Below, one piece after another: positions 1 to 64,000 of a DNA stretch of 64,000 bases. The notes under the pieces are model-generated. The model saw nothing but the letters and a program-made list of their open reading frames with translations, did not search any database and had not been told where the DNA came from. The DNA lies in contig JAQULK010000001.1 of NCBI GenBank assembly GCA_028718635.1, positions 152,626 through 216,625 of the forward strand. Direction: 5' to 3'. Position 1 is the first letter of the stretch. Every line of letters begins with the position of its first letter. Position numbers and translations under genes: made by a program. Source of the DNA: Minisyncoccota bacterium. Lineage in GTDB: Bacteria; Patescibacteriota; Minisyncoccia; Phycocordibacterales; UBA9973.

Positions 1-729
1 AAAATCGGAGACACGCTTCCAGCAATTTCTGGTCGCGCCGTTAACTTAGAGGGAAATAAAAAATGGCTGACAAAAAAAGAAATAGAAATAGAAAAGGAGC
101 TTATGGATATGATAAATAATTTTCCTGGAAACCATTCAGTATATGGAGAAAATATAAATAATGTTTTTAAACCGAATGATAATATTTGGATTATCGATTC
201 AATCAGCAATACGATAAATTTCATTAATGGAATGCCTCACTATTCAATAGTTGTAAGTCATTTATTTAAAGGAGAAATTAAATTTGCGGTAGTTTATGAT
301 CCCACCAATAAGGAACTGTTTACCGCAGAAAAAGGGAAAGGCGCATTTTTAAACAATAAACGAATTTATGTTTCTAATCGCCAGAAAGACTTTTTTCCTT
401 TAATTGGCCCATACTTAACCCCACCAAAACCTTATAGGAAAAAAGCATTAAAAATAATAGAAGCAATGTCGGAAAATGGGCATACGGTAAGAATTTTAGG
501 ATCTCTCGGAGTGCATTATGCCTATATTGCTTGCGGCAGAGCTGATGTGGCTATTTCTTTTAACGAGGACACGTTTCCAGAGTTTGCCGGGAAACTTTTA
601 GTAGAAGAGGCTGGAGGAAAATTTACCGATTTTAATGGCAAAGTCTTAAATATTAAGACCCATGGAATCATTGCTAGCAATGGATTGGTCCATAACAAAA
701 CAAAAGGTCTCATTAGTAGTATAATTTAA
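1..729 (+). CDS. Inositol monophosphatase family protein (SuhB/IMPase-like); reading frame is open to position 1, so the 5' end lies outside the window
   Basis: Motif WIIDSISNT..F..G.P.YSI matches the IMPase metal-binding motif W.iDPiDGT, and the protein is about 55 aa short at the N-terminus relative to typical IMPases. The frame upstream of the ATG at 103 is open back to position 1. An RBS aaaaggag precedes the internal ATG at 103. Confidence 0.65.
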   Translation, partial: KIGDTLPAISGRAVNLEGNKKWLTKKEIEIEKELMDMINNFPGNHSVYGENINNVFKPNDNIWIIDSISNTINFINGMPHYSIVVSHLFKGEIKFAVVYDPTNKELFTAEKGKGAFLNNKRIYVSNRQKDFFPLIGPYLTPPKPYRKKALKIIEAMSENGHTVRILGSLGVHYAYIACGRADVAISFNEDTFPEFAGKLLVEEAGGKFTDFNGKVLNIKTHGIIASNGLVHNKTKGLISSII

Positions 730-737
730 TAACAATT

Positions 738-1472
738 ATGAAAAACAAAATTAAAATTGCTTTAGTCGGTTTTGGGAAAATGGGAAAAGAAATTAATGCT
801 CTGTGTGAAGAGTCTGATGTTTTCGAAGTAGTTTCAATCAGTTTTAAAAATATAGATGATGCTTTGGATGTGGAGGGTATAGCTAAAGCAGATATCGCAA
901 TTGATTTTACATCAAAAGATGTAGTGATAAAAAACATAGAACAAGTCGCGAAGCTTGGAAAGAATTTAGTGATAGGCACTACTGGATGGTATGGTGACAT
1001 CGAAACAGTTAAAAAAATAGTTGATAAATATCAAATAGGTTTGATATACGGAGCAAATTTTTCAATCGGAGCTAATATTTTTTTTAAAATGGTAGCTTCC
1101 GCTTCTTCTCTTTTTGCCAAATTTCCTGAATATGATGTATATGGATTTGAAATTCATCATAAAATGAAAGCAGATAGCCCTTCTGGCACTGCTTTGAAAA
1201 TCGCTGGTAAAATTTTAGAAAATTTCCCAGCAAAAAAATCAATTCAAGTGGAAAAATTAGACAGAGAAATTGACCCGAGCGAGCTTCATTTTGCTTCAGT
1301 CCGCGGGGGCAGAAATCCCGGTTTCCATGAAGTTGTGTTTGATAGTAATGCTGACGGTATAACTCTTTCTCATCAAGCTTATGGAAGAGTTGGTTTTGCC
1401 AAAGGAGCATTGCTGGCAGCGGAGTTTATAAAGAGTAAAAAAGGATTTTATTCTTTTGAAGATATATTATAA
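738..1472 (+). CDS. dapB: 4-hydroxy-tetrahydrodipicolinate reductase
   Basis: N-terminal Rossmann motif KIALVGFGKMG and the DapB signature EIHHKMKADSPSGTA. Confidence 0.9.
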   Translation: MKNKIKIALVGFGKMGKEINALCEESDVFEVVSISFKNIDDALDVEGIAKADIAIDFTSKDVVIKNIEQVAKLGKNLVIGTTGWYGDIETVKKIVDKYQIGLIYGANFSIGANIFFKMVASASSLFAKFPEYDVYGFEIHHKMKADSPSGTALKIAGKILENFPAKKSIQVEKLDREIDPSELHFASVRGGRNPGFHEVVFDSNADGITLSHQAYGRVGFAKGALLAAEFIKSKKGFYSFEDIL

Positions 1473-1488
1473 ATAATTTTTTAAAAAT

Positions 1489-2418
1489 ATGAAAAACGTA
1501 AAATTTTTTGGTTCTATCCCCGCAATAGTTACGCCATTTAAAAAAAATGGAGAATTGGACTTACCTGCTTTAGAAAAAATGGTTGCTTATCAATTAGCTG
1601 GCGGAGTGGATGCGATAGTAGTGTGCGGCACAACAGGAGAGGCTTCAACTTTAAATGAGGAGGAGTATAGTATTGTTGTAAAAACAGTTGTTCAAAAGGT
1701 TTCCCTTGGCCATAGCCGTACGGGCGAGGCTAAAAAAGTTCCAGTTATCGCAGGGGCAGGCTCGAATGATACTAAAAAAGCAATCAAGCTTTCTATCTTA
1801 GCGAAAAAAGCAGGGGCTGATGCCTTGCTTCACGTAACTCCTTATTACAATAAACCAACTCCGAATGGCCTTGTGCTTCATTTTAAAGAAATTGCCAAAG
1901 CTGTAAACCTACCCATTATTATTTATAATGTTCCGGGAAGAACTGGATCAAATGTTTCTCCCGCAACCATTGTAAGAATTGCGAGAGAGGTACCAGAAGT
2001 GAAAGCAGTCAAAGAAGCTTCAGGTTCCTTCGGCCAAATGATGGAAATTATTAATGAAATAGAAAAAAATGGCCCAAAAGATTTTGTAGTGTTGTCTGGA
2101 GATGACTCTTTGGCTTTGCCGTGCATTGCTCTCGGCGGGAAAGGTTGTATTTCTGTTGTTTGCAATGAAGTTCCTAAATTATTTTCTAAAATGATTCATT
2201 TGGCTATCAAAGATAATTTAAAAGAGGCAAGGAAATTGCATTATCTTTTGTTAAAATTAATGAATATTAATTTTGTCGAATCTAATCCAATTCCAGTGAA
2301 AACAGCTTTGGCTCTGATGGGAAAGATTGAAGAAAGTTTTAGGCTACCGCTTACTCTTATTGAGGACAAGAACAGGGTTTTGATAGAGAAAACTTTAAAA
2401 GAATCAAAATTAATTTAA
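1489..2418 (+). CDS. dapA: 4-hydroxy-tetrahydrodipicolinate synthase
   Basis: IPAIVTPF...DAIVVCGTTGE, typical DapA/DHDPS family; directly follows dapB. Confidence 0.9.
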   Translation: MKNVKFFGSIPAIVTPFKKNGELDLPALEKMVAYQLAGGVDAIVVCGTTGEASTLNEEEYSIVVKTVVQKVSLGHSRTGEAKKVPVIAGAGSNDTKKAIKLSILAKKAGADALLHVTPYYNKPTPNGLVLHFKEIAKAVNLPIIIYNVPGRTGSNVSPATIVRIAREVPEVKAVKEASGSFGQMMEIINEIEKNGPKDFVVLSGDDSLALPCIALGGKGCISVVCNEVPKLFSKMIHLAIKDNLKEARKLHYLLLKLMNINFVESNPIPVKTALALMGKIEESFRLPLTLIEDKNRVLIEKTLKESKLI

Positions 2419-2428
2419 AATAATATTT

Positions 2429-3661
2429 ATGGCCACTATAAATAAAAATTTTGATAAATTACAGAGAGGATATTTGTTCGGTGAGATTGCAAGACGCACA
2501 AAAGAATTCATTGAAAAAAACCCAGGCGTCGAAGTAATGCGTCTCGGAGTTGGCGACACTACAGAACCATTGTCCCCGACAATTATTAAAGGATTGAAAA
2601 AAGGAGTTGAGAAACTCGCCAATGTTAAAACATATACAGGGTATCAAGACGCAGAAGGCAAAGAAGGGAATCAAGAATTATTGAACGCTTTAGTGAATTT
2701 TTATAAAGAAAAAAATATTAGTTTTAGCAAACAAGAAATTTTTGTTAATGATGGGGCCAAGCCAGATTTGGCCAATATTCAATCAATTTTTGGCTCAGAC
2801 AATGTTGTAGCGATTTCAGATCCTGTATATCCAGCATATTTAGATGCCACAGTTATTTCTGGCCGGACTGGTGAATATGTTGATGGAAAATATAAAGGTC
2901 TGGTGTATATGAAATGCAATGAACAAAATGGTTTTGTTCCTTTTCCTCCAAAGCAAAAAGTGGATATAATTTATCTTTGCAATCCAAACAATCCTACGGG
3001 TTCGGTGGCTACCAAAAAGCAATTAAAAGCTTTTGTTGATTATGCGATAAAAAACAAAGCGGTAATTATTTTTGATGCTGCCTACGCGGAATATATTTCT
3101 GATAAATCCTTGCCTAAAAGTATTTATGAAATAAAAGGAGCAAAAAAATGCGCCATTGAAATTAATAGTTTTTCAAAATGGTCAGGATTTACCGGTGTTC
3201 GTCTTGGTTGGACCGTTGTGCCGATGGACTTAGTTATTGAAAATACTTCCAAGGGAAAAGTTAATAGTTTGTGGAGCAGGCGCCAAGGAACTATGTTTAA
3301 CGGAGCTTCAAATATTGCTCAAGAAGGCGCCGTGGCGGCTTTATCTTCTCAAGGCAGAAAAGAAAGTAAAAAAATGGTTGCATATTATATGAATAATGCT
3401 TCAATAATAAAAAAGAATTTATTGAAACTTGGTTTAAAAGTTTTTGGCGGTCAAAATGCTCCATACCTTTGGATAAAAAATCCGAAGAATTTAAGCTCCT
3501 GGGAATTTTTCGACAAGCTTTTGAATGAAGCGCATGTTGTTGGAACCCCTGGTGTTGGTTTTGGAATGGAAGGAGAAGGCTATTTGCGATTGAGTTCCTA
3601 TGGACACACGAAGGATATCGAAAAAGCGGTGAAAAGTATTCGAGATAATTTTAAATTATAA
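2429..3661 (+). CDS. dapL: LL-diaminopimelate aminotransferase
   Basis: N-terminus INKNF..L..YLF.EI......NP...V..LGVGDTTEPL matches DapL; class I aminotransferase fold; lies between dapA and dapF. Confidence 0.8.
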   Translation: MATINKNFDKLQRGYLFGEIARRTKEFIEKNPGVEVMRLGVGDTTEPLSPTIIKGLKKGVEKLANVKTYTGYQDAEGKEGNQELLNALVNFYKEKNISFSKQEIFVNDGAKPDLANIQSIFGSDNVVAISDPVYPAYLDATVISGRTGEYVDGKYKGLVYMKCNEQNGFVPFPPKQKVDIIYLCNPNNPTGSVATKKQLKAFVDYAIKNKAVIIFDAAYAEYISDKSLPKSIYEIKGAKKCAIEINSFSKWSGFTGVRLGWTVVPMDLVIENTSKGKVNSLWSRRQGTMFNGASNIAQEGAVAALSSQGRKESKKMVAYYMNNASIIKKNLLKLGLKVFGGQNAPYLWIKNPKNLSSWEFFDKLLNEAHVVGTPGVGFGMEGEGYLRLSSYGHTKDIEKAVKSIRDNFKL

Positions 3662-3679
3662 TATACGTACATCATAAAT

Positions 3680-4501
3680 ATGATTGAATTTTACAAATAT
3701 CACGGCGCTGGGAATGATTTTATTATGATAGACAATATCAATAAAAATATTTCTATGCCAAAGGAGCAAATTGCTTTTTTGTGCGATCGGCACATGGGCA
3801 TAGGGGCGGATGGATTAATTTTCCTTGAGCTGTCCCCGAAGGCAGATTGTTTTATGAATTATTACAATGCGGATGGAAGCTTGGCAGAAATGTGCGGTAA
3901 TGGTATCAGGTGTACAGCCAAATTTTTCTTAGAATTAACAAAATCAAAAAAGAAAGAATTATTTATAGACACCAGGGCTGGAATAAAAAAAGTAACATGC
4001 AATAAAGACGGAAGTTTTTCTGTGAATATGGGAATTCCAGTTTTTTCTCATAAGGATTTCCCAAAAGAACCTCTTGTGTTGGAAAACATTAAATTTAATT
4101 TCGTTTCGATGGGTAATCCGCATGCTGTTGGTTTTATAAAAAATATTTCTGAAATTGATATATCTAAAATCGGCCCCAAAATAGAATCGGATTCTAATTT
4201 TCCAAATAAAATAAATGCAGAGTTCGTGGAAAAAGTTAATGATACTTATTTTAAAGTAAGAGTTTGGGAACGCGGATGTGGGGAGACTCTAGCTTGCGGC
4301 ACAGGGGCTTGTGCTGTGTTTGCCTGCGTTAGGCCTTGCCTAACGCAGGCAAAGAGTACAAAAGAAATAACATTAGAATTTCCTGGCGGGAATCTTTTTT
4401 TATCAGAGAATAAAGAAGGAGAAATTATTCTTCGCGGGGAAGCGCAATTTGTTTTTAAGGGAGAAATAAATAATATACAAGGCAAAACTTTGTATATTTA
4501 A
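3680..4501 (+). CDS. dapF: Diaminopimelate epimerase
   Basis: YHGAGNDFIMID N-terminal motif and the two catalytic Cys-containing segments (MCGNGIRC, ACGTGACA). Confidence 0.9.
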   Translation: MIEFYKYHGAGNDFIMIDNINKNISMPKEQIAFLCDRHMGIGADGLIFLELSPKADCFMNYYNADGSLAEMCGNGIRCTAKFFLELTKSKKKELFIDTRAGIKKVTCNKDGSFSVNMGIPVFSHKDFPKEPLVLENIKFNFVSMGNPHAVGFIKNISEIDISKIGPKIESDSNFPNKINAEFVEKVNDTYFKVRVWERGCGETLACGTGACAVFACVRPCLTQAKSTKEITLEFPGGNLFLSENKEGEIILRGEAQFVFKGEINNIQGKTLYI

Positions 4502-4505
4502 ATTT

Positions 4506-6206
4506 TTATTCCTCTTTTAGGTCTACTACGCTTTGCACTTCTTCAAAAGAAGTAATGCCATTTAACATTTTTACCAGACCATCTTGGCGCATTGAAAGTA
4601 TTCCTTGCGTGCTTGCCACTTTTTTGATTTCTCTTTCGCTTGGATTTTCAGGTATAATTTTTTCGATAGCCTCATCAGTTTTTATCGCTTCGAATATTCC
4701 TATCCTGCCCTTATATCCGATCATATTGCATTTGTCACAACCTACTGCTCCAAATAATTTTATTGGCGCATCGGGATTTATATTATAATTTGAAAGATTT
4801 TTACCTTCATTTTTTATACTGTCCATGACTAATTTTACGGTTTTCAATTCTTCTTCACTAGGTATTTTTTCTTTCTTGCAAAAAATACATAATTTGCGGA
4901 CCAATCGTTGAGCAATGGAAAGGGAGAGGGCGGAAACTAATATTTTAGGGTTTACTCCCAGGTCGATCAAACGGGGAATGACACCAGCTGCGTTGTTTGT
5001 GTGCAGAGTAGAGAAGACGATATGGCCAGTAAGCGATGATTGGACTGCCGTCTCAGCGGTTTCTTTATCACGAATTTCTCCAACCATCACTACATCTGGA
5101 TCTTGGCGAAGCGCTGAACGCAAGCCCTCCACGAAAGTATAACCTTTTTCATCATTGGTTTGGGTTTGGGTTACGCCTATTAAATGGTATTCTACTGGGT
5201 CTTCTATGGTTATTATTTTTATTTCTGGAGAATAAATTTTTTGAAGAAAGGCGTAAAGAGTGGTGGTTTTTCCAGAACCAGTCGGTCCTGTAACCAAGAT
5301 GAGTCCATTTGGTTTTATAATTTCCTTTTGGATTATAGAGAAAAGAAAAGGCTCTATTCCCAGCTCCTCGAGTTTTACTTGGATAGACTTCGGGTCCAAA
5401 ATACGCATTACGATTGATTCACCATAAGCGCCGGGAATAAGAGAAGTACGAATATTTATCTCATCTTTTTCTTCAATAATACTAAAACGCCCGTCTTGGG
5501 CTATTTTAGAAGTGAGTTTCATACCAGAAAGTAATTTAATACGAGAATTAAGTAGGCGATATACGTCTAATCCAAAAAAGTTTGTATCTTGTAATACTCC
5601 ATCTAGTCGAAGCCTTAGCCTGCTTCTTTCTTGTTCTGGTTCGATGTGAATATCAGAAGCTTTAATCGCGATCGCGCCAGCTAAAATTATTTCAAGTAAA
5701 TGAGAAATTTTATGAATTTTTTTTCCTTCTAATGCCTCGGCAACCATTTTTTGGATATCTTGCATTTTTTCTATTTTTTTTGATGTTTCCCTTAAAACTT
5801 CTCCAGAAATATCTATCCCACCAATTAGAGAGTTTTCTGCCATGGAAATTTCTTTATATCTATCCCAAACCTTGTTTATACTTGCAGTAGATACCATATA
5901 AAAAGTTGGTACTAGGTTTTTTCTTTCCAGATCGTCTTTTAACTTTTTTATAAGATCGTCGGAGGGGGAGTGTAGTGCTATAAAAATATTTTTCCCAAAA
6001 AGCTTAAAAGGCGCGATGTTTAATTCTCTCGAATCTTTTTCAGATATTGCGCGAAGTGCTTCGTTGTCTATTCCAATGCGGGCAAGATTAATATAAGGCA
6101 GGTTATATTTTGATTCTGCCAGTGTCGCCACCAATTGTTCTTCTTCTTGTTTATGCAATTCGTCTAATTGTTTATTTTGTTTTTCCTCATCAAAAACTGT
6201 TGCCAT
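4506..6206 (-). CDS. pilB: Type II/IV secretion system ATPase (PilB/GspE family)
   Basis: Walker A LVTGPTGSGKTTTL, N-terminal T2SSE_N-like region, and a C-terminal CxxC...CxxC zinc-binding cluster. Confidence 0.85.
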   Translation of the reverse strand: MATVFDEEKQNKQLDELHKQEEEQLVATLAESKYNLPYINLARIGIDNEALRAISEKDSRELNIAPFKLFGKNIFIALHSPSDDLIKKLKDDLERKNLVPTFYMVSTASINKVWDRYKEISMAENSLIGGIDISGEVLRETSKKIEKMQDIQKMVAEALEGKKIHKISHLLEIILAGAIAIKASDIHIEPEQERSRLRLRLDGVLQDTNFFGLDVYRLLNSRIKLLSGMKLTSKIAQDGRFSIIEEKDEINIRTSLIPGAYGESIVMRILDPKSIQVKLEELGIEPFLFSIIQKEIIKPNGLILVTGPTGSGKTTTLYAFLQKIYSPEIKIITIEDPVEYHLIGVTQTQTNDEKGYTFVEGLRSALRQDPDVVMVGEIRDKETAETAVQSSLTGHIVFSTLHTNNAAGVIPRLIDLGVNPKILVSALSLSIAQRLVRKLCIFCKKEKIPSEEELKTVKLVMDSIKNEGKNLSNYNINPDAPIKLFGAVGCDKCNMIGYKGRIGIFEAIKTDEAIEKIIPENPSEREIKKVASTQGILSMRQDGLVKMLNGITSFEEVQSVVDLKEE

Positions 6207-6275
6207 ATGTAAAGTATACTGTATTTTCTTTAGTTCCCCAAGTCATCCCTTTAGATAAATGTTATAATTTATATA

Positions 6276-8789
6276 ATGCTAAAACAGAAAACAGATAATA
6301 GTAAAACATTAGTATTACTAGATGCTCATGCGATAATCCACCGCGCTTATCATGCCTTGCCGGAATTTTTGTCTTCCAAAGGCGAGCCGACGGGGGCGCT
6401 TTATGGGCTTTCCACTATGCTGATGAAAATAATTACTGAGTTAAAGCCGGATTATATTGTGGCCTGTTATGACTTGCCCCAAAAAACTTTTAGGCACGAA
6501 GCGCATGATGGATATAAGGCAGGCCGAGCGAAAACCGAAGATGCCTTGATAATGCAATTAAAAAATTCTCGCCAGATTTTTGACGCTTTTGATATACCTA
6601 TTTATGATGCGCCTGGTTTCGAAGCGGATGATGTTTTGGGGACTATCGTGGAGAAATATAAAAAAGATAAAAATTTGAAAATCATTATTGCATCAGGAGA
6701 TATGGATACTATGCAATTGGTGGATGATAAAAAAGTGCAAGTTTACACTTTGAAAAAAGGCATCAATGATACTATTTTGTACGATGAAGATGCGGTTGTA
6801 AATCGATTTCATTTTAAACCAAAATTCCTTCCTGATTTTAAAGGATTGCGCGGCGACCCTTCAGATAATATCATCGGCATTAAAGGCGTCGGCGAAAAAA
6901 CTGCTGAAATCTTAATCTCAAAATTTGGAACCATTGAAGAAATTTATAAAAAAATTAAACAAGACGAAGAAGTTTTTAAAAAAGCAGGCATCAGTCCTAG
7001 GATGATTGAGTTGCTCAAAAATAACGAGGAAGAGGCTTTATTTTCAAAAATTCTAGCGACGATCAGAACTGACACGCCGATAGATTTTGTTTTGCCTGAA
7101 AAGACTTTTTGGGAAAAGGTGGATTTTAAAAGAATTGAACAAATTTTTTCAACTTTTGAATTTAGAAGCTTAGTAACGCGTTTAAAAAACTTTTTTGAGA
7201 ATAATGGGAATAAGAATAAACAAGAGCCCCCAGAGGATTATGCTCGCCGTCATTCGCACTCCGTCTTGGAAGGGCAAGATCCATCTGGTCGCAGCGAAGA
7301 TTCCTCTGAGCATAATCCTCTGGGGGCTGAACCCATAGATTCGCAAAAACTTCAAGAAGCCAGTATCGCCCTTTGGCTTGTCAATTCTGATATACCGAAT
7401 CCCAGCTTGGAAGATATCTTATTTTTTACCCATACGAACTCTTTTGAAAAAGCTTATGAACATATTTTCAAAAAACTGAAAGAAAATAATTTGGAGAAAG
7501 TGTATGAAGAAATAGAAAAACCCATTATCCCGATAGTGAAAAAAATGGAGGATTATGGGATTTTGATAGATAAAAAATATTTTGAAAAATTGTCTGCTGA
7601 ATACCATAAAGAATTGGATATTTTAACTAAAAAAATATATGCGCAAGCTGGTGTTGAATTTAATATAAATTCACCCAAACAATTGGGAGAAATACTTTTT
7701 GGTAAAATGGGCATAAAATCACCAGGTAAAAATGGAGCAAAAAAAAGTGCAAACGGCGGATTTTCTACTAAGGTTTCAATTTTAGAAGAACTGGAAGAAG
7801 AAAATCCGATTATAAAAGAAATATTATTTTATCGAGAATTGCAGAAATTGCTTTCTACATATATTGATGTCATTCCTAAAATGGTGGATGCTAACGGCCG
7901 TTTACACACAAAGTTTTTGCAAAATGGTACCACGACGGGAAGATTTTCTTCTCAGAATCCTAATTTGCAAAATTTACCTATCAAAACAGAACTTGGTAGA
8001 AGGATCCGAGGCGGTTTTATTGCGCCCAAAGGTTGCAAACTAGTTGCTTTTGACTATAGTCAGATCGAATTACGCATGGCTGCAATGCTTTCTGGAGATG
8101 AAAAAATGACCCAAGTTTTCCGAGATAAAAAAGATATTCATGCGGGAGTTGCTTCTTTTGTTTTTGGTGTGCCAATAGAAAAAGTAGATAGTGAAATGCG
8201 CCGAAAAGCAAAAGTGATAAATTTCGGAATTATTTATGGTATGGGGGTTTCTGCTCTGCGAAAGAATCTCGTCCGACCAAAATCGGACTCCGACACAAGG
8301 TCGGAGGTGGTAACTCGCGAGGAGGCGCAAAGATTTTATGACAATTACTTCAATCAATTTTCTGGCGTGCGGGATTATTTAGAAAAAGTAAAAAAGTTTG
8401 TGCGAGAAAACGCTTATACCGAAACTTTATTCGGCAGACGCAGGAATTTTCCAAACATAAACTCCAGAATTCCATTTTTGAAAAATATGGCGGAGCGTAC
8501 CGCGACCAATGCTCCGCTCCAGGGAACAGCCGCCGATATTATCAAATTAGCCATACGATATGCGGAAGAAGATTTGAAAAAAGCCGGCTTGTCAGAAAGC
8601 ACTCATCTGATACTTCAAATTCATGATGAACTCGTTTACGAAGTGGAAGAAAGTGTACTCTCAAAAGCTGAAAAAATAATAATGGGTGCGATGGAAGGGG
8701 TGCTTCAAAGATCATATATACATTATAAAACGGATATTCCGCTCGAAGCGCACTTTGGTTTTGGGGACAATCTCAGGGAAGTCAAATAG
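6276..8789 (+). CDS. polA: DNA polymerase I (5'-3' exonuclease plus polymerase domains; no recognisable 3'-5' exonuclease domain)
   Basis: N-terminal 5' nuclease domain (LLDAHAIIHRAYHAL..., GIKGVGEKTA), C-terminal family A polymerase motifs (DYSQIELR, KAKVINFGIIYGM, ILQIHDELVYE). Two GC-rich in-frame insertions noted. Confidence 0.9.
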   Translation: MLKQKTDNSKTLVLLDAHAIIHRAYHALPEFLSSKGEPTGALYGLSTMLMKIITELKPDYIVACYDLPQKTFRHEAHDGYKAGRAKTEDALIMQLKNSRQIFDAFDIPIYDAPGFEADDVLGTIVEKYKKDKNLKIIIASGDMDTMQLVDDKKVQVYTLKKGINDTILYDEDAVVNRFHFKPKFLPDFKGLRGDPSDNIIGIKGVGEKTAEILISKFGTIEEIYKKIKQDEEVFKKAGISPRMIELLKNNEEEALFSKILATIRTDTPIDFVLPEKTFWEKVDFKRIEQIFSTFEFRSLVTRLKNFFENNGNKNKQEPPEDYARRHSHSVLEGQDPSGRSEDSSEHNPLGAEPIDSQKLQEASIALWLVNSDIPNPSLEDILFFTHTNSFEKAYEHIFKKLKENNLEKVYEEIEKPIIPIVKKMEDYGILIDKKYFEKLSAEYHKELDILTKKIYAQAGVEFNINSPKQLGEILFGKMGIKSPGKNGAKKSANGGFSTKVSILEELEEENPIIKEILFYRELQKLLSTYIDVIPKMVDANGRLHTKFLQNGTTTGRFSSQNPNLQNLPIKTELGRRIRGGFIAPKGCKLVAFDYSQIELRMAAMLSGDEKMTQVFRDKKDIHAGVASFVFGVPIEKVDSEMRRKAKVINFGIIYGMGVSALRKNLVRPKSDSDTRSEVVTREEAQRFYDNYFNQFSGVRDYLEKVKKFVRENAYTETLFGRRRNFPNINSRIPFLKNMAERTATNAPLQGTAADIIKLAIRYAEEDLKKAGLSESTHLILQIHDELVYEVEESVLSKAEKIIMGAMEGVLQRSYIHYKTDIPLEAHFGFGDNLREVK
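7225..7328 (+). repeat. 104-bp element with perfect 21-bp terminal inverted repeats inserted in-frame in the polA inter-domain linker
   Basis: AGCCCCCAGAGGATTATGCTC (7225..7245) and its exact reverse complement GAGCATAATCCTCTGGGGGCT (7308..7328); GC-rich relative to its surroundings. Confidence 0.75.
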
Positions 8790-8811
8790 TGTTTTGTGCT
8801 ATACTTATGGC

Positions 8812-9291
8812 ATGGAAATAGAAAATAATAACAAAAACACGCAAATACAAAAGGAGGGCGTACACAAGCTTTTGGCGCATTCGCACGCGATGCAGTTTGT
8901 TTTGTTTATATTCGGTTTTTGCCTTGATTTGATATTCGGGGTTAAATTTTTTACCGGTCCTGCTTTTTTGTGGACAGGATTGCTATTTTTAGTTCTTGGC
9001 ACCATTTTGATATTTTGGGCGCAATATACTTCGCATCATTTAAATAGAGAAAACATCACTAAAGAATCTTTTAGTAAAGGGCCGTATCGTTATATTAAAA
9101 ATCCTACCAATTGGGGAATATTTTTTATGATAGTGGGTTTTGGGGTCATCACTAATTCTTTTTTTGTTATTTTGTTTGGGATAATTTCTTCTCTGATTGC
9201 AAAGTTTGTTTTTCTAAATAAAGAGGAGAAAATTTTGACGGCAAAATACGGTGATCCATATTTGGAATATAGAAAATCCGTCAGGTTTTGA
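8812..9291 (+). CDS. Isoprenylcysteine carboxyl methyltransferase (ICMT)/phospholipid methyltransferase family membrane protein
   Basis: Multi-TM protein with a GPYRYIKNPTNWG motif resembling the ICMT family G.Y...RHP.Y. Start moved to the in-frame ATG at 8812 (MEIENN) to avoid overlap with polA. Confidence 0.55.
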   Translation: MEIENNNKNTQIQKEGVHKLLAHSHAMQFVLFIFGFCLDLIFGVKFFTGPAFLWTGLLFLVLGTILIFWAQYTSHHLNRENITKESFSKGPYRYIKNPTNWGIFFMIVGFGVITNSFFVILFGIISSLIAKFVFLNKEEKILTAKYGDPYLEYRKSVRF

Positions 9292-9312
9292 TTAATTTTT
9301 TAAAAAAAATTT

Positions 9313-9984
9313 ATGCTCTATCTTTTTTCTGGAGATGACTCTAAAAATAAAATTTTAAATTATGAAAAATTCATAAAATCTTTGTCTGAAAAAAAAGGGG
9401 TACCCCCTTCTGATATTTTTTTCATAAATAGAAATGACTTTGATCCCGTCCAAATTGAAAGTTTTTATTCTGGAGCCAGTCTTTTTTCAACCTTGTCGGT
9501 GATAGTTTTTCAGAATATTTTTGAGTATGAGGAAACAAGGGATTTTGTTTTAGATAAATTAAAACAGATGGGGGAGTCGGATAATATTTTCATATTTTCA
9601 GAGGGAAAACTCAAAAAACCGATACTCGATGCTTTTAAAAAAATCGGGGAAAAAAGAGTTCAGATTAATATTTTTGAGTTGCCAAAGCAAAAGCTGGAAA
9701 AGTTTGATAATTTTTTGGTGGCAAATGCTTTTGCTAATAAAGATAAGTTAAACACCTGGATTTATTTCAGGCAGGCGATGGACGCCGGAGTGATAATGGA
9801 AGAAATAATCGGAGTTCTTTTTTGGAAAATTAAAGACATGCTTTTGAAAAATAATTTTAATAAATTTTCTCCCGAACAGCTCAAAACTTTTGCTTCTAAA
9901 ATTTCCTATCTCCTGCCCGAGGCCCGCAAAGAAGGACGCGATGCCGAGTCTGCTTTTGAGCAGTTTTTACTTGAAGCTTTCTAA
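9313..9984 (+). CDS. Hypothetical protein (weak resemblance to DNA polymerase III delta subunit N-terminal region)
   Basis: 223-aa ORF with good codon usage and no strong motif; call is tentative. Confidence 0.3.
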   Translation: MLYLFSGDDSKNKILNYEKFIKSLSEKKGVPPSDIFFINRNDFDPVQIESFYSGASLFSTLSVIVFQNIFEYEETRDFVLDKLKQMGESDNIFIFSEGKLKKPILDAFKKIGEKRVQINIFELPKQKLEKFDNFLVANAFANKDKLNTWIYFRQAMDAGVIMEEIIGVLFWKIKDMLLKNNFNKFSPEQLKTFASKISYLLPEARKEGRDAESAFEQFLLEAF

Positions 9985-9987
9985 ATG

Positions 9988-10060
9988 TGCGCCCTGTTGG
10001 GATCGAACCAACGACCTTATCCTTAAAAGGGATCTGCTCTACCAGCTGAGCTAAGGGCGC
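9988..10060 (-). tRNA. tRNA-Lys (anticodon UUU)
   Basis: Reverse complement folds as a cloverleaf: acceptor GCGCCCT/AGGGCGC, D arm GCTCAGCTGGTAGAGC, anticodon loop CTTTTAA, T arm GTTGGTTCGATCCCAAC. Confidence 0.8.
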
Positions 10061-10082
10061 ATCATATGATAGTATAAGAAAT

Positions 10083-12329
10083 ATGTTGAAAAATCAACCT
10101 GCCCGCCCTCCTAAGTCAGGAGCAGGCGGGGGAAGTATCTTTAAATTACATAAACCTTTTGAGCCAGCGGGGGATCAGCCAGTGGCTATCAGAGCGCTTG
10201 TGCAAGGTCTGTCTAAGGGAATGAAAAAGCAAACATTACTAGGAGCCACCGGCACAGGCAAGACTTTTACTATGGCAAATGTCATAGCTCAATATAACAA
10301 ACCAACTTTGGTAATAGCTCACAACAAAACCCTTGCCGCCCAGTTGGCCCAAGAATTTCGTGAATTTTTTCCAGATTCCGCAGTGCATTATTTTGTTTCT
10401 TATTATGATTATTATCAACCAGAAGCCTACATGCCTGCATCGGATACTTATATTGAAAAAGATGCCTCTATCAATAAAGAAATAGACATACTTCGCCATG
10501 CTTCCACGCAAGCGCTTTTAACAAGACGAGATGTGATTATAGTTGCCTCGGTTTCTTGTATTTATGGTTTGGGTTCTCCGGAAGAATATGAAAAAGTTAA
10601 TTTAAAACTTGAAATTGGTATGACGATGGACAGATTGACCTTAATGAAGAAATTAATTCAAATTCATTTTGAACGTACCAATGCAGATCTTACTCCTGGA
10701 ACTTTTCGTTCCATCGGTTCGCGGGTGGAATTTATGCCAGTTTCGGAAAGTATAATGTACCAAGTTGAAATGCAGGGCGGGAGAATTTCCAAAATAACAA
10801 AAGTTGATCCAGTTTCTTCTATTATAATTTCTGAAGAAAAGAATATTTTTATTTTCCCAGCAAAACATTTTATTACTGAAGATGCAAAAAAGAAAAAAGC
10901 GCTTATAGAAATTAAAAAAGAGCTAGCACAACAGCTAAAAAAATTTGAAAAAGAAGGGAAACTTTTAGAGGCTGAACGTATAAAAAGAAGAACTAATTAT
11001 GATTTGGCGATGATAAAAGAAGCTGGTTATTGCAACGGCATAGAAAATTATTCTAGGCACTTATCAGGGAAAAAAGAAGGCGAACCGCCAGAAACATTGC
11101 TTTCCTATTTCCCTAAGACTGGTTTTCTTACGATTATTGATGAATCGCATGTCACAATTCCACAACTACAAGGAATGTACGCAGGAGATGCTTCAAGAAA
11201 AAACACTTTAGTAGAATATGGATTTAGACTACCCTCCGCAAAAGATAACAGACCTTTAAAATTCAATGAGTTTGAAAATAGAATATATAATTCTATTTAT
11301 ACTTCCGCTACACCTGCAAAATTTGAGAAATCAGAAAGTAATCAAATAGTGGAACAAATTATTCGTCCGACAGGGCTTGTGGACCCAGAGACAATAGTGC
11401 GACCAGTTTCCGAAGGCGCATTTCCTCCCCTCCTTAACAAGGAGGGGAATGAGGGGAGGTTCTTAATTAATTCACCTCACCCCAACCCTCTCCTTAGTAA
11501 GGAGAGGGGGAATAACTACCCTGGCCAGATTCAAGATTTTATTCAAGAAACAGAAAAAACAATTGCAAAAGGTTTCAGGGTTCTAGCGACGACGTTGACA
11601 AAAAAAATGGCAGAGGATCTTTCTGTTTATTTAAAGGACAAAAAGATCAAAGCAGAATATCTACACAGTGATGTAAAAACGATAGACAGGATAAAAATTT
11701 TAACCCAATTCCGCAAAGGCGAATTTGATGTTTTAGTTGGCGTAAATTTACTTCGTGAAGGGTTGGATTTGCCAGAAGTTGCTCTGATTGGAATTCTAGA
11801 TGCCGACAAGGCAGGTTTTTTACGATCTGAAACATCTTTAATTCAAACGATTGGCCGTGCGGCTCGCAATAGTGAGGGTAAGGTTATTCTTTATGCCGAC
11901 ATTATGACTCCCGCGATGGATTATGCCCTAAAAGAAACTGCTCGTCGCAGAAATATTCAGCTTGCTTACAACAAAAAACATGGCATTACCCCAAAAACAA
12001 TTATGAAAAAGATAAAGGATATCACCGAAGAAATGGAAAGCGAACATGGGAAAGTTGTAAACGCCGAGCTCCAGCTTGATTTGGAAGTTTTTAAGCGCGC
12101 TTATGCGAAAGAATTTAAAAAAGAAAAGAAACAAAATCGGAAAATACCGAACACCAGCTTGGGGCAGTCTTATTTGTCTGATGAAGAGATAGGCAATTTA
12201 ATCTATGAAAAAATAATAAAAATGAAAGAAAAAGAAATGAACAAGGCAGTCAAAGAGTTAGATTTCGAGACTGCGGCGATACTAAGAGACGAGATCGGAG
12301 TTTTGCGAATGCGTACAGAAAAAAAATAG
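10083..12329 (+). CDS. uvrB: Excinuclease ABC subunit B
   Basis: GATGTGKTFTMA Walker A, helicase motifs, beta-hairpin region and a C-terminal UVR domain. Contains an in-frame insertion of about 32 aa between IVRP and GQIQDF. Confidence 0.95.
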   Translation: MLKNQPARPPKSGAGGGSIFKLHKPFEPAGDQPVAIRALVQGLSKGMKKQTLLGATGTGKTFTMANVIAQYNKPTLVIAHNKTLAAQLAQEFREFFPDSAVHYFVSYYDYYQPEAYMPASDTYIEKDASINKEIDILRHASTQALLTRRDVIIVASVSCIYGLGSPEEYEKVNLKLEIGMTMDRLTLMKKLIQIHFERTNADLTPGTFRSIGSRVEFMPVSESIMYQVEMQGGRISKITKVDPVSSIIISEEKNIFIFPAKHFITEDAKKKKALIEIKKELAQQLKKFEKEGKLLEAERIKRRTNYDLAMIKEAGYCNGIENYSRHLSGKKEGEPPETLLSYFPKTGFLTIIDESHVTIPQLQGMYAGDASRKNTLVEYGFRLPSAKDNRPLKFNEFENRIYNSIYTSATPAKFEKSESNQIVEQIIRPTGLVDPETIVRPVSEGAFPPLLNKEGNEGRFLINSPHPNPLLSKERGNNYPGQIQDFIQETEKTIAKGFRVLATTLTKKMAEDLSVYLKDKKIKAEYLHSDVKTIDRIKILTQFRKGEFDVLVGVNLLREGLDLPEVALIGILDADKAGFLRSETSLIQTIGRAARNSEGKVILYADIMTPAMDYALKETARRRNIQLAYNKKHGITPKTIMKKIKDITEEMESEHGKVVNAELQLDLEVFKRAYAKEFKKEKKQNRKIPNTSLGQSYLSDEEIGNLIYEKIIKMKEKEMNKAVKELDFETAAILRDEIGVLRMRTEKK
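11420..11515 (+). repeat. Two tandem GC-rich palindromic mini-elements (CCCCTCCTTAACAAGGAGGGG and CCTCACCCCAACCCTCTCCTTAGTAAGGAGAGGGGG) inserted in-frame in uvrB
   Basis: Perfect hairpin palindromes; they encode VSEGAFPPLLNKEGNEGRFLINSPHPNPLLSKERGNNYP, which is absent from canonical UvrB between RP and GQI. Confidence 0.8.
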
Positions 12330-12487
12330 ACTTTTTAGTTTTTTGTTGTATACTGTTTCTAATTTAATATTAAAAGAAAGTCATTGACACCCCCTATGAG
12401 TAACGGCGGGTGTATTGGATATTTTATACAAAAAAAATGAAAAATGACCCCGAAGGAAAGAGTACTTCCTACGGGGCAGGAAAAAAT

Positions 12488-15148
12488 ATGAAAAAAGATT
12501 TTCAAGACAAAATAATAGTAAAAGGCGCACGAACCCATAATTTAAAGAATATAAATGTGGAAATGCCTCGTAATAAAATGATAGCCATTACTGGTGTTTC
12601 TGGTTCTGGAAAATCATCTTTGGCTTTTGATACCATTTTTGCCGAAGGACAACGCCGATACGTGGAGTCTCTTTCTTCTTATGCGCGACAATTTTTAAAC
12701 CAAATGCCTAAACCTGATGTGGATGAGATCACGGGTCTTTCTCCTGCAATATCTATTGATCAAAAATCTCGTTCAAATAATCCGCGCTCGACTGTGGCGA
12801 CGATTACAGAGATCTATGATTACTTGCGAGTGATGTATGCGCGCATTGGGCATCCACATTGTCCTTTGTGTGGCGAAGAAATTAAAAAACTTTCCAATGA
12901 AGAAATTTTAAATTTTGTTTTGGAAAAGTTGAAAACACCCTCCTTGATTAAGGAGGGTGTAGGGGGTGGTAATTCCAAGAAATCACCACCTCGCCCTTCG
13001 GGCACTCCTCCTCAAAAAGGAGGAGATAAAATTCGTAAGGTTATGGGAGTCGAATGGGATGAAACAGAAATCAGTATTTTTTCACCAGTAATCAGGGGAA
13101 GAAAAGGGGAATATTATCAACTGCTTTATGATTTGCTTGGAAAAGGTTTTGCCGAAATTCGTCTTGATGGGATGATGAAAAAACTTCGCGAGCAAATAAC
13201 TCTTTCTAAAAACAAAGCACACAATATTGATATTCTAGTGGATCATTTTGCTCTACATGAGTTTACGGATGATAAGGACGGTAGTAGAATGCGTCTTTCT
13301 GAGGCTCTAGAACGTGCGCTTCTCGAGTCTGATGGTTTAGTAACTATAAAAATCGGCGATGAGGAATTTATTATGTCTGCAAAATTCGCTTGTAAGAATG
13401 ACGGTTTTTCTTTTCCAGAAGTGGAGCCGAGATTATTTTCTTTCAATTCTCCTTATGGTGCCTGTCCAGCTTGTAATGGCCTTGGTTCAAAATATTTTAT
13501 GGGAGATGAACCTTGTGAAACTTGCCATGGCGCGCGTTTACGCTCTGAAGCCTTAAATGTTTTTTTAGAGGCTTCCAAGAAGAAGGTAAACATATTAGAT
13601 CTTGCTTCTCTTTCTATAAAAGACGCATATACTTTTTTCAAAAACTTAAAACTCTCAGAACAAGAGAAGGAAATATCGGTGCCAGTCGTTCGGGAGATAG
13701 AAGCCAGACTTCAATTTATGCTGGACGTAGGTTTGGATTATTTGCAGTTGTCTCGCAAGGCGAACACTCTCTCTGGCGGAGAAGCGCAGCGTATCCGCTT
13801 GGCTTCTCAGCTTGGTTCGAGGCTCGTCGGCGCGCTTTATGTGCTCGATGAACCCACGATCGGACTTCACCAGCGAGACAACGATCGTTTGATAAAAACA
13901 CTTCAAAATTTACGTGATTTAGGCAATACAATTTTAATTGTAGAACATGATGAGGATACTATATATGCTTCGGATTATATCGTAGATATAGGACCGAAGG
14001 CCGGGGTGCACGGCGGGGAAGTGGTTGTTTCCGGTTATTTAGAAGATCTATTAACTGCAAAAAAGAACACAAATAATTCTCGAACACTTAGTTATTTGCG
14101 CGGAGAAACAAAAATAGAAATTCCTAAAAAACGGCGCCATCCTAAAGGCGCGCTTCGAATTGCCGGAGGAAATATTTTTAATATTAACAACCTTAATGTA
14201 GAAGTGCCTCTCGGAGTAATGACATCTATCACTGGTGTTTCTGGTTCCGGAAAAAGTTCTTTTATGTATGAGATTCTTTATAAAAATCTTCAAGCCCGCT
14301 TTGAGCGAAAGTATCGCACAGCCAAGATTTTTAATTGTTCCTCATTTTCTGGGACTGAATATCTATCCAGAGTTATTTTGATTGATCAATCGCCCATAGG
14401 CAGGACTCCGCGTTCAAATATTGTTACTTATACAGGAGCCTTCACGCATATCCGAGATCTTTTTGCTTCGACCGAAGAAGCGCGCTTGCGAGGATGGAAA
14501 GCAAATCGTTTTTCTTTCAATGTGAAAGGTGGTCGTTGTGAGGCCTGCGAAGGCAATGGTGAGATAGCTGTCGAAATGCATTTTTTGCCGACGGTTTATG
14601 TCACTTGCGATGTATGTGATGGAAAACGTTTTGATAAAGAGACGCTTACTGTAAAATACAAGAAAAAAAATATTTACGAAGTCCTGCATATGACTGTAGA
14701 AAATGGCCTTACTTTTTTCAAAGATATTCCGGCGATTTCCGATAGACTGCAGACCCTCTTTGATGTAGGGCTTGGTTACTTGGAACTCGGCCAATCAGCT
14801 ACAACGCTCTCTGGCGGGGAAGCGCAACGAGTAAAAATAAGTAGCGAGCTTTATCGTCCGCATTTGGAAAAAACTATTTATCTTTTAGATGAACCGACTG
14901 TGGGGCTTCATTATGATGACGTGCAGAAACTTTTGGAGGTTTTAAATAAATTGGTATCTCATGGCAATACGGTTGTCCTAATTGAACACAACCTTGATAT
15001 TGTGAAAAGTTCAGATTACATTATAGATATTGGTCCAGAAGGAGGAGTAGACGGAGGTAAAATTGTTGCCAAAGGCACGCCGGAAGAAGTGGCTGGAAAC
15101 AGCAAATCACACACTGGCAAATACTTAAGAAGAGTTTTGAGAAAATAA
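12488..15148 (+). CDS. uvrA: Excinuclease ABC subunit A
   Basis: Two ABC ATPase modules ([12 protein letters not shown] and [10 protein letters not shown]), zinc fingers, and ABC signature LSGGE twice. Start set at the ATG at 12488 ([21 protein letters not shown]) by alignment to the UvrA N-terminus. The ORF-track start at 12410 is a GTG. Confidence 0.9.
12935..13026 (+). repeat. Three small GC-rich palindromes inserted in-frame in uvrA
   Basis: CACCCTCCTTGATTAAGGAGGGTG, GGTGGTAATTCCAAGAAATCACCACC and CCTCCTCAAAAAGGAGGAG; the encoded segment [30 protein letters not shown] is absent from canonical UvrA. Confidence 0.75.
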
Positions 15149-15226
15149 AATTACATTTGTCCCGTACTAAATTTTTGATTACGGGGTATAAAGATAAGCA
15201 TTAATAATTAAAATTTTAGTACTGGG

Positions 15227-16519
15227 ATGACGAATGAAACTCTAAAAAAATTAAAACTGCCAGATAAGCCCGGTGTATATTTTTTCTTAAAAAATAAGAA
15301 AATTTTATACATCGGAAAAGCGACCTCTCTTCGAGACCGCACCAAAAGCTATTTCAGCAAGGACTTGATAAATACCCGAGGTCCGCTTGTTTTAGATATG
15401 GTTTTTAAATCGGACAATATAAAATGGGAAGCCACCGATTCTGTTTTAGAAGCTCTTATTTTAGAAGCTAATTTAATAAAAAAATATCAGCCTTATTACA
15501 ATACAAGAGAAAAAGATGATAAGAGTTTCAATTATGTCTGCATCACAAGGGAGAAATTGCCAAGAGTATTAGTAGTTAGAGGCCGAGTTTTAAAAAATTA
15601 TAAAGGAAGTATCTTTGGCCCGTATACTAGCGGTACCCAATTGCATGAGGCGTTAAAAATCTTACGCAGAATTTTTCCTTTTATTGATGACAAATCGAGT
15701 AAAAAACAAAACTATGAATTTTATAAACAGCTTGGACTGACTCCAGACGCATCATCTCCGAGTGAAATTTATTTGGATAATATAAAATATTTGAAACTTT
15801 TCTTTAAAGGCAAAAAGAAAGATATCATCCGAGATTTGAAAAAAAAGATGATGCAAAAAGCCAAAGAGGGAGAATTTGAAAAGGCCGGAGAAGTTAAAAG
15901 GCAAATTTTTGCGCTGAAACACATCAATGATATTGCGCTTATAAAAAATAGCTTCGCAGATAATAAAATTTTTGGTCCTGCGCCCTCCTTTGGGCGCATT
16001 TCTGGGAGCAAAGCGGGACCCTCGGACACAAAAATTTTATTATCTGCTTTGCTATTTCGCATTGAGGCTTATGACATAGCGCACATGGGAGGCAAAAATA
16101 TGGTTGGGGTGATGACAGTTTTGGAAAACGACGAAGCAGTAAAGAGTGAGTACAGAAAATTCAAAATTAAGACTCAGAATAATGTAAATGATACCGGCGC
16201 ACTCGCGGAAGTTTTAGAAAGAAGGTTGATGCATAAAGAATGGGCATTTCCAGATTTAATTGTGGTGGATGGCGGTATGGCGCAAATTAATGCCGCCAAA
16301 AGTGTTTTAAAAAAAATGGGTTTAAACATACCCGTAGTTTCTGTTGTTAAAGATGAACACCATAAACCGAAAGCCATAATGGGGGACAATCCACGCCACG
16401 GCAGGGCAAGAGATTTTGGATTAAAATATAAAAGAGAAATTCTACTAGCGAACAGCGAAGCACACCGATTTGCCATCAGTTATCATAAAAATATGAGGAA
16501 TAAGAATTTCTTGATTTAG
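15227..16519 (+). CDS. uvrC: Excinuclease ABC subunit C (short form, about 430 aa, lacking C-terminal HhH region)
   Basis: N-terminal GIY-YIG domain (PGVYFFLKNKKILYIGKATSLRDR) and a C-terminal RNase H-like endonuclease domain (VVDGGMAQINAA...). Confidence 0.85.
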   Translation: MTNETLKKLKLPDKPGVYFFLKNKKILYIGKATSLRDRTKSYFSKDLINTRGPLVLDMVFKSDNIKWEATDSVLEALILEANLIKKYQPYYNTREKDDKSFNYVCITREKLPRVLVVRGRVLKNYKGSIFGPYTSGTQLHEALKILRRIFPFIDDKSSKKQNYEFYKQLGLTPDASSPSEIYLDNIKYLKLFFKGKKKDIIRDLKKKMMQKAKEGEFEKAGEVKRQIFALKHINDIALIKNSFADNKIFGPAPSFGRISGSKAGPSDTKILLSALLFRIEAYDIAHMGGKNMVGVMTVLENDEAVKSEYRKFKIKTQNNVNDTGALAEVLERRLMHKEWAFPDLIVVDGGMAQINAAKSVLKKMGLNIPVVSVVKDEHHKPKAIMGDNPRHGRARDFGLKYKREILLANSEAHRFAISYHKNMRNKNFLI

Positions 16520-16544
16520 CGCGTAAAAAGCATAATATGTAAAT

Positions 16545-18293
16545 ATGAATTCCGAAACGCGGGTCTGCCAAAATTGCAAAAAAGATTTCACGATAGAACC
16601 AGAAGATTTTTCTTTTTATGAGAAACTAAAAGTGCCAGCGCCCACTTGGTGTCCGGACTGCAGATTTGTACGCAAACTCACTTTTATTAATGAACGATCT
16701 TTATATAAAGAAACTTGCGGTAATTGCAAAAAATCAATAATTTCAATGTATAGTCCAGAGAGCGGTATTTCTTCTTGGTGTATCAAATGCCACTTGAGCG
16801 ATGTCTGGGATGCGCGCGATTATGGCAGGGAATATGATTTTTCGAAGACATTTTTTGAGCAGTTTAAAGAATTAAAATACAATATTCCTCACAGAGCGCT
16901 TGATCAAAATGAACGCAACGGAGAAGGCTGTGAATATTCAAATTTATGCTTTGCGAACAAAGATGTCTATTTATCTTTTAATATTGTGGGTTCTGAGCAT
17001 ATAAAATATTCTAATAATGTTTTAAAACGAAATAAAAATTGTTTGGATTCTATGATTATTAAAGCCAACGATAGAGGATACGAGCTGGTACAAGCCAGCA
17101 ACAATTACAACTCGACTTTTTTAATAGAAAGTGATCAGTGTGTGGATTCACATTTCCTTTATGATTGTTCAAATTGCGTAAAATGTTGTTTATCATGTAA
17201 TCTTCGCAATAAAAGTAATGTTTTTAAAAATCAACAATTATCTAAAGAGAAATATGAAGAAGCAGTTACAAATTTGAAATTAGAAACATATTCAGGACAA
17301 ATAAAGGCTAAGGATATTTTTAGGGATTTAGCAAAAAATGCTATTCATAAACATGCGCACATTAAAAATTCAGTAAATGTAGTTGGGGATTTTGTGGAAA
17401 ATTCAAAAAATGTTTATCACTGCTATTGTGTGGCTGATGCGGAAAATGTTAAATATGTTTTTTTTAGTGCCAATGCTATGAAAGATAGCCAAGATGTTGT
17501 GTCATGTGGAAAGATTGAAGAATGTTATGAATTTACTTTAGGAGGAAGAGGTTCCAATCGAGTAGTTTTATGTCTTAGTTGTGGAGGAGGGAATAATAAT
17601 TTGTTTTATTGTGATAATGTTAGAAGTAGTTCTAATTGCTTTGGTTGTGTGAATTTAATTAAGAAACAATATTGTATATTTAATAAGCAATATTCAAAAG
17701 AAGAATATTTCGAATTGTTGTCGAAAATTATGAAACATATGAATGAGATGCCGTATGTGGATGCGCTTGGAAGGGAATATGTTTTTGGTGAATTTTTTCC
17801 TACAGAGATTTCTCCTTTTGCTTATAATGAAACTCGAGCATTTGAAGAATGTCCACTTTCAAAAGAAGAAGTGCTTGCTTTTGGTTATAAATGGAAGGAA
17901 ATAGAAGCCAAAGCCTATGTTCCAACAATAAAAGGAGATGCTATTCCTGATAGCATTAAAGATGTTGAGGATACAATTTGCGACGAAGTTATCGAGTGTC
18001 CCAATAAAGGTAAAGTAGAGACGCGATGCACTTCAGCCTATAAAATATTACCGGATGAGCTTTCTTTTTATCGACAAATGAATCTGCCGATACCTAGATA
18101 TTGTCCGAATTGTAGATACCACCAGCGTTTAGCTTGGAAAAATCCTTTTCATTTTTATAAACGAGAGTGTATGTGTGAATTGCAGAATCATCAACACAAA
18201 GGAAAGTGTCTAAATAAATTTGAAACTATGTATGCTTCTGATCGACCAGAGATAATTTATTGCAAAGAATGTTATCAGGCAGAAATATATTAG
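16545..18293 (+). CDS. Cys-rich protein of unknown function (paralogue 1 of a two-member family in this window)
   Basis: 582 aa. N-terminal CQNCKKDFTIEPEDFSFYEKLKVPAPTWCPDCR and C-terminal MNLPIPRYCPNCR zinc-ribbon-like modules, plus internal C.GC.NL...YCI.NKQYSKEEY repeats. Full-length homology to the ORF at 51882..53585. Confidence 0.7.
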   Translation: MNSETRVCQNCKKDFTIEPEDFSFYEKLKVPAPTWCPDCRFVRKLTFINERSLYKETCGNCKKSIISMYSPESGISSWCIKCHLSDVWDARDYGREYDFSKTFFEQFKELKYNIPHRALDQNERNGEGCEYSNLCFANKDVYLSFNIVGSEHIKYSNNVLKRNKNCLDSMIIKANDRGYELVQASNNYNSTFLIESDQCVDSHFLYDCSNCVKCCLSCNLRNKSNVFKNQQLSKEKYEEAVTNLKLETYSGQIKAKDIFRDLAKNAIHKHAHIKNSVNVVGDFVENSKNVYHCYCVADAENVKYVFFSANAMKDSQDVVSCGKIEECYEFTLGGRGSNRVVLCLSCGGGNNNLFYCDNVRSSSNCFGCVNLIKKQYCIFNKQYSKEEYFELLSKIMKHMNEMPYVDALGREYVFGEFFPTEISPFAYNETRAFEECPLSKEEVLAFGYKWKEIEAKAYVPTIKGDAIPDSIKDVEDTICDEVIECPNKGKVETRCTSAYKILPDELSFYRQMNLPIPRYCPNCRYHQRLAWKNPFHFYKRECMCELQNHQHKGKCLNKFETMYASDRPEIIYCKECYQAEIY

Positions 18294-18332
18294 GTGTTAT
18301 CAAACTTGACGACCGTCATAAACTGATAATAT

Positions 18333-18818
18333 ATGAAAAAGGAAAATCAACAAGAAAATATTTTAATATTACACAATATCCGAAGCGTGGAAAACGTCGG
18401 GGCGATGTTTCGCACGGCTGATGCGGCGGGAATAAACAAAATTTATTTGTCGGGCTACACCCCAACTCCGCTTGATCGTTTTGGCAGAAAGAGAAGGGAT
18501 TTAGCTAAGTCTGCGCTCGGAGCGGAAGAATATATAACTTGGGAATATAAAAAAAGCTTGCCCGCCATTTTGCGAAGCTTAAGGCGGGAGAAATATTTAA
18601 TTATTGGAATAGAGCAGGATAAAAAATCGGTTGATTATAAAAAGGTAAAATTACATAATAAAAATGTTTTTATCGTAGGAACGGAAGTGACAGGCATACC
18701 TAAAAGTATTTTAAAAAAATGTGATGTAATTGCTGAAATTCCAATGCGAGGCAAAAAAGAATCGTTAAATGTTTCCGTGGCACTAGGAATAGCGCTCTTC
18801 GGGATTCTAAAATTATAG
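18333..18818 (+). CDS. SpoU/TrmH-family RNA 2'-O-methyltransferase
   Basis: ILILHNIRSVENVGAMFRTADAAGI... typical SPOUT methyltransferase motifs. Confidence 0.8.
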   Translation: MKKENQQENILILHNIRSVENVGAMFRTADAAGINKIYLSGYTPTPLDRFGRKRRDLAKSALGAEEYITWEYKKSLPAILRSLRREKYLIIGIEQDKKSVDYKKVKLHNKNVFIVGTEVTGIPKSILKKCDVIAEIPMRGKKESLNVSVALGIALFGILKL

Positions 18819-18857
18819 AATCAAAATTTTTGCCGGTACGGATTTTTTGAAGCTTAA

Positions 18858-18925
18858 AAAATCCTGAAGTTGGCTCGCCGTCGCTCGCCAAACCCCTTAA
18901 AAACTTTATTCTCTAATTTTAGAAT
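18858..18925 (+). repeat. Intergenic repeat family R1 (CGGTACGGATTTTTTGAAGCTTAAAAAATCCTGAAGTT...GGCTCGCC...AAACCCCT), copy 1; copy 2 at 41197..41265
   Basis: 38-bp identical core containing a perfect 9-bp-stem hairpin GGATTTTTT-GAAGCTT-AAAAAATCC, with similar flanks; both copies lie immediately 3' of genes. Confidence 0.7.
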
Positions 18926-18954
18926 CCAGAAATAAAATAAATATAAAATTTAGA

Positions 18955-19020
18955 AAGCCTTGCGCAGGCTGACGAGCCGAGCAGTTCGCTGGCGCACCAG
19001 CGCCAGATAGATTGCTTTAT
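18955..19020 (+). repeat. Intergenic repeat family R2 (CCTTGCGCAGG...GACGAGC.GAGCAGTTCGCTGGC-hairpin-CCAGATAGATTGCTTT), copy 1; inverted copy at 20869..20960
   Basis: Collinear similarity after reverse complement. The central hairpin differs in sequence (CTGGCGCACCAGCGCCAG vs CTGGCAAAGCTTTGCCAG) but remains a palindrome in both copies. Confidence 0.65.
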
Positions 19021-19037
19021 AAGTTTTGATATTTATT

Positions 19038-19943
19038 TTATTTCTGATGCACGGAGCAAAAATGCGCGCTGCGGCCGTTTATTATTTTTCTAATTATTGT
19101 GCCTTTACAACCTTTTTTTCTGCATTTTTCTCCTGTGCGTCTATAAGCTTCATGATGCAGTTGGAATTTTCCGGGCAGGCCATAAATATTTTTGTAATCT
19201 GACATTGAGTCTCCGCCGAAATCTATGCCTTTCGCGAGTGTTTCTTTGATGGCTTTGAATATCAATTTAATTTCTGGCTTTTTGAGCGTGGAAACTTTTC
19301 TCTCCGGATGCACTCCGGCGCGCCAAAGTATTTCATCTGAATAAATATTACCAATGCCGGCAATAATTCTTTGATCCATCAAGACTGTCTTAATTTTCCC
19401 ATTTTGTTTTTTAAAAATTTGTAATTCGAAATTCGTAATTGTAAATTGTTTCTCTAACGGTTCCGGTCCGATATTATTCAGATGTTTACTACCTGCCCCG
19501 TAGGAAGTAATCTTTCCTTCGGGGTCGTGGGCAACGTTAGTATCTAATAAAGTAATTTTTCCGAATTTACGCATATCTGAAAAAATTAAATAATGTTTGC
19601 TTGTCCCGCCATGGCGTGGGTTAGATAAAGTGAAAACCACATGCGCAAATTTAATTTTTGGATCTTTGCCGTAAAATAAATAACCGGTCATCTTCATATG
19701 AACCAAGATGGTTTTACCTTCGGACAAGTTTATCAGGATATTTTTTGCACGTCTTTCGGCTGATATAATTTTCTTATTTAAAACTTCCTTTTTAAAATTT
19801 CTGAAAAATTTTGGATTTGCCACGCTGTCTCTTTTGCGCTTGTCTTTCGTCGCCAAATCAGTCCAAACGTCCTTTATTACAAGGCCTAGGACAGTCTTTT
19901 TGAGACCTCTTGTAGTTGTTTCTACTTCTGGTAATTCAGGCAT
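19038..19943 (-). CDS. mutM: Formamidopyrimidine-DNA glycosylase
   Basis: N-terminal MPELPEVE catalytic motif, H2TH region, and a C-terminal CxxC...CxxC zinc finger. Contains a 29-bp GC-rich palindrome in-frame (PEGKITSYGAG). Confidence 0.9.
   Translation of the reverse strand: MPELPEVETTTRGLKKTVLGLVIKDVWTDLATKDKRKRDSVANPKFFRNFKKEVLNKKIISAERRAKNILINLSEGKTILVHMKMTGYLFYGKDPKIKFAHVVFTLSNPRHGGTSKHYLIFSDMRKFGKITLLDTNVAHDPEGKITSYGAGSKHLNNIGPEPLEKQFTITNFELQIFKKQNGKIKTVLMDQRIIAGIGNIYSDEILWRAGVHPERKVSTLKKPEIKLIFKAIKETLAKGIDFGGDSMSDYKNIYGLPGKFQLHHEAYRRTGEKCRKKGCKGTIIRKIINGRSAHFCSVHQK
19496..19524 (+). repeat. 29-bp palindromic element (CCCCGTAGGAAGTAATCTTTCCTTCGGGG) in-frame in mutM; a near-identical inverted copy lies at 12448..12476 just upstream of uvrA
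   Basis: The two copies differ at 2 of 29 positions after reverse-complementing one; each forms an 11-bp stem hairpin. Confidence 0.75.
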
Positions 19944-19947
19944 GGTT

Positions 19948-20514
19948 TTATTTGCCTCCTAAAATTTTTAAAGCTTCACGGATTTTAGTATTAGTATTCG
20001 CATCAGGAGACACTTTTTTCAATGCTTCGCGCGCTTCATTTTGAGAATATCCTAGGGATTTAAGTGCTTCTAAAACATCCAGCTCTTCCTGTAGAGAACT
20101 TCCTTCCAGTTCAGTTCCTATTTTGTCGCGCAATTCAATCACGATTCTTTCCGCAGTCTTTTTGCCGATGCCGGATATTTTTGTGAGGTAGGAAGTGTCA
20201 TTCATGCCTATGGCTTTCCGCAATGTTTCGATCGAAGCAATTCCTAAAATAGCTAAAGCCGACTTTGGCCCTATGCCCGATACTCCAATGAGCATTTCGA
20301 AAAATTCTAATTCTGAACGTTCTAAAAATCCATACAAATCCAAAGCATCTTCTCGCACGTGCGTATGTGTCCAGAGTGTCATCTCGTCGCCTACTTTTTT
20401 TGTTTTAGACAATACATCTGGGGAGACATTTATTTTATATCCAACCCCGCCCGTTTCCACGATTAAAAATTTATCCGCTTTAAATATAATTTTTCCTTTA
20501 ATGCTTCCGATCAT
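19948..20514 (-). CDS. ruvA: Holliday junction branch migration protein RuvA
   Basis: MIGSIKGKI...VETGGVGY N-terminal OB domain, HhH motifs and a C-terminal domain. Confidence 0.9.
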   Translation of the reverse strand: MIGSIKGKIIFKADKFLIVETGGVGYKINVSPDVLSKTKKVGDEMTLWTHTHVREDALDLYGFLERSELEFFEMLIGVSGIGPKSALAILGIASIETLRKAIGMNDTSYLTKISGIGKKTAERIVIELRDKIGTELEGSSLQEELDVLEALKSLGYSQNEAREALKKVSPDANTNTKIREALKILGGK

Positions 20515-20587
20515 AGATTAATCATATCATATTTGCTCTGACGCAGCAGGGATTGCATCTATGCCTTTTTTTTGCTATATTAGCTTT

Positions 20588-20851
20588 ATGCCAATAACAC
20601 AATCAGCTAAAAAAGCAATTCGCGGTTCTCTTCGAAAGAAGGCTTTCAATGACCAACGCAAGAAGGCAATGAAAGAAATAATCAAGAAAATCGAGAAAGT
20701 TGTAAAAACAAACAAGGAAACAGGCAAGGCTGAAGCTAAAAAAATGCTCTCACTTGCTTTTCAAGCGATCGACAAATCCGCGCAAAAAGGGGTGATCAAA
20801 AAGAACAACGCAGCTCGCAAGAAATCTCGGTTATCAAAGTTGGTTAAATAG
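20588..20851 (+). CDS. rpsT: 30S ribosomal protein S20
   Basis: MPITQSAKKAIRGSLRKK... typical S20 N-terminus. Start set at the internal ATG at 20588. Confidence 0.9.
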   Translation: MPITQSAKKAIRGSLRKKAFNDQRKKAMKEIIKKIEKVVKTNKETGKAEAKKMLSLAFQAIDKSAQKGVIKKNNAARKKSRLSKLVK

Positions 20852-21008
20852 TTCATCAAAAATTTATATTTTAAAAAGCAATCTATCTGGCAAAGCTTTG
20901 CCAGCGAACTGCTCGTCGATCAAGAAAATAATAGAAAGAGTACTTTCTTTATTTTCTAATCTCCTGCGCAAGGCTTTTAAAAATACAAATTTTTGACCAC
21001 CATATATT

Positions 21009-21290
21009 ATGTCATCACATCTGTTAGAATTTTATGGAACTGAATGCCCGCATTGTGTAAATATGCACGAGCTGGTGGAGCGTTTGGAAAAGGAAGAGGG
21101 GATAAAAATCGAAAGCTTGGAAGTTTGGCATAATAAAGAAAACGAAAAGAAATTACTCGAAATTGATAATGGAGAATTATGCGGCGGGGTTCCTTTTTTC
21201 TACAATACCCAAACAAAAAAATTTATTTGCGGGGATGCAGGCTATGATATACTAAAAAAGTGGGCAAAAGGGGAAGAATTCACTCAGTAA
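21009..21290 (+). CDS. Thioredoxin-fold protein (glutaredoxin/thioredoxin-like, CPHC active site)
   Basis: YGTECPHC motif near the N-terminus, about 93 aa. Confidence 0.6.
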   Translation: MSSHLLEFYGTECPHCVNMHELVERLEKEEGIKIESLEVWHNKENEKKLLEIDNGELCGGVPFFYNTQTKKFICGDAGYDILKKWAKGEEFTQ

Positions 21291-21297
21291 AAAAATT

Positions 21298-22095
21298 ATG
21301 TCTATTATAGAAGTAAAAAACTTAACAAAGAAATTTGGAGATTTTACAGCCGTAAATGATATTTCTTTTACGGTTGAAAAGGGCGAAATTTTTGCATTTT
21401 TAGGACCTAATGGAGCAGGCAAAACCACCACGATAAAAATGTTGACGACACTTCTAGAGCCGACAGAAGGAGAGGCAAAAGTTAATGATTTTAATTTAAG
21501 GCGAGAGCGGGATAAAGTCAGGCGTTCTTTTGGAATTGTCTTTCAAGATCCTTCGCTAGATGATGATTTGACTGCTTATGAAAATATGGAATTTCATGCG
21601 GTGCTTTATTCTGTCGATAAAGCCACTCGTATAAAAAGAATTGAAGAACTTTTAAAATTAGTGGATCTATGGGACAGAAGAAAAGAGCTCGTAAAGAATT
21701 TTTCTGGAGGAATGAAGCGCAGACTTGAAATAGCTCGTTCTTTAATCCACACACCCAAGGTCATTTTCTTAGATGAGCCCACTGTGGGTCTCGATCCGCA
21801 AACTCGCAATCATATTTGGTCTTATGTTGTCGATCTTTCTAAAAAAGAAGGGGTAACGGTTTTCCTTACCACTCATTATATGGAGGAGGCGGAGAAGATG
21901 GCAGATAAAGTAGTCATTATCGATCAAGGGAAAATAATAGGTTCTGGGACTCCGCAAGAGCTAAAAAATTCAACTGCCACAAATTCACTAGAAGAAGCCT
22001 TTTTGAAATTAACAGGCGAGGCTATTAGAAGCGATGAGGCAAGCGATGTAGACAAGCTTCGTTCTCATGCGAGAGCCTGGGGTAGAAGAAGATAA
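21298..22095 (+). CDS. ABC transporter ATP-binding protein (ABC-2 type exporter)
   Basis: Walker A GPNGAGKTT, signature FSGGMKRRL, Walker B IFLDEPT. Confidence 0.9.
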   Translation: MSIIEVKNLTKKFGDFTAVNDISFTVEKGEIFAFLGPNGAGKTTTIKMLTTLLEPTEGEAKVNDFNLRRERDKVRRSFGIVFQDPSLDDDLTAYENMEFHAVLYSVDKATRIKRIEELLKLVDLWDRRKELVKNFSGGMKRRLEIARSLIHTPKVIFLDEPTVGLDPQTRNHIWSYVVDLSKKEGVTVFLTTHYMEEAEKMADKVVIIDQGKIIGSGTPQELKNSTATNSLEEAFLKLTGEAIRSDEASDVDKLRSHARAWGRRR

Positions 22096-22099
22096 CAAT

Positions 22100-22846
22100 A
22101 TGAACACAATATATATTCTTTGGTTAAGACAATTAAAAAAATACAGCAGATCTATTCCGAGAATCATCGGAAGCTTGGGCCAGCCGATTCTTTTTCTTTT
22201 GGTTTTTGGCTTCGGTTTCGGTTCGATCTTTTCCAAGGCGGGCGGTGGAAATTATATCCAATTCCTCGTGCCCGGCATTGTGGCGATGGCCGTTGTTTTT
22301 ACCGCCATTTTCGGAGGCATTGAACTTATTTGGGATAGACAATTTGGTTTTCTAAAGGAAACGATGGTGGCGCCTGTTTCTCGTTTTAATATTATGCTGG
22401 GCAGAACTTTTGGCGGAGCGACGGTGTCAGTCATCCAAGGGATCGCTGTTCTGATTATTTCTTTTTTTGTCGGTTTTAAATTGTCCAACCCTTTGATGAT
22501 TTTCCCTGCACTTCTTTTTATGTTTTTAACGGCATTTTTCTTTACCGCTTTAGGCACGGCGATAGCCTCCCAGCTTACCGACATGCAAGCTTTTCCAATT
22601 ATTATGAATTTTTTGGTGATGCCTTTATTTTTCCTTTCTGGTTCGATTTTTCCACTTACCACCGCGCCTAAAGCCCTGCAAATAATAGGGAAGCTCGATC
22701 CTCTTTCTTATGGGATAGACGGCTTGCGTTATGTTTTTGAAGGCATCTCGATTTATAATCCATGGATTGATTTATTTGTACTCATTGGTTTTTCTGTGGT
22801 TGTTGTTTTGATCGGCAGATATTTGTTTGAGAAAATGGAAGCTTGA
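22100..22846 (+). CDS. ABC-2 family transporter permease
   Basis: Six predicted TM helices, immediately downstream of the ABC ATPase. Start set at the in-frame ATG at 22100. Confidence 0.75.
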   Translation: MNTIYILWLRQLKKYSRSIPRIIGSLGQPILFLLVFGFGFGSIFSKAGGGNYIQFLVPGIVAMAVVFTAIFGGIELIWDRQFGFLKETMVAPVSRFNIMLGRTFGGATVSVIQGIAVLIISFFVGFKLSNPLMIFPALLFMFLTAFFFTALGTAIASQLTDMQAFPIIMNFLVMPLFFLSGSIFPLTTAPKALQIIGKLDPLSYGIDGLRYVFEGISIYNPWIDLFVLIGFSVVVVLIGRYLFEKMEA

Positions 22847-22861
22847 TACGCTTCAAAAAGA

Positions 22862-22918
22862 AATAAAAAAAACTCTGCTTACTCCAGCCAAGCTGGAACC
22901 TTCCGCAGAGTTTTTTTA
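22862..22918. terminator. Bidirectional rho-independent terminator between the ABC-2 permease gene and cspA
   Basis: AAAAAAACTCTGC...GCAGAGTTTTTTT long stem with an inner CCAGC-CAA-GCTGG hairpin, with A/T runs on both sides. Confidence 0.7.
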
Positions 22919-22932
22919 TTTCTTTTTTGAAA

Positions 22933-23133
22933 CTACGCGCGTTGTACGTTTGTAGCATTCAATCCTTTTGGTGATTCTTCTGTTTCAAAAGAAAGAGTGT
23001 CTCCTTCTTTCAATTCATCGAAGGTTACGCCTACAAGAGAATTGCTGTGGAAGAATAAATCCTTCTGTAGTCCTTCTGCTGTTATAAAGCCGAAACCTTT
23101 TTCACTTACTAGTTTTTTTATTGTACCAGTCAT
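22933..23133 (-). CDS. cspA: Cold-shock protein (CspA family)
   Basis: MTGTIKKLVSEKGFGFI... RNP motifs; about 100-nt 5' leader. Confidence 0.85.
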   Translation of the reverse strand: MTGTIKKLVSEKGFGFITAEGLQKDLFFHSNSLVGVTFDELKEGDTLSFETEESPKGLNATNVQRA

Positions 23134-23237
23134 TGATTTTTTGGTTAAAATTATTAAATACAAAGATATACTTTAGAAATCGACTCTTTAAACTCTCTTC
23201 GCACCTACTTTGTTTCTTTAGTATGTCACAAAACAGC

Positions 23238-23951
23238 CTAATTTGTCAAGCTTAATGAGTTTAGGAAAATAGCCAATTCTTCTCCCTTTATTTCTCTTAA
23301 AGTATTTGGTTTTAAGTTGTTCAATTTGATATTCATAATTCTTTCACGTTTTAAGTCGGCTACTTCTTGAAAAAGATTCGAGCACATCCGGCGGATTTGG
23401 TGTTTTTTCCCTTCAGTCAAAATTACTTTAAAAGTATTTTCACTCATTGTTTTTACTTTGCATGGTTTGGTGACATAGCCTTCAATATTTACTCCTGCTT
23501 CCATTTTTTGTTTGAAGTTGGAGCGGAGTTTTTCTTTGGTGCGGACGATGTATTCTTTTTCGTGAAAATATTTTGGGTTTAGGAGCTGGTCAGTGATGCG
23601 CCCGTCATTTGTTAGGATCATTAGTCCGTGGCTAGCCTTATCTAGTCTTCCTAAAGGAAACAAGCCTTCTTTGGGAGAACTGGTTTCTGTGCCTTTTGGC
23701 TTATAGTATGCATAATATTTATATGCCGTTGGTTTTGCGCCCTTCACTTCCACTATGTCATTTTCATTTACCTGACTGCCTAGGACCGCTAATTTTTTAT
23801 TGATATATACTTTTTTTTCTTTTATTAAAAGATCCGCTCCTCGTCTGGTAGAGATTTTTTTTAAAGCTAGGTATTTATTTATCCGTACACCAACTTTGGT
23901 ATTGCTTTTTTTGTTCTGCTCTGAATTTATTGACTGATTATTATTTTTCAT
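23238..23951 (-). CDS. rsuA: rRNA pseudouridine synthase (RsuA/RluB family)
   Basis: S4 RNA-binding domain followed by a GRLDKASHGLMILTNDG catalytic motif. Confidence 0.8.
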   Translation of the reverse strand: MKNNNQSINSEQNKKSNTKVGVRINKYLALKKISTRRGADLLIKEKKVYINKKLAVLGSQVNENDIVEVKGAKPTAYKYYAYYKPKGTETSSPKEGLFPLGRLDKASHGLMILTNDGRITDQLLNPKYFHEKEYIVRTKEKLRSNFKQKMEAGVNIEGYVTKPCKVKTMSENTFKVILTEGKKHQIRRMCSNLFQEVADLKRERIMNIKLNNLKPNTLREIKGEELAIFLNSLSLTN

Positions 23952-24088
23952 AAAATGATATATTTAGTAATTAAAAATATTGAAAAAGCAGAACAATACC
24001 AAAGTTGGTGTTGGGATTTATCCGCATGGCTGTCAGTATAGCATATTATGCATTTGCAGATAATGAGTTATTGAGATAAAGTGGTTGT

Positions 24089-24835
24089 ATGCGCATAGTA
24101 ATAAAGGTAGGCACTCAAGTAATTTCTGATAAAAAAGGATTAAATAAGAGGAGAATTAGGCAAATCATTAAAGAAATTGATGAGCTTTTTAAACTTGGGC
24201 ATGAAGTTGTGTTGGTGACTTCTGGCGCCATAGGCACAGGATTGCCCTTGGTTAATTTTTCAAGCTTGCTTCGGAAGAAAATTGCCGCAGCTGTTGGTCA
24301 ACCTATGTTGATGCACAACTATATTAATGAGGCAAAAAAATATAAAATTGTTGTTGGTCAAATTCTAATATTGAGTGATGACTTTACGAACCATGAACGT
24401 TTTAAGAATTTTGTTTTAAATATAAAGGCGATGCTTGCTCATAAAATTCTTCCAATCATAAATGAGAATGATGTGATGAAAAGAGAAGATTTAAGAATTA
24501 ATGACAATGATATGCTAAGCGCGATGGTGGCGGTAGGGTTAAAGGCAGACAAACTTTTGATTTTAACTAATCAAGACGGACTTTTTACAGATAATCCTGA
24601 CCACAATAAAAACGCAGAATTAATAAAAAATGTATGTAAAATTGATGCTAAAATAAAAGCATTATGTTCAGTTGGAAAGTCTGACCTTGGATTTGGTGGA
24701 ATGTGCGCAAAGATTTCATCTGTCGATTATGCAACCAAAAGAGGGATAGAAACATTTATAGGTAACGGGGAAAAATCTGGGACGATAGTAAAAGCTTTTA
24801 GTAAAAATTTTCCAGGTACAAGATTTTTAGCTTAA
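24089..24835 (+). CDS. proB: Glutamate 5-kinase (short form without PUA domain)
   Basis: Amino-acid kinase fold RIVIKVGTQVI...VVLVTSGAIGTG; followed by proC and proA. Confidence 0.8.
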   Translation: MRIVIKVGTQVISDKKGLNKRRIRQIIKEIDELFKLGHEVVLVTSGAIGTGLPLVNFSSLLRKKIAAAVGQPMLMHNYINEAKKYKIVVGQILILSDDFTNHERFKNFVLNIKAMLAHKILPIINENDVMKREDLRINDNDMLSAMVAVGLKADKLLILTNQDGLFTDNPDHNKNAELIKNVCKIDAKIKALCSVGKSDLGFGGMCAKISSVDYATKRGIETFIGNGEKSGTIVKAFSKNFPGTRFLA

Positions 24836-24843
24836 AAACAATA

Positions 24844-25602
24844 ATGAAAACTCAAGTTACAATTATTGGTTTCGGCACGATGGGTAAAGCTATTGCAAAA
24901 GCAATTCTCAAAAAAGATAAAAAAATCTCCGTTTTCGGTATAGATAAAGATAAACCTGATAAAAATAATTTTATTCGGAAAGTAGAAAAATCTGATTTTG
25001 TAATATTAGCTACAAAACCGCAAGATGCAAAAGAGGCAATCCTTGAAATTAAGAATTATTTAAATAAAAAAATAATACTGATATCTATCATGGCTGGCAC
25101 TTCGATAAAAAAGATTGAAAATCTTTCCGGGCATAAAAAAATAATAAGAATGATGCCAAACTTAGGACTTTCTGTGGGTTGTGGTATAGCTGTTTGGAAG
25201 GGTGTGGGAATATCTACATTAGAAAAAAAGAAAGTTAAAAATTTTATAAATAAAATCACAGAAAATTTTGAAGTCAAAAATGAAGATACTATAAATAAAG
25301 TAACAGCGATATCTGGCAGCGGACCAGCCTATTTTTTTCTTTTAGCAGATTGTTTGATTAAAGCTTGCGCTAGTCTTGGATTTAATAAAAATGAAAGCAG
25401 ACAGCTTGTAGAGAAAACATTTTCAGCTGCCGCTATTTTAAGCAGAGAAGAAGATTATTCTTCCCTTATAAAAAAAGTTGCTTCCAAAGGTGGCACCACA
25501 GAAGCGGCACTCGATGTTTTTCAAAAAGAAAATTTCAACGGAATTGTATTAAAAGCTATTCGTTCTGCATATAAAAGAGCGCAAGAATTAAATCAAGGCT
25601 GA
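24844..25602 (+). CDS. proC: Pyrroline-5-carboxylate reductase
   Basis: N-terminal Rossmann IIGFGTMGKAI and P5CR C-terminal region; operon context. Confidence 0.8.
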   Translation: MKTQVTIIGFGTMGKAIAKAILKKDKKISVFGIDKDKPDKNNFIRKVEKSDFVILATKPQDAKEAILEIKNYLNKKIILISIMAGTSIKKIENLSGHKKIIRMMPNLGLSVGCGIAVWKGVGISTLEKKKVKNFINKITENFEVKNEDTINKVTAISGSGPAYFFLLADCLIKACASLGFNKNESRQLVEKTFSAAAILSREEDYSSLIKKVASKGGTTEAALDVFQKENFNGIVLKAIRSAYKRAQELNQG

Positions 25603-25603
25603 A

Positions 25604-26869
25604 ATGGATAAAAAAATATTAAAACAATTAAATAAAGCGAAAGAAGCCTCTAGAGAATTTGCCCTTTTGCCTCATTCAAAAAGAATTTTAATTTTAAAAA
25701 ATATTGTAAAAGAATTGCGTAAAAATAAAAAAACAATTATTACAGCAAATGCTAAAGATCTAAAAAAATTTCCATTAAATGATCCCATGCGTGATCGCAT
25801 GCTTTTAAATGAAACACGGATTGAGGGCATGGCAAAAGAAATAGAAAGTTTGATAAAAATGCCGGATCCTATAGGTGAAATTTTTGATTGCCGAAATAGT
25901 AAAGGGAATAAAGAACTTAAAATTTGCAAAAAAAGAGTGCCTTTCGGGGTGATCGGTGTTATTTATGAATCACGACCAAATGTAACCACAGATGTGGCTG
26001 CGATATGTATTAAGTCGGGCAATGCGGTTATTCTTAAGGGAGGGAAGGAGGCAAGAGAAAGTTATATTATTCTCCACAAAATTATTAAAAAGGCGTTGGT
26101 TTCATCCGGAGCTAGTTTCGAAGCGGTTCAGTTTATAGATCCAAAAACAAAAGATGCTGTTTTGAATATAATTTCGGCAAACGGTTTAGTGGATGTAATT
26201 ATCCCAAGAGGAAGCTCCAATTTAATAAATTTTGTACGAGAGAATGCTACTGTGCCAGTAATCGAAACGGGGGCCGGGGTTTGTCATACTTTCGTGGACG
26301 TTTCTACCAAGCTTGATTCTTCTGCTCGGATTATTTTTAATGCTAAAACACAGCGACCAAGTGTTTGCAACGCCTTAGATACCTTGTTAGTGCACCAAAA
26401 AATAGCGGAAAAATTTCTTCCAATGATCGCTCAATTGTTAATTCAAAAAGAAGTAGAAATTTTTGCCGATTCTCCAAGCTTTAAAATATTACAAAAATAT
26501 TATAGAACTGATCTTTTAAAAAAGGCCACAGAAAAAGATTTTGGACGAGAATTCCTAAGCCAGAAAATGTCTGTGAAAATTGTTTCAGATATTAATGAAG
26601 CGATAAAGCATATCAATAAATATTCCTCCAAACATTCTGAGGCTATTCTCTCAGAAAATAAACAAAACTCCCAGAAGTTCTTGGATAAAGTTGATGCGGC
26701 GGTGGTTTATGTGAATGCCTCGACTCGATTTTCTGATGGCGCAGTATTCGGACTCGGTTCAGAGATCGGTATTTCCACTTCTAAGCTTCACGCTCGTGGT
26801 CCTATGGGTGCGAAAGAAATGACTACTTATAAATGGATAGCGACTGGTAACTATTCTGTCAGAAAATAA
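25604..26869 (+). CDS. proA: Gamma-glutamyl phosphate reductase (glutamate-5-semialdehyde dehydrogenase)
   Basis: ALDH-like fold with IIPRGSSNLINFV...ETGAGVCHTFVD matching the ProA catalytic region. Confidence 0.85.
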   Translation: MDKKILKQLNKAKEASREFALLPHSKRILILKNIVKELRKNKKTIITANAKDLKKFPLNDPMRDRMLLNETRIEGMAKEIESLIKMPDPIGEIFDCRNSKGNKELKICKKRVPFGVIGVIYESRPNVTTDVAAICIKSGNAVILKGGKEARESYIILHKIIKKALVSSGASFEAVQFIDPKTKDAVLNIISANGLVDVIIPRGSSNLINFVRENATVPVIETGAGVCHTFVDVSTKLDSSARIIFNAKTQRPSVCNALDTLLVHQKIAEKFLPMIAQLLIQKEVEIFADSPSFKILQKYYRTDLLKKATEKDFGREFLSQKMSVKIVSDINEAIKHINKYSSKHSEAILSENKQNSQKFLDKVDAAVVYVNASTRFSDGAVFGLGSEIGISTSKLHARGPMGAKEMTTYKWIATGNYSVRK

Positions 26870-26945
26870 TTCTTTGTCTATAATAAGTTTTTGTGTGGAT
26901 AACTTTATTTGTTAAATATGCACAAGGAGAGATATACTAGAGTAT

Positions 26946-29201
26946 ATGAAAAAATATATGTCGGTTTTGTTTGTTTTTGCTTTATTCTTAACTTTATTAT
27001 TAAGTTTTAACGCTAAACCTGTGAGTGCAGCTAATTGTGCGTCTGGCGATTTATTTAATTCGGTAACTGGCCAAGCTTGTATTAGCACAAGTTTAGTTGT
27101 TTCTTGTCCAACTGGTGATATATTTAGTACAACAACAGGCAAGCGTTGTAATACATGGACAGAAAATACAGGAAATAATTCTATCCTAGATACTTTATTT
27201 AAACGACAACTTGCAATGGGCTCAAAAGGAGAAGATGTTAAAGTCGTCCAACAGATTTTAAAAGATGCTAATTTTCTTTCTGGAAAAGTTGATGGTATTT
27301 ATGGTCCCATAACTAAAAGCGCAGTGATGAAATATCAAGCAGAAAATAGTATTACTACAACAGGAGTAGTGGGTTCTGATACTTTAGAAAAAATAAAACT
27401 TACACCATGGCAAAAGATGTGTCCTTTGATTAATAGTACTTATGGAGTTTCTTATTCTTGTTCTTCAGTTGCGCCTGCTTGTGTATCTGAGGGTGGAAGT
27501 TTGGGCGCGGTAGTACCGGGAAATATTCCGCCTCCATCTTGCTGTCCAGGATTAATGGCTTATGCTCCTCGTGATATTGCAGGAACTTTTGGTACTTGTG
27601 TGAAATCTACCAACCAAACTCTAATAATTTCTGGAATAAGCGGACCAACTGTTTTAGATGTTGGGCAAACTGGCACTTGGACTGTAATGGCGAATGATTC
27701 AGAGCAAGGAGTTTTGTCTTATAATGTGAGTTGGGGAGACATAGCAAGTAGTGCTAGTGCTATGAGCGCGAACTTTGTTTCAACAGCCACCTTTTCTCAT
27801 ATTTATAATAATGTAGGAATTTACACGGCTAAATTTACCGTAAAGAATAGTCAAGGGCTTACTGCTGAAACAACCATTAACGTGAATGTGGTTGATTCTA
27901 CTTCCCCTGTTCTGTCTAAATATAAATGTTCAGAAACTGGTTGTGTTCAAGATGATGCTAACGGAACTTTTACATCTTCTACTTGTGATAATTCTTGTAA
28001 TGTCGGGGTAGTTCCAAAGTACAAGTGTGCTAATACCGGTTGTGTCCAAGATAATGTTAACGGAACTTTTACATCTTCTACTTGTAATAATATGTGTTCA
28101 CCATCTTGTGTTAAAGCAACATCATGCCCTCAGGGAATAATTTGTGGAGCTTGGACTGATGGGTGTGGGGGGTATATAGGTTGTGGAAACTGCAATTTTG
28201 GATATTATTGCGGCGAGCATCAAAAAGTATGTGAACGTCAATTTCCTTCTGGTCCACGCACTATAAGCACTTCAGGAGGTTCAAATTTAAAAGTTGTAAG
28301 TAATCTAGCGGGGATAAATTGTGGACAAGGAGGGACTCAATGTAGAGCAACTTTTAATGAATCTGATACTGTTATATTGACAGCAACACCTAGTACGGGC
28401 TATTCATTTATGGGATGGTCTGGGTATACGAATGCTCAATACCCATTACTTCCAGGGTTTGGAAGTGATTGTGCCACTAAAAGTGGAACATGCACAATTA
28501 CAATGTCGACATTAATGACTGATGTGAATGTTGGAGCGTCAGTAGAACTGACACCCGGAACTACTTATTATGATTTGGTTGTAAAAAATGGGTGGGGAAA
28601 GATTACCGGTAATAAAGGAACGATAGAGTGCGAAGGTGCCGGAAATAATAAAATATGCAGACAGAGATATAATGTTGGGGATTTGGTAACTCTTATAGCT
28701 CAAGTAACAGATCCAATTTATACATTTAAAAGGTGGACTGCCGGATGTAGTTGCGAGAATGGTTGTTCTCAGGAGCCGTCTGGATGTTCTACAAACGGCA
28801 CTTGTTCTTTAACTATTCCTCAATCAACACAAAGTGATCTAATAGCCGGAATCGATGCTTGTTTTGTCGCGCCGGCGAATTATAAAAAAATAACCGTTAG
28901 CGCGCAGTTTGTTGGGGGGTATGTATCTGATAGTATTGGGAAAATGCAATGCGGGGTAAAAGCAGGTTCAAGTATGTGGGCATGCGGTTATGATTATTCT
29001 CCAACAAGTGTGATAAAATTTACCGCTCATCCAGAAGCCGGTTATAAATTCAATGGGTGGTCGGGATATAGGAATAGTCAGGGTTTGGTCGGAGGGTTTG
29101 GAAGTGATTGTGCAGACTTGTCGGCAGGTACTTGCACGGTAAATATGAGCGCGATGACTATTTCTAGTGTTAATATAGGTTGGTCTTTCGCAAGACAATA
29201 A
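26946..29201 (+). CDS. Secreted Cys-rich repeat protein with peptidoglycan-binding domain and Listeria-Bacteroides (InlB B-repeat-like) repeats
   Basis: Signal peptide MKKYMSVLFVFALFLTLLLSFNAKPVSA; PG_binding_1-like segment (KGEDVKVVQQILK...VDGIYGPITKSAVMKYQ); tandem 35-aa Cys repeats (KYKC..TGCVQD..NGTFTSSTC.N.C); two GY.F.GWSGY...GFGSDCA...GTCT modules. Confidence 0.7.
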   Translation: MKKYMSVLFVFALFLTLLLSFNAKPVSAANCASGDLFNSVTGQACISTSLVVSCPTGDIFSTTTGKRCNTWTENTGNNSILDTLFKRQLAMGSKGEDVKVVQQILKDANFLSGKVDGIYGPITKSAVMKYQAENSITTTGVVGSDTLEKIKLTPWQKMCPLINSTYGVSYSCSSVAPACVSEGGSLGAVVPGNIPPPSCCPGLMAYAPRDIAGTFGTCVKSTNQTLIISGISGPTVLDVGQTGTWTVMANDSEQGVLSYNVSWGDIASSASAMSANFVSTATFSHIYNNVGIYTAKFTVKNSQGLTAETTINVNVVDSTSPVLSKYKCSETGCVQDDANGTFTSSTCDNSCNVGVVPKYKCANTGCVQDNVNGTFTSSTCNNMCSPSCVKATSCPQGIICGAWTDGCGGYIGCGNCNFGYYCGEHQKVCERQFPSGPRTISTSGGSNLKVVSNLAGINCGQGGTQCRATFNESDTVILTATPSTGYSFMGWSGYTNAQYPLLPGFGSDCATKSGTCTITMSTLMTDVNVGASVELTPGTTYYDLVVKNGWGKITGNKGTIECEGAGNNKICRQRYNVGDLVTLIAQVTDPIYTFKRWTAGCSCENGCSQEPSGCSTNGTCSLTIPQSTQSDLIAGIDACFVAPANYKKITVSAQFVGGYVSDSIGKMQCGVKAGSSMWACGYDYSPTSVIKFTAHPEAGYKFNGWSGYRNSQGLVGGFGSDCADLSAGTCTVNMSAMTISSVNIGWSFARQ

Positions 29202-29225
29202 ACAGATCATTCGTTTGATTGTTTC

Positions 29226-31310
29226 TTAATGCTCTATTTTAGTGGTGATAGTTTTCTTCGTAAATGGTTCGGTATAACCAAACAAATATCGTGCCAAGAA
29301 GATGAGAACGAGGATCAGAACGATTAGCAAGAGCCAGCCGAATAGATTTGTCGGGAAGAATCCAGCCCAGAAAGCGTTTGCTCCGAGGGGTACAACAATT
29401 TCATTTTCTGGATTACTCCAAACTTGTGCGGAAACATTTGCGCTTACTGATTGGTTTTGACCGGAAGGATCAGTGTAGTTCAAAGTTGCAGGGAAATTTA
29501 AGTTCGTTCCAGCAGGAATATTTTCTCGCACTCGAGTCCTGATGGTTACTGTCCCTTTGCCATTTGCTTTGAGTGTTCCTAGATTGAAGATTAAGGTATT
29601 GCCAGAGATAATCGGATTATTTGGATTAGAAGACAGATAATCTACTTCAAAAGGAAGATTTATTTGCAGATTAAGATTGGTAATTGACCCTGTGCCAATA
29701 TTTTGATAACTCACAGTGTAATTAATCTCATCTCCTGGGCGCGGTCTGGTGTTGTCTATGGTAGGAACTATTGGTTGATTGCGATCGATAGAAGAAGTGA
29801 TAAGCACGAGCGAAGTCGGAGTAGGTTTTGGACCAACGGGATTTCGAACACTTATTGTTTCTGAATCAGTAGCAGATCCAAAACTATTGCTACAGGTAAG
29901 GGTATAAGATTTACTACTCGTTAGTGATCCAGTGAAAAAACTTCCCGGACCAATACTTTTTGCTCCTGCCCAGCCGACAGATCCACCGCTTGCATAACAA
30001 GAAGTTGCATTGGTGGTAATCCAGCGAACAGTGGCAGTTCCATTATAAGGAACACTCACTTTATCTGAATAGACTGTTACCGTAGGTTGGTTATTTACAG
30101 CCCTATAGATACAAGGCAATACCCCTCTGTAATTTATAGCGTTAGGGTCTTGGCATACCTGAATATAATTATTGTAGGTACAAGGCAATACTCCCCCATA
30201 ATTATTAGCATTTCTGTCTAAGCAAGTTTGCTGTACTTGATTCACATATACCGTCGCAGAAGCGGTGGCACTCAAGCCGTTCGTTCCGTAACAAGTAATG
30301 CTGTAGGTGGTAGTGACATTTGGCACGACAATTCCAGAACCGGAAGTGGCATTACTGTTCATCCAGTAACCGGAACAGGAAGTAGCATTGGTAGAATACC
30401 AGGTCAAGGTAGAGTTTTGTCCAGATTGGATACTTGAAGGGCTAGCGTACAGAGTAACGGTAGGATTTGCGTTTTGGTATCTGCAAGGCAATGAACCACC
30501 GTAGTTTATCGCATTCGGATCTTGGCAAGTCTGTTGTGCTTGATTCACGTACACAGTAGCTTGTGCTGTAGCGCTCAAGCCGCTGGCGCCGTAACAAGTG
30601 ATACTGTATGTGGTGGTAATATTTGGTACGACAATACCGAAACCATTCGTAGCGGTACTTGAAGTCCAGTATGCGGAACAGGAAGTTGCGTTTGTGGAAT
30701 TCCAGGTCAAATTAGAGTTTTGTCCAGATTGGATAGTCGTCGGATTAGCATTCAAGGTAACAGTGGGTTGCTGAACTGGGCAAGGTGCAGTTGTATATGA
30801 TTGACTAGATGGTCCAGAACAATAGGCTCCTCCGTTAGCTGGAGCTGGATTAGTACAAGTGCGAGTTTGAGTGCCGGTGTATCCACATTGAGTAGACTGA
30901 GGACTCCAATCACTCCAGCCTCCGTTTATGGGAGTTGGGGTTGGGGTACAAGCGGGAGTGGTAATAGATTTAATACCACCAGTGTTAGTGCCGTAATTAT
31001 TTGTTACTATGAGTTCGAAATAATAGGTGGTACTTGGAGACAGGTTAGCGACAAATTGTTCAATTGGAAAAGTTCCTTCTGTATAAAAATATTTTGTCTC
31101 AGTTACCATTCCTCCACCGTTTTGCACGGTAGTAAAATCTGGACTGTATATAAACCTAGCATAGGCAGGAGGGGTGCCGGTAGTTACGTCACCAACAAAG
31201 GTTGCACTATTGCAAGTCAAAGCGGAAGCCTTAGATGGAATTATAAAAAAGCTAAAGAGTGCAAAGACACTCAATATCAACCCGATCGACAATTTTATTT
31301 TTTTATTCAT
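29226..31310 (-). CDS. Surface protein with signal peptide, Ig-like tandem repeats, DUF11-like domain and C-terminal TM anchor
   Basis: Signal peptide MNKKIKLSIGLILSVFALFSFFIIPSKASA; three copies of an 80-aa repeat (QPTVT..A.P..IQSGQNS.LTW.STNATSC..YW...); DUF11-like segment; C-terminal hydrophobic helix. Tandem DNA repeats of about 250 bp lie inside the gene. Confidence 0.7.
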   Translation of the reverse strand: MNKKIKLSIGLILSVFALFSFFIIPSKASALTCNSATFVGDVTTGTPPAYARFIYSPDFTTVQNGGGMVTETKYFYTEGTFPIEQFVANLSPSTTYYFELIVTNNYGTNTGGIKSITTPACTPTPTPINGGWSDWSPQSTQCGYTGTQTRTCTNPAPANGGAYCSGPSSQSYTTAPCPVQQPTVTLNANPTTIQSGQNSNLTWNSTNATSCSAYWTSSTATNGFGIVVPNITTTYSITCYGASGLSATAQATVYVNQAQQTCQDPNAINYGGSLPCRYQNANPTVTLYASPSSIQSGQNSTLTWYSTNATSCSGYWMNSNATSGSGIVVPNVTTTYSITCYGTNGLSATASATVYVNQVQQTCLDRNANNYGGVLPCTYNNYIQVCQDPNAINYRGVLPCIYRAVNNQPTVTVYSDKVSVPYNGTATVRWITTNATSCYASGGSVGWAGAKSIGPGSFFTGSLTSSKSYTLTCSNSFGSATDSETISVRNPVGPKPTPTSLVLITSSIDRNQPIVPTIDNTRPRPGDEINYTVSYQNIGTGSITNLNLQINLPFEVDYLSSNPNNPIISGNTLIFNLGTLKANGKGTVTIRTRVRENIPAGTNLNFPATLNYTDPSGQNQSVSANVSAQVWSNPENEIVVPLGANAFWAGFFPTNLFGWLLLIVLILVLIFLARYLFGYTEPFTKKTITTKIEH
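29880..30700. repeat. Tandem ~250-bp direct repeats (2 full plus 1 partial) within the surface protein gene 29226..31310
   Basis: Long near-identical DNA blocks (e.g. ...CAAGGCAATGAACCACCGTAGTTTATCGCATTCGGATCTTGGCAAGTCTG... vs ...CAAGGCAATACTCCCCCATAATTATTAGCATTTCTGTCTAAGCAAGTTTG...) encoding the repeated QPTVT...TW.STNATSC module. Confidence 0.6.
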
Positions 31311-31509
31311 GTTGTTTTTGCCTCTTTAGAGGTAGTTATTTTTTTAATTTTAAAGTAAAAATTCGACATTTTTACTTTCCGGAATTATGAATCTTAAACT
31401 AGCACTAATTCATAACTTTGGAAAGTAGTGGAGTTTCGTGTGTAAACAAACGAAACTCCACTATGATGTTAGCATTCCCAGAAATATAACTTAAGGAATG
31501 CCTAGAAAT

Positions 31510-32325
31510 TTAGCGACCACCGATGGTGTTGGCACCGGGGCCGACTCCTCCTCCGCGGTGTCCGCCACCACCACCTCGGTTGCCACCGCGTTGACCACCG
31601 TTGTTGAAGTTGTTGTTTATAACAACTCTTCCCCCCCTACCTCCTCTTCCGCTTTCTGTGGGGTAGTATACTGGACCGTTGCCCGGATAGTATACTGAAC
31701 CACTATAAGAAGGGGGATTACAGATGGGTCCAGCTGTAAAGCCGATGAACCCAAAAGGTCCTACGTCGACCCCAACACCATGCCTTGCGCATGGGTCCTC
31801 ATACTGTTGAGGTTGTGTTGCCGGTGCCGGTTGTTGTGCCGGCACGTTTACCATGATCACGGTCGGGGTGGTAGACGCTGGCTGGGTCACCACCTGCGAC
31901 TGGGTCATGTTTTGCGCCAGCTTTTGTGCTGGCTGCGAGGTGGGGGTAGCCGGGGGGCCGTAGGAAATCCCGTCTATAGGATTTCCGCAGTCGTCACGGG
32001 CGATGGGTCTTATAAGGACCCCATCTTTGGCTTCCCAGCGCAGGACTGTCCCAATTTCTTGCCCTACCCACTGCCAGCCGGCCGTAGTCAGCATGTGTGC
32101 GCAGAGATCCCTCTCTGTCGGAGCGGCGACTATTGTCGTCCCATTGACAGGATTTTTTCCCTTGAGACCGAAATATTTCGGCTCGTAGGAAGTGAAATCC
32201 TTTGTCGGCAATGAGTTTTCACACTTTGCCTTATCATTTCCGAAAAACCTCTGCTTTTCCGCGTTAGCAAACGCGGAATACAACAGTACGGTAGCCACTA
32301 GTGTGGCTAGGAATAGCTTTTTCAT
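31510..32325 (-). CDS. Secreted protein with Gly/Arg-rich C-terminal tail (unknown function)
   Basis: Start set at MKKLFLATLVATVLLYSAFA (signal peptide) with a strong SD AAGGAGG. C-terminus is GRGGRGGR...GGQRGGNRGGGGGHRGGG. A strong promoter lies upstream. Confidence 0.6.
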   Translation of the reverse strand: MKKLFLATLVATVLLYSAFANAEKQRFFGNDKAKCENSLPTKDFTSYEPKYFGLKGKNPVNGTTIVAAPTERDLCAHMLTTAGWQWVGQEIGTVLRWEAKDGVLIRPIARDDCGNPIDGISYGPPATPTSQPAQKLAQNMTQSQVVTQPASTTPTVIMVNVPAQQPAPATQPQQYEDPCARHGVGVDVGPFGFIGFTAGPICNPPSYSGSVYYPGNGPVYYPTESGRGGRGGRVVINNNFNNGGQRGGNRGGGGGHRGGGVGPGANTIGGR

Positions 32326-32398
32326 GGCTATTACCTCCTTTTTTATTAAAAAATTTATAGAACTTGTGAGGGAAATCCCCACTCCTTTTCCACCTAGG

Positions 32399-32431
32399 AT
32401 TGTATCATACCTTGACAAAAATGTCAATCTG
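32399..32431 (-). promoter_or_regulatory. Near-consensus sigma70-type promoter (TTGACA-17-TACAAT) for the Gly/Arg-rich secreted protein gene, with a palindromic -35 region TTGACAAAAATGTCAA
   Basis: Minus strand reads GATTGACATTTTTGTCAAGGTATGATACAAT about 65 nt upstream of the ATG at 32325. Confidence 0.6.
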
Positions 32432-32641
32432 TGAAAACTATCCCAAAACTCCTCTTCATTTTTATAAAAAATTATTAAATTCCTGATTAAGTTTGAATTT
32501 TAAGTAAAAAATACATTTGTGCCCTCGGCAGGGTAATCTTTCCTTACAGGAACAGTATACCTTTTACATTTTTTATAAATAAAAAATAAGTAAAAGCCTT
32601 TCGCTTCCTGCAAGAAGCCAAGAAGTTGGCTTCACTCGTGC

Positions 32642-32716
32642 TGGTGCCCTCGGCAGGAATCGAACCTGCATCACAACTTCCGCAAAGTTGCGTCCTATCC
32701 ATTGAACGACGAAGGC
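32642..32716 (-). tRNA. tRNA-Arg (anticodon reads GCG as parsed; CCA encoded)
   Basis: Cloverleaf on the minus strand: acceptor GCCTTCG/CGAGGGC, anticodon stem CAACT/AGTTG with loop TTGCGGA, T arm GCAGGTTCGATTCCTGC. Confidence 0.7.
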
Positions 32717-32849
32717 ATAATTTCTTTGGTAGTTTTAGATTAACAGTTTTTTGTTTTAAGGTAAAGATGCAACCCCCTAAATCCCCCTTGTCAGGGGGAC
32801 TATAAGAATTTTCCCTCCTTGATAAGGGAGGGCAGGGAGGGTTGTATTT

Positions 32850-33344
32850 CTAAAACCCCAAGGCCTCCATTATTTTTTCTGAAGCATGTTCTTTCATTTC
32901 CACTTCTGGAATATTTTTTGAAAGCATTATGGAGTGAATATCTTCTGCTATTGCTTCAGCTATTGGGATAGAGAGAATAGGCATAAAAGCTCTTTCTGAA
33001 TGAATGAAAAGGATTGGTTTAATACCTGCTTCAGGATGTTCTCCTAATTGAACCCAAAAGGATTTTATATTTTCAAAAGGATAAAGGCGGTTTCTAATGA
33101 TCAAGCCCTTTTGATTTAATTCATAGGTGATCGTATCTGGTTTTTTAATGGCAAAAAATCCGAGCAGGATTCCAGCAAGAATAATTAAAGCTGCAAAAAA
33201 ATAATTTTCAAAAATAATAGAAGCGATGGAGCTTGTCACCACAATGATGCCGAGCGCCCAAAACCAATCCGAGGTTCGATCTTTCTCTTCGTATTCCAAG
33301 GCAGACCAAACTAATTTTTCATCTGATCTTTCGATTATTTCCAT
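32850..33344 (-). CDS. Hypothetical membrane protein (2 TM)
   Basis: ORF with two hydrophobic helices. Its ATG is provided by the end of a MITE-like repeat. Confidence 0.5.
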   Translation of the reverse strand: MEIIERSDEKLVWSALEYEEKDRTSDWFWALGIIVVTSSIASIIFENYFFAALIILAGILLGFFAIKKPDTITYELNQKGLIIRNRLYPFENIKSFWVQLGEHPEAGIKPILFIHSERAFMPILSIPIAEAIAEDIHSIMLSKNIPEVEMKEHASEKIMEALGF

Positions 33345-33466
33345 CCCGTTAGAAGCAGATCGCGATCAACTCGCGTATCTGATATATTAGGTTATTAATT
33401 TTCTCAATACTTGGTTTCATGTTTTTGTTTGTTTTAAAATTGCGATCGCGGCTTCTAACGGGATCC
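33342..33466 (-). mobile_element. MITE-like ~125-bp element, copy A, with ~22-bp terminal inverted repeats (ATCCCGTTAGAAGC.GATCGCGATC)
   Basis: About 85% identical over its full length to the reverse complement of 59112..59236; termini CATCCCGTTAGAAGC...GCTTCTAACGGGATCC. Confidence 0.7.
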
Positions 33467-33530
33467 ATAAAGTAATTGTAACATATTTTCGAAAAGTTGT
33501 GTTTTGTCATTCGCAGTATATAATGAAACG

Positions 33531-34973
33531 ATGCAAATCAACACAATTTTAATGAGAATAAGGGCGTTTTTTACCAAAAAGAAGATTATTTGGACAATCG
33601 TTATATTAGTCCTATTGTTTTTGGGCTACCTTATTTTTGGCAAAAAATCTAACACCAGCAACATTCAAACCGTTTTGGTTAAACAGCAAGATATCCAAAA
33701 AACAGTTCTAGCCACCGGACAAGTCGTCAGTTCTACGGATTTAGATTTGAGCTGGCAATCAAGCGGAGTAGTGAAAAAAGTTTTGGTAAAAGAAGGAGAT
33801 GTGGTGCACGCCGGAGAAGTACTAGCAGAACAAGACACGAGCGATCTTGTAGCTCAATTGCACAATGCGCAAGCTGGTTTGGTTTTAGCACAAGAGCGTG
33901 CGTCTTCTTCAAAAAGTAATCTCGCAAACGTAACTGCTGAGCAAAACATCCTCGTCCAAAACGCCCACCGCACTCTCCTAAACTCCACCCTTTCTGTTCT
34001 AACAGTCGGAGACTATAGCGGTTCGGATGCTCCAACAGTTTCCGGAACCTACAGCTGTGATCAAGAAGGAACTTATGACTTAAAAACTTATGGTTCAGCA
34101 GGCGGTGTTTCTGTAAACTACTCTGGGCTAGAACAAGGATCTCTGTTGTTAACCGATATTCCAAGACCTATGGGAAACTGTGGACTCTTTCTATCTTTTG
34201 ATAAAACCAAGACTTTACAATCTGGAGTTGAATTTAAGATAAACATTCCGAACAAAACTGCTACCAATTACAATACCAACTACAATGCTTACCAACTCGC
34301 TTTACAGAATCGAGATACTGCTATTGCGGGGGCGGAGGCAAATGTGGGAGTCACTGATTCTGTAGCTGAAGCGCAAATTGCTCAAGCGCAAGCCAGCGTG
34401 GATAGTATTTTAATAAAAATTCAGAATGCTAAAATTATTGCTCCTACGAGCGGTACGATTACCCAGGTGGATATAAAAGTTGGGGAATTGGCGCAGGCCT
34501 CAAAAGAAGCGCTAAAATTATTAAATGTCGGAGAATTGCATGCCGAAGCTTTGGTTAGTGAAGCTGACATTGCCTCTGTCGCCGTAGGTCAATCAATCGA
34601 CAATACTTTTGATGCGCTTGGTCCGGATAAACATTTTACAACCAAAGTGCTTACAGTGAATCCTGCCTCCACTGTTATTTCTGGCGTAGTCAATTACAAA
34701 GTGACTGGTAGTTTGGAAAAAATTCCTGAGATCAAGCCTGGCATGACCGACAACATGACGATAACCGTGGCGGAAAAGAAAAATGTATTAGTGATTCCAA
34801 ACAGCGCGATCATAAACAAAGACAACAAGCGCATTGTAAGAGTGATCAATGATCCGAAAACGAAAACTTACACCGAAGTGCCGGTGGAAACAGGACTCGA
34901 AGCAGATGGTGGGCTGACAGAGATTATGTCTGGGCTCAGCCTAGGGCAGGAGGTGGTAACTTTTATTAAATAG
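33531..34973 (+). CDS. HlyD-family membrane fusion protein (efflux periplasmic adaptor)
   Basis: N-terminal TM anchor, coiled-coil and beta-barrel/lipoyl-like regions typical of MFP. First gene of an MFP-ABC-permease-permease module. TATAAT lies 8 nt upstream of the ATG at 33531. Confidence 0.75.
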   Translation: MQINTILMRIRAFFTKKKIIWTIVILVLLFLGYLIFGKKSNTSNIQTVLVKQQDIQKTVLATGQVVSSTDLDLSWQSSGVVKKVLVKEGDVVHAGEVLAEQDTSDLVAQLHNAQAGLVLAQERASSSKSNLANVTAEQNILVQNAHRTLLNSTLSVLTVGDYSGSDAPTVSGTYSCDQEGTYDLKTYGSAGGVSVNYSGLEQGSLLLTDIPRPMGNCGLFLSFDKTKTLQSGVEFKINIPNKTATNYNTNYNAYQLALQNRDTAIAGAEANVGVTDSVAEAQIAQAQASVDSILIKIQNAKIIAPTSGTITQVDIKVGELAQASKEALKLLNVGELHAEALVSEADIASVAVGQSIDNTFDALGPDKHFTTKVLTVNPASTVISGVVNYKVTGSLEKIPEIKPGMTDNMTITVAEKKNVLVIPNSAIINKDNKRIVRVINDPKTKTYTEVPVETGLEADGGLTEIMSGLSLGQEVVTFIK

Positions 34974-35006
34974 AATTTTGATTCTTATAATGTTTTTTGC
35001 TTTGTT

Positions 35007-35723
35007 ATGCCTCTGATAAAAATAGAAAATTTAACTAAAGATTATGAGAGCGGAGGAATTGTCACTTCTGTTTTACGAGGAGTGGATTTTGTCATGGAGC
35101 AAGGAGAATTTGTGGCTATTATGGGGCCGTCCGGGTCTGGGAAGTCGACCTTGATGCACATATTGAGTTTTTTAGACAAGCCGACTGCTGGGTCGTACGA
35201 GTTTGAAGGACAGGATACGAAAGATTTTGATAAGGATTATCTCGCCAAACTCCGAAACGAGCGCATTGGATTCGTCTTTCAATCATTCAATCTGCTCGCG
35301 CGCACTACAGTGCTAGATAACGTGAAGTTGCCACTATCCTACAGCAATAAAAAAGATCACGATAGTTTGGCTAAAAAGGCTTTAGCAGACGTGGGTCTTT
35401 CTCATCGTCTTGATTATTTTACTAACCAAATTTCCGGAGGAGAAAAACAGCGTGTCGCCATAGCGAGAGCTTTAGTCTGCGACCCGGCAGTTATTTTTGC
35501 CGATGAGCCGACCGGCAACCTTGATTCAAAATCAGGCAATGCAGTTTTGGAAATTTTACAAAAATTAAATGATAAGGGGCACACTATTATCTTGGTAACT
35601 CACGAGATGGACACGGCGAATCATGCCAAAAGAATAATCTACATCAAAGACGGCATGATTATCGGAGATGAAAAAGTATTAAAGCGAACGATGGCCACTT
35701 CGGACGGAGAATTAAAGAAGTAG
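35007..35723 (+). CDS. ABC transporter ATP-binding protein (MacB/LolD type)
   Basis: Walker [10 protein letters not shown], signature ISGGEKQRV, Walker B IFADEPT. Confidence 0.9.
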
Positions 35724-35735
35724 CATAAATTTTAC

Positions 35736-37007
35736 ATGAGTTTTTTCCTGACAATTAAAATGACCGTGCGCAGTTTGCTCAGTAGAAAAGGAAGATCTTT
35801 TCTTACTATGCTTGGCATTGTGATCGGAGTGGCGGGGGTGATCATCATCATCTCTCTCGGCGCGGGAGCGCAATCATTAGTGCTTGGCCAAATCAATAAG
35901 CTCGGTTCCAATCTGCTCTCTATCCAACCGGGGAAAAGCGATCCCAAAGGACCGCCAGCGCAAGTTTTTGGCGTTGTCGTTACCACTTTAGTTGAATCTG
36001 ACGCCGAAGCTCTGCGTTCTCCTTCCCAAGTTCCGCATGCGATAGCTATCAATGCTATGGTCCGCGGAGCTGGCACGGTAACTTGGCAAAATAGAAGTAC
36101 GGATACGAGTTTTTTGGGTACAGATTATGGATATGATAAGGTGGTTAATTTTTCAATGAGTTCCGGAGAATTTATTAGTGAGACGGCAAACAAAGCAGGA
36201 ACAAAAGTGGTAGTGCTGGGTTCTAAAGTTGCCGATGCTTTATTTGGAGGTACGGGAGTAGATCCTATTGACCAAGTCATTAAAATTAGAAGTACTTCTC
36301 AGGCGGATGCCGGCGGAGTACCCTTGCGCATAGTTGGAGTTGTCGAAAAAAGAGGCAGTGCTTTTTTTCAAGATCAAGATGATCAGATATTTATCCCGCT
36401 TTCCGTGGCGCAGAGTGAGCTTCTTGGGATTCATTACTTACAAGCGATAAATGTAAAAGTAGATTCGGCAGACAATATCGATCAGACGATAAGCGATATA
36501 ACTTATACTTTAAAACAAAGACATCACATATTGTCAGATGATAATATTGATTTTACTATCAGGGACCAGGCGGCGGCTGCCGATATTTTAAAAACCATTA
36601 CCAGCGCATTGTCTTTATTCCTTACTTCTATGGCGGCTGTTGCTTTGGTCGTGGGTGGTATTGGAATTTTAAACATAATGCTTGCCACAGTGGCGGAGAG
36701 AACTCGCGAGATAGGGTTGCGCAAAGCAGTGGGTGCCACAAACTCAATGGTCATGAGGCAATTTTTACTTGAAGCGGGAACGTTGACTTTGATCGGCGGA
36801 GTGATCGGCATTATTGTCGGCGTTTTAGTGTCTTACCTGATGGCGCTTTTAATGAAGTATTTGGGTTTTGATTGGGATTTTGTTATTTCGATTACATCTG
36901 TTCTCTTGGCTGTCGGAGTGTCTGTTTTGACTGGAGTTATTTTCGGTTTATATCCATCATTAAAAGCTTCGAGATTAAATCCAATAGATGCATTAAGATA
37001 TGAATAA
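35736..37007 (+). CDS. ABC transporter permease (MacB-like periplasmic domain plus FtsX domain)
   Basis: N-terminal TM, large periplasmic domain, C-terminal FtsX-type four-helix region ending PIDALRYE. Confidence 0.85.
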   Translation: MSFFLTIKMTVRSLLSRKGRSFLTMLGIVIGVAGVIIIISLGAGAQSLVLGQINKLGSNLLSIQPGKSDPKGPPAQVFGVVVTTLVESDAEALRSPSQVPHAIAINAMVRGAGTVTWQNRSTDTSFLGTDYGYDKVVNFSMSSGEFISETANKAGTKVVVLGSKVADALFGGTGVDPIDQVIKIRSTSQADAGGVPLRIVGVVEKRGSAFFQDQDDQIFIPLSVAQSELLGIHYLQAINVKVDSADNIDQTISDITYTLKQRHHILSDDNIDFTIRDQAAAADILKTITSALSLFLTSMAAVALVVGGIGILNIMLATVAERTREIGLRKAVGATNSMVMRQFLLEAGTLTLIGGVIGIIVGVLVSYLMALLMKYLGFDWDFVISITSVLLAVGVSVLTGVIFGLYPSLKASRLNPIDALRYE

Positions 37008-37122
37008 TCCCGAACGAAATCGCGGACGCATAAAGTAAACAAAATTATGAAATTGATAAAATATATTATAAATAATAAAAAGGACAAACAAGCGTAAGCG
37101 TACGCGTCCTATTTCGTACGGG

Positions 37123-38367
37123 ATGAATAAAGCATTAAGACAATCTATTAAAGCGCTACGAGCCAATAAAGGAAGAACTTTTTTGACGATGCTTGGAATT
37201 ATTATTGGCATTGGAACGGTTGTTTTGGTGCTTTCTGCCGGGGCAGGCTTTCGTTCGTTGATTGATTCCCAAGTCGCAGTGTATGGAAGCAACACTTTGT
37301 TTGTCCAAACCCACATTCCTTCTGCCACAAAACAAAGAAGCGATGCAACGGATGGTCCCGGAGGCGCAATCGTCGGAGTTGTTATTACTAGTTTTAAGCA
37401 AAGAGACTTAGATACTATTAATAAATTGCACAATGTGGCTGGAAGTTATGGTTTTATCACCGGACAAGCCGTTGCGCAATATAGAGACAATAAAAAAAGT
37501 TCTATCTATTATGGAGTCGGGGCGGACAGATTTAATTTTGATAAAACAAAACTTTCTTCCGGAAGATTTTTTTCTAAAGTAGAAGATGCGAGCGGAGCGC
37601 AAGTAGCGATCCTCGGGGCTACCGTCGCCGAAGATCTTTTTGGACAAGATGATCCAATCGGAAAATCTTTTAAACTCGGCGGTTTAAATTTTCAGGCGAT
37701 CGGAGTCTATGCTCCGCAAGGAGCGCTCTCTGAGAGCGATGGTATAGTTTTTATTCCGCTTAATACAGCGCAGAAAAAATTACTTGGTGTAAATTATATC
37801 ACTATCGCAGTGGTGGCTTTGAACGATATGAATGAAGCGGATGCTACCGCCGAGCAAATAAAAATTGCGCTTAGAAACAATCACAATATTACTGATCCAG
37901 CCAAAGATGATTTCATTGTTCAGACACAAGCGCAAGCCTTGGAAACTTTCAACGTTATTTTCGATGGCATAACTTATCTGCTTATCGCTATCGCCGCTAT
38001 CTCTCTTTTGGTGGGAGGCGTTGGTATTATGAACATTATGTACGTCGTGGTCACAGAACGAACAGCAGAAATCGGGCTCAAGAAAGCTCTTGGCGCGCGC
38101 GAGTCGGATATTTTAAAAGAGTTTCTAGTAGAAGCGGTGCTGGTCACTATTGCGGGAGGTCTGATAGGGATAGGCCTCGGATCATTTTTGGGTTTTATTA
38201 TTTCTCTCATTGCCAAAGGAGCAAACCTCGCTTGGACATTTTCCGTGCCGGTCTATGCCATTGTGCTTGCGTTTAGCGTCTCGGCAATAATCGGAATATC
38301 CTTCGGGGTTTTTCCAGCCAAATCAGCCGCCCAAATGGATCCCGTGGAGGCCATGCGATATGAATAA
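37123..38367 (+). CDS. ABC transporter permease (MacB/FtsX family, second copy)
   Basis: Same architecture as the preceding permease; ends PVEAMRYE. Confidence 0.85.
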   Translation: MNKALRQSIKALRANKGRTFLTMLGIIIGIGTVVLVLSAGAGFRSLIDSQVAVYGSNTLFVQTHIPSATKQRSDATDGPGGAIVGVVITSFKQRDLDTINKLHNVAGSYGFITGQAVAQYRDNKKSSIYYGVGADRFNFDKTKLSSGRFFSKVEDASGAQVAILGATVAEDLFGQDDPIGKSFKLGGLNFQAIGVYAPQGALSESDGIVFIPLNTAQKKLLGVNYITIAVVALNDMNEADATAEQIKIALRNNHNITDPAKDDFIVQTQAQALETFNVIFDGITYLLIAIAAISLLVGGVGIMNIMYVVVTERTAEIGLKKALGARESDILKEFLVEAVLVTIAGGLIGIGLGSFLGFIISLIAKGANLAWTFSVPVYAIVLAFSVSAIIGISFGVFPAKSAAQMDPVEAMRYE

Positions 38368-38376
38368 GTTAGTGAT

Positions 38377-38640
38377 TTAGATTTCTTTATTCAAGCGAGC
38401 GTTGCGATAGAAGAGCAAAATATCTATCGAGACCATTATGCTATTTAGTATGTAAAGATAAATTACTAGATCAAAATTATAAAAAATTTTGTGTAATATT
38501 CCAAATATATAGCCCAAAAGAAGTATAAATAAAAACGTCACACTTTTTCCGTTATTTTTCCTAGAAGTATAGGAACGATAAATAGAAAAAGGCCAAGCAG
38601 AACCAAAACACACCAACATTCCAATTTCAAATATAGACAT
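38377..38640 (-). CDS. Small 3-TM membrane protein (possible PQ-loop/SemiSWEET-like)
   Basis: 87 aa, three hydrophobic helices; weak resemblance only. Confidence 0.35.
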   Translation of the reverse strand: MSIFEIGMLVCFGSAWPFSIYRSYTSRKNNGKSVTFLFILLLGYIFGILHKIFYNFDLVIYLYILNSIMVSIDILLFYRNARLNKEI

Positions 38641-38659
38641 AGGGTGTATTATAGCATGT

Positions 38660-39628
38660 CTATCTCAGAATCAAATTAAATAAATACCCAGTGAACATAA
38701 TTCCCACTCCCACAATTCCGGCAAATATAAAAATAAGTTTCGTTTTCATAACTTTCTTCAAGATCATAAATTCCGGCAAGGATAGGCCCGTAACAGACAT
38801 CATAAATGCCAGAGTTGTGCCGATGGACACTCCTTTTTCAGTCAAAGTAGACACAAGGGGAATAACTCCGGCTGCGTTTGAATATAAAGGAATGCCTATG
38901 AGTACAGCGAGCGGTACAGCGTACCATTTATCACTTCCTGCATATTGAGCCAAGAAATCAGCGGGAACATAACCGTGTATCCAAGCGCCAATCCCGATAC
39001 CTATTAAAATATAAACCCAAACTTTTCTTAAAATATCTAAAGTGTAATCTCTCGCGTAAAGGATTCTTTCTTTTTTGGTCATTATTGGCAGGCTTCCATT
39101 TTTATTTATTATGTTCTCGTAAACAAACGGTTCAACTAAATTTTCCACTTTCATTTTGCTAATAATAATTCCTGAAAGAATTGAAATAACGAGTCCGCTC
39201 ACTACATACATCAAGGCAATCTTCCAGCCGAACATTCCTAAAAGCAACACGAGAGCCACTTCGTTTATCATCGGGGAGGCTACTAAAAAAGAAAACGTTG
39301 TCCCGAGCGGAACTCCTGCTTGAATAAAACCCAAGAACAATGGAATAGCGGAACAAGAGCAAAAAGGCGTAATTATTCCCAAAAGCGAAGCAATGACATT
39401 TCCCATATATTTACTTTCGCGGGAAAGAATAGTCCTTATCTTTTCTGGCGGTAAATAAGAACGGATTATTGAAACGATAAAAATAATAACTGAAAGCAGG
39501 ATAATTATTTTTAAAGTGTCATAAATAAAAAAATTAACTGCGCTGGCTTTTAATGTGCTGGGAATTATTTTAAAAACAGAATATGTAAACCAATCAGCTA
39601 ATAATTGTATGGGATAAAATATATTCAT
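38660..39628 (-). CDS. Permease of the DUF318/ArsP family
   Basis: Multi-TM protein with the conserved TPFCSCSAIP motif characteristic of DUF318 (ArsP-like) permeases. Confidence 0.65.
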   Translation of the reverse strand: MNIFYPIQLLADWFTYSVFKIIPSTLKASAVNFFIYDTLKIIILLSVIIFIVSIIRSYLPPEKIRTILSRESKYMGNVIASLLGIITPFCSCSAIPLFLGFIQAGVPLGTTFSFLVASPMINEVALVLLLGMFGWKIALMYVVSGLVISILSGIIISKMKVENLVEPFVYENIINKNGSLPIMTKKERILYARDYTLDILRKVWVYILIGIGIGAWIHGYVPADFLAQYAGSDKWYAVPLAVLIGIPLYSNAAGVIPLVSTLTEKGVSIGTTLAFMMSVTGLSLPEFMILKKVMKTKLIFIFAGIVGVGIMFTGYLFNLILR

Positions 39629-39666
39629 AAATCTGTGAAACTTCTTTATTTAATTTAATTCGTTTG

Positions 39667-39751
39667 CGGAAACGGTGAGATTCGAACTCACGGTGCCTTG
39701 CGGCACTCTTGTTTTCAAGACAAGTGCGTTAGACCACTCCGCCACGTTTCC
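39667..39751 (-). tRNA. tRNA-Ser (anticodon UGA)
   Basis: Minus-strand cloverleaf with long variable arm; acceptor GGAAACG/CGTTTCC; anticodon loop CTTGAAA. Confidence 0.8.
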
Positions 39752-39762
39752 GTCTTTTATGA

Positions 39763-40275
39763 CTAGTTCAGTATAGCTATTTCAGGTTTTTTCTCAAGTT
39801 TATTTTTTAACCAGCTGTTTTTTAAAAAATGTTCTTCATAATGACAATTTGGGCAAATAAGCTCTAAATTTTTGAGTTCATTATTATTTCTATCTCTGTT
39901 TTTATGATGAACTTGCAATATTTCATATTTATCATAATCACATTTCTCGCATTTTTTACCTCTTACTTTTAGCAATCTAAGTTTCAAAAGTTGTTGAGAC
40001 TTTACTTTGCTTTTTGAAGGTCTTCCGATTTTATATTTTATGCCTGTTCTGTATTTATTTGCACAACTTCTGCTACAAGTTTTTTTATTTAGGCCAGTCA
40101 AAATTAATTTTCCACACATTGAGCAGGGGATTTCTTTTCTAAGAGAAATACCATAACAAGCAGGACTACAAAAGACTCGACCCTTATTTGCTGCTATCTC
40201 AGAAGGTCTTCTATAAATTTCTTTTTTACAAATACTGCAATTAGTATTTGGATTTCTTTTATATGCCTCAGCCAC
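39763..40275 (-). CDS. HNH endonuclease with N-terminal zinc-ribbon repeats
   Basis: CEKCDYDKYEILQVHHKNRDRNNNELKNLELICPNCH HNH motif; GTG start; 12 nt from tRNA-Ser. Confidence 0.8.
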   Translation of the reverse strand: MAEAYKRNPNTNCSICKKEIYRRPSEIAANKGRVFCSPACYGISLRKEIPCSMCGKLILTGLNKKTCSRSCANKYRTGIKYKIGRPSKSKVKSQQLLKLRLLKVRGKKCEKCDYDKYEILQVHHKNRDRNNNELKNLELICPNCHYEEHFLKNSWLKNKLEKKPEIAILN

Positions 40276-40341
40276 TCATCCAGTATACCACAAAATTTGC
40301 ATCAAAAAATACCCCAGTTGGCTGGGGTATTTTTTGATTAT

Positions 40342-40599
40342 TTATTTAATTTCAGTTTTGTTGGCGGTTAGAATTTCTTTTATATCTGCCCATTTCTTTT
40401 TAGAAACGTAAAAGATATAAATAATTTCTAAGATACCGACGGTGTTCAATACAAGAAGCGCAAGAAACCACCCTTTTTGATTATTTTTGGAGGCTGTCCA
40501 CAAAGCGCAACCTTTCCAAAATAGAGACCATATTAAAATTGGTAATAATAGACCCCAACCCCAACCGCTATTCATAAACAATGGATTAAATTGATTCAT
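40342..40599 (-). CDS. Small membrane protein (2 TM), hypothetical
   Basis: 85 aa, Trp-rich N-terminus and two TM helices. Confidence 0.4.
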   Translation of the reverse strand: MNQFNPLFMNSGWGWGLLLPILIWSLFWKGCALWTASKNNQKGWFLALLVLNTVGILEIIYIFYVSKKKWADIKEILTANKTEIK

Positions 40600-40720
40600 G
40601 CGGTATATTATAACAGATAATTATTTTTGTGCTACCCCGACACTTATTTTTGCAAGGTGCCAAGGGCACGCAACAAAGTTGCATTGCAAAGATAAGTGTG
40701 GGGGTGCTAGTATTCTCAAT

Positions 40721-41179
40721 ATGAATACAGGGAGATTTTTGGGAATTGATTTTGGGACAAAAAGGATAGGAGTGGCTATTTCAGACGAAAATCACACCTT
40801 GGCTTTTCCAAAAGAAATCGTTTTGAATAACCCAAATACTTTTAAAAAGCTCGGCGAGATAATAAAAAAAGAAAAAGTGGCAGAAATCGTGGTCGGAGAA
40901 TCTGTGGATTTTTCAGGGAAATTAAATGCTTTATCCGGTAGGATTGAAGTTTTTATTTTGGAATTGAAAGAGCATTTCAAATTGCCGGTGCATAAGCAAA
41001 AAGAATTCTTAACTTCAGTGGAGGCTCGCCGATATGAAGATCTTGGCGGGCAAGCTAGAAAATCTAATGCTCATAGCAGATTGAAGCAAATAAAGTCTGG
41101 CCGAATAGATGCCTCCGCGGCGGCTCTCATCTTACAGCGATATTTAGATAAAATAAATATCGTAAATCATGAAACATAA
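40721..41179 (+). CDS. ruvX: Putative pre-16S rRNA nuclease / Holliday junction resolvase-like protein YqgF (RuvX)
   Basis: FLGIDFGTKRIGVAISDE N-terminal RNase H-like motif. Start set at the ATG at 40721 rather than the ORF-track start at 40598. Confidence 0.8.
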   Translation: MNTGRFLGIDFGTKRIGVAISDENHTLAFPKEIVLNNPNTFKKLGEIIKKEKVAEIVVGESVDFSGKLNALSGRIEVFILELKEHFKLPVHKQKEFLTSVEARRYEDLGGQARKSNAHSRLKQIKSGRIDASAAALILQRYLDKINIVNHET

Positions 41180-41302
41180 ACTTTTCTTCGGTACGGATTT
41201 TTTGAAGCTTAAAAAATCCTGAAGTTCTCGGCTCGCCAGCCTCGAAACCCCTGCGAAAAGTTATGTTTCGTGATTTAGAGACAAATAGGTTATAATATTT
41301 GT

Positions 41303-42400
41303 ATGTCTGGTAATTTATTTAATAAATTCCTTCTAAGATTTTTTCCTTTGCCTAAATTTCTTTCTGAACCTTTTTTTGGTTTAGATATTTCAGATGAATC
41401 CATAAAATTCGTAGAGCTTGTTTCCACTAAAAATGGTATTCGAGTGGGGAAGTATGGAGAGCGAAGTATCCCCCAAGGAGTCATCGAGTCGGGGAAAATA
41501 AAAGACTCAAGAAAAATGGAGGAAATTCTCTCAGCGCTCCGAAAAGAAGAAAAAATAAAATACGTTCGGGTTTCCTTGCCGGAAGAACAAGCGTACCTTT
41601 TTCCGCTTAAATTAGAAAAAAACGGTTTGAAAAATGTCCGAGAGGGAATCGAGCTTGCCCTTGAAGACCATATCCCGATTTCGGCCCAGGATACAATTTT
41701 TGATTACGAAATAGTTAGTGAAAATGTTAAAAATCTGGAAGTTCAAGTCACCGCAGTTCCTCAAAATATAATTAAAAATTACTTATTGATTTTTAAACAG
41801 TCTAATATATCAGTCAAATCATTTGAACTCGAAGCACAGGCAGTTTCGAGAGCGGTTGTAAAAAAGGGAGATATGGATACTTATATGATCGTGGATTTTG
41901 GCAAAAGACGAACCGGTATTTTTATTGTTTCCAGAGGTATCGTGGTATTCACATCCACTCTCGATTTGGGAGGAATGACGCTGACCCAGATGATTCAGAA
42001 AAATTTCAACATTAGTTTCGAAGAAGCGGAAGAAAAAAAGGAAAAGTACGGGTTGGAGCGAAATGCGGACAATAAAGAAATATTCTCAGTGCTTTTAAAC
42101 AGTGTTTCCATTTTGCGGGACGAAATAGTAAAACACTTTTTATATTGGCAGACGCATAAAGACGAGGAGGGGAAAAATAATCCACTGATAAAAAAGATAA
42201 TTTTTTGCGGAGGAGATGCCAATTTAAAAGGGTTGGCTGATTACATTTCTATCAGCATGAAAAGTACTGTGGAGATGGCAAACGTCTGGACTAATATATC
42301 AAATACAGAAAATTATATTCCGGAAATGAGTTTCAAGCAGTCGCTTTCATTTGCTACAGCTTTAGGGTTGGCGCTCGGGGATTTTGATAAGAATAATTAG
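41303..42400 (+). CDS. pilM: Type IV pilus assembly protein PilM
   Basis: Actin-like ATPase fold: FFGLDISDESIKFVEL..., about 350 aa, followed by PilN/PilO-like genes. Confidence 0.8.
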   Translation: MSGNLFNKFLLRFFPLPKFLSEPFFGLDISDESIKFVELVSTKNGIRVGKYGERSIPQGVIESGKIKDSRKMEEILSALRKEEKIKYVRVSLPEEQAYLFPLKLEKNGLKNVREGIELALEDHIPISAQDTIFDYEIVSENVKNLEVQVTAVPQNIIKNYLLIFKQSNISVKSFELEAQAVSRAVVKKGDMDTYMIVDFGKRRTGIFIVSRGIVVFTSTLDLGGMTLTQMIQKNFNISFEEAEEKKEKYGLERNADNKEIFSVLLNSVSILRDEIVKHFLYWQTHKDEEGKNNPLIKKIIFCGGDANLKGLADYISISMKSTVEMANVWTNISNTENYIPEMSFKQSLSFATALGLALGDFDKNN

Positions 42401-42947
42401 TTATATGATTAATTTAATTCCAAAAGAAGAAAAAAAGGAGAAAGTCATAGATTTCTATTTTAGGCTTGTGATTTTATTTATAGCCATGCTGGATTTTTGT
42501 ATTTTGGTCGCCTTTTTCTCTTTGCTCCCATCCTATTTTATTTCTTCTGTAAAACATTCCTTGACCAGCGCAAGGTTGGAAAATCAAAAATTAGAACCAC
42601 TGCCTCTTCAAGGAGAGGATTCCTTGGTTTTATTAAAAGACATAAACAATAAAATTACCCTAGTCGAAAAATTTGAAAAAAATAAATTTCCCCTCTCTGT
42701 CAAAGTGATCAATGCTATTCTCTTAAACAAAAGACCCGATATTAAAATCACGGAAATTTCATATGAAAACAACGGGACAAGCGAGAAAAAAATAAGCATT
42801 ACCGGCGTCGCGCCGTCTCGCGAAGTCTTGCTTTTATTCCGCGAGGCATTGGAAAACAGTTCGTCTTTCAAGAATGTCAATTTGCCGATTTCAAATTTTG
42901 TGAAAGGATCCAATATCAATTTCAATTTGAGCTTAACCCCTTCATAA
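42384..42947 (+). CDS. pilN: Type IV pilus assembly protein PilN-like (single N-terminal TM)
   Basis: Size, single TM near the N-terminus, position after pilM. Confidence 0.5.
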   Translation: MIRIISYMINLIPKEEKKEKVIDFYFRLVILFIAMLDFCILVAFFSLLPSYFISSVKHSLTSARLENQKLEPLPLQGEDSLVLLKDINNKITLVEKFEKNKFPLSVKVINAILLNKRPDIKITEISYENNGTSEKKISITGVAPSREVLLLFREALENSSSFKNVNLPISNFVKGSNINFNLSLTPS

Positions 42948-42960
42948 TCACAATAGAACC

Positions 42961-43500
42961 ATGAAAAATAATTTTCAAAAAATATTAATACTCATTTCCA
43001 TAATACTTTTGTTTTTGCTTTCTTTTGCTTTTGTATTTACTTATCAAAAGATTAATGACAATAATCAAAAAACAGAGCAAGATACGATAAATTTAAAAAC
43101 AGAGACGCTCCGACGCGACAACATCGCCTCTCTTGATCAGTCTCTTCAAAAAATCGCCCCCGATAGGATTTCGCTTGAAAACCATTTTATCAAAAGTTCG
43201 GATATTGTCCCTTTTTTGAATATGATCGAAAGGTTGGGAGAGGAATCAGGGGTTTCGACTGAAATCAATTCAATCAGTACCAAGACGGACAACACAGAAC
43301 TGACGGTTGAGTTAAGGGCAGCAGGCAGGTTTGAAGGAATCTATAAATTTCTAACGCTCTTAGAAAATTCTCCATACGAACTTGATTTTACCTCAATGAA
43401 CATCCATAAAGCCGGCTCCTCCAGCGCAACTGATAAAAATGCCAAAGGTCCGAATTGGGAGGCCGTTTTTAAAATTAAACTTTTAAGCTTTATTCCATGA
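42961..43500 (+). CDS. pilO: Type IV pilus assembly protein PilO-like
   Basis: N-terminal TM, predicted coiled coil, position after pilN. Confidence 0.45.
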   Translation: MKNNFQKILILISIILLFLLSFAFVFTYQKINDNNQKTEQDTINLKTETLRRDNIASLDQSLQKIAPDRISLENHFIKSSDIVPFLNMIERLGEESGVSTEINSISTKTDNTELTVELRAAGRFEGIYKFLTLLENSPYELDFTSMNIHKAGSSSATDKNAKGPNWEAVFKIKLLSFIP

Positions 43501-43808
43501 ATAAAATAAATTTATTTAAAAAAGAGAAAAGTTTTAAGAAAAAAGATTTAACTTTCCATTCCAGTTTGTATTGGAGAATTATTCTTTTCGTTGCAGCTAT
43601 TATAATTCTTTTGTCTTTTATTTTCGGTTACCGTCTTTTCCTCCAAATAAATCAAGATCCTGCTTTGCCAATTGGAGACAATAGCGGACAACTTCCTTTG
43701 GTTAATAAAGACCGCATTGACAAGGCGTTGAATTATTTTTCCGAGAGAGAAAGCAAGTCGACAGAAATATTAAATTCTCCTGCGCCTATCGTTGACCCTT
43801 CGTTGTAA
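43497..43808 (+). CDS. Hypothetical small membrane protein (possibly pilus-associated)
   Basis: 103 aa with one TM; translationally coupled to the preceding gene. Confidence 0.35.
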   Translation: MNKINLFKKEKSFKKKDLTFHSSLYWRIILFVAAIIILLSFIFGYRLFLQINQDPALPIGDNSGQLPLVNKDRIDKALNYFSERESKSTEILNSPAPIVDPSL

Positions 43809-43924
43809 AAATGGTAATTTGAATAGGTGTTGAGAGGTAAGATTAATATTTGCGCGGTTAGCTGTTTTGGTAGGTCGTTAACTTAGAGTTAGTTATTAGG
43901 TAATTTTTTTGACAGTATAAATAT

Positions 43925-44000
43925 GCGCGGTTAGCTCAGTTGGTAGAGCAACTCATTTACACTGAGAAGGTCGGGGGTTCAAGTCCCTCACCGCGCACCA
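43925..44000 (+). tRNA. tRNA-Val (anticodon UAC), CCA encoded
   Basis: Acceptor GCGCGGT/ACCGCGC, D arm GCTCAGTTGGTAGAGC, anticodon loop TTTACAC, T arm GGGGGTTCAAGTCCCTC, 3' ACCA. Confidence 0.8.
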
Positions 44001-44011
44001 GAATAGAACTT

Positions 44012-44419
44012 ATGGAAAAATATCACAAAGAAAAAAGTAAAATAGAAAGGTGGTCGCCACAGGCAGAGGAAATAGAAAATTCAAAAAGAGAAATAAAAAT
44101 TCTTGCAAATAAATTAGTTGTTTTAGAAGATGAAATTAAAGTTTTGGAAGATAAAATGGTTGGAGTGAAAAATAAACTGAAAGGAATTATGCCTATGTCT
44201 AAAACCGGTAAAGAAAAAGAATTTAAAACTTTTAACTGTCATTTGAGGGAGCGGGAGGACTTTATCCAAAAAGAAATAGATAACAAAACGGAATTAATGA
44301 CGCTCTATAATATGGAGATGGAGGCTTTAGGGGTGTGGATTAATGGATTGCGAATGGATGAAAGAGTGGAAGATATTTTGTTTTCCGCCCAAGAAAGCCC
44401 ATCTAATCTTGAGAACTAA
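44012..44419 (+). CDS. Hypothetical coiled-coil protein
   Basis: ORF starts MEKYHKEKSKIERW. The ORF-track N-terminal extension overlaps tRNA-Val and was rejected. Confidence 0.4.
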   Translation: MEKYHKEKSKIERWSPQAEEIENSKREIKILANKLVVLEDEIKVLEDKMVGVKNKLKGIMPMSKTGKEKEFKTFNCHLREREDFIQKEIDNKTELMTLYNMEMEALGVWINGLRMDERVEDILFSAQESPSNLEN

Positions 44420-44648
44420 TATTTTATAATTTCGGTCCTGACAAATTCCGTTCAGCTTGATGGCTATATAAAAGATATGCGTCGACGTGATAAGGAACTT
44501 TCTAAAGGGTGGGGGCAAATTGCCACCCCCCTTTCGGTAGAGACAAAAGGTGGTAAACAAATGCTAAATTGCGCAAATTTGCAGGGTGTTTTCCGTATCA
44601 TTTGCGAATAGTGTCAGTGTGGGGATAAAAATGTAGTATAATAGATTT

Positions 44649-45476
44649 ATGGACAACGAAATCAAAATAGCCATTTTCAAAGGCAAGGAAATCAGAAAAA
44701 TCATTTATAATAATGAATGGTGGTTTTCGGTTGTGGATGTTATTGAAGTTTTGACGGATAGCGTCAATCCTCGAGATTATTGGTATAGAATGAAAGCAAG
44801 AGTTAAAGATGAGGATGGGGTTGAGTTGTCGACAATTTGTCGACAACTGAAACTGCAATCTTCCGACGGGAAATTTTATGAAACCGACTGTGCCAACACC
44901 GAAGGCTTATTTCGAATTATTCAGTCCATTCCTTCTCCTAAAGCCGAGCCACTAAAAAGATGGCTTGCCAAAGTGGGCTATGAACGAATTCAGGAAATTG
45001 AAGATCCTGAATTAGCCACCAAAAGAACACGAATTTTATACAAACTCAAAGGCTATCCCGACAACTGGATCGAAAAAAGAATGCGAGGCATCGCTATCCG
45101 CGAAGAATTGACAGACGAATGGAAAAAACGAGGAGCCAAAGAGCAACGGGAATACGAAATTTTGACAGCGGAAATTTCCAAAGCGAGTTTCGGTGTTACT
45201 CCGAGCGAATACAAAAAACTAAAAGGATTAAAAAGGGAAAACCTGCGTGACCATATGGACGATTTTGAACTTATCTTTAATATGCTCGGCGAAAGAGCTA
45301 CAACTGAAATACACAGAACTGAAAATTCCCAAGGTGTGGTAAAATTAAAAGCTGATGCTAAAGCTGGTGGCAGTATTGCCGGTGGGGCCAGGAAAAAACT
45401 TGAAAAACGATTAGGCCGGTCCATTGTTTCTAAAAACAATTTTAAGTTGTTAAAAAATAGGAAAAGGTTAAAATAA
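44649..45476 (+). CDS. Bro-N domain protein / DNA-damage-inducible protein D (DinD)-like
   Basis: N-terminal Bro-N-like segment (IKIAIFKGKEIRKIIYNNEWWFSVVDVIEVL) and a C-terminal DinD-like region (LRDHMDDFELIFNMLGERATTEIH...GGSIAGGARKKLE). TATAAT lies 7 nt upstream of the ATG. Confidence 0.65.
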   Translation: MDNEIKIAIFKGKEIRKIIYNNEWWFSVVDVIEVLTDSVNPRDYWYRMKARVKDEDGVELSTICRQLKLQSSDGKFYETDCANTEGLFRIIQSIPSPKAEPLKRWLAKVGYERIQEIEDPELATKRTRILYKLKGYPDNWIEKRMRGIAIREELTDEWKKRGAKEQREYEILTAEISKASFGVTPSEYKKLKGLKRENLRDHMDDFELIFNMLGERATTEIHRTENSQGVVKLKADAKAGGSIAGGARKKLEKRLGRSIVSKNNFKLLKNRKRLK

Positions 45477-45509
45477 AATCAAACTATGCCTTACACAAAC
45501 TTCAAAATC

Positions 45510-45524
45510 GAGAGAGAGAGAGAG
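45510..45524 (+). repeat. (GA)7 dinucleotide microsatellite abutting the GTG start of the beta-helix surface protein gene
   Basis: GAGAGAGAGAGAGAG immediately followed by GTGAATGAC. Confidence 0.8.
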
Positions 45525-48142
45525 TGAATGACGCTCGCCAATTTTGTCATCCTGAACTTGTTTCAGGATCTAATGCGTTTGCCAAAATAATAAAACTTTT
45601 CCGTTTCATTTTTTTCTTCTCGATATTTCTGGGAAGCTTTTTTGTTTTGGCAAACGAAGCAAGCGCGGCGACGTATTATGTGGATGCGACTCTTGGAAAG
45701 GATACATATAATGGTATAACCACAACTATAAATGATGGAGCAAGTGAAGGTCCATGGAAAACACTAACTAAAGTAAATGCCGCGCTGAATGCCGCTTCTA
45801 TTCATGCTGGTGATAGTGTTTTATTTAAAGCAGGGGAGACTTTCTTTGGCTATTTGTATGTTAAGGTAACGGGAACGGTAGGAAATATATTAACATTTGA
45901 TTCCTATGGAAGTGGAAATAAACCTATAATCGACGCTACTGGAAATAATAGCGGTATCGATCTTCGTGGAATAAATTATGTTACGTTTAATAATTTGGAT
46001 GTTAGAAATGCAACATTCCAAGGATACTTTTTTCTCAATGGAAATGACCACATAACAATAAATAATGGAAGTATATCTTCTTCTGCAAAGGCTATCCATC
46101 TCTATAACAATACAATTTCAAATCTAACAATTTCAAATCTAAATGCCAGTAATAATACATATGGTATTTATGGATTTGCCGGGGTTACTGTTAACACATT
46201 GTCCATATCCAATAGCCATTTCGACGACAACACATCAGAAGGTTTTTTCACCGATGGCACTGCGAACGGGAGTAATTTTACGATAACAGATACCACCATG
46301 TCCCGTAATGGGATCGGATCTGATAAAAATGGATTTTTACTACAAGGGACCGGCAGTACAGTTATCCTTACCAGGGTAACATCAGCCAACAACGGAGGGG
46401 ATGGATTTGGTGTCCATAACACTTGGATTGGTGTTATTTTTGATTATTGTACGGCGGATACTAACGGAACAGACGGGATAGGATCAGATGGAGACGGATT
46501 CAGTTTCCATGAGACTTCTTCTGGAATAATCAGGTATTCAATCAGCAAAAATAATTTAAAAACTGCGATTGCTCACGTTAATAGCTCCGCTGTTGAAATG
46601 TATTATGATCTTTTTTATCATGCAACCAATGGCACCTTGCCGCTTGTTTTATTACAAAATACTGGAAATCATAAATTATATAATAATATTATTTACAGTG
46701 GAAGTCAGACTGGTGATGCAGTAAGCGTTGAAGGGACCGTTGATATGCAAAACAATATAATAGATGGTTTCAATCGTGGCCTTATAAAAACTGGAGGAAC
46801 AATATCCAATGACCATGATATTATTTATGGAGTATTAACTTCTAATTATGTTGGTATTTCTGCCGGTGCTTATTCAATTATACAGGATCCAAAATTTTTT
46901 AATTCCAGTATTTATAACTTTTCCCTTCTCCCCACTTCCCCCGCCATCGACTCTGGCACCGATGTCTCATTAACCACCGACTACGCCGGCAATTCCATCT
47001 ACGGTACGCCCGACATCGGCGCTTATGAATACCAGCCGCCATATACCATGGGCACGGATGCAGTAAACACTTCCACCAGTGTCAGAATGTACGGAGACGA
47101 AAAGTTCAGAAACAAAACCGCCACCACCACGGAAACCACGGCTGATCTCTCAATTACCATTCCCGACTCGGATAAAACCAAGTGGCTGGACATAGCAGTT
47201 TCCACCTGGGACAACTCCGGAACTTATCACAAAACCTGGACGGAAAACACTACCAGCACCATTACCAACACCCTCCATACCATCGGAGACCTGGAACCCA
47301 ACAAATACTACAATGTGTCCGTGGATTCCGTTCTGGGAAACAACATTACCGGCGATAACTGTTCAAACGGCCTCTGTCTTTCCAACGCGGAAGGTAAAAT
47401 ATCTTTTACCTATACTGGTTCATATTCCGAACACACCTTTGACGTGGAAGAAGGAGATAATACCGCCCCCATCCGTTCCGCCGGTTTGCCTTCCGGCAGT
47501 CAACCTGCTGGCACAACGCAAGTAACAATGTCTTTGACCACCGACGAAAACGCCACCTGCAAATACTCCACCTCTGCCGACACCGCTTACGCTTCCATGA
47601 CCGATACCTTTACCACAACTGGCACCCAATCCCATTCCACCACCATTTCCGGTCTCTCCAACGGCAATACATACAATTACTATGTCCGCTGCACTGACGG
47701 CTCAAATGCTAACAGCAACGATTACCCTATTTCTTTTTCCATTACTAACCCTACCGCGCATTCTTCAGGCAACAGTGCTCAGAGTCGAATCAACAATCTG
47801 CTCTCCATGGGCAACTACACCCAAGCGCAACAATTGGCTAATCAATACAATATTTCAATTCCAGTAATTACCACCCCGCCTACAGCACCCCTCCTGAATC
47901 AAGGAGGGGAAAGAAGTGTTAATGCTTACAACTTTGGTCTCTCTGTTCTCAAAAAAGGAAGCAAAGGTGAAGCTGTCAAAGAACTCCAGAAGTTCTTAAA
48001 CCAAGATCTGAAACTAAACTTGAAAATAGATGGCATCTTGGGATCAAAAACAACTATGGCTATCAAACAATACCAAAAAGCGCATAATCTAAAAGTGGAT
48101 GGGGTAGTGGGGGAGAAGACGAAGGGGAGGATGGGGGTGTGA
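45524..48142 (+). CDS. Secreted right-handed beta-helix (pectate-lyase-like repeat) protein with C-terminal peptidoglycan-binding domain
   Basis: Hydrophobic signal-like segment then cleavage-like ANEASAA; many N.T.S..N..I/..N repeats typical of parallel beta-helix; C-terminal PG_binding_1-like segment (KGEAVKELQKFLNQ...IDGILGSKTTMAIKQYQ). GTG start preceded by a (GA)7 repeat. Confidence 0.7.
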   Translation: MNDARQFCHPELVSGSNAFAKIIKLFRFIFFFSIFLGSFFVLANEASAATYYVDATLGKDTYNGITTTINDGASEGPWKTLTKVNAALNAASIHAGDSVLFKAGETFFGYLYVKVTGTVGNILTFDSYGSGNKPIIDATGNNSGIDLRGINYVTFNNLDVRNATFQGYFFLNGNDHITINNGSISSSAKAIHLYNNTISNLTISNLNASNNTYGIYGFAGVTVNTLSISNSHFDDNTSEGFFTDGTANGSNFTITDTTMSRNGIGSDKNGFLLQGTGSTVILTRVTSANNGGDGFGVHNTWIGVIFDYCTADTNGTDGIGSDGDGFSFHETSSGIIRYSISKNNLKTAIAHVNSSAVEMYYDLFYHATNGTLPLVLLQNTGNHKLYNNIIYSGSQTGDAVSVEGTVDMQNNIIDGFNRGLIKTGGTISNDHDIIYGVLTSNYVGISAGAYSIIQDPKFFNSSIYNFSLLPTSPAIDSGTDVSLTTDYAGNSIYGTPDIGAYEYQPPYTMGTDAVNTSTSVRMYGDEKFRNKTATTTETTADLSITIPDSDKTKWLDIAVSTWDNSGTYHKTWTENTTSTITNTLHTIGDLEPNKYYNVSVDSVLGNNITGDNCSNGLCLSNAEGKISFTYTGSYSEHTFDVEEGDNTAPIRSAGLPSGSQPAGTTQVTMSLTTDENATCKYSTSADTAYASMTDTFTTTGTQSHSTTISGLSNGNTYNYYVRCTDGSNANSNDYPISFSITNPTAHSSGNSAQSRINNLLSMGNYTQAQQLANQYNISIPVITTPPTAPLLNQGGERSVNAYNFGLSVLKKGSKGEAVKELQKFLNQDLKLNLKIDGILGSKTTMAIKQYQKAHNLKVDGVVGEKTKGRMGV

Positions 48143-48244
48143 ATTCCTTTTTAAAATAATACAAAAATAGCAAGGGTGGTCTTGATATTTTTTGGCTAAA
48201 TATATACATTTGTGGTAGATTTGATAAAGTAGGATTTATAATAT

Positions 48245-48316
48245 GCCCTTGTAGTTCAATGGATAGAACAGAGCTCTTCTAAGGCTTCGATGTAGGTTCG
48301 ATTCCTACCAAGGGCA
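48245..48316 (+). tRNA. tRNA-Arg (anticodon UCU)
   Basis: Acceptor GCCCTTG/CAAGGGC, D arm GTTCAATGGATAGAAC, anticodon loop CTTCTAA, T arm TAGGTTCGATTCCTA. Confidence 0.75.
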
Positions 48317-48500
48317 CATGCGTGTGAGACCGACCGAGAGGCTTATTTTGTAAGCTTTTTGGAAAGTTGAATACAAAAAAAGTATTCCTAGTGGGGTACC
48401 TCTTAAGTTATTTGGAACCCAAAAATATTTAGGTTCTATTTTGTAAATTACATTACTATTTAATAGAGCTTGATTATAGAAAAAATGATATATTTATATC

Positions 48501-49253
48501 ATGGATAAAAAATCCAACAATAGAACATTCCTATTACCGCAATTCTCGCTTTTCGATATTCAAATAGGTGTGGGCGAAGAAGAATTCAAAAAAGGGTACA
48601 AATTATTTAATGACGGCAAGGTTGGGAAAATAAAGTCAGATATTCGTGGTTTTAGTGCCGCTGTTGCTGGTGCGCATCCTTATGAAGTATTTGTTGAAGC
48701 TAATGATTTTGACCAAGGGTCTTGCAGTTGCTACCTAGGGCAAAAAGACATTCTTTGTAAACATATGATTGCACTCGCTATTGCTGCAATCTTCAAATAT
48801 AATCCTGAAAACTTCAAGCTCATCACAAGTCCGCTTGATCGAGCAGTATGTTCTGGACAAATACGAGATATCACAAAAGAAGAATTAGTTGCTATCAAAA
48901 AAGAATTGAAACACGGATTATCATATATAAAATATTATGACGGACCGTCTTCAAAATGGTTTACGTATCAAGATACTTTGTTAAAAGGCGGGCGACTTAT
49001 GCGGTACGCACTTTCAAAACTTCCCATATGCGAAGAGTCGGCAAAGATATGTATTGATTTTCTTGTGAAGCTGGATAAAAAAGTTTGCAATGGGGTTGAT
49101 GATTCTGATGGAACAGTGGGTGAGCTTATGACAGATATAGTTGAAGTGCTAAATTTATTTGTAAGCAATAAACCTGACCTTCGTAATTTTATTAGTGAGC
49201 ACTTGCCAAAAGAAACCTCCTTTGGCTGGGAGAGGATGTTTGGTGTAATTTAA
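48501..49253 (+). CDS. SWIM zinc-finger domain protein
   Basis: CSCYLGQKDILCKHMIALAI matches the CxCxnCxH SWIM signature. Confidence 0.6.
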   Translation: MDKKSNNRTFLLPQFSLFDIQIGVGEEEFKKGYKLFNDGKVGKIKSDIRGFSAAVAGAHPYEVFVEANDFDQGSCSCYLGQKDILCKHMIALAIAAIFKYNPENFKLITSPLDRAVCSGQIRDITKEELVAIKKELKHGLSYIKYYDGPSSKWFTYQDTLLKGGRLMRYALSKLPICEESAKICIDFLVKLDKKVCNGVDDSDGTVGELMTDIVEVLNLFVSNKPDLRNFISEHLPKETSFGWERMFGVI

Positions 49254-49254
49254 T

Positions 49255-50304
49255 TTACTTCTTTCTATACCTCGTCGTCCTCCCTTGTCCGATGCGTTCC
49301 ACTTTTTTCAAACGCAAAAGAGTGTCGATTGCTTGTGATACAGTTGGTCTCGCTACTTTTGTGTTCTTTGAAATTTCTCCCGGGGTTGCTTCAGAAACTT
49401 TTTCAAGATATTCCCAAACCAAAAGCTGTTTTGGAGATAAAAGTTTTTCAATATTTTCTTTTGACAATAATTCAATTGCTTGCTTTGCCTGAGTGAGTAG
49501 AACATTAAAAAAGAATTCAAGCCATGGCTCAATATTTGCATTGTTAGATTTTAAAGTTTTCTGACTTTTGCGAAGAGCGATATAGTACTCAGCTTTGTTG
49601 TCTTCAATTAATTTCTCATGCGAGACATAAGGCATATACGCGTAGCCAGCCTGAAGCATCATTAAATTTGTTAGTACTCTGGAAAGTCTGCCGTTGCCAT
49701 CTTGGAATGGGTGAATATTTAAAAATTCAATTAAAAAATTAGCAACAATAAGCAGTGGGTGGATTTCTTTTTGAATAAAAGATTCTTTTGTCCATTCCAC
49801 TAACTCCTGCATTTCCTTTGGCGTAAGCCAAGCAGGCGTAGTATCAAATAACACGCCGACGGATTCACCAGCCTCGTTTATCATTTCAACCCTATTCTCT
49901 GTTTTTTTGTATTCGCCTCTGTGAAGCTTATCCTTCTCTACATACTTCAAAAGTTCTTTATGCAGATGCTGAATACTACTTTCCGAAAATGGTATTTTGT
50001 TATAAGAATTGAAAACATTATTCAGCAGTTCGTAATATCCTTGCACCTCCTGCTTGTCCCGATCAGCGAATTTTTGCATAGAAAGTCCGCGCATCATTTT
50101 TTCAACATCTTCGTCTGAAAGTTTTGCTCCTTCAATACGAGTTGATGCGCCAGCCGAAGTAATTAAAACCGAGCGTTTCAATCTTCCGAGCGCCTGCGGA
50201 TTTATCTCCGCTCCACCAATCCATCTTCCTTTTAACTCATCAATTTGGTTGATGATTGTCCATAGACTTTGTGGTATATTTTGAATACGTTTATTGTAAT
50301 TCAT
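49255..50304 (-). CDS. Fic family protein with C-terminal winged-helix domain
   Basis: Canonical Fic motif HPFQDGNGRLSRV; C-terminal HTH-like tail. Confidence 0.85.
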   Translation of the reverse strand: MNYNKRIQNIPQSLWTIINQIDELKGRWIGGAEINPQALGRLKRSVLITSAGASTRIEGAKLSDEDVEKMMRGLSMQKFADRDKQEVQGYYELLNNVFNSYNKIPFSESSIQHLHKELLKYVEKDKLHRGEYKKTENRVEMINEAGESVGVLFDTTPAWLTPKEMQELVEWTKESFIQKEIHPLLIVANFLIEFLNIHPFQDGNGRLSRVLTNLMMLQAGYAYMPYVSHEKLIEDNKAEYYIALRKSQKTLKSNNANIEPWLEFFFNVLLTQAKQAIELLSKENIEKLLSPKQLLVWEYLEKVSEATPGEISKNTKVARPTVSQAIDTLLRLKKVERIGQGRTTRYRKK

Positions 50305-50391
50305 ATATTAATTAATCTAATGTATTAACTATATGAGATTATATTAGATTAGTTTAATAAAAGCAAGTTTTTTATAATTTTTTAGCACAAT

Positions 50392-51033
50392 ATGAAAATC
50401 AGAAAAATAACTCAAATACTCATCGTGGTGTCGGTTATCGCTATTATTTTTATCCTTTTTCGTTTGGATTTGTCGGGAGTAGAAACTCCTGGTTATTTGA
50501 TCTGGAATCTTTTTTTAGCTTGGATACCTTACATAATTTCTTCGTATTTTATTAAAAAGGAAACATCAATAAGTATTTTTATACCATTGTTTATTTTCTG
50601 GCTTTTGTTTTTCCCAAATGCTCCATATTTAGTGACTGATGTTACGCACATAGTCTCGAGTCCTGCGTCCTTCGTGTGGTATGACAGCTTGCTCTTCTTT
50701 TTCTTCGGATGGGTCGGTTTGCTTTTGGGAATGGTTTCTCTTTATCGTATTCATCAATATTTCAAAAATCATTTAAGCAATTTTATTTCTGAACTGATAA
50801 TTTTTGTTATTTGTTTTGTTTCGAGTTTCGGAGTGTATTTGGGAAGATTCGAAAGATGGAATAGCTGGGATCTTTTTTTAAACCCATTTAATTTAATTAA
50901 GCAGTCAGTTAATATTTCAGCTGACCTCATTAATGCAGGCGCCCCATTAATTTTTGTCGGCATATTTACTATATTCATGTACTCAGTTTATAAAACAGTA
51001 TATATTCTGATTGCAGATAACTCTGAATTATAA
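50392..51033 (+). CDS. DUF1361-like integral membrane protein
   Basis: WNLFLAWIPY and FFPNAPYLVTD motifs in a 5-6 TM protein. Confidence 0.5.
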   Translation: MKIRKITQILIVVSVIAIIFILFRLDLSGVETPGYLIWNLFLAWIPYIISSYFIKKETSISIFIPLFIFWLLFFPNAPYLVTDVTHIVSSPASFVWYDSLLFFFFGWVGLLLGMVSLYRIHQYFKNHLSNFISELIIFVICFVSSFGVYLGRFERWNSWDLFLNPFNLIKQSVNISADLINAGAPLIFVGIFTIFMYSVYKTVYILIADNSEL

Positions 51034-51797
51034 TGCCAGCAATAACAAATTCAAAAATAAAAGTTTTATACGAGGATGCAAATATCCTGGCCATAGACAA
51101 ACCGTCTGGAATTTTGGTGCACCCTGACGAAAGAAGTAAAGAGAAAACAATTTTAGATTTATTTATAAAAAAATATCTGAAATTAGAGATAGTGCATAGA
51201 CTTGATAGAGAGACTTCCGGAGTTCTCTTGTTGGCTAAAAATAAAAAAGCTCACGAATTTCTAAAAAAACAATTTCAAAATCGGGAGATAAAAAAAGTTT
51301 ATCATGCTATCGTTTCCGGCAATGTAAAAAATGAGAGGGGGATAATAAATAAGCCAATCGGGCGAAGCCCGAAAGATTTTCGCCGTTATTCGGCTGGCAG
51401 AGGAGCCCGGGGAGAGATGCGAGAAGCGATAACCCAGTATAGGGTTTTGAAACGTTTTGTTGCTAAGGCGAAGCTTCAAGAAATTTTACATCCCCGAGGG
51501 TCCCACTCCGCAGGAGAAGGGCGCAGGGGTGGAAAATTACTTGAAGCGAAGCCACAAAGATTTACCTATCTGGAAATAAGACCAAAAACTGGCCGGACGC
51601 ATCAGATCAGGGTGCATATGAAATATTTGAATCATCCCATTGTGTGCGATTCGCTTTATAATCCTGATAATCCTTGCCCGAAAGGCATTTTTCGAGTGGC
51701 CCTGCATGCCAAATCCATAGAATTTAAGAACTTAAAAGGGGAAACTATAAAAGTGGAATCCGCAATTCCAAAAGAGTTTGAGAAGGTGGTAAAATGA
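51033..51797 (+). CDS. RluA-family pseudouridine synthase
   Basis: HRLDRETSGVLLLAKN catalytic motif and TGRTHQIRVH. Contains a GC-rich, roughly 30-aa in-frame insertion. Confidence 0.85.
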   Translation: MPAITNSKIKVLYEDANILAIDKPSGILVHPDERSKEKTILDLFIKKYLKLEIVHRLDRETSGVLLLAKNKKAHEFLKKQFQNREIKKVYHAIVSGNVKNERGIINKPIGRSPKDFRRYSAGRGARGEMREAITQYRVLKRFVAKAKLQEILHPRGSHSAGEGRRGGKLLEAKPQRFTYLEIRPKTGRTHQIRVHMKYLNHPIVCDSLYNPDNPCPKGIFRVALHAKSIEFKNLKGETIKVESAIPKEFEKVVK

Positions 51798-51881
51798 ATC
51801 TAAGAAATACTTTCTCACCCCAACCCCTCTCCATAAATTGATTTATGGAGAGGGGAAAGCAAGGGGAGAGGTGAATTAATT

Positions 51882-53585
51882 ATGAATCAAGAAACTAAAT
51901 CCTGCCAAAATTGCCAAAAAGATTTCACGATAGAGCCAGAAGATTTTAATTTCTATGGAAAGATAAAAGTTCCATCGCCCTCTTGGTGTCCAGAATGCCG
52001 AATAGTACGTAGATTTGCTATTCACAATACTTGGAGTTTGTTTTGGCGAAATTGTGAAAAGTGTGGGATTAAAACTCTATCAACTTTTGAACCGGAAACA
52101 AAAATCACAACTTACTGCCAACCTTGCTGGTGGGGAGATTCTTGGGATGGCACAGAGTATGCTATGGACTACGATCCATCGCGTCCGTTTTTGGAACAAT
52201 TAAAAGAGTTGAGTAACAAAACGCCGTATGCTGCGCTTGAAACAGCTTATTTAACATTAAAAAATTCTGATTATTCAAATGATATTGCCTGGAGTAAAGA
52301 TTGTTATTTAGTTTTCTGGGCTGATTATTGTGATACAGTTTTTTACTCTTCTTTATTAAATGGTTTGAAATATAGTGCAGATTGTATTAGGGGATATGAA
52401 TCAGAATTATGTTATGAGTCTATAGGTTTTACGAAAAATTATAGAACTTTTTTTTCCGATGAATGTGATACCTGTGTGGATGTATGGTTTTCGCGTAATT
52501 GTTACGGTTGCACCAATTGCATCGGATGTGTGAACCTTCGTGGAGCTTCTAATTATATTTTTAATGTAAAATATTCTAAAGAAGAATATGCGGAAAAATT
52601 AAAAGAACTCAGTCTAGATTCTTGGAGTAAATTACGCGAGCTTGAAAAAAGAGCGCATGAATTTTGGCTGACTTTACCATATAGAGAATATGATGGCCAT
52701 TCTTTAAATTTAAATGTAACAGGAGAACATGTGTATACATCTAAAAATTCTAAAGAGGTATATGTTGTAAATGGTGCAGAAAATTGTAAATGGACTCAGT
52801 TTATAACAGTTCCTACTGCAAAAGATTGCATGGACTACTCTGGCTGGGGTAACAATTCTTCTCTTATTTATGAATCTGCCACTGTAGGAGAGAACGCGAA
52901 TTCAATTTATTTTTGTTATGGCTGTTGGCCGGATTCTCTTAATCTTCAATATTGTTCTTGGAATATATCCGGCAAAAATAATTTTGGCTGTTTTAATCTA
53001 AAGAGAAAGCAATATTGCATCCTAAATAAACAATATTCCAAAGAAGAATACGAGAAACTGAAAAATGAAATTATCGCAGATATGAAAATAAATCCGTATA
53101 TAGATAAACTGGGACGCAAATATTATTATGGAGAATTTTTTCCATCCGAGTTAAGTAAATTTTCTTATAATAAATCAAATGCCATACGTTTTTTCCCAAA
53201 GACAAAAGAGCAAGCGACCCGTGAAGGGTTTAACTGGAGTGATAGAGAAAATATCGTATATAATATTTCTAAACCAGCAAATTCTTTACCGGAAAAAATT
53301 GCGAATACAGGAGAAGATATCTTAAACGAAGTTATTGAATGTGAAAATTGTGGGAATGGATATAGGGTAGTTCAGGGTGAATATGATTTATTGCGTAAAA
53401 TGAATTTACCTATCCCGCATGAATGTCCCAAATGCCGTGAAATTAAACGATTTGCCAGAATGAATAAACCAAAGTTGCATCACCGAAATTGTATGAAATG
53501 CGGTGTAAATATTTATACCCCTTATTCTCCCGAAAGTCCTAATATTGTGTATTGCGTGAAGTGTTATCAGCAAGAATTTGCTTAA
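51882..53585 (+). CDS. Cys-rich protein of unknown function (paralogue 2)
   Basis: 567 aa. N-terminus CQNCQKDFTIEPEDFNFYGKIKVPSPSWCPECR, C-terminus MNLPIPHECPKCR, internal C.GC.NL...YCILNKQYSKEEYEKL repeats. Collinear homology to 16545..18293. Confidence 0.7.
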   Translation: MNQETKSCQNCQKDFTIEPEDFNFYGKIKVPSPSWCPECRIVRRFAIHNTWSLFWRNCEKCGIKTLSTFEPETKITTYCQPCWWGDSWDGTEYAMDYDPSRPFLEQLKELSNKTPYAALETAYLTLKNSDYSNDIAWSKDCYLVFWADYCDTVFYSSLLNGLKYSADCIRGYESELCYESIGFTKNYRTFFSDECDTCVDVWFSRNCYGCTNCIGCVNLRGASNYIFNVKYSKEEYAEKLKELSLDSWSKLRELEKRAHEFWLTLPYREYDGHSLNLNVTGEHVYTSKNSKEVYVVNGAENCKWTQFITVPTAKDCMDYSGWGNNSSLIYESATVGENANSIYFCYGCWPDSLNLQYCSWNISGKNNFGCFNLKRKQYCILNKQYSKEEYEKLKNEIIADMKINPYIDKLGRKYYYGEFFPSELSKFSYNKSNAIRFFPKTKEQATREGFNWSDRENIVYNISKPANSLPEKIANTGEDILNEVIECENCGNGYRVVQGEYDLLRKMNLPIPHECPKCREIKRFARMNKPKLHHRNCMKCGVNIYTPYSPESPNIVYCVKCYQQEFA

Positions 53586-53684
53586 AGAGGTTGTTTATGT
53601 TAGATTAAATCGACTACTTGTCCCGTTAGAAAATCAGCGGACTGGTAAGAAGTAGTAAGTTTATTATTTAAATTTTTTAATGGG

Positions 53685-54095
53685 ATGGCAGGAAATAAAA
53701 TCAATAAAATAAAATTCACTCCGGTAGATATCGAAGAGCGAAAGAAGCTTAATTTCAAGGCTGGAGATACTGTTTCTGTTTCGTCAAAGATTATAGATGA
53801 AAAAGGCAAGTCTCGTTTTCAAGTTTTTGAGGGTATCGTGCTTGCTAGAAAACATGGCACTGAAGCGGGTGCTACTTTTACCGTCAGAAAGGTTTCTTCT
53901 GGTGTTGGAGTAGAAAGAATTTTTCCGTTATATTCTCCAATGATAGGGGAAATCAAAATAACTAAAAGGTCTCGCGCTCGCAGGTCAAAACTTTACTATA
54001 TCCGTACCAAGGCAGTCAAAGATGTTCGCAAAAAAATGCGTTCCATCGCTCATTCAGAGGAAGCAAACGATGCAGTAGAAAAAGTTGCAGAATAA
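53685..54095 (+). CDS. rplS: 50S ribosomal protein L19
   Basis: Typical L19 core (FKAGDTVSV...RFQVFEGIV...) with a basic C-terminal extension. Confidence 0.9.
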   Translation: MAGNKINKIKFTPVDIEERKKLNFKAGDTVSVSSKIIDEKGKSRFQVFEGIVLARKHGTEAGATFTVRKVSSGVGVERIFPLYSPMIGEIKITKRSRARRSKLYYIRTKAVKDVRKKMRSIAHSEEANDAVEKVAE

Positions 54096-54139
54096 ATTTT
54101 TGTTTAATTTTTATTAATCTATTGTTATACTCATAATAT

Positions 54140-54223
54140 GCCCAGGTGGCGAAACTGGTAGACGTACTACCTTGAGGTGGTAGCGCCCGCAAGGGCATGG
54201 GAGTTCAAATCTCCCCCTGGGCA
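54140..54223 (+). tRNA. tRNA-Leu (anticodon GAG)
   Basis: Acceptor GCCCAGG/CCTGGGC, long variable arm, anticodon loop TTGAGGT. Confidence 0.8.
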
Positions 54224-54327
54224 CAAAAGAAATATTAAAGAATCTCTTTAAGTGGCAAGAACACTTGTGAAAAATATCCACAAGTGTTCTTGTTTACCTT
54301 GTCTTTCTTTTTTGGTATAATGTACTT

Positions 54328-54849
54328 ATGCCAATAGTTAAATGCAAATTATGTTCAAAAGAATTTTATGGTAAACCATTTTTTCTAAAGAATGGTTGGG
54401 CTAAGTATTGTTCTACCGCATGTCAGTACAAAGCTAGACGAAGTGGAAAATTTTTACCCTGCGAGATTTGTGGAGAAAAGACCTATAAACAGTTAAAAAG
54501 ACTAAAAAAATCTAAAAGTGGTAAATTCTTTTGTAGCAAGTCTTGCCAAACAGTGTGGAGAAATCAAGAATTCATAGGAATTAAACATCATAATTGGAAA
54601 ACTGGGTTATCTGCTTACAGAAGCGTATTGGCGAGAAATAAGATTCCTAAATTTTGCAATTTATGTAGAACAAAAGATGAAAGAGTTCTTTCTACCCATC
54701 ATATTGATAAGAATAGAAACAATAATCATGTATCAAATCTTGCATGGCTTTGTAACAATTGTCATTTTTTAGTTCACCATTATAAAGATGAATCCTTGAA
54801 ATTTAAAAAAAATCTGTCAGTATATAGAATACGAGGTAAATCCTCATAA
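54328..54849 (+). CDS. HNH endonuclease with N-terminal zinc-ribbon repeats (paralogue of 39763..40275)
   Basis: CRTKDERVLSTHHIDKNRNNNHVSNLAWLCNNCH HNH motif; flanked by tRNA-Leu (105 nt upstream) and tRNA-His (4 nt downstream). Confidence 0.8.
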   Translation: MPIVKCKLCSKEFYGKPFFLKNGWAKYCSTACQYKARRSGKFLPCEICGEKTYKQLKRLKKSKSGKFFCSKSCQTVWRNQEFIGIKHHNWKTGLSAYRSVLARNKIPKFCNLCRTKDERVLSTHHIDKNRNNNHVSNLAWLCNNCHFLVHHYKDESLKFKKNLSVYRIRGKSS

Positions 54850-54852
54850 CAT

Positions 54853-54925
54853 GGTGCCCGTAGTTTAGTGGTAAAACTTCGGCTTGTGGAGCCGATATCG
54901 AGAGTTCAATTCTCTCCGGGCACCC
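54853..54925 (+). tRNA. tRNA-His (anticodon GUG) with extra 5' G(-1)
   Basis: G-1 plus acceptor GTGCCCG/CGGGCAC, anticodon loop TTGTGGA, T arm GAGTTCAATTCTC. Confidence 0.8.
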
Positions 54926-54929
54926 ATTA

Positions 54930-56204
54930 ATGAAAAATAAAATCAGAAATACCTTTCTTTCGCTTAGAATAAGAAATTACAGATTGTATTTTATTGGTCA
55001 GGCAATTTCTTTGTCTGGTACATGGATACAGACAATCGCTCAGGGTTGGCTTGTATTACAACTAACACATTCAGGTACTCAGCTTGGAATTGTGTACACT
55101 TTTCAATTTTTACCGATTCTTATTTTGGGTCCCTGGGGCGGGTTGGTTGCTGATAGATTTTCAAAAAGAAAGATTCTCTATTTAACCCAAGGTATTTTTG
55201 GTGTTTTGGCTTTAGTATTAGGTATTCTTGTTTTGACTCATAGTATCCAAATTTATATGGTTTATATATTCGCCTTAATCCTTGGATTAGTCAATGTTAT
55301 AAACAGCCCAACATTACATACCTTTATTCCAGAGATGGTAGGAAAGGAGAATTTACAAAATGCAGTTTCTTTAAATGTAATGGAGTCTAATTTAGCTCGT
55401 GCTATTGGGCCAGCCTTAGCTGGAATTTTAATTTTATCTGTTGGAATCGGTTGGTGTTTCATTTTTAATGCAATCTCCTTCATTGCCGTAATTATTGCTT
55501 TTTCCATTATGAAGGAAAAGGAGTTACATTTAACTTTTAGAGCTCAAAATAAAAGTGGGCAATTAATGGAGGGTTTGCGTTATGTGCGATCTAACCCAAT
55601 TCTTTTTAACACACTTCTAATGATGGCGATTATTGGTACTTTGTCGTATGAATTTGCCACTTCGCTGCCATTAATCGCTCAATATACTTTTCATGGCGAT
55701 GCTGGAAGTTATGCATTTTTGCAAACTTTTATAGGAATTGGATCTGCTGTAGGTGGCTTGCTGGCAGCCAGCAGAAAAAAAATATCCTCTAATATGATTG
55801 TTGTGTCGGCCATGGGGTTAGGCGTATCTTTAACAATTGCCGCATTTATGCCAAATATTTTTCTTATGATTTTAGTTATGTTTATTGTCGGCATATTTTC
55901 TATTAATTATATTTCTTTAAGTAATACAACTTTACAAACGGAAAGCAGACCAGAAATGCGGGGTCGAGTAATGGCACTTTGGACAGTGGCCTTTCTTGGA
56001 TCCACGTCAATCGGTGGACCAATCATTGGTTGGATTGGAGAACACATAGGTCCACGTTACGGGTTAGCCGTAGGAGGAGTAGCCGCAATTATCGCTGCTT
56101 TTATTGGAAAAATTAAAATTGCACGCAATAATGAAACACATATTGTTTCTAGTGAAACAAAAATATTAGAAGAAGAAGTCGGCGAACAAATGAACTTAAA
56201 ATAA
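54930..56204 (+). CDS. MFS transporter
   Basis: 12 TM with MFS loop motifs (G.LVADRFSKRK). Confidence 0.8.
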   Translation: MKNKIRNTFLSLRIRNYRLYFIGQAISLSGTWIQTIAQGWLVLQLTHSGTQLGIVYTFQFLPILILGPWGGLVADRFSKRKILYLTQGIFGVLALVLGILVLTHSIQIYMVYIFALILGLVNVINSPTLHTFIPEMVGKENLQNAVSLNVMESNLARAIGPALAGILILSVGIGWCFIFNAISFIAVIIAFSIMKEKELHLTFRAQNKSGQLMEGLRYVRSNPILFNTLLMMAIIGTLSYEFATSLPLIAQYTFHGDAGSYAFLQTFIGIGSAVGGLLAASRKKISSNMIVVSAMGLGVSLTIAAFMPNIFLMILVMFIVGIFSINYISLSNTTLQTESRPEMRGRVMALWTVAFLGSTSIGGPIIGWIGEHIGPRYGLAVGGVAAIIAAFIGKIKIARNNETHIVSSETKILEEEVGEQMNLK

Positions 56205-56209
56205 TTAAA

Positions 56210-56596
56210 ATGAAAAAAATTCTTTCAATATTTGCTTCTGCTTTTATTCTGAATGTAATTTGGGAGAATTTGCATTCTGTTTTTTATGCAAATTATATGG
56301 GTGGAAAAATCACGGAGATTATACTTTTGCGAGCCAGTTTAGCTGATGCCCTTATTGTCGCAATCATTACCTTGCCATTTATTTTTTATTCTCCACTCAA
56401 AAATAAAAGTTGGCTGATAATTTTTATCGGAATAATAATTTCCATTTTTATAGAATATTGGGGACTTGGAACAGGCAGGTGGGCGTACAATTCCCTCATG
56501 CCTATTATTCCTGTTTTAGGAACGGGATTAACTCCGACCGTTCAGCTTGGCTTGCTTGGGTACGTTTCATTCAAAATAGCAGAGTATCTTAATTAA
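56210..56596 (+). CDS. Hypothetical small membrane protein
   Basis: 128 aa, 4 predicted TM. Confidence 0.35.
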   Translation: MKKILSIFASAFILNVIWENLHSVFYANYMGGKITEIILLRASLADALIVAIITLPFIFYSPLKNKSWLIIFIGIIISIFIEYWGLGTGRWAYNSLMPIIPVLGTGLTPTVQLGLLGYVSFKIAEYLN

Positions 56597-57005
56597 TTTT
56601 TTTTTTCACTTCACCATCTATATGGTCCAGCTTTTTCTCTAATCTAGAGAGTGTATTTTGTAAGTTTTTGAGCTGAACTTCTTCTGTTTGAATTTCTTTT
56701 TCTTCCTTTTTAATTTCACCCTCTTCTTTTTTTGTAATTTTTTCTTCACCGATAAGGCCGGAGATGATAAGACGGTTTCCGATGAATTCATAGACAAGCA
56801 AGCCTGTTACTAAAAGAATAATAATTCCCAAAAGAAGAGAAAGAGTGCTGCTCATGCTCATGTCGTCTGCAGTGTGCCAGATTCCGCGCCAAAGAAGTAC
56901 TACGCCGATACTTCCAATAAACGCATAAATAATGGGATAACGACTCAAAAATGCCCTTATTTTATTTTCTGTATTTTCGCAAAAATCTAAAAATCTTTTT
57001 ATCAT
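56589..57005 (-). CDS. Hypothetical membrane protein with C-terminal coiled coil
   Basis: Two TM helices then EEKITKKEEGEIKKEEKEIQTEE... Start set at the internal MIKRFLDF to avoid overlap with the divergent tsaC. Confidence 0.4.
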   Translation of the reverse strand: MIKRFLDFCENTENKIRAFLSRYPIIYAFIGSIGVVLLWRGIWHTADDMSMSSTLSLLLGIIILLVTGLLVYEFIGNRLIISGLIGEEKITKKEEGEIKKEEKEIQTEEVQLKNLQNTLSRLEKKLDHIDGEVKKKIN

Positions 57006-57048
57006 TGTATTGTATAAATAATACACTAAGAGTAGAATTATTTCCATA

Positions 57049-57627
57049 ATGATTTGGAATAACCCTAATTTAATAAAAGTTCTAAAAGATGGTGGGGTGG
57101 CAGTGATGCCGACTGATACTATATATGGAATAGTCGGAAGGGCGCAAAACCTCGCGACAGTTGAGCATATTTACGCCTTGCGCAAAAGAAGCCCCAATAA
57201 GCCTTGCATTATATTAATTGGAAATATTAACGAACTGGAAAAGTTTTCCATTTCTTTATCACAACAGCAACAAAGCAAACTAAAAGAAAGTTTGTTTAAT
57301 TTAAGCGGAATCGAAGGATCCGAACCTTTGAGTATTGTTTTAGATTGCCCGGATGATGCTTTTGCATTTTTGCATCGAGGAACGAATACTCTTGCATTTA
57401 GAGTTCCTCTTAATGAAGAACTTAGAAATTTGTTGATCCAAACAGGTCCACTTATCGCTCCCTCGGCAAACATAGAAGATATGCCTCCTGTGCAAAATAT
57501 CGATGAAGCAAAAAAATATTTTGGCAACTCAGTTAATCTGTATGTGGATGGAGGCGCTATTGCAGGCAAAGCATCCAAGGTGATCAGATTAAATAAAGAT
57601 GGAACAGTGACTGTTGTCAGAGAATGA
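57049..57627 (+). CDS. tsaC: L-threonylcarbamoyladenylate synthase (YrdC/TsaC family)
   Basis: VAVMPTDTIYGIVGRAQN and ALRKRSPNKP motifs of the YrdC domain. Confidence 0.8.
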   Translation: MIWNNPNLIKVLKDGGVAVMPTDTIYGIVGRAQNLATVEHIYALRKRSPNKPCIILIGNINELEKFSISLSQQQQSKLKESLFNLSGIEGSEPLSIVLDCPDDAFAFLHRGTNTLAFRVPLNEELRNLLIQTGPLIAPSANIEDMPPVQNIDEAKKYFGNSVNLYVDGGAIAGKASKVIRLNKDGTVTVVRE

Positions 57628-57664
57628 CAACAACTCCATGGCAAGACCTATGGGGTAGAGTAAA

Positions 57665-59023
57665 TTATAAAAACGAAACGAGTAGCGCTATGGCAAATAC
57701 GCCCATTAATACAAAAGCGGCCCAGAGTCCAAGCTTTGAGGCTAGACCGCTTTTATGCTCGCCCATTACATCATTTCGGCTAGAAAGTCTTGTAATAAAA
57801 TAAATTAGAGGGACTGCTGCGACTCCGTTGAATACGGCGGTAAAGATAAGCGCCTTGATAGGATCAAAACCTATAAAATTAAAAACCAGACCAATCAAGG
57901 TGCCGACAATAATCACAAAATAAAAATTGCGCGATTGTTTGAATTTGCGGAACAGTCCTTCTCGCCAGCTAAAGGTCTCAGCCACTGCGTAGGCAGAACT
58001 TCCCGCCAACACCGGTATGCTCTGAAGACCGATGCCAATTATTCCGATGGAAAAAATAAGCTTCGCCAGAAAGCCAGCGTTTGGAAATGTGTGTACTAAT
58101 GGTTCAAGAGCGCGGGCGGCATCAGCAGCCGTATTAATATTCGTCACTCCATTTTGATTGAGCACGAGAGCTCCCACTACGATGATAAACCATGCAGTGA
58201 CGTTGGAAAAAAGCATACCTACGGCATTATCAATACGCAGATTTTTTAAATAAGATTTTGTTAATTTAGGAATGCCACCGCTTTGGGGCATTTTATGTTT
58301 AGCGATACTGTCCTCGACAACGTTGCTCGTCTGCCAGAAGAATAAATAAGGCGAGATAGTTGTGCCAAAAATTCCGACTATGATGTACAGAAAAGATCTA
58401 TTGAATTGGACCTGGGGGATGAGAGTAGATTTTAATACATCAACCCAAGGTACGGCAATTAAAAATGCTGTAATGAAATAGGCAAATAATGCCATTGCCA
58501 GCCATTTTAAAATACGAATATACGTGCGATAAGGAATAAGCACTTCTAATAATATTATAAGGATAGCAAAACCAACCGCTAAAACAGAAAATGGAATAAT
58601 CGGAATAATAAGCCGAGTGCTGGCTGCCATTGCTCCGATGTCTGAACCGATATTGAGAGTATTAGCGCACACCACGAGCAATACGATCGGATACAATACT
58701 ATTTTGGGATAACGTTCACGGACCACGGCCGCCAATCCTTTGCCGGTGACGGCTCCTATGCGCATGCAAGCTTCTTGCACGGCGGTCATAAGCGGAAGAG
58801 TGAAAAGCATAGTCCAGGGCAAGGAGAACCCGAATTGCGCTCCCGCTTGGGAATATGTAGCGATTCCAGACGGATCGTCATCGGCTGCTCCTGTGACAAT
58901 CCCTGGACCGAGGATTCTTAAAAATCTCCCGAATGGTTTCGGAGTTTTTCTTTTTTTCCTTGTTTTATCTGGTACGGCACTTTGTTCTGTGTCAGCGATT
59001 AATTCATCAGGAAATTTAACCAT
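57665..59023 (-). CDS. mntH: NRAMP-family divalent metal transporter
   Basis: GPGIVTGAADDDPSGIATYSQAGAQFGF motif, 11 TM. Start set at the ATG at 59023. The longer GTG-initiated ORF overlaps an upstream hairpin. Confidence 0.85.
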   Translation of the reverse strand: MVKFPDELIADTEQSAVPDKTRKKRKTPKPFGRFLRILGPGIVTGAADDDPSGIATYSQAGAQFGFSLPWTMLFTLPLMTAVQEACMRIGAVTGKGLAAVVRERYPKIVLYPIVLLVVCANTLNIGSDIGAMAASTRLIIPIIPFSVLAVGFAILIILLEVLIPYRTYIRILKWLAMALFAYFITAFLIAVPWVDVLKSTLIPQVQFNRSFLYIIVGIFGTTISPYLFFWQTSNVVEDSIAKHKMPQSGGIPKLTKSYLKNLRIDNAVGMLFSNVTAWFIIVVGALVLNQNGVTNINTAADAARALEPLVHTFPNAGFLAKLIFSIGIIGIGLQSIPVLAGSSAYAVAETFSWREGLFRKFKQSRNFYFVIIVGTLIGLVFNFIGFDPIKALIFTAVFNGVAAVPLIYFITRLSSRNDVMGEHKSGLASKLGLWAAFVLMGVFAIALLVSFL

Positions 59024-59055
59024 ATATGAAGTATAGCGAATTTTTTTCTTTTGGT

Positions 59056-59092
59056 ATACCCCCACACTTATTGTTGATTTAATAAGTGTGGG
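59056..59092. repeat. Perfect 17-bp-stem hairpin ATACCCCCACACTTATT-gttgattt-AATAAGTGTGGGGGTAT; a longer interrupted relative lies at 40626..40709
   Basis: Both copies lie in divergent promoter regions; the 40626 copy has arms TGCTACCCCGACACTTATT / AATAAGTGTGGGGGTGCTAG with a structured 45-nt insert between them. Confidence 0.65.
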
Positions 59093-59111
59093 GGTATAGC
59101 ATAGAAGTGAT

Positions 59112-59236
59112 GGATCCCGTTAGAAGCCGCGATCGCAATTTAAAAACAAACAAAATATGAAATCAAATATTTGGGAAATTAATAATATAAAACATAAGAT
59201 ACGTGAGTTGATCGCGATCTGCTTCTAACGGGATGG
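59112..59236 (+). mobile_element. MITE-like ~125-bp element, copy B
   Basis: GGATCCCGTTAGAAGCCGCGATCGC...GATCGCGATCTGCTTCTAACGGGATGG; its 3' terminus supplies the murB ATG. Confidence 0.7.
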
Positions 59237-60246
59237 AAATTTTAAAGAACTACAATCTTTCTAAGTTAAACACCCTCGGTATCAACGTCGAGGCGAAATT
59301 TTTCGTCGAAGTGCAATCTGAAAAAGATCTGAAAGAACTTTTTGTTTTGCCCGAATTTAAAAATAATAAGAAAATGTTCCTCGGGGGAGGGAGCAATGTT
59401 TTATTTACCAAAGATTTTGACGGAATGGTGGTTTTAAATAAATTAAGAGGCATAGAAATCACGGAAGAAGATTCTGAAAATGTTTATATTCGCGGAGCGG
59501 GCGGAGAACTTTGGCATGATTTGGTAATGTTTGCTGTCAATCATGGATATTGGGGCATAGAAAATTTATCATTCATTCCTGGGACTGTCGGTGCTGCGCC
59601 GGTACAAAACATAGGAGCATATGGACTAGAGCTCAAGGATGTGCTTTTTAACGTTGAAACTTTTGAAATTGAAACAGGAATAAAAAGGATTTTTAGCAAA
59701 GAAGAGTGCAAGTTGGGATACCGGGACAGTGTTTTTAAAAATAAATTAAAAAATAAATATTTTATTTCAGCTATTACTTTAAAATTAAGCAAAAAAGAAA
59801 AGCGAAACATAAAATATAAAATTTTGTCAGATTTTTTAGAAAAAAATAAAATAGAAATTAAGAGCCCAAAAGATATTAGCGATGCTGTGATGTGTATACG
59901 CCAAAGCAAATTACCAGACCCAAAAATTATAGGCAATGCCGGGAGTTTTTTTAAAAATGTTTTTGTGGGGAAAGAACAGCTGCAAGTTTTGCAAATAAGT
60001 TATCCGGAAATCCCTCATTTTGAAAATAATGGAATTATAAAAATTCCTGCTGCTTGGTTGGTTGAACAGTGCGGATGGAAAGGACACAGAGTGGGGAATG
60101 TCGGGGTGCATGAAAAGCAAGCACTAGTTTTAGTAAATTACGGAGAGGTGAAAGGTTTAGAGATTTTGGAGTTAGCAAACAAAATAATTGCATCCGTAAA
60201 AGAAAAATTCGGACTGGATTTAGTGCCCGAAGTTAATATTGTGTAA
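59233..60246 (+). CDS. murB: UDP-N-acetylenolpyruvoylglucosamine reductase
   Basis: FAD-binding domain with FLGGGSNVLF and a C-terminal MurB domain. Start codon is embedded in the terminal repeat of a MITE-like element. Confidence 0.85.
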   Translation: MEILKNYNLSKLNTLGINVEAKFFVEVQSEKDLKELFVLPEFKNNKKMFLGGGSNVLFTKDFDGMVVLNKLRGIEITEEDSENVYIRGAGGELWHDLVMFAVNHGYWGIENLSFIPGTVGAAPVQNIGAYGLELKDVLFNVETFEIETGIKRIFSKEECKLGYRDSVFKNKLKNKYFISAITLKLSKKEKRNIKYKILSDFLEKNKIEIKSPKDISDAVMCIRQSKLPDPKIIGNAGSFFKNVFVGKEQLQVLQISYPEIPHFENNGIIKIPAAWLVEQCGWKGHRVGNVGVHEKQALVLVNYGEVKGLEILELANKIIASVKEKFGLDLVPEVNIV

Positions 60247-60301
60247 GTGGCGCTATTTTGAAAACAGTTGCCTTTTTATATAATTGTATTATACTGTACA
60301 T

Positions 60302-60904
60302 ATGAGTACAGGTAAAAATGATAAAGTTGCAAGAAAAAGCGGTTATTTAGGTCGTTTTGCGCAATTAGCCGGGTTGGGTATGGTAATTTTTCACGCTGGC
60401 GATCTGGCTAATTTATGGCAGATAAAGAACAAAAATACTTTGCATACCACTTTAAAACGTTACACCCGGGCCGGATTATTGACGCGAGTTTATCGAGGCC
60501 TGTATTCCTTAAAGCCGGTTGAGAAACTGGAGCCAGCGCTTTTGGGCGCAAAGGCTTTGCATAGATATGCATACATGAGTGCGGAAACGGTCTTGGCACA
60601 AGAAGGGATTATCCAGCAAAAAATCAATCGGATTACCCTTGTGAGTTCAGTGTCAAAGAAATTTTCCATAAACGGACAGAATTTCCATTCCCGGAAATTA
60701 GCTGACCGGTTTCTATATAATCCGGCCGGCATAATTGAAAAAGATGGAGTGAAAAGGGCGATGGCAGAAAGAGCGGTGGCGGATATGCTATATTTCAATC
60801 CCAAGACTCATTTCGACGCGGAAGGTTTGATAAATTGGCGCAAGGTCAAGGAGATACAGGAGACTATCGGCTATTCGCCAACCTTTAAGCATTACCGGAA
60901 ATAA
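60302..60904 (+). CDS. AbiEi-like antitoxin/transcriptional regulator (type IV TA system)
   Basis: About 200 aa, wHTH-like N-terminus, immediately upstream of (4-nt gap from) an AbiEii-type nucleotidyltransferase gene. An inverted repeat spans its start codon. Confidence 0.65.
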   Translation: MSTGKNDKVARKSGYLGRFAQLAGLGMVIFHAGDLANLWQIKNKNTLHTTLKRYTRAGLLTRVYRGLYSLKPVEKLEPALLGAKALHRYAYMSAETVLAQEGIIQQKINRITLVSSVSKKFSINGQNFHSRKLADRFLYNPAGIIEKDGVKRAMAERAVADMLYFNPKTHFDAEGLINWRKVKEIQETIGYSPTFKHYRK

Positions 60905-60907
60905 TTT

Positions 60908-61645
60908 ATGATTTTACCCAATACCAAAGACACCATCCACAAAGCCTGGCTTTACAGGTTGCTTTCGGGAATTTACGACGAGCCTCAACTCGCTGGGTTT
61001 TTGTATTTCAAGGGCGGAACTTGTGCGGCGATGCTCGGGTATCTTGATCGTTTTTCGGTGGATTTGGATTTTGATTTTACCGGTAAAAAGGAAGATGTTC
61101 CGATGGTTCAAAAAAAACTGGAAAAAGTTTTCAGAAAGCTCGGCATGGAAATAAAAGACCGAAGCAAAAACGTTCCGCAATATTTTTTGAAATATCCCGC
61201 TAAAGATCATGAGCGAAACACGATAAAATTGGATGTTACTTTTCCTCCGCCCTTGGCCAACAAATATGAACCCAAGGAATTTGCTGATATTGACAGGATC
61301 ATTACTTGCCAGACTATCGAAACGATGTTTGCCAATAAATTGGTGGCGCTTATCGACCGTTATGAGAAAAACGAGTCCATCGCCGGGCGCGACCTGTATG
61401 ACATCCATCATTTTTTCTTTCAAGGCTTCACTTATGACAAGGAAGTGATTGAGGAAAGAAGGAAAAAGTCTGTCGCGGAGTTTTTTAGGGAGCTAGCGGA
61501 TTTTATCGAGAAAAACATCACTGAAACGATTATCAACCAGGACTTGAATTCTTTGCTCGCACCTGATCAATTCCAAAAAATTAGAAAGATATTGAAGCGG
61601 GAAACACTGATGTTTCTGCGGGACGAAATAAAAAGGAGTAGTTGA
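60908..61645 (+). CDS. AbiEii/AbiGii-family nucleotidyltransferase toxin (DUF1814)
   Basis: FKGGTCAAMLGYLDRFSVDLDFDF matches the GGTa...RfSeDlDF nucleotidyltransferase motif. Confidence 0.75.
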   Translation: MILPNTKDTIHKAWLYRLLSGIYDEPQLAGFLYFKGGTCAAMLGYLDRFSVDLDFDFTGKKEDVPMVQKKLEKVFRKLGMEIKDRSKNVPQYFLKYPAKDHERNTIKLDVTFPPPLANKYEPKEFADIDRIITCQTIETMFANKLVALIDRYEKNESIAGRDLYDIHHFFFQGFTYDKEVIEERRKKSVAEFFRELADFIEKNITETIINQDLNSLLAPDQFQKIRKILKRETLMFLRDEIKRSS

Positions 61646-62039
61646 TTATTTTTTAGTGGAGCGGGTTGAGCGTGATATAATATCTGCAAGGAGTTCCTTC
61701 TACATTGCATTATGTTTGTACAAATAGTTTTACACATTGCACATTATGACTTCCGACTCGGAGTCATGATATTATTAAAATATGAAAACCCGACCCAACC
61801 CGCGACCCCACTTCATTGTATTTCTTTTACATGGCATCAAGAGATTAACTACCTCGCTAAACAATCCCAACATTTTCAAACCAGCCCTATTGTTACTTTG
61901 CTCGGATGGGGTAGTGGGGGAGAAGACGAAGGGGAGGATGAATGGGGATATTTAAAGTGCGTTGGACAAGACTCTAACTTGCTTAGCTTGATTACTTGTT
62001 GTTATAATTAAATTATTAAAAATCTAATTAATCTTAATT
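61646..62039 (+). other. GC-richer non-coding or degraded region downstream of the AbiE pair, holding a displaced 36-bp fragment of the PG-binding domain gene tail and a strong hairpin
   Basis: GATGGGGTAGTGGGGGAGAAGACGAAGGGGAGGATG at 61906..61941 is identical to 48104..48139 (3' end of the CDS 45524..48142) but in a different frame. The ORF 61712..62011 has low-complexity translation. Hairpin ATGACTTCCGACTCGGAGTCAT at 61748..61773. Confidence 0.5.
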
Positions 62040-62534
62040 ATGAATACAGAGAAAAAAAATATGAATATAGTTTTGGCAGTGGTGATTTGTTTAGCTTTGG
62101 TGGGAGTTTTAATTTTTATCAGCCTTAAAAATAAAGAAAATATGCCTTTGAATAATGACGTAAACAATATTGTTAATGATGTTTCTGACAATACTACTCC
62201 AACTATTCCATCTGAGGATTCTGTTTCAGTGGGAGAAGTAGCGAAAAATGGAGACACAGTTTCTGTAAATTATACCGGCCGTTTAGAAAACGGTACAGTT
62301 TTTGATTCAAATGTCGATCCGAAATTTAACCACGTACAGTCTTTCAATTTCACTTTGGGTTCCGGACAAGTTATCCCTGGTTGGGAAAAAGGAATTGTCG
62401 GAATGAAAGTGGGAGAGAAAAAAATCCTTACTATACCTCCAGCGGATGCTTATGGGGCAACTGGTGTCGGAGGAGTTATCCCGCCGAATGCGACCCTTAT
62501 TTTTGATGTCGAATTACTAGCGATTAAAAAATAA
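62040..62534 (+). CDS. FKBP-type peptidyl-prolyl cis-trans isomerase with N-terminal membrane anchor
   Basis: GDTVSVNYTGRLENGTVFDSN...GWEKGIVGMKVGEKKILTIPP...LIFDVELLAIK. Confidence 0.85.
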   Translation: MNTEKKNMNIVLAVVICLALVGVLIFISLKNKENMPLNNDVNNIVNDVSDNTTPTIPSEDSVSVGEVAKNGDTVSVNYTGRLENGTVFDSNVDPKFNHVQSFNFTLGSGQVIPGWEKGIVGMKVGEKKILTIPPADAYGATGVGGVIPPNATLIFDVELLAIKK

Positions 62535-62538
62535 ATAT

Positions 62539-63372
62539 ATGGAAATATCGCCAGAACAAAAAGTAAAATTATATAACGGATTAAAGATCGCGCTTATTGT
62601 TTTCTTGGCTGTTGTGGTCGCAAATGCTTTGTTTGATTGTAGAGGCGATAGAGACGAAGATAAAACACCTAACACTATATCTTTTTCTGGGCACGGGGAA
62701 GTCACAGCGGTGCCTGATATAGCGAATATTTATTTTACGATTAGCCAAGATGCAAAAACAGTGAAAGATGCTCAAACGGCAGTGGCAACCATAGAGAAAA
62801 AAGCCTTAGATTTATTGAAAGCAAAAGGGGTGGCAGACAAAGATATTCAGACCGCGAATGCATCCTTTAATCCTAAGTATCAATATCAAAATGCTGTTTG
62901 CCCTCCTGTTCCTGTGGGTGCCGGCACAGCCGGGATTGCAGTTGGCTCAACTTCTCCTTCTTATTGTCCTCCTGGCAGGCAAGTGCTTGTCGGCTATACA
63001 GCAAACGAAAGTATTACGGTAAAAATTAGAAATATCGATTCTGTCGGTGATATTATGCAAGGACTAGGGACAACAGGCGTTTCTGATTTGAACGGCCCTA
63101 ATTTCGCAATTGATAAAGAAGATTCTTTAAAAGCAGAAGCAAGGAAAAAAGCTATTGATGACGCCAAAGCAAAAGCAAAAGTGTTGGCAAAAGATTTAGG
63201 AGTACGTTTGGGAAAAATTACTTCTTTCAGTGAAAATGGAAATACTCCGATTATGTATACCGCGAGCGCTATGATGAAAGATAGTGCGGGGGCAGCTCCG
63301 GCACCGGCAGTGATTCCAAAAGGGGAGAACACCATCAGCTCGGATGTGACTATAACTTACGAAATAAGGTAG
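62539..63372 (+). CDS. SIMPL domain (DUF541, YggE-like) periplasmic protein
   Basis: ISFSGHGEVTAVPDIANIYF...ITVKIRNIDSVGDIM pattern of the SIMPL family. Confidence 0.7.
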   Translation: MEISPEQKVKLYNGLKIALIVFLAVVVANALFDCRGDRDEDKTPNTISFSGHGEVTAVPDIANIYFTISQDAKTVKDAQTAVATIEKKALDLLKAKGVADKDIQTANASFNPKYQYQNAVCPPVPVGAGTAGIAVGSTSPSYCPPGRQVLVGYTANESITVKIRNIDSVGDIMQGLGTTGVSDLNGPNFAIDKEDSLKAEARKKAIDDAKAKAKVLAKDLGVRLGKITSFSENGNTPIMYTASAMMKDSAGAAPAPAVIPKGENTISSDVTITYEIR

Positions 63373-63441
63373 AAAGACCTCACCCCAGCCCTCTCCTTGT
63401 TAAGGAGAGGGGGGTTCATTTGACTATTTGAGCAAAAAGAG

Positions 63442-63472
63442 TATTATTAAGAAAGCCCTTGAAAGGGGGCTT
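63442..63472 (+). terminator. Rho-independent terminator downstream of the SIMPL gene
   Basis: AAAGCCCTTGAAAGGGGGCTTTTTTAAAA: GC-rich stem-loop followed by a T run. Confidence 0.6.
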
Positions 63473-63513
63473 TTTTAAAATAATTTAAAAATCCGCTATA
63501 GGCGGGGAAGTAT

Positions 63514-63699
63514 ATGTCAAAAATCACTGAATACTTAGAAGAAACAAAAACAGAATTAAAACATGTTATCTGGCCATCTAGGAATCAAACTTTATATTAT
63601 ACGCTCTTAGTTATTGTTTTATCCGTGGTGATTGCCTATTATTTAGGTTTTTTTGATTTTATTTTCTCCCAAGTCTTACAAAAAATAATTACCCCTTAA
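63514..63699 (+). CDS. secE: Preprotein translocase subunit SecE
   Basis: 61 aa, ELKHVIWPSRNQ followed by a single TM; lies upstream of nusG as in the conserved secE-nusG arrangement. Confidence 0.75.
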   Translation: MSKITEYLEETKTELKHVIWPSRNQTLYYTLLVIVLSVVIAYYLGFFDFIFSQVLQKIITP

Positions 63700-63773
63700 G
63701 AACACTTGTCCCGTAGTAAATTCAGCAAATGGGACATAGTCGATAAATATTATTAATTAAAATTTTACTACTG

Positions 63774-64000
63774 GGATGGCTAAACAAGAAACGCTAGGAA
63801 CAAGAAATTGGTACGCAATACATACTTATGCCGGATACGAGAACGTTGTTCTTCGTAATTTGAAACAGCGCATAGACTCTCTCGGGATGAATGATAAAAT
63901 TTTTAACGTGATTGTCCCAGTTGAAAAGAAAATAAAAATCAAAGCCGGCAAGCGAGTAGAAGTGGAAGAAAAAATTTATCCCGGATATGTGTTGGTGGAT
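63774..64000 (+). CDS. nusG: Transcription termination/antitermination factor NusG (5' partial; continues beyond window)
   Basis: MAKQETLGTRNWYAIHTYAGYENVV... NGN domain N-terminus. Confidence 0.8.

Follow-up and report, generated by a model that had tools for sequence, protein, structure and literature searches.

The gene at the centre of this analysis, P2, encodes a protein with 33 cysteines and lies in a 64,000-nucleotide stretch of a Minisyncoccota bacterium contig (GenBank assembly GCA_028718635.1, contig JAQULK010000001.1), hereafter the window. It is preceded by the genes of a DUF1361 membrane protein and of an RluA-family pseudouridine synthase, and followed by rplS (Table 1). The identity of the rluA gene, first proposed in the initial annotation, holds, with a TIGR00005 score above the curated cut-off. 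Since the stop of the DUF1361 gene overlaps the start of rluA, the rluA/P2 transcription unit probably begins with the former, and a site scan found no promoter-like or terminator-like site on the forward strand between the DUF1361 gene, rluA and P2. The spacer between P2 and rplS holds no Rfam family. The P2 reading frame starts with ATG, has no in-frame start further upstream and is a genuine, vertically inherited gene; no signal peptide is evident from its sequence. A paralogue, P1, is located elsewhere in the window, upstream of a SpoU/SPOUT methyltransferase gene. Preceded by the arrangement TTGATT-16-TAATAT-6-ATG, P1 probably has its own promoter near the ATG.

Table 1. Features of the window discussed in the text, in order of position
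Feature	Coordinates	Strand	Basis
Two repeat copies in-frame inside uvrB, peptide ...PPLLNKEGNEGRFLINSPHPNPLLSKERG...	11420..11512	+	Repeat search, ORF read-through
P1, paralogue of P2, 582 aa, 38 Cys	16545..18293	+	BLASTP against P2, AlphaFold, orthologues
SpoU/SPOUT methyltransferase gene, 3' of P1	18333..18818	+	PF00588, 112 bits
DUF1361 membrane protein gene	50392..51033	+	PF07099, 141 bits; ORF table
rluA-family pseudouridine synthase gene	51033..51797	+	TIGR00005, 208.8 bits (cut-off 192.7 bits); PF00849, 121.6 bits
GC-rich in-frame insertion in RluA surface loop, peptide ...HPRGSHSAGEGRRGG...	51485..51537	+	GC island, RluA alignment
5' outer arm CTTTCTCACCCCAA of palindromic repeat	51810..51823	+	RNA fold, other copies
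Inner hairpin, CCCCTCTCCATAAAT / ATTTATGGAGAGGGG	51824..51855	+	Inverted-repeat search, fold
3' part: AAAGCAA spacer, outer arm GGGGAGAGGTGA (51863-51874), AATTAATT tail to ATG	51856..51881	+	L001 copy, anti-SD duplex, MFE
P2 gene, Cys-rich protein, 567 aa	51882..53585	+	ORF table, paralogue alignment, orthologues, model
N-terminal double zinc-finger module, aa 1-90	51882..52151	+	Cys conservation, homology to C-terminal module, model
Cys-ladder beta-solenoid 1, aa ~120-230	52239..52571	+	Model, Cys spacing, conservation
Cys-ladder beta-solenoid 2, aa ~266-380	52677..53021	+	Likeness to solenoid 1, model, conservation
Highly conserved linker domain, aa 404-480	53091..53321	+	Conservation, model
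C-terminal double zinc-finger module, aa 481-567	53322..53582	+	PF23477, TIGR04272, LIM-like PDB matches, conservation
rplS (ribosomal protein L19)	53685..54095	+	PF01245, 110 bits
Repeat core copy CTCACCCCAGCCCTCTCCTTGTTAAGGAGAGGGG	63379..63412	+	Repeat search

P2 and P1 had been described as sharing one architecture, and the pairwise alignment called for at the time bears this out: the two proteins align end to end (BLASTP, 38% identity, 53% positives, E=3e-128), and their AlphaFold models have a common topology (P2: pLDDT 87, pTM 0.89; P1: pLDDT 90.1, pTM 0.91). They are thus paralogues over their full length but not a local pair, as they belong to two anciently separated clades, each with its own orthologues. 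Identity among orthologues is 55-80% across genera for P2, the most conserved clade, and 62-80% for P1. The motifs originally quoted for P2 are all there: CQNCQKDFTIEPEDFNFYGKIKVPSPSWCPECR spans aa 8-40, MNLPIPHECPKCR aa 507-519 and FGCFNLKRKQYCILNKQYSKEEYEKL aa 368-393. The internal "repeats" amount to two copies, because the motif of FGCFNLKRKQYCILNKQYSKEEYEKL recurs in a second, degenerate copy, IGCVNLRGASNYIFNVKYSKEEYAEKL, at aa 214-240.

Both proteins follow the same order, in which a double zinc-finger module, two successive units of cysteine-ladder beta-solenoid plus helix, and a conserved linker are closed by another double zinc-finger module. In the N-terminal module (model pLDDT >90) the first finger (C8/C11/C36/C39) is treble-clef-like, with a CPxCRxxRR helix, and its pairs C8/C11 and C36/C39 are 94-99% conserved across the family alignment; the second finger, C58-x2-C61-x17-C79-x2-C82, has the form CxxC-x17-CxxC. 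The C-terminal module repeats this plan with C487/490/515/518 and C537-x2-C540-x17-C558-x2-C561. The CxxC-x17-CxxC signature is 96-99% conserved in the C-terminal set and 57-89% in the N-terminal one, and cysteine conservation across the family supports four Cys4 sites. The two modules of P2 are homologous to each other (34% identity, E=1e-20), as are the two solenoids (E=4e-6). Solenoid cysteines keep a strict 3-residue register with a pitch of about 12 residues (6002 of 7510 Cys-Cys spacings, or 80%, are multiples of 3), and a helix of the type NKQYSKEEY caps each solenoid. Modelled as short strands with a 12-residue pitch, solenoid 1 ends in CxxCxxCxxC (C207/210/213/216) and an NxKYSKEEY cap; solenoid 2 ends in FGCxNLxxKxYCILNKQYSKEEY, where C370, C379 and N382 are 92-100% conserved. 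The linker domain, mostly above pLDDT 90, carries the motif GEFFP...S..YN..A...P...G..W, and its invariant or near-invariant columns are G417, F419, F420, P421, S425, Y429, N430, A434, P439, G449 and W452.

Known domains resemble the two ends of the protein only. Pfam and NCBIfam profiles matched P2 and P1 at the terminal zinc fingers and nowhere in the central ~400 residues, and even there stayed below their curated cut-offs (zf_Tbcl_2, PF23477, at P2 aa 533-564 with 25.7 bits against 27; TIGR04272 on P2 with 22.4 bits against 36; zf_Tbcl, PF13451, on P1 with 16.2 bits against 24). Nonetheless, zf_Tbcl_2 matches 39 and zf_Tbcl 19 of 70 relatives (profile search, E<=0.05), many orthologues carry a precomputed PF23477 label, and the zf_Tbcl and zf_Tbcl_2 families (PF13451; PF23477 and TIGR04272) have the same CxxC-x24-CPxC followed by CxxC-x17-CxxC that is found at both ends of P2 and P1. 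Such fingers are known from small proteins that stand alone or as isolated domains, whereas in P2 two such pairs cap a core of ~400 residues. Two small CxxC-x17-CxxC representatives from Methanosarcina mazei bind zinc experimentally (PMC12704099). A sequence-profile search of the PDB with the family returned weak LIM-like matches only, in the C-terminal module, to the LIM domains of CRP, MLP and PINCH (E=0.003-0.6, below homology significance), and the Pfam LIM profile matches 3 of the 70 relatives. LIM domains are paired treble-clef zinc fingers that act as protein-binding adaptors. They share with the P2 modules a tandem of Cys4-type fingers, but differ from them in spacing and ligand pattern and are eukaryotic. 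The solenoids can be likened to insect antifreeze and ice-binding proteins, left-handed beta-helix acyltransferases, gamma-carbonic anhydrases, curli and bactofilin; however, the central ~400 residues matched no PDB fold and gave no significant superposition on solved beta-solenoids, nor did any hexapeptide or other repeat Pfam, ferredoxin or SPASM profile match this region in 70 members (E<=0.05).

A first question raised by this architecture is whether the cysteines work as ligands. Zinc ligation by the ladder cysteines is putative, with Fe-S clusters or disulfides as the other options. The 33-38 cysteines per protein, among them a CxxC at intervals of ~12 residues and a CxxCxxCxxC that is conserved, could suggest a metal-handling or redox protein in which the ladder holds many zinc ions or Fe-S clusters. 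It would buffer or store metal, carry electrons, or work as a redox-switched holdase like Hsp33 or the Cys-rich domain of DnaJ. This reading is favoured by a subfamily that lies directly 3' of grpE in four loci, with DnaJ or DnaK nearby in three. An actual grpE-family-dnaK operon was rejected, given that the genes 3' of the checked grpE-linked pairs encode ABC transporters or LepA and none is dnaK. Besides the lack of ferredoxin or SPASM matches, most ladder columns hold cysteine in 30-65% of sequences and S, N, T, F or V in P2, and this variability is what one would sooner expect of a structural core than of ligands that cannot be dispensed with. Overall, we regard a metal-handling or redox role as unlikely.

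P2 belongs to a very large family of cytoplasmic-looking proteins, about 570 residues long, that is restricted to the ultra-small bacteria of the Patescibacteria (CPR), the titles of named records being Patescibacteria lineages except for a few labelled otherwise. More than 7900 homologues of P2 were found, all with CPR names or nameless, and the family comprises 3480 clusters at 50% identity, nearly all of 550-600 residues. No functional annotation exists for the family, and no description of it, or of the repeat element discussed below, was found in the literature. The family could also be a diversifying conflict, defence or mobile-island family whose tandemly amplified, fast-diverging paralogues operate with a VirD4/HerA-like ATPase in inter-genomic conflict or DNA transfer, its position between rluA and rplS being incidental. 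The genes often form tandem arrays of 2-5 copies, 123 of them fall into at least 36 sequence clusters, and frame-broken copies occur in five loci (L034, L054, L057, L064, L066). Distant paralogues have heterogeneous neighbours, among them integrases, PaaX-like regulators, grpE and TrwB/VirD4/DUF87-type ATPases, and in seven loci an ATPase of this type, with a zf_Tbcl_2 finger of its own, stands beside or inside an array. However, ATPase and family share only that 30-residue finger, for which reason a fusion of a VirD4-like ATPase to the family core was rejected. Moreover, the P2 and P1 clades are 60-80% identical across genera, with stable housekeeping synteny, and PADLOC and PHROG scans of P2 and P1 gave no match. 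A phage or viral origin was likewise rejected, with no matches in 50,697 phage records and a single fragment in IMG/VR. A role in conflict or mobility therefore seems improbable for this family.

The housekeeping synteny just mentioned is clearest in the P2 clade. In the test that the initial annotation proposed, P2 orthologues retain the RluA neighbour, rluA being upstream in 33 of the 46 loci with enough upstream sequence, and rplS follows in 38 of 50 loci. The SPOUT neighbour of P1 is kept in only one of six other loci (L210); in four of the remaining five, P1 adjoins another family member directly. At one locus (L209), P1 lies about 0.5 kb downstream of an rluA-P2-rplS cluster. These surroundings could be taken to indicate an RNA enzyme of novel fold that partners RluA or SPOUT, for instance in the modification or processing of rRNA or tRNA. 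Besides rluA next to P2 and spoU by P1, a family member fused to a GNAT domain lies 3' of mnmA-miaB-rnc-der, and the alignment has invariant polar residues at N382, E500 and R519. Two of these, E500 and R519, belong to the zinc-finger module, where their role looks structural; P1 retains spoU in only one other locus, profile scans recovered no recognisable catalytic domain or cofactor motif, and no enzyme fold matched the model above noise. We thus find an enzymatic role very unlikely.

What these data suggest instead, with a probability somewhat below even, is that P2, coupled to rluA and stabilised by zinc, is a scaffold or adaptor that binds rather than catalyses and takes part in housekeeping related to RNA or the ribosome. 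Binding would take place on the helices of the treble clefs (CPxCRxxRR) and on the faces of the solenoids, and the expansion of paralogues might have led to differing binding specificities. Several observations count against this reading, among them the heterogeneous neighbours of distant paralogues listed above. P2 is not basic (pI 6.3; 6.5 for the N-terminal and 8.7 for the C-terminal module), which makes the support for nucleic-acid binding weak. Furthermore, CPR genomes are dense in translation genes, and such neighbours are therefore partly expected by chance.

The junction between rluA and P2 deserves separate attention. The gap measures 84 nt (51798..51881), rather than the 85 nt first reported, and the palindrome described in it is real: a perfect 15-bp inverted repeat (51824-51838 / 51841-51855) with an imperfect outer stem around it. 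"GC-rich", the term originally applied, suits its arms; the whole 62-nt element has 48% GC against 37.6% in the window, and its loop is AT-rich. The 5' outer arm, which is also present in other copies of the element, begins 13 nt past the end of the rluA stop codon and pairs with the SD-like 3' arm in the RNA fold. The predicted RNA is very stable (MFE -35.6 kcal/mol, z=-4.9), and none of 200 shuffles folded equally well. A Rho-independent terminator was rejected, as the hairpin is followed by AAAGCAAGGGG and no U-tract, and the scan detected no forward-strand terminator-like site in 51798-51881.

The element had been said to carry the SD of P2. Its 3' arm is indeed a good SD match, with GGAGAGGTGA located 7 nt before the P2 start (GGTGA ends at 51874, ATG at 51882) and an arm/anti-SD duplex of -8.5 kcal/mol, where the median of 52 ORFs in the window is +0.3, calculated with the canonical anti-SD, which may not be that of the host; the window contains no 16S rRNA gene. 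Essentially no SD precedes 46 of the 52 genes of the window; strong matches like that of the arm are few in this genome, which mostly manages without SDs, so that the arm may be irrelevant. In addition, the arm is paired in both the MFE and the centroid structures of the window and L001 copies, and arm and AATTAATT tail belong to the consensus of a repeat, given that a copy after the P2 gene of L001 has a near-identical 3' end. For these reasons we regard the arrangement as a plausible exaptation, not as demonstrated design.

That the palindrome is a feature of the P2 gene, as was first supposed, is contradicted by its distribution: it is absent from most orthologous junctions and has copies elsewhere, including inside uvrB. 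The commonest rluA/P2 junction in orthologues consists of the rluA stop, 4 nt and the ATG, without the element, and 15 junctions have exactly this form. The window holds copies at 11476, 51814 and 63379 and a variant at 11420-11462, its 9-mer CCCCTCTCC occurs four times against 0.11 expected, and the uvrB frame (10083..12329) reads through two of the copies. Among the other loci, three copies occur in L001 and single ones in L015, L022, L031 and L071; those inside rluA are found in L001, L022 and L031. In L001, where P2 is 78% identical, the repeat occupies the same rluA/P2 junction with a different loop, and a further copy lies 3' of the P2 stop with a near-identical 3' end, GGAGAGGGGAAGAGCAAAGGGGTGAGGTGAATTAAATT. 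The core CCTCACCCCAACCCCTCTCC-loop-GGAGAGGGG was also recovered from metagenomes, in at least 120 stretches with GC contents of 31-75%. Rather than a dedicated regulator, the palindrome is one copy of a dispersed hairpin repeat that entered this lineage by insertion.

In-frame insertion of Rickettsia palindromic elements (RPEs) is a classical case in Rickettsia, and the repeat resembles RPE, REP and MITE elements in being short and palindromic, with several dispersed copies in one genome and in its relatives, both intergenic and in-frame in intact genes, here the essential uvrB without disruption. RPEs likewise use surface loops as insertion hotspots. The GC-rich insertion in the RluA loop is comparable: of 35 aligned RluA orthologues, about half have a turn of 3-4 residues at this point and the rest carry unrelated inserts of 8-30 residues at exactly the same position. 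Differences are the shorter length (about 35-70 nt), the CPR host and the spread over 31-75% GC, far broader than that of any RPE; a GTAG-type signature, as in REPs, was not identified in the repeat.

Alternatively, the palindrome might be a dedicated cis-regulatory RNA (a riboswitch, attenuator or thermosensor) that controls P2 by sequestration of the SD. Its fold is very stable in both genomes (z=-4.9 in the window and -4.4 in L001), with the SD-like arm paired, and L001 has kept it at this junction although the P2 proteins are only 78% identical. Yet most orthologous junctions lack it, and the repeat also occurs in coding regions, after the P2 stop of L001 and in unrelated high-GC organisms. 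No covariation is seen between the outer stems of the two genomes, which have a mismatch at the same position (A.A in the window, U.U in L001) and no compensatory changes; the loops differ completely and offer no conserved, ligand-pocket-like loop. A search of the element against Rfam 15 yielded no gathering-level match, only noise-level miRNA and sRNA hits (E>=0.02) far below gathering scores. A dedicated riboregulator, largely refuted by the distribution of the repeat, is highly improbable.

Translation of P2 may be pictured as follows. P2 would be co-transcribed with rluA and, in the ancestral state, translated by termination-reinitiation coupling, which we propose because stop and start are 4 nt apart. 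In the lineage of the window genome and L001, the hairpin repeat then separated the rluA stop from the P2 ATG by its insertion, which would have been tolerated because its 3' arm (GGGGAGAGGTGA plus AATTAATT) places an SD-like site at a distance of 7 nt from the ATG. This site would be sequestered in the outer stem; a ribosome that ends translation of rluA, with the stem only 13 nt ahead, would melt it, and the coupling to rluA translation would thus be kept. Taken as a whole, the explanation of P2 as a CPR-family gene for an rluA-linked zinc scaffold, with a repeat inserted at its junction, has in our estimate just short of an even chance. A bolder version would join all parts: a CPR-specific, undescribed fold in which two duplicated double zinc fingers clamp two cysteine-ladder solenoids of period 3; P2 as a partner to which RluA and L19 are linked by coupled translation, a ribosome or RNA factor that replaces biogenesis or modification factors missing in reduced genomes; paralogues as specificity variants; and a pan-bacterial, RPE-like hairpin repeat that enters essential genes in-frame in CPR bacteria and was exapted here as the RBS of an operon-internal gene. 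In this full form it is rather unlikely.

Much of bacterial diversity belongs to the CPR/Patescibacteria, which have tiny genomes with many conserved genes of obscure role. The family described here is abundant in them, with thousands of clusters, several copies per genome and one clade locked between rluA and rplS, and it therefore offers a well-defined and tractable target for structural and biochemical work as well as a candidate lineage marker. Finally, the repeat shows that CPR genomes are open to invasion by hairpin elements, both at operon junctions and in coding loops, much as Rickettsia genomes are to RPEs, and that an insertion may be made harmless by the SD-like sequence it brings along.

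P2, the Cys-rich 567-aa protein, starts with ATG on the + strand and contains all the motifs quoted in the initial annotation. It aligns over its full length with its paralogue P1 (582 aa; 38% identity, 53% positives, E=3e-128), as had been proposed, and at the DNA level the two genes retain 77% identity over their first 146 nt. The internal repeats described for P2 are present as a motif, but in two copies only. P1 and P2 are ancient clades and not a recent duplication, because each has its own ortholog set (a separate one for P1, at 62-80% identity). Both are annotated as hypothetical proteins (PHT16_01030 for P2, PHT16_00825 for P1).

Features of the window and of related loci
Feature	Position	Strand	Remark
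P2	51882-53585	+	
P1	16545-18293	+	
uvrC			5' of P1
SpoU methyltransferase			3' of P1
rluA	51033-51797		5' of P2
rplS (L19)	53685-54095		3' of P2
Inverted repeat	51824-51838 / 51841-51855		perfect, 15 bp
Repeat core copies	11476; 63379		
Repeat variant	11420-11462		
GC-rich in-frame, uvrB	10094-10136; 11420-11512		second is a repeat pair
GC-rich in-frame, uvrA	12979-13016		
GC-rich in-frame, uvrC	15973-16031		
GC-rich in-frame, rluA	51485-51537		
GC-rich in-frame, fpg	within 19038-19943	-	
RluA loop	~51470-51560; L001 5590-5670		VLKRF to FTYLE
87-nt repeat	18823-18909; 41178-41264		76% identity; first copy just 3' of spoU
37-nt repeat	48097-48133; 61904-61940		exact, G-rich
42-nt repeat	15193-15234; 63742-63783		AT-rich, 5' of two genes
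tRNA-Leu(GAG)	54140-54224		ARAGORN
tRNA-His	54854-54925		
173-aa Cys-rich protein	54328-54849		
TrwB/VirD4/DUF87-type ATPase	L055:1738-4005; L058:6453-9047; L073:106-2295; L043:6461-8512		other loci
GNAT fusion (P0194)	L086:5001-7196		731 aa; other locus

We found more than 7900 homologues of P2. The best 120 share 66-80% identity with it, measure 555-584 aa with few exceptions and, where labelled, come from Nomurabacteria, Paceibacterota or Berkelbacteria. When 1.84 billion cluster representatives were searched exhaustively with HMMER, 3480 clusters matched at E<=1e-3 and 1241 still did so at E<=1e-30; nearly all the matches are full length. GTDB species representatives together with metagenomes provided 82 loci, whose 123 full-length family genes form at least 36 clusters at ~50% identity, the largest being that of P2 (54 members, mean identity 0.61). 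Within ±4 kb there are two copies in 24 loci, three in 5, four in 2 and five in tandem in 3. The family is restricted to CPR bacteria and multi-copy, its Cys-ladder solenoid core is duplicated, and four Cys4 zinc sites are predicted. As readings of the protein's function, a metal or redox protein is improbable and a novel RNA enzyme still less probable; no catalytic signature was found in family proteins. In five assemblies (L034, L054, L057, L064, L066) family genes are split across two frames, perhaps because they are frameshifted pseudogenes, perhaps through sequencing error. In one locus a GNAT acetyltransferase domain is fused N-terminally to a full family body, 3' of mnmA, a MiaB-like radical-SAM gene, rnc and der.

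The gene 5' of P2 is indeed an RluA-family pseudouridine synthase (TIGR00005, 208.8 bits against a cut-off of 192.7). When the window proteins were searched by tblastn against 57 P2-clade loci, this neighbour proved to be retained: of the 46 loci whose upstream sequence reaches 900 nt or more, 33 have rluA there, in some cases with one or two extra paralogues in between, and 38 of 50 loci have rplS on the downstream side. In 15 loci the distance from the aligned RluA end to the P2 start is 8 nt, as stop codon, 4 nt and ATG (for example TAACGTCATG, TAGTATTATG and TAATACTATG). This arrangement is the hallmark of an operon pair with coupled translation. In the window, DUF1361, rluA and P2 follow one another without any promoter-like or terminator-like site between them on the + strand. 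The rluA-P2-rplS synteny is conserved, with its 4-nt spacing. The SPOUT neighbour proposed for P1 fared differently, being kept in a single locus (L210, uvrA-uvrC-P1-spoU as in the window). Ancestrally the rluA/rplS locus seems to have carried a tandem array, because P1 orthologues directly adjoin another family gene in L031, L075, L211 and L212 and P1 lies 0.5 kb 3' of rluA-P2-rplS in L209.

Distant paralogues have heterogeneous neighbours, including rpsI, DnaJ/DnaK, integrases, PaaX-like regulators (5 loci) and, directly 5', grpE (4 loci). In 7 loci the family arrays adjoin or enclose a TrwB/VirD4/DUF87-type ATPase (680-865 aa); Pfam comparison of two of these ATPases showed an internal zf_Tbcl_2 finger in both, and this ~30-aa finger is the only part common to ATPase and family. 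That such surroundings mark a diversifying conflict or mobile-island family seems unlikely to us; the family had no match among 50,697 phage records, in PADLOC or in PHROG, and is all but absent from IMG/VR. The order rpsI-grpE-family-family recurs in four species (L071, L079, L082, L084), where the first family gene, from a divergent subfamily with ~30% identity to P2, begins directly at the grpE end and a second paralogue comes after it. A grpE-family-dnaK order was discarded, the next genes examined being ABC transporters or LepA. Near P2 and rplS in the window, the 173-aa Cys-rich protein combines several CxxC pairs with an HNH-like C-terminus and has relatives a few kb from P2-rplS in L030, L056 and L061; the neighbouring tRNA-Leu is unlisted by the Rfam gathering-threshold scan.

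The spacer between rluA and P2, given initially as 85 nt, measures 84 nt. It does hold the palindrome, which was described as GC-rich but is so in its arms only, with an imperfect outer stem around the perfect inverted repeat (MFE -35.6 kcal/mol, z=-4.9). The core, CTCACCCCA(A/G)CCC(C)TCTCC-loop-GGAGAGGGG, recurs in the window. In L001, a related locus whose P2 is 78% identical, the repeat occupies the same junction with a different loop, and further copies lie inside rluA and just 3' of the P2 stop. Because the latter copy ends in ...GGAGAGGGGAAGAGCAAAGGGGTGAGGTGAATTAAATT, the window's AAAGCAAGGGGAGAGGTGAATTAATT (SD-like arm plus spacer) is repeat consensus, not a sequence evolved for P2. The element is an insertion in this lineage, since the majority of orthologous rluA/P2 junctions are without it. 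A metagenome scan found the core (C)CCTCACCCCAACCCCTCTCC-loop-GGAGAGGGG in at least 120 stretches; in 80 of these loci (L089-L168) host contig GC is 31-75% (median 61%) and a 5' flank (C/A)CCTCA is conserved although the pattern did not force it. The repeat matched no Rfam family, we found no paper describing it, and we assign it to the REP/RPE-like repeats.

Short GC-rich, often palindromic segments also lie in-frame within housekeeping genes, against a genome GC of 37.6% (for example PPLLNKEGNEGRFLINSPHPNPLLSKERG in UvrB and HPRGSHSAGEGRRGG in RluA), recalling Rickettsia palindromic elements. One RluA loop is an insertion hotspot: among 35 orthologues about half carry unrelated inserts of 8-30 aa at precisely this place and the rest a turn of 3-4 aa. 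Inserts were also noted in L009, L014, L018, L022, L025, L028, L034, L053, L056, L074 and others, and those of L001, L022 and L031 are the CCCTCTCC/GGAGAGGG repeat. The 87-nt, 37-nt and 42-nt dispersed repeats are unrelated to P2 and its element.

Does the element carry the SD of P2? In part: GGTGA of its 3' arm ends 7 nt 5' of the ATG, with fitting match and spacing, but the arm is repeat consensus, and for the window as well as for L001 both the MFE and the centroid structure place it in a duplex with the 5' outer arm. Its duplex with the canonical anti-SD, which may not be the host's, reaches -8.5 kcal/mol; across 52 window ATG-ORFs (>=150 aa) the median is +0.3 and about six reach -5.5. 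Most of these genes have no SD match, and many, including P1, have a TATAAT-like box ~7 nt 5' of the ATG, which suggests that leaderless or very short-leader mRNAs are widespread in the window. An operon-internal gene cannot be leaderless. Insertion of the element broke the 4-nt coupling, and a reasonable explanation for its being tolerated is that the repeat supplied an SD-like sequence. Between the rluA stop codon and the start of the outer stem there are 13 nt in the window and 8 nt in L001; a ribosome terminating on rluA might open this stem and so preserve coupling. That the element is a dedicated riboregulator we consider very improbable; the window and L001 copies have no compensatory change, each with a central mismatch.

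Public databases already list these sequences under the label hypothetical protein, and their terminal fingers fall into Pfam families that are described but functionless; in the searchable literature we found no account of the core domain, overall architecture, paralogue arrays or rluA/rplS linkage. We assign the family to the multi-zinc-finger/beta-solenoid proteins. Neighbourhood evidence is weak because CPR genomes are rich in translation genes, and the near-neutral pI of P2 (6.3) is a caveat on a link to RNA or the ribosome. Given a real gene in a CPR-restricted multi-copy family, four predicted Cys4 sites, a duplicated solenoid core, no catalytic signature and rluA-P2-rplS synteny with 4-nt spacing, we tentatively propose that P2 may be a binding scaffold, stabilised by zinc and made from the rluA transcript, with a part in the housekeeping of RNA or the ribosome.

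Follow-up and report, generated by a model that had tools for sequence, protein, structure and literature searches.

Correia elements (CREE) of Neisseria, ERIC of enterobacteria and RUP of the pneumococcus are repeats of about 100–150 bp with terminal inverted repeats and a short target duplication, which contain no transposase gene, occur as many dispersed copies and form a stable transcribed hairpin, often 5' of genes (PMC3184786). Size, inverted repeats, duplication, dispersal and hairpin are all shared with the family of elements described here. However, whereas Correia, ERIC and RUP repeats duplicate TA, lie at variable distances from genes and occur in either orientation, more than 90% of copies of the present family occupy a start codon, the orientation is fixed, the ATG is formed by the element's own last base plus the duplication, and an internal upstream ORF (uORF) is frequent. 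Repeats that contribute an initiation codon are represented by Neisseria REP2 and Borrelia IR, in which an ATG is fused to different downstream ORFs; REP2 is described with a promoter, a ribosome-binding site and the ATG, and the same account describes no terminal inverted repeats, target duplications or empty sites (PMC3184786). An expression repeat of the REP2 type was ruled out for the locus analysed here: the copies in the window (the whole 64,000-nucleotide stretch of DNA under analysis) exhibit neither a ribosome-binding site nor a promoter signal, promoter-like sites being no more frequent than in shuffled sequence and Shine-Dalgarno (SD)-like motifs being absent, and their ATG pre-existed and was duplicated with the target.

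MIRUs (mycobacterial interspersed repetitive units) are intergenic repeats with imperfect terminal inverted repeats, for which no target duplication is defined; the small ORFs within them extend at their ends into the neighbouring genes of a polycistron (PMC3184786). Their likeness to the present family is confined to those overlapping small ORFs, MIRUs being 40–100-bp units, often in tandem and not tied to the start codons of monocistronic or leaderless genes. A link between MIRUs and translational coupling is said to have been drawn by Supply et al. in 1997. Rickettsia palindromic elements (RPE) are, like the present family, palindromic mobile elements tolerated in the expression unit of essential genes (PMC10969869), but they insert in frame and are translated within the host protein, whereas no in-frame fusion or run-on of the displaced start codon's ORF into the gene occurs in any of 106 copies among the matches listed. 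An RPE-like insertion was thereby ruled out, as it was by the distances of 123 and 124 nt between the old and rebuilt ATGs of the two principal window copies and by a UAA in the 3' arm that ends one frame. Finally, a stop codon a few nucleotides from the next AUG and a 5'-terminal AUG without a Shine-Dalgarno sequence are the settings given for termination-reinitiation, 70S scanning and leaderless initiation in one review of the subject (PMC9031893). The arrangement UAA-CGGG-AUG and an AUGA overlap in one window copy resemble termination-reinitiation; unlike known coupling, however, the device would travel on a transposable element and be installed at each insertion, an inference that has no experimental support.

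The locus concerned is the spacer between the divergent genes mntH and murB (Table 1). The murB ORF encodes 337 amino acids that are 100% identical to a UDP-N-acetylmuramate dehydrogenase protein from a Candidatus Pacebacteria MAG, and because most MurB homologues are also of 337 amino acids the start assigned to it is right, its A being the base directly after CGGG. Alignment of the window with three relative loci (L121, L122 and L123) of the same gene order, Sua5 - Nramp(-) - murB(+) - FKBP, yielded a presence/absence series. The most sparsely occupied (L123, MurB 85% identical) has a 46-nt spacer with neither hairpin nor element (...ttttggTATAgcatagaagtgATGGAAATT; ...ttttggTATAgcatagaagtgATGGAAATTTT); the other two (MurB 88% identical) have the hairpin only, with no element at murB, and read ...ttttggTATA[CCCACACACTTATTGATTAAATAAGTGTGTGGG]TATAgcatag...ATGGAAATT; and the window has the hairpin plus gaagtgATGGA[TCCCG...CGGGA]TGGAAATTTT. 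The window spacer of 209 nt (with the mntH ATG at 59023) is accordingly composed of 46 nt plus 40 nt (the 36-nt palindrome and TATA) plus 123 nt (the 119-nt element and TGGA), with 163 nt (78%) being inserted DNA. Both insertions carry a direct duplication of empty-site sequence, TATA at the hairpin, where it is found on both sides of the palindrome in L121, L122 and the window, and TGGA at the element (copy B).

Table 1. Positions in the window of the genes, inserted elements and their parts
Feature	Position	Strand	Details
Element copy A, 120 nt	33344..33463	-	Decoy ATGGA at 33468-33464
Diverged family member	37008..37123	+	Arms CCCGAACGAAAT / ATTTCGTACGGG; weak nhmmer match; P1 closes on AUG
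Longer hairpin relative	40630..40709	.	Core 40635-40704, a Y-shaped palindrome; direct repeats TGCTA at 40630-34 and 40705-09
Short degenerate family member	53621..53685	+	tCCCGTTAGAAAAT...ATTTTTTAATGGGa; abuts ATG of ribosomal protein L19 (53685-54095; Pfam; fold)
mntH (Nramp), divergent neighbour of murB	57665..59023	-	-10-like TATACT at 59035-59030 (minus strand), ending 7 nt before ATG
Left TATA copy of hairpin duplication	59055..59058	.	Single TATA at the L123 empty site (ttttggTATAgcatag)
Hairpin core, 36-nt palindrome	59059..59094	.	CCCCCACACTTATT-gttgattt-AATAAGTGTGGGGG; absent from L123
Right TATA copy	59095..59098	.	Rebuilds -10-like TATAGC (59095-59100) upstream of old murB ATG
Original murB start ATGGA, now decoy ATG	59110..59114	+	Left target-duplication copy TGGA, 59111-59114
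Element copy B, 119 nt	59115..59233	+	Exact arms, fold, absence from L121, L122 and L123
Copy B, P1 arms	59115-59127 / 59221-59233		T+CCCGTTAGAAGC / GCTTCTAACGGG+A
Copy B, P2	59128-59134 / 59210-59216		3' bulge ATCT at 59217-59220
uORF in copy B	59157..59228	+	23 codons (MKSNIWEINNIKHKIRELIAICF) plus TAA (59226-59228), ending 4 nt before murB ATG
murB	59233..60246	+	ATG is copy B's terminal A plus TG from the right TGGA copy (59234-59237)

These comparisons demonstrated that copy B is a non-autonomous inverted-repeat transposable element (MITE) inserted in the first codons of murB, that it arrived after the split from the relatives with 85–88% identical MurB, and that the hairpin beside it is a second, independent 36-nt palindromic insertion duplicating TATA, the start of a -10-like box. 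The window sequence through 59114 is identical in the alignment to that of the empty sites (gaagtgATGGA|AATTTT), murB's own ATGGA having served as the insertion target with duplication of TGGA, and the old murB ATG survives 123 nt upstream of the working one. A -10-like box and a start codon of one gene pair have thus each been split by mobile DNA and regenerated by target duplication. A preceding sequence-only reading had placed a string GGATCCCGTTAGAAGCCGCGATCGC...GATCGCGATCTGCTTCTAACGGGATGG at 59112-59236, where it does lie, and had interpreted it as a MITE-like copy, proposing comparative genomics of the spacer as the check; the absence of the element from syntenic relatives, together with the exact target duplications, supports that interpretation, and the spacer, not being conserved as it stands in relatives, favours mobile DNA. 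Of its further proposals, that the element supplies the murB ATG applies to the A, the element's last base, the TG being derived from the duplicated TGGA rather than brought in; and a 210-nt spacer built almost entirely from two repeat families proves to contain both inserted features, but to measure 209 nt with an inserted share of 78%.

Four exact occurrences of the 14-nt arm ATCCCGTTAGAAGC were counted across the window, against an average of 0.34 in shuffled sequences, and they form two inverted pairs, 59114-27/59221-34 in copy B and 33343-56/33451-64 in a second copy (copy A). The two copies can be aligned from ATGGATCCCG... to ...CGGGATGGAAAT, and not beyond, with ~88% identity over the aligned stretch including flanks. 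Copy B has a folding energy of -35.3 kcal/mol (z = -4.4), with the first two bases of the murB AUG base-paired within P1; copy A likewise folds as a long hairpin (-36.7 kcal/mol, z about -4.9), and there too the downstream ATG contributes its A and U to the outer helix. That rebuilt ATG (33344-33342) opens a conserved hypothetical protein of 164 amino acids (ORF to 32850). Empty sites, read directly from the sequences, confirmed that copy A is missing from three relatives (L197, L198 and L199) in which the 164-aa protein is 88–93% identical and which read TACAAT/TATAAT-N6-ATGGAAAT without interruption; as at murB, TGGA is duplicated.

Species-representative genomes scanned for CCCGTTAGAAGC-N(78-108)-GCTTCTAACGGG yielded at least 120 loci. 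About 100 of the loci listed are labelled Patescibacteria, under the names Saccharibacteria, Paceibacteria, Nomura-, Kaiser-, Jorgensen-, Levy-, Lipton-, Sungii-, Taylor-, Terry- and Zambryskibacteria, Moranbacteria and Microgenomatus; ten further listed loci carry generic and eight non-CPR labels (as given, unconfirmed), and several MAGs have 3–8 loci each among the matches listed. Looser matching in the DNA fetched for the listed loci defined a superfamily with invariant ends [T/C]CCCGTTAGA...TCTAACGGG[A/G], in which arm positions 10–12 co-vary (AGC/GCT in 128, AAT/ATT in 8, AGT/ACT in 7, GAC/GTC in 4, and others). Element lengths range from 70 to 275 nt with a mode of 110–119 nt, and the longest internal ORF does not exceed 43 codons. 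In an alignment of 87 sequences the outer helix measures 14 bp and the inner one 6 bp, and compensatory changes occur in P2 (for example AU in 43 and GC in 32 at one pair). Small size, the lack of a transposase ORF, perfect 13-bp terminal arms with an inner helix of 6–7 bp, target duplications with empty sites, and copies dispersed within and between genomes are all as required of a MITE, and every MITE criterion tested is met apart from that of a related autonomous IS with the same inverted repeats, the transposase being unidentified. The label 'MITE-like' applied to copy B beforehand consequently holds, while underselling a Patescibacteria-wide family that sits on start codons in one orientation; it is this wider pattern, beyond the murB locus, that is the interesting part.

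The family is apparently undescribed. At gathering scores Rfam returned only tRNAs, and at permissive E-values generic hairpin (miRNA-type) noise; the literature searched for the arm sequence, for CPR MITEs and for start-codon MITEs contained nothing relevant. BLAST of plasmid and phage records gave no family match, four short variants were located in viral contigs, and no arm pairs more than 300 nt apart, as might mark an autonomous partner, were detected in about 1 Mb of fetched loci. Inverted repeats of 45 nt elsewhere in the window (18978-19022 / 20871-20915), considered as a possible IS, flank mutM/fpg and ruvA and enclose no transposase. In integron attC sites the order is R'' (RYYYAAC) ... 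R' (GTTRRRY), with AAC outermost on the 5' side; an attC identity for the element was rejected, the order being reversed on either strand (CCCGTTAGAA...TTCTAACGGG) and the 7-mers each missing the consensus at one position. A HIP1-like motif, GCGATCGC, was likewise rejected as a genome-wide feature: it occurs only three times in the window, two of these inside the two element copies.

Analysis of position showed that the superfamily lies nearly always on the start codon of a gene and always in the same orientation, essential genes included. When copies among the matches listed were oriented by internal asymmetry alone, an ATG directly followed the 3' arm in 94 of 103 and no copy had a gene start only at its 5' arm, an orientation of 94:0 towards the gene; once the rest had been oriented by their flanks, 109 of 118 listed copies abutted an ATG, which in 96 of the 109 opens at least 100 codons or runs to the end of the flank. 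An ATG also lies 5–7 nt to the left of the element in 86 of these 109, and the intervening bases agree with those of the downstream gene at 156 of 167 positions (93.7 ± 4.9 with permuted partners). With T...A termini assigned to 142 copies and C...G termini to 15, exact flanking repeats of 4 bp were measured in 96 of 161 copies (25.6 with permuted partners), the length of the duplication varying to 3 bp in 19 copies and 5 bp in 9. TGAA (46) and TGGA (22) are the repeats met most often, A predominates at the fourth base, TGTA and TGCA also occur, and TGAT, TGCC and TGTC are missing, though such gene starts exist in the window, a pattern that suggests a T-N-N-A target. If the target amounted to no more than this, selection alone may be insufficient to account for a start-codon occupancy above 90%. 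One C...G copy on an ATG has left a GTG start (L046), and several copies have, ahead of the left repeat, a base other than the one with which the element ends, both of which support a 4-bp duplication plus the element's own terminal base as codon position 1; other C...G copies are found at GTTGAC, GTTTA or GTCAA, often in MAGs labelled non-CPR.

Pfam domains were recognised in 17 of 20 randomly sampled downstream proteins, with matches mostly beginning at about residue 1–5. The sampled proteins include ribosomal proteins L2, L13, L18 and L23, DnaB, AlaRS, RNase J, FtsW, trigger factor, NrdR, YchF and fructose-bisphosphate aldolase (FBA), which are mutually unrelated; there is therefore no regulon, and the elements must be compatible with essential-gene expression. 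That essential genes bear the family at their start codons with so strict a placement and orientation points to some unusual constraint or mechanism.

The translational context of the window is relevant in this respect. Among 55 long ORFs a -10-like hexamer ends 7–8 nt before the ATG in 19, against a background of about two per position, an arrangement shown by RuvX, by the gene at copy A (TACAAT-N6-ATG) and by mntH (TATACT-N6-ATG); SD-like motifs are rare among the same ORFs, and one is present at only 7 of 107 old ATGs beside elements in the matches listed. The host genomes thus look largely Shine-Dalgarno-less or leaderless, the latter being inferred from the position of the -10 box only, without transcript or ribosome data. 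Of 132 element copies among the matches listed, 63 contain an ORF that opens with ATG, spans 18 codons or more and terminates at the 3'-arm UAA at -7, leaving 4 nt to the gene ATG, compared with 6.4 ± 2.4 (maximum 15–16) for shuffled loops and 6 for reverse-complemented interiors; the de-replicated count is 59 of 126 against 6.2 expected. These uORFs are 19–29 codons long and in 50 of the 63 begin 30–49 nt into the element. The ORF opened by the old, decoy ATG reaches the 3'-arm UAA in 21 of 106 listed copies (4.3 expected), and if successive ORFs are allowed to join through a restart ATG close by, the gene is reached in 44 of 106 (17.5 ± 4.0 expected). The shuffle statistics overstate independence, because the copies are related. 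Both principal window copies have an unbroken relay: in copy A a single 39-codon ORF runs from the decoy ATG to a TAA 4 nt before the gene, and in copy B a 16-codon decoy ORF (59110-59160), the TGA of which overlaps the uORF ATG as ATGA, leads to the 23-codon uORF and thence to UAA-CGGG-AUG(murB).

A start-codon-dwelling MITE that is tolerated through a built-in translational relay is considered the best explanation of these data, with a probability of roughly 0.6. Counting against it are the 41 of 132 listed copies that lack every relay feature, the random frame of the old ATG, the variable length of the duplication, and the absence of a transposase or autonomous partner from the fetched loci and from plasmid and phage records. 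According to this model an unknown trans-acting transposase would make a staggered cut of roughly 4 bp at T-N-N-A-like sites. In these compact genomes ribosomes are presumed to arrive at a start codon either by entering at the 5' terminus of the mRNA or by coming from a stop codon upstream, and a survivable insertion would therefore be essentially one that keeps the ribosome path open. Since the outer helix buries the rebuilt AUG, something must deliver ribosomes there: translation of a short ORF, opened either at the old ATG or at an AUG of the A-rich loop, would melt the 14+6-bp hairpin covering the real AUG, whereupon the ribosome could stop at the 3'-arm UAA, 4 nt before the rebuilt ATG, and re-initiate. 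The element would thus be a selfish insertion equipped with its own translational relay, a proposal with nothing experimental behind it as yet, and such a relay would also explain the fixed orientation. Were it correct, these insertions would constitute natural experiments on Shine-Dalgarno-independent initiation, leaderless or by re-initiation, in a large and mostly uncultured bacterial diversity.

A broader proposition can be advanced only tentatively, and on balance may well not hold: that the family as a whole is an obligate 'start-codon parasite' of SD-independent bacteria, a mobile relay which places the old and rebuilt AUGs at the base of one helix and hands ribosomes on by the uORF or by a 70S shunt or hop across the helix, and that the companion palindromes do likewise to -10 boxes. 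If true, it would make the family a probe of translation start in CPR bacteria and possibly a genome-wide layer of translational control.

Foremost among the alternatives is a purely selfish MITE whose transposase recognises a start-codon-like A|TGNA, the hairpin and uORF being by-products of inverted repeats and an A-rich core, and the genes being expressed despite the element. The preference for A as the fourth duplicated base and the absence of TGAT, TGCC and TGTC would be in keeping with such a specificity, as would the 41 of 132 listed copies (31%) that have no uORF, decoy relay or SD-like motif and the lack of any preferred frame between the old ATG and the UAA (33/27/26). A symmetric inverted repeat, however, leaves the 94:0 orientation unexplained, and neither the approximately ten-fold excess of uORFs over shuffled and reverse-complemented interiors, nor the complete lack of in-frame or run-on decoy ORFs, nor the presence of the element on essential genes is readily reconciled with it; this explanation is accordingly regarded as unlikely.

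In another view the mobile element has been exapted as a translational regulator: the AUG would be concealed by P1, and whether the gene is translated would depend on temperature, on a protein or on an alternative helix between an internal GCAGAU and AUCUGC at the 3' end. This view draws on the inclusion of the A and U of the AUG in P1, on a minimum-free-energy fold with a local 3' hairpin that competes with P2, on a GCAGR segment that, from a reading of the sequences, recurs in copies without a uORF, and on the extreme conservation of the ends across classes. Against this must be set downstream genes that share no function and form no coherent set, an interior so variable that 132 copies among the matches listed fall into 126 clusters, the lack of an Rfam family match, for a riboswitch as for any other curated cis-regulatory RNA, and an alternative pairing for which there are no covariation data, all of which renders regulation distinctly improbable.

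That the element supplies an outward promoter or a ribosome-binding site, as reported for Neisseria Correia or REP2 repeats, is very improbable. A GGAG/GAGG-type motif does occur in 20 of 132 copies within the 36 nt 5' of the last nine bases, and in some short variants, L201 and L066 (at 4307) among them, the 3' arm is immediately preceded by AAAGGAGG, but the SD-to-ATG spacing of 11–15 nt is long, the window copies have neither an SD-like motif nor promoter-like sites in excess of shuffles, and a search for a promoter internal to the element gave no -10 positional signal relative to the uORF ATG. Two further possibilities barely merit retention. A host-encoded, vertically inherited cis-regulatory RNA or operator, such as a metal-responsive site for mntH, would suit stable folds in a divergent promoter region beside a metal transporter gene, yet is contradicted by the empty sites with exact target duplications in close syntenic relatives and by the same elements at many unrelated genes. 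A functional micro-protein of 23–39 amino acids, suggested by an ORF that the two window copies share with about half of the family, is practically negated, and the 23/39-aa ORF was rejected as a conserved protein, by I/N/K-rich peptides of 19 to 29 residues that are not conserved outside arm-dictated residues and by about 8 non-synonymous against 2 synonymous differences between copies A and B (manual codon count of the alignment).

Two practical consequences of start-codon insertion follow for genome analysis: decoy ATGs and uORFs contributed by the elements can mislead gene callers, and the presence or absence of an element at each site is a potential marker separating closely related CPR lineages.

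The hairpin upstream of copy B was also characterised. It comprises ATACCCCCACACTTATT (59056-59072), the loop gttgattt (59073-59080) and AATAAGTGTGGGGGTAT (59081-59097), and with the flanking T/A becomes a perfect 18-bp stem (59055-72 / 59081-98) of -37.2 kcal/mol (z = -8.4). The perfect 17-bp stem noted in the sequence-only reading is therefore present, with its right end at 59097 and not 59092; the gap to the element is about 16 nt rather than the thirty once given, and the longer relative, put at 40626..40709, is real but begins at 40630. That relative has an arm ACCCC[G/C]ACACTTAT in common with the murB hairpin (-46.1 kcal/mol, z = -6.6), and its right-hand TGCTA overlaps a -10-like TAGTAT (40708-13) that ends 8 nt before the RuvX ATG (40721). 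A metagenome scan for the hairpin family, CCC[N]CACACTTAT-loop-ATAAGTGTG[N]GGG, yielded 73 loci representing 55 distinct insertions, of which 41 have exact 4-bp flanking repeats (TATA in 26, TTTA in 10 and TAAA in 5), and in 19 of the 55 a -10-like hexamer begins with the repeat and has an ATG 4–9 nt after it. A second family thus repeats the theme of an expression signal being hit by insertion and regenerated by duplication. REP and REPIN sequences are short GC-rich palindromes without target duplication that are associated with an IS200/IS605-like RAYT gene; assignment of the hairpins to that class was ruled out by the exact duplications in 41 of 55 and by the empty site.

At least four copies of the start-codon family are present in the 64-kb window, their partners being MurB, the 164-aa protein, a MacB/FtsX-type permease and ribosomal protein L19. 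The member at the permease gene (37123-38367; Pfam) lies between that gene and the stop codon of the gene upstream, and has ATGAATAA on both flanks, the duplication being apparently of 7–8 bp (37000-37007).

A diverged copy of the start-codon element, at window positions 37000-37123, was found inserted where the stop codon of the upstream gene and the start codon of the downstream gene had overlapped (ATGAATAA). The complete 8-nt string flanks the copy on either side, a duplication longer than the 4 bp usual for the family, and one that leaves the first gene its stop codon and the second its start codon.

Tandem or nested arrays of the element were also recorded in loci fetched from other genomes (see table), with nothing but the duplicated target lying between neighbouring units, as in the arrangement ...CTCTAACGGG ATGAAT CCCGTTAG... 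and in a second example that reads GTTGAC-element-GTTGAC-element. This organisation implies, on sequence grounds, that one and the same rebuilt site can be hit by insertion repeatedly. For some copies, both the flanks and the interiors proved near-identical between different species-level genomes, which suggests that certain insertions may be old and have been retained at orthologous genes; in one such locus (L076), the old ATG to the left of the element has decayed to ACG.

Copies with C...G termini (loci L008, L029, L051 and L090) occupied GTTGAC, GTTTA or GTCAA sites rather than start codons, and tended towards MAGs with non-CPR labels (Planctomycetota, Bdellovibrionales and Elusimicrobiota), a distribution for which there are two possible explanations: the contigs may have been binned wrongly, or these copies may form a sister subfamily that occupies another niche. 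Short variants with the same ends as the family were present in IMG/VR viral contigs with a GC content of 0.50-0.61; one of these was sited on an ATG with TGAA duplicated, and carried AAAGGAGG immediately 5' of its 3' arm.

Coordinates of repeats, element copies and start signals
Feature	Source	Positions
45-nt inverted repeats	window	18978-19022 / 20871-20915
30-nt inverted repeats	window	18939-68 / 20963-92
37-nt G-rich direct repeat, exact	window	48097-48133 and 61904-61940
GC-rich hairpins, CCCTCTCCTT..AAGGAGAGGG type	window	11424-11510 and 63377-63413
87-nt repeat, 76% identity	window	18823-18909 and 41178-41264
Example genes with TATAAT-like hexamer	window	6276, 33531, 41303, 44649, 54328, 59023
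Tandem/nested arrays	L022	6498-6650
	L037	1003-1170
	L043	1151-1437
	L090	3871-4010
Near-identical copies	L020	52-168
	L105	2675-2791
	L076, L081, L109, L118	
Short viral-contig variants (IMG/VR)	L201	3735-3828
	L202	1012-1090

A survey of the 55 long ORFs in the whole window revealed a TATAAT-like hexamer ending 7-8 nt 5' of the ATG in 19 cases, and Shine-Dalgarno-like motifs were almost absent, which together suggest that leaderless or near-leaderless mRNAs are widespread in this Paceibacteria genome.

Other repeats were also located in the window. The partners of the 45-nt and 30-nt inverted repeats are separated by 1.85 kb and were rejected as an IS, the enclosed genes being mutM/fpg and ruvA; they may represent another palindromic repeat family with copies in opposite orientations.

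Follow-up and report, generated by a model that had tools for sequence, protein, structure and literature searches.

What is a short, GC-rich palindrome doing a few nucleotides past a stop codon in a small Minisyncoccota genome, and why should a nearly identical copy be found in frame inside uvrB? These questions are raised by the sequence at 63378-63414 of a window of 64,000 nt (the whole stretch of DNA analyzed here, ~10% of a 671,958-bp contig of a Candidatus Paceibacteria (CPR) MAG, with a GC content of 37%), for which the original prediction had proposed a family of dispersed palindromic elements.

A Dispersed Family with Three Blocks per Copy

The copy at 63378-63414 (CCTCACCCCAGCCCTCTCCTTGTTAAGGAGAGGGGGG) starts 6 nt past the TAG stop (63370-63372) of a gene of the Pfam family SIMPL (ORF 62539-63372), with secE (63514-63699) downstream. 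All the sequences originally quoted were found in the window, and the claimed near identity between this copy and the one in uvrB (11475-11510) holds: the differences are confined to unpaired positions, namely A/G between tail and arm, two loop bases, and the last base. The further copies cited are present at 51813-51876, 32771-32842 (two units), and 47871-47910, those described as lying inside genes are indeed in frame, and to the list can be added a second uvrB unit at 11425-11461 and, in uvrA, the copies at 12936-12972 and 13005-13025 (table 1).

Our three-block scan called for a pyrimidine arm no shorter than 8 nt, a hairpin in which a single mismatch was allowed, and a third block matching the purine arm in antiparallel orientation by G.G, A.A, or T.A, again with no more than one mismatch; these rules were fixed after the copies had been seen. 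Nine strand-specific matches at eight loci were obtained in the window, as against 0.05 in block shuffles and 0.075 in Markov-1 sequences, and the predicted excess over background is thus borne out within the window. Perfect GC-rich hairpins number 16 there (1.2 +/- 1.2 in shuffles), and the 19-mer CCTCACCCCARCCCTCTCC, which spans tail and arm, has two matches with up to three mismatches, compared with 0.00 in 100 shuffles. The covariance model originally suggested was begun and then replaced by this rule-based scan with shuffle controls, because MAFFT misaligned the 3' arms, loop lengths differing between copies; a pattern search with a fixed 8-nt loop gave no match for the same reason.

Every copy consists of a C/T arm and the A/G arm complementary to it, together with a further G-rich block in mirror symmetry to the latter, so that the original description as a palindrome is right with respect to the complementary arms and falls short as a simple two-arm structure. 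The third block takes the form either of a G-rich stretch a few bases past the purine arm, as in unit 1 of uvrB (CCCCTCCTT-AAC-AAGGAGGGG-AATGA-GGGGAGG), or of its C-rich complement ahead of the pyrimidine arm, as in the CCTCACCCC tail of the copy at 63378; read on the minus strand, the latter unit becomes Y-loop-R1-CTG-GGGTGAGG. An antiparallel third purine block is present at all eight window loci (8-nt arms, at most one mismatch). Across the window and 318 kb of sequence from relatives, the mirror rule for this block finds 25 loci versus 6 for a direct rule at 9-nt arms, and 18 versus 3 at 10-nt arms; at least six sequence-distinct variants follow it. The DNA hairpins by themselves are moderately stable (-6 to -18 kcal/mol in Watson-Crick folding).

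Several copies have features of their own. The unit at 51813-51876 reads CTCACCCC-AA-CCCCTCTCC-(AT-rich extended stem and loop)-GGAGAGGGG-AAAGCAA-GGGGAGAGG-TGA, and its subfamily is found at another genomic site in relative L123 (12630-12690); its second G block (51863-51874) lies ~10 nt ahead of the ATG at 51882 and may double as the ribosome-binding site of that ORF. The unit at 32771-32800 is flanked by a tRNA gene (32645-32716, minus strand) and an ORF (32850-33344, minus strand), and its hairpin and loop recur identically in frame in uvrB of relative L188. Its neighbor at 32813-32842 is the sole copy in the window that is a canonical G-quadruplex (G4) motif as well (32826-32841). In uvrA, a three-block unit ACACCCTCCTT-GATT-AAGGAGGGTGT-AGGGGGTGG (12936-12972) is followed by three more hairpins as far as CTCCTCCTC-AAAAA-GGAGGAG (13005-13025), and the minus strand of the copy in the beta-helix protein reads TCCCCTCCTT-GATTC-AGGAGGGG-TGCTGTA-GGCGGGGTG. 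The window also holds two canonical G-quadruplex motifs unrelated to the repeat family, one at 30930-30956 on the plus strand and one on the minus strand at reverse-complement offset 2192 (~61789-61809 in plus-strand coordinates).

Table 1. Three-block units in the window and related sites in other genomes (L numbers denote loci of other genomes or contigs)
Feature	Position	Strand	Basis or detail
Three-block unit, intergenic	63376..63414	-	three-block scan; DNA hairpin -11.5 kcal/mol, z -2.9
same unit: C-rich third block CCTCACCCC	63378-63386		
same unit: linker AG	63387-63388		
same unit: Y arm CCCTCTCCTT	63389-63398		followed by loop GTT
same unit: R arm AAGGAGAGGG	63402-63411		
Double-sided unit, intergenic	51813..51876	.	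three-block scan; -17.9 kcal/mol, z -5.7
Intergenic unit, subfamily TCCCCCT-GACA-AGGGGGA-TT-TAGGGGG	32771..32800	-	three-block scan
Intergenic unit CCCTCCTT-GATA-AGGGAGGG-C-AGGGAGGG	32813..32842	+	three-block scan
In-frame unit 1 in uvrB, CCCCTCCTT-AAC-AAGGAGGGG-AATGA-GGGGAGGTT	11425..11461	+	peptide PPLLNKEGNEGR
In-frame unit 2 in uvrB, near-twin of 63378-63414	11473..11510	-	peptide SPHPNPLLSKERG; -57.7 kcal/mol
In-frame composite insert in uvrA	12936..13025	+	hairpin and three-block scans
In-frame unit in beta-helix / PG_binding_1 protein (ORF 45524-48142)	47871..47910	-	peptide TTPPTAPLLNQGGE
In-frame units in MurB / ABC-F ATPase / UvrC / PolA of relatives	L141 331-364, L151 1203-1236, L123 15694-15727, L124 16906-16942, L123 841-877		
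uvrB site DNA of relatives	L123-L127 and L186-L190		
Type B / type C sites	window 7284-7340 (polA); L124 11006, 11396; L127 6078, 12085; L126 11294		
Strict TMECO pattern outside Proteobacteria	L009, L030, L041, L042, L055, L057, L065, L069, L077, L080		

Coordinated Change of the Three Blocks

Compared with unit 1 of uvrB in the window, the orthologous unit of L123 carries two substitutions in each of its three blocks: C->T and T->C in the Y arm, A->G and G->A in the R1 arm, and G->A and A->G in the third block. These changes leave the nine triads intact (C-G.G <-> T-A.A at two positions) and break the alternative Watson-Crick hairpin between Y and R2. This coordinated change, seen in one clean orthologous pair, fits a three-strand constraint at the level of DNA and not an SD/anti-SD role in RNA, and it lends indirect support to triplex folding; L186 has one mismatch in the third block. 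The maintenance of the mirror block points to DNA as well, since a purine-motif DNA triplex cannot form in RNA (PMC4666352). Between lineages, the uvrB insert is 87-89% identical, compared with 75-77% for uvrB DNA outside the insert and 51% at third codon positions; this high identity of an in-frame insert could reflect recent independent insertion or gene conversion instead of constraint.

Turnover at Orthologous Sites

For the SIMPL-secE spacer, 58 metagenome loci with a SIMPL ortholog were retrieved, and the spacer was read in 34 of them. It lacks the element in nearly all 34, an 83%-identical relative included: these spacers measure about 1-40 nt between the stop codon and a TTGACT block that is conserved, and it is there that the window has its 37-nt unit inserted. 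One relative (L159, 55% identical) bears a copy of its own in this spacer, and another (L140) a different three-block unit. Adjacent to this insertion site, a promoter-like TTGACT-16-TATTAT is directly followed by a hairpin AGCCCTTGAAAGGGGGC and a T6 run (63420-63478) just upstream of secE-nusG; the block is kept in most Paceibacteria relatives whose spacer was read, and may serve the secE-nusG operon as leader or attenuator.

At the uvrB site (codons 443-479; window 11409-11519), the segment running from RPTGLVDP to TTLTK has a length of 44 aa, or is "empty," in about half of 120 homologs (63/120), and the others show at least seven unrelated types of in-frame palindromic insert at one codon, together with nested alleles and with remnants that look like partial deletions. 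This codon position is a hot spot of insertion and replacement. Three of the insert types (B, C, and E) are each an imperfect palindrome of ~100 nt in the DNA of relatives. When the insert is masked, the nearest UvrB relatives of the window (90-93% identical) bear type B or none, the carriers of its own insert type being more distant. The uvrA site is empty in three of five relatives (L124, L126, L127), occupied by the same composite as in the window in L123, and by an unrelated hairpin in L125. No target-site duplication was seen when filled and empty sites were compared, and the boundaries were fuzzy. It should be noted that L189 (6348-6428, with insert) and L311 (empty) share 96% protein identity in UvrB and only 84% DNA identity. 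The empty site of L311 reads GAAAAGGGAGATTAC, a purine-rich run resembling the purine arm of the element, and this likeness may point to a preferred target or to microhomology.

Genomic Placement and In-Frame Copies

Half of the eight loci fall in the intergenic 8% of the window (P = 0.002), which amounts to an ~11-fold higher density than in coding DNA; the other four lie in frame in uvrB (two), uvrA, and the beta-helix protein. An association with gene 3' ends rather than coding regions, as the original prediction had raised, is therefore supported in part, but such an intergenic excess is as expected if selection removes most coding insertions. The family is not strictly intergenic in the relatives either, where 12 of 18 loci lie within long ORFs.

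The two units in the uvrB ORF (748 aa) form an inverted pair, the full insert extending over ~11409-11519 (residues 443-479). Residues 20-442 and 480-650 of this UvrB align contiguously to chain residues 5-427 and 428-598 of solved structures, so that the 37 inserted residues have no counterpart there and fall between residues 427 and 428; an AlphaFold2 model based on an alignment of 40 sequences is uninformative on the insert (mean pLDDT 48.5). Relatives have in-frame three-block units in MurB, an ABC-F ATPase, UvrC, and PolA, translated in two reading frames (SPHPNPLLxKERG and TSPQPSPERRGG), and the copies in MurB and the ABC-F ATPase indicate that coding insertions are not restricted to genes of excision repair. 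Like the Rickettsia palindromic elements (RPEs), these are palindromic repeats that stand in frame and free of stops in unrelated conserved genes, and that have no counterpart in homologs.

A comparison of syntenic polA, uvrA, uvrB, and uvrC across six genomes shows many lineage-specific inserts with a high GC content (0.45-0.74) and strong folding (z -3 to -10), alongside others that lack these properties. Two more lineage-specific, GC-rich inserts with a hairpin fold were seen in the window, one at the N-terminus of uvrB (10098-10130, PARPPKSGAGG; three-block-like at 7-nt arms) and one in polA (8277-8312, PKSDSDTRSEVV). Two further palindromic families, type B (RRRSHSILEGKVLSGRSEYSSE) and type C (GRSGDDGQRKFSAENFRGESE), occur in frame in various genes and sites, among them the window polA, which holds a type-B fragment (SGRSEDSSEH).

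The Motif Belongs to a Class Described in Escherichia coli

Judged by its sequence, the family is a variant, low in GC and with AT at its ends, of the class of "intrastrand triplex motif" called BoxC, PIT, or TMECO; it is not a new family, the motif being that of E. coli (PMC4666352, PMC5100583). The core found in the Paceibacteria, CCCTCACCCCA(A/G)CCCTCTCC..GGAGAGGG, and the order of the three blocks match E. coli BoxC/PIT/TMECO (HPG1/HPG2). BoxC, PIT (potential intrastrand triplex), and TMECO are one and the same, with the pattern CCCTCNCCC-N3-6-GGGNGAGGG-N3-GGGNGAGGG (Holder et al. 2015, PMC4666352), and the "G-quadruplex-hairpin-duplex switch" HPG1/HPG2 is a name for the same E. coli loci (Kaplan et al. 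2016, PMC5100583). The class has 23 copies in MG1655, always intergenic, and 3,610 copies across 262 proteobacterial genomes; it forms a triplex (CD, NMR) and stops polymerase in vitro, a stable triplex was unsupported by DMS footprinting in vivo in E. coli, and neither promoter nor terminator activity was found in that host (PMC4666352). The same study describes the loci as hypervariable between strains and reports no tie to transposons, phages, or plasmids.

A scan for CACCCCARCC..CTCTCC..GGAGAGG against one genome per species returned at least 120 loci. The matches listed, with a locus GC content of 32-71%, include Pseudomonadota and Chloroflexota, and among them are Pseudomonas, Xanthomonas, Citrobacter, Dehalococcoidia, Planctomycetota, Bacteroidota, Cyanobacteriota, Omnitrophota, Myxococcota, and others. 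In a profile of 131 copies, the conserved stretch runs from CCCT to G[AG]G and coincides exactly with the three blocks; the flanks are random, and no target duplication was seen in them. Following the lead of the Citrobacter copy, we found motif matches in 5,289 of 5,426 complete E. coli genomes; the copy in the ilvC-ppiC spacer is unannotated in MG1655 and corresponds to HPG2 no. 46 in the table of PMC5100583.

The strict published pattern is matched by ~100 of ~140 cross-phylum copies, non-proteobacterial ones included, and has two matches in the E. coli loci; it has none in the window and none in the 318 kb of Paceibacteria loci (382 kb together). The Paceibacteria copies fail it because their outer C-G.G triads are replaced by T-A.A/T (CCCTCTCCTT / AAGGAGAGGG / GGGTGAGGT), and the copy at 11473-11510 fits with three mismatches, all of them at block ends. 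Strict matches outside the Proteobacteria were seen in Dehalococcoidia, Caldithrix, Omnitrophota, Chloroflexota, Thermodesulfobacteriota, Gastranaerophilales, Muribaculaceae, and Archangium, where some MAG contigs may be mis-binned. In Pseudomonas crudilactis (L005 422-752) the motif lies within a 152-bp tandem repeat, and in Citrobacter (L062 2400-2570) it is repeated along with an adjacent terminator-like hairpin; it is therefore part of larger composite repeats in some hosts.

Rfam gave no match to the element: a gathering scan of the window returned six tRNAs and nothing else, and E-value scans of one E. coli and one Pseudomonas copy gave no credible match (best Whalefall-1, 16.9 bits, with a gathering score of 37). 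No paper was found in an exact-sequence literature search with four 16-mers, and searches on MITE, REP, or palindromic elements in the CPR or Patescibacteria brought up none on the subject either.

A Probable Selfish, Structure-Forming Repeat

The explanation that we favor, and regard as probable though far from certain, is that of a selfish, structure-forming repeat of the BoxC/TMECO class with fast turnover, which persists where it is tolerated, namely in short spacers and in protein loops that are permissive. The element would have no dedicated host function and act as structure-forming DNA for its own sake, with copies rapidly gained and lost at orthologous sites. When DNA becomes single-stranded in replication or transcription, the blocks may fold into a hairpin or a three-stranded structure, and, by analogy with the literature, the folded structure could lead to polymerase stalling, template switching, deletion, and replacement. 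In a genome that is 92% coding, the survivors would be the copies in short spacers and those that are in frame, stop-free, and placed in tolerant surface loops, such as those of UvrB and UvrA and, in relatives, UvrC, PolA, MurB, and the ABC-F ATPase, in a pattern resembling that of RPEs. As to the way in which copies are made, no target-site duplication, conserved flank, or linked transposase is visible in our data or in PMC4666352. That sequences should be nearly the same in different phyla is not easily accounted for by structure alone, and may point to a sequence-specific partner or to horizontal transfer.

A bolder version, which we consider a long shot, is that the three-block relation is actively maintained in vivo, even in coding sequence, the units thus representing a host-independent class of structure-driven, mobile or self-renewing DNA. 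Such units would spread or be regenerated by polymerase stalling and template switching through the universal replication and repair machinery alone. If true, this would account for near-identical units from E. coli to the CPR without transposase or target duplication, and their frequent presence in uvrA, uvrB, uvrC, and polA might not be accidental; the products of nucleotide-excision-repair genes act on helix distortions such as triplexes.

The Paceibacteria variants that keep the mirror block represent a natural test set, in which triad covariation on a large scale could settle whether there is selection on the third strand. To our knowledge, no function has been assigned to BoxC/TMECO in the ~30 years since it became known, nor has its three-strand fold been proven to matter in cells. 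Our findings extend the range of the motif well past the Proteobacteria reported in 2015. They also provide a second case, after Rickettsia, of palindromic repeats built into essential proteins, again in a lineage with reduced genomes, and bear on the origin of lineage-specific protein insertions in the CPR as well as on gene annotation and alignment in this group.

Alternative Explanations

Among the alternatives, a REP- or MITE-type non-autonomous element, mobilized in trans by a RAYT/IS200-like HUH or other transposase and using the third block as its recognition tail, survives best, although we think it unlikely. REP and IS200/IS605 ends have a conserved single-stranded tail beside a hairpin, an arrangement that the units resemble, and the presence/absence polymorphism of copies is in keeping with mobility of this kind, as are types B and C at the uvrB site, long inverted repeats that recur in several genes in the manner of MITEs. 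The cross-phylum motif is also present in IMG/VR viral contigs (L191-L270 among the matches listed), one of which (L200) carries three copies at a 39-nt period; the curated phage set, however, has only two matches, in the Campylobacter phages MG065686.1 and MG065691.1. We know of no RAYT linked to this motif. Against such an element, the 131 copies show neither a GTAG or CGTC head nor a target-site duplication or conserved flank, the only conserved string (CCCT...G[AG]G) being itself part of the three blocks, at which conservation ends exactly. Moreover, the third block co-varies as the mirror of the purine arm, which a tail recognized by a protein need not do, and the absence of a transposon, phage, or plasmid link in PMC4666352 points the same way.

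A functional RNA element at gene 3' ends, acting as a weak terminator or 3' stabilizer or, through an SD/anti-SD hairpin, on the translation of the next gene, appears improbable to us. All intergenic copies start within 20 nt of a stop codon, and the hairpins at 63389-63411 and 32812-32829 pass a lenient terminator scan; the T-rich tail past 63414, however, is a pre-existing promoter region (-35), present in relatives without the element, a separate hairpin with a T-run lies at 63456-63478, and a T-run (T4) follows only 6 of 131 copies read C-first and 5 of 131 read G-first. The AAGGAG and CTCCTT strings described in the original prediction as SD-like and anti-SD-like are present in the arms, but the SD/anti-SD reading is probably incidental: only the block at 51863-51874 is positioned to serve as an SD, at the proper distance from the ATG at 51882, and the mirror third block has no part in such a hairpin. 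Half of the copies lie mid-ORF in both orientations, where no ribosome-binding site is needed. The lack of an Rfam match and the inactivity of PIT as terminator or promoter in E. coli (PMC4666352) likewise argue against an RNA element.

The G-quadruplex/hairpin/duplex switch proposed as a regulatory element for E. coli HPG1/HPG2, with G4 and hairpin forms seen in vitro by circular dichroism (CD) (PMC5100583), is very unlikely to explain the copies described here. With its four tracts, the cross-phylum consensus GGGAGAGGG-YTG-GGGTGAGGG qualifies as a canonical G4 motif, as does 32826-32841 in the window, but seven of the eight window loci lack four G3 tracts (they have two G3+ tracts, the end G's being changed to A/T) and still keep the mirror relation; G4 potential is therefore not the conserved feature in the Paceibacteria lineage. 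Chance clustering of GC-rich k-mers or an assembly artefact, for which nothing but the low sequence complexity speaks, is effectively refuted and of negligible probability, given nine matches where 0.05 are expected and the presence of the same units at other sites in independent assemblies of different samples.

Comparison with Known Systems

The selfish BoxC/TMECO-class repeat that we favor can be set beside known systems. With REP/REPIN-RAYT (PMC3733652) it shares the short, GC-rich extragenic palindromes, the conserved tail, and the frequent inverted pairs; those elements carry a GTAG/CGTC tag and are species-specific, whereas the element described here has no such tag and is conserved across phyla.

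The likeness to RPEs lies, as far as these are described in the review consulted (Ogata et al. 2000, reviewed in PMC10969869), in palindromic repeats that stand in frame in unrelated housekeeping genes of a small genome, are translated as extra loop peptides, and fall into several families. According to the same review, RPEs measure ~150 bp and form a genus-specific family, whereas the units here measure 35-60 nt (~110 nt when paired in inverted orientation), include a third, mirrored block, and share a cross-phylum motif. We take the RPEs as a functional analogy only, membership by sequence being implausible given the host, the length, and the cross-phylum motif.

With BoxC/TMECO, the family shares the order of C-rich arm, loop, G-rich arm, short loop, and mirror G-rich block, the core CCCTCTCC / GGAGAGGG / GGGTGAGG, the occurrence as single units and inverted pairs, and loci that vary between close relatives with no linked mobility gene. 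It differs in its host, a member of the CPR with 37% GC, and in its density, 0.125 loci/kb in the window versus ~0.005/kb in MG1655 (23 in 4.64 Mb; found with a stricter pattern and given for scale only). Half of the window copies are in frame in genes, whereas those of E. coli are "always intergenic." The CPR variant also differs from HPG1/HPG2 in being mostly without four G3 tracts, so that the G4 reading does not carry over. What was already known is the repeat family itself, as BoxC/TMECO/HPG of E. coli; our analysis adds a CPR host, a variant with AT ends, a high density, coding copies that are in frame, insertion hot spots, a wider taxonomic range, and the triad covariation.
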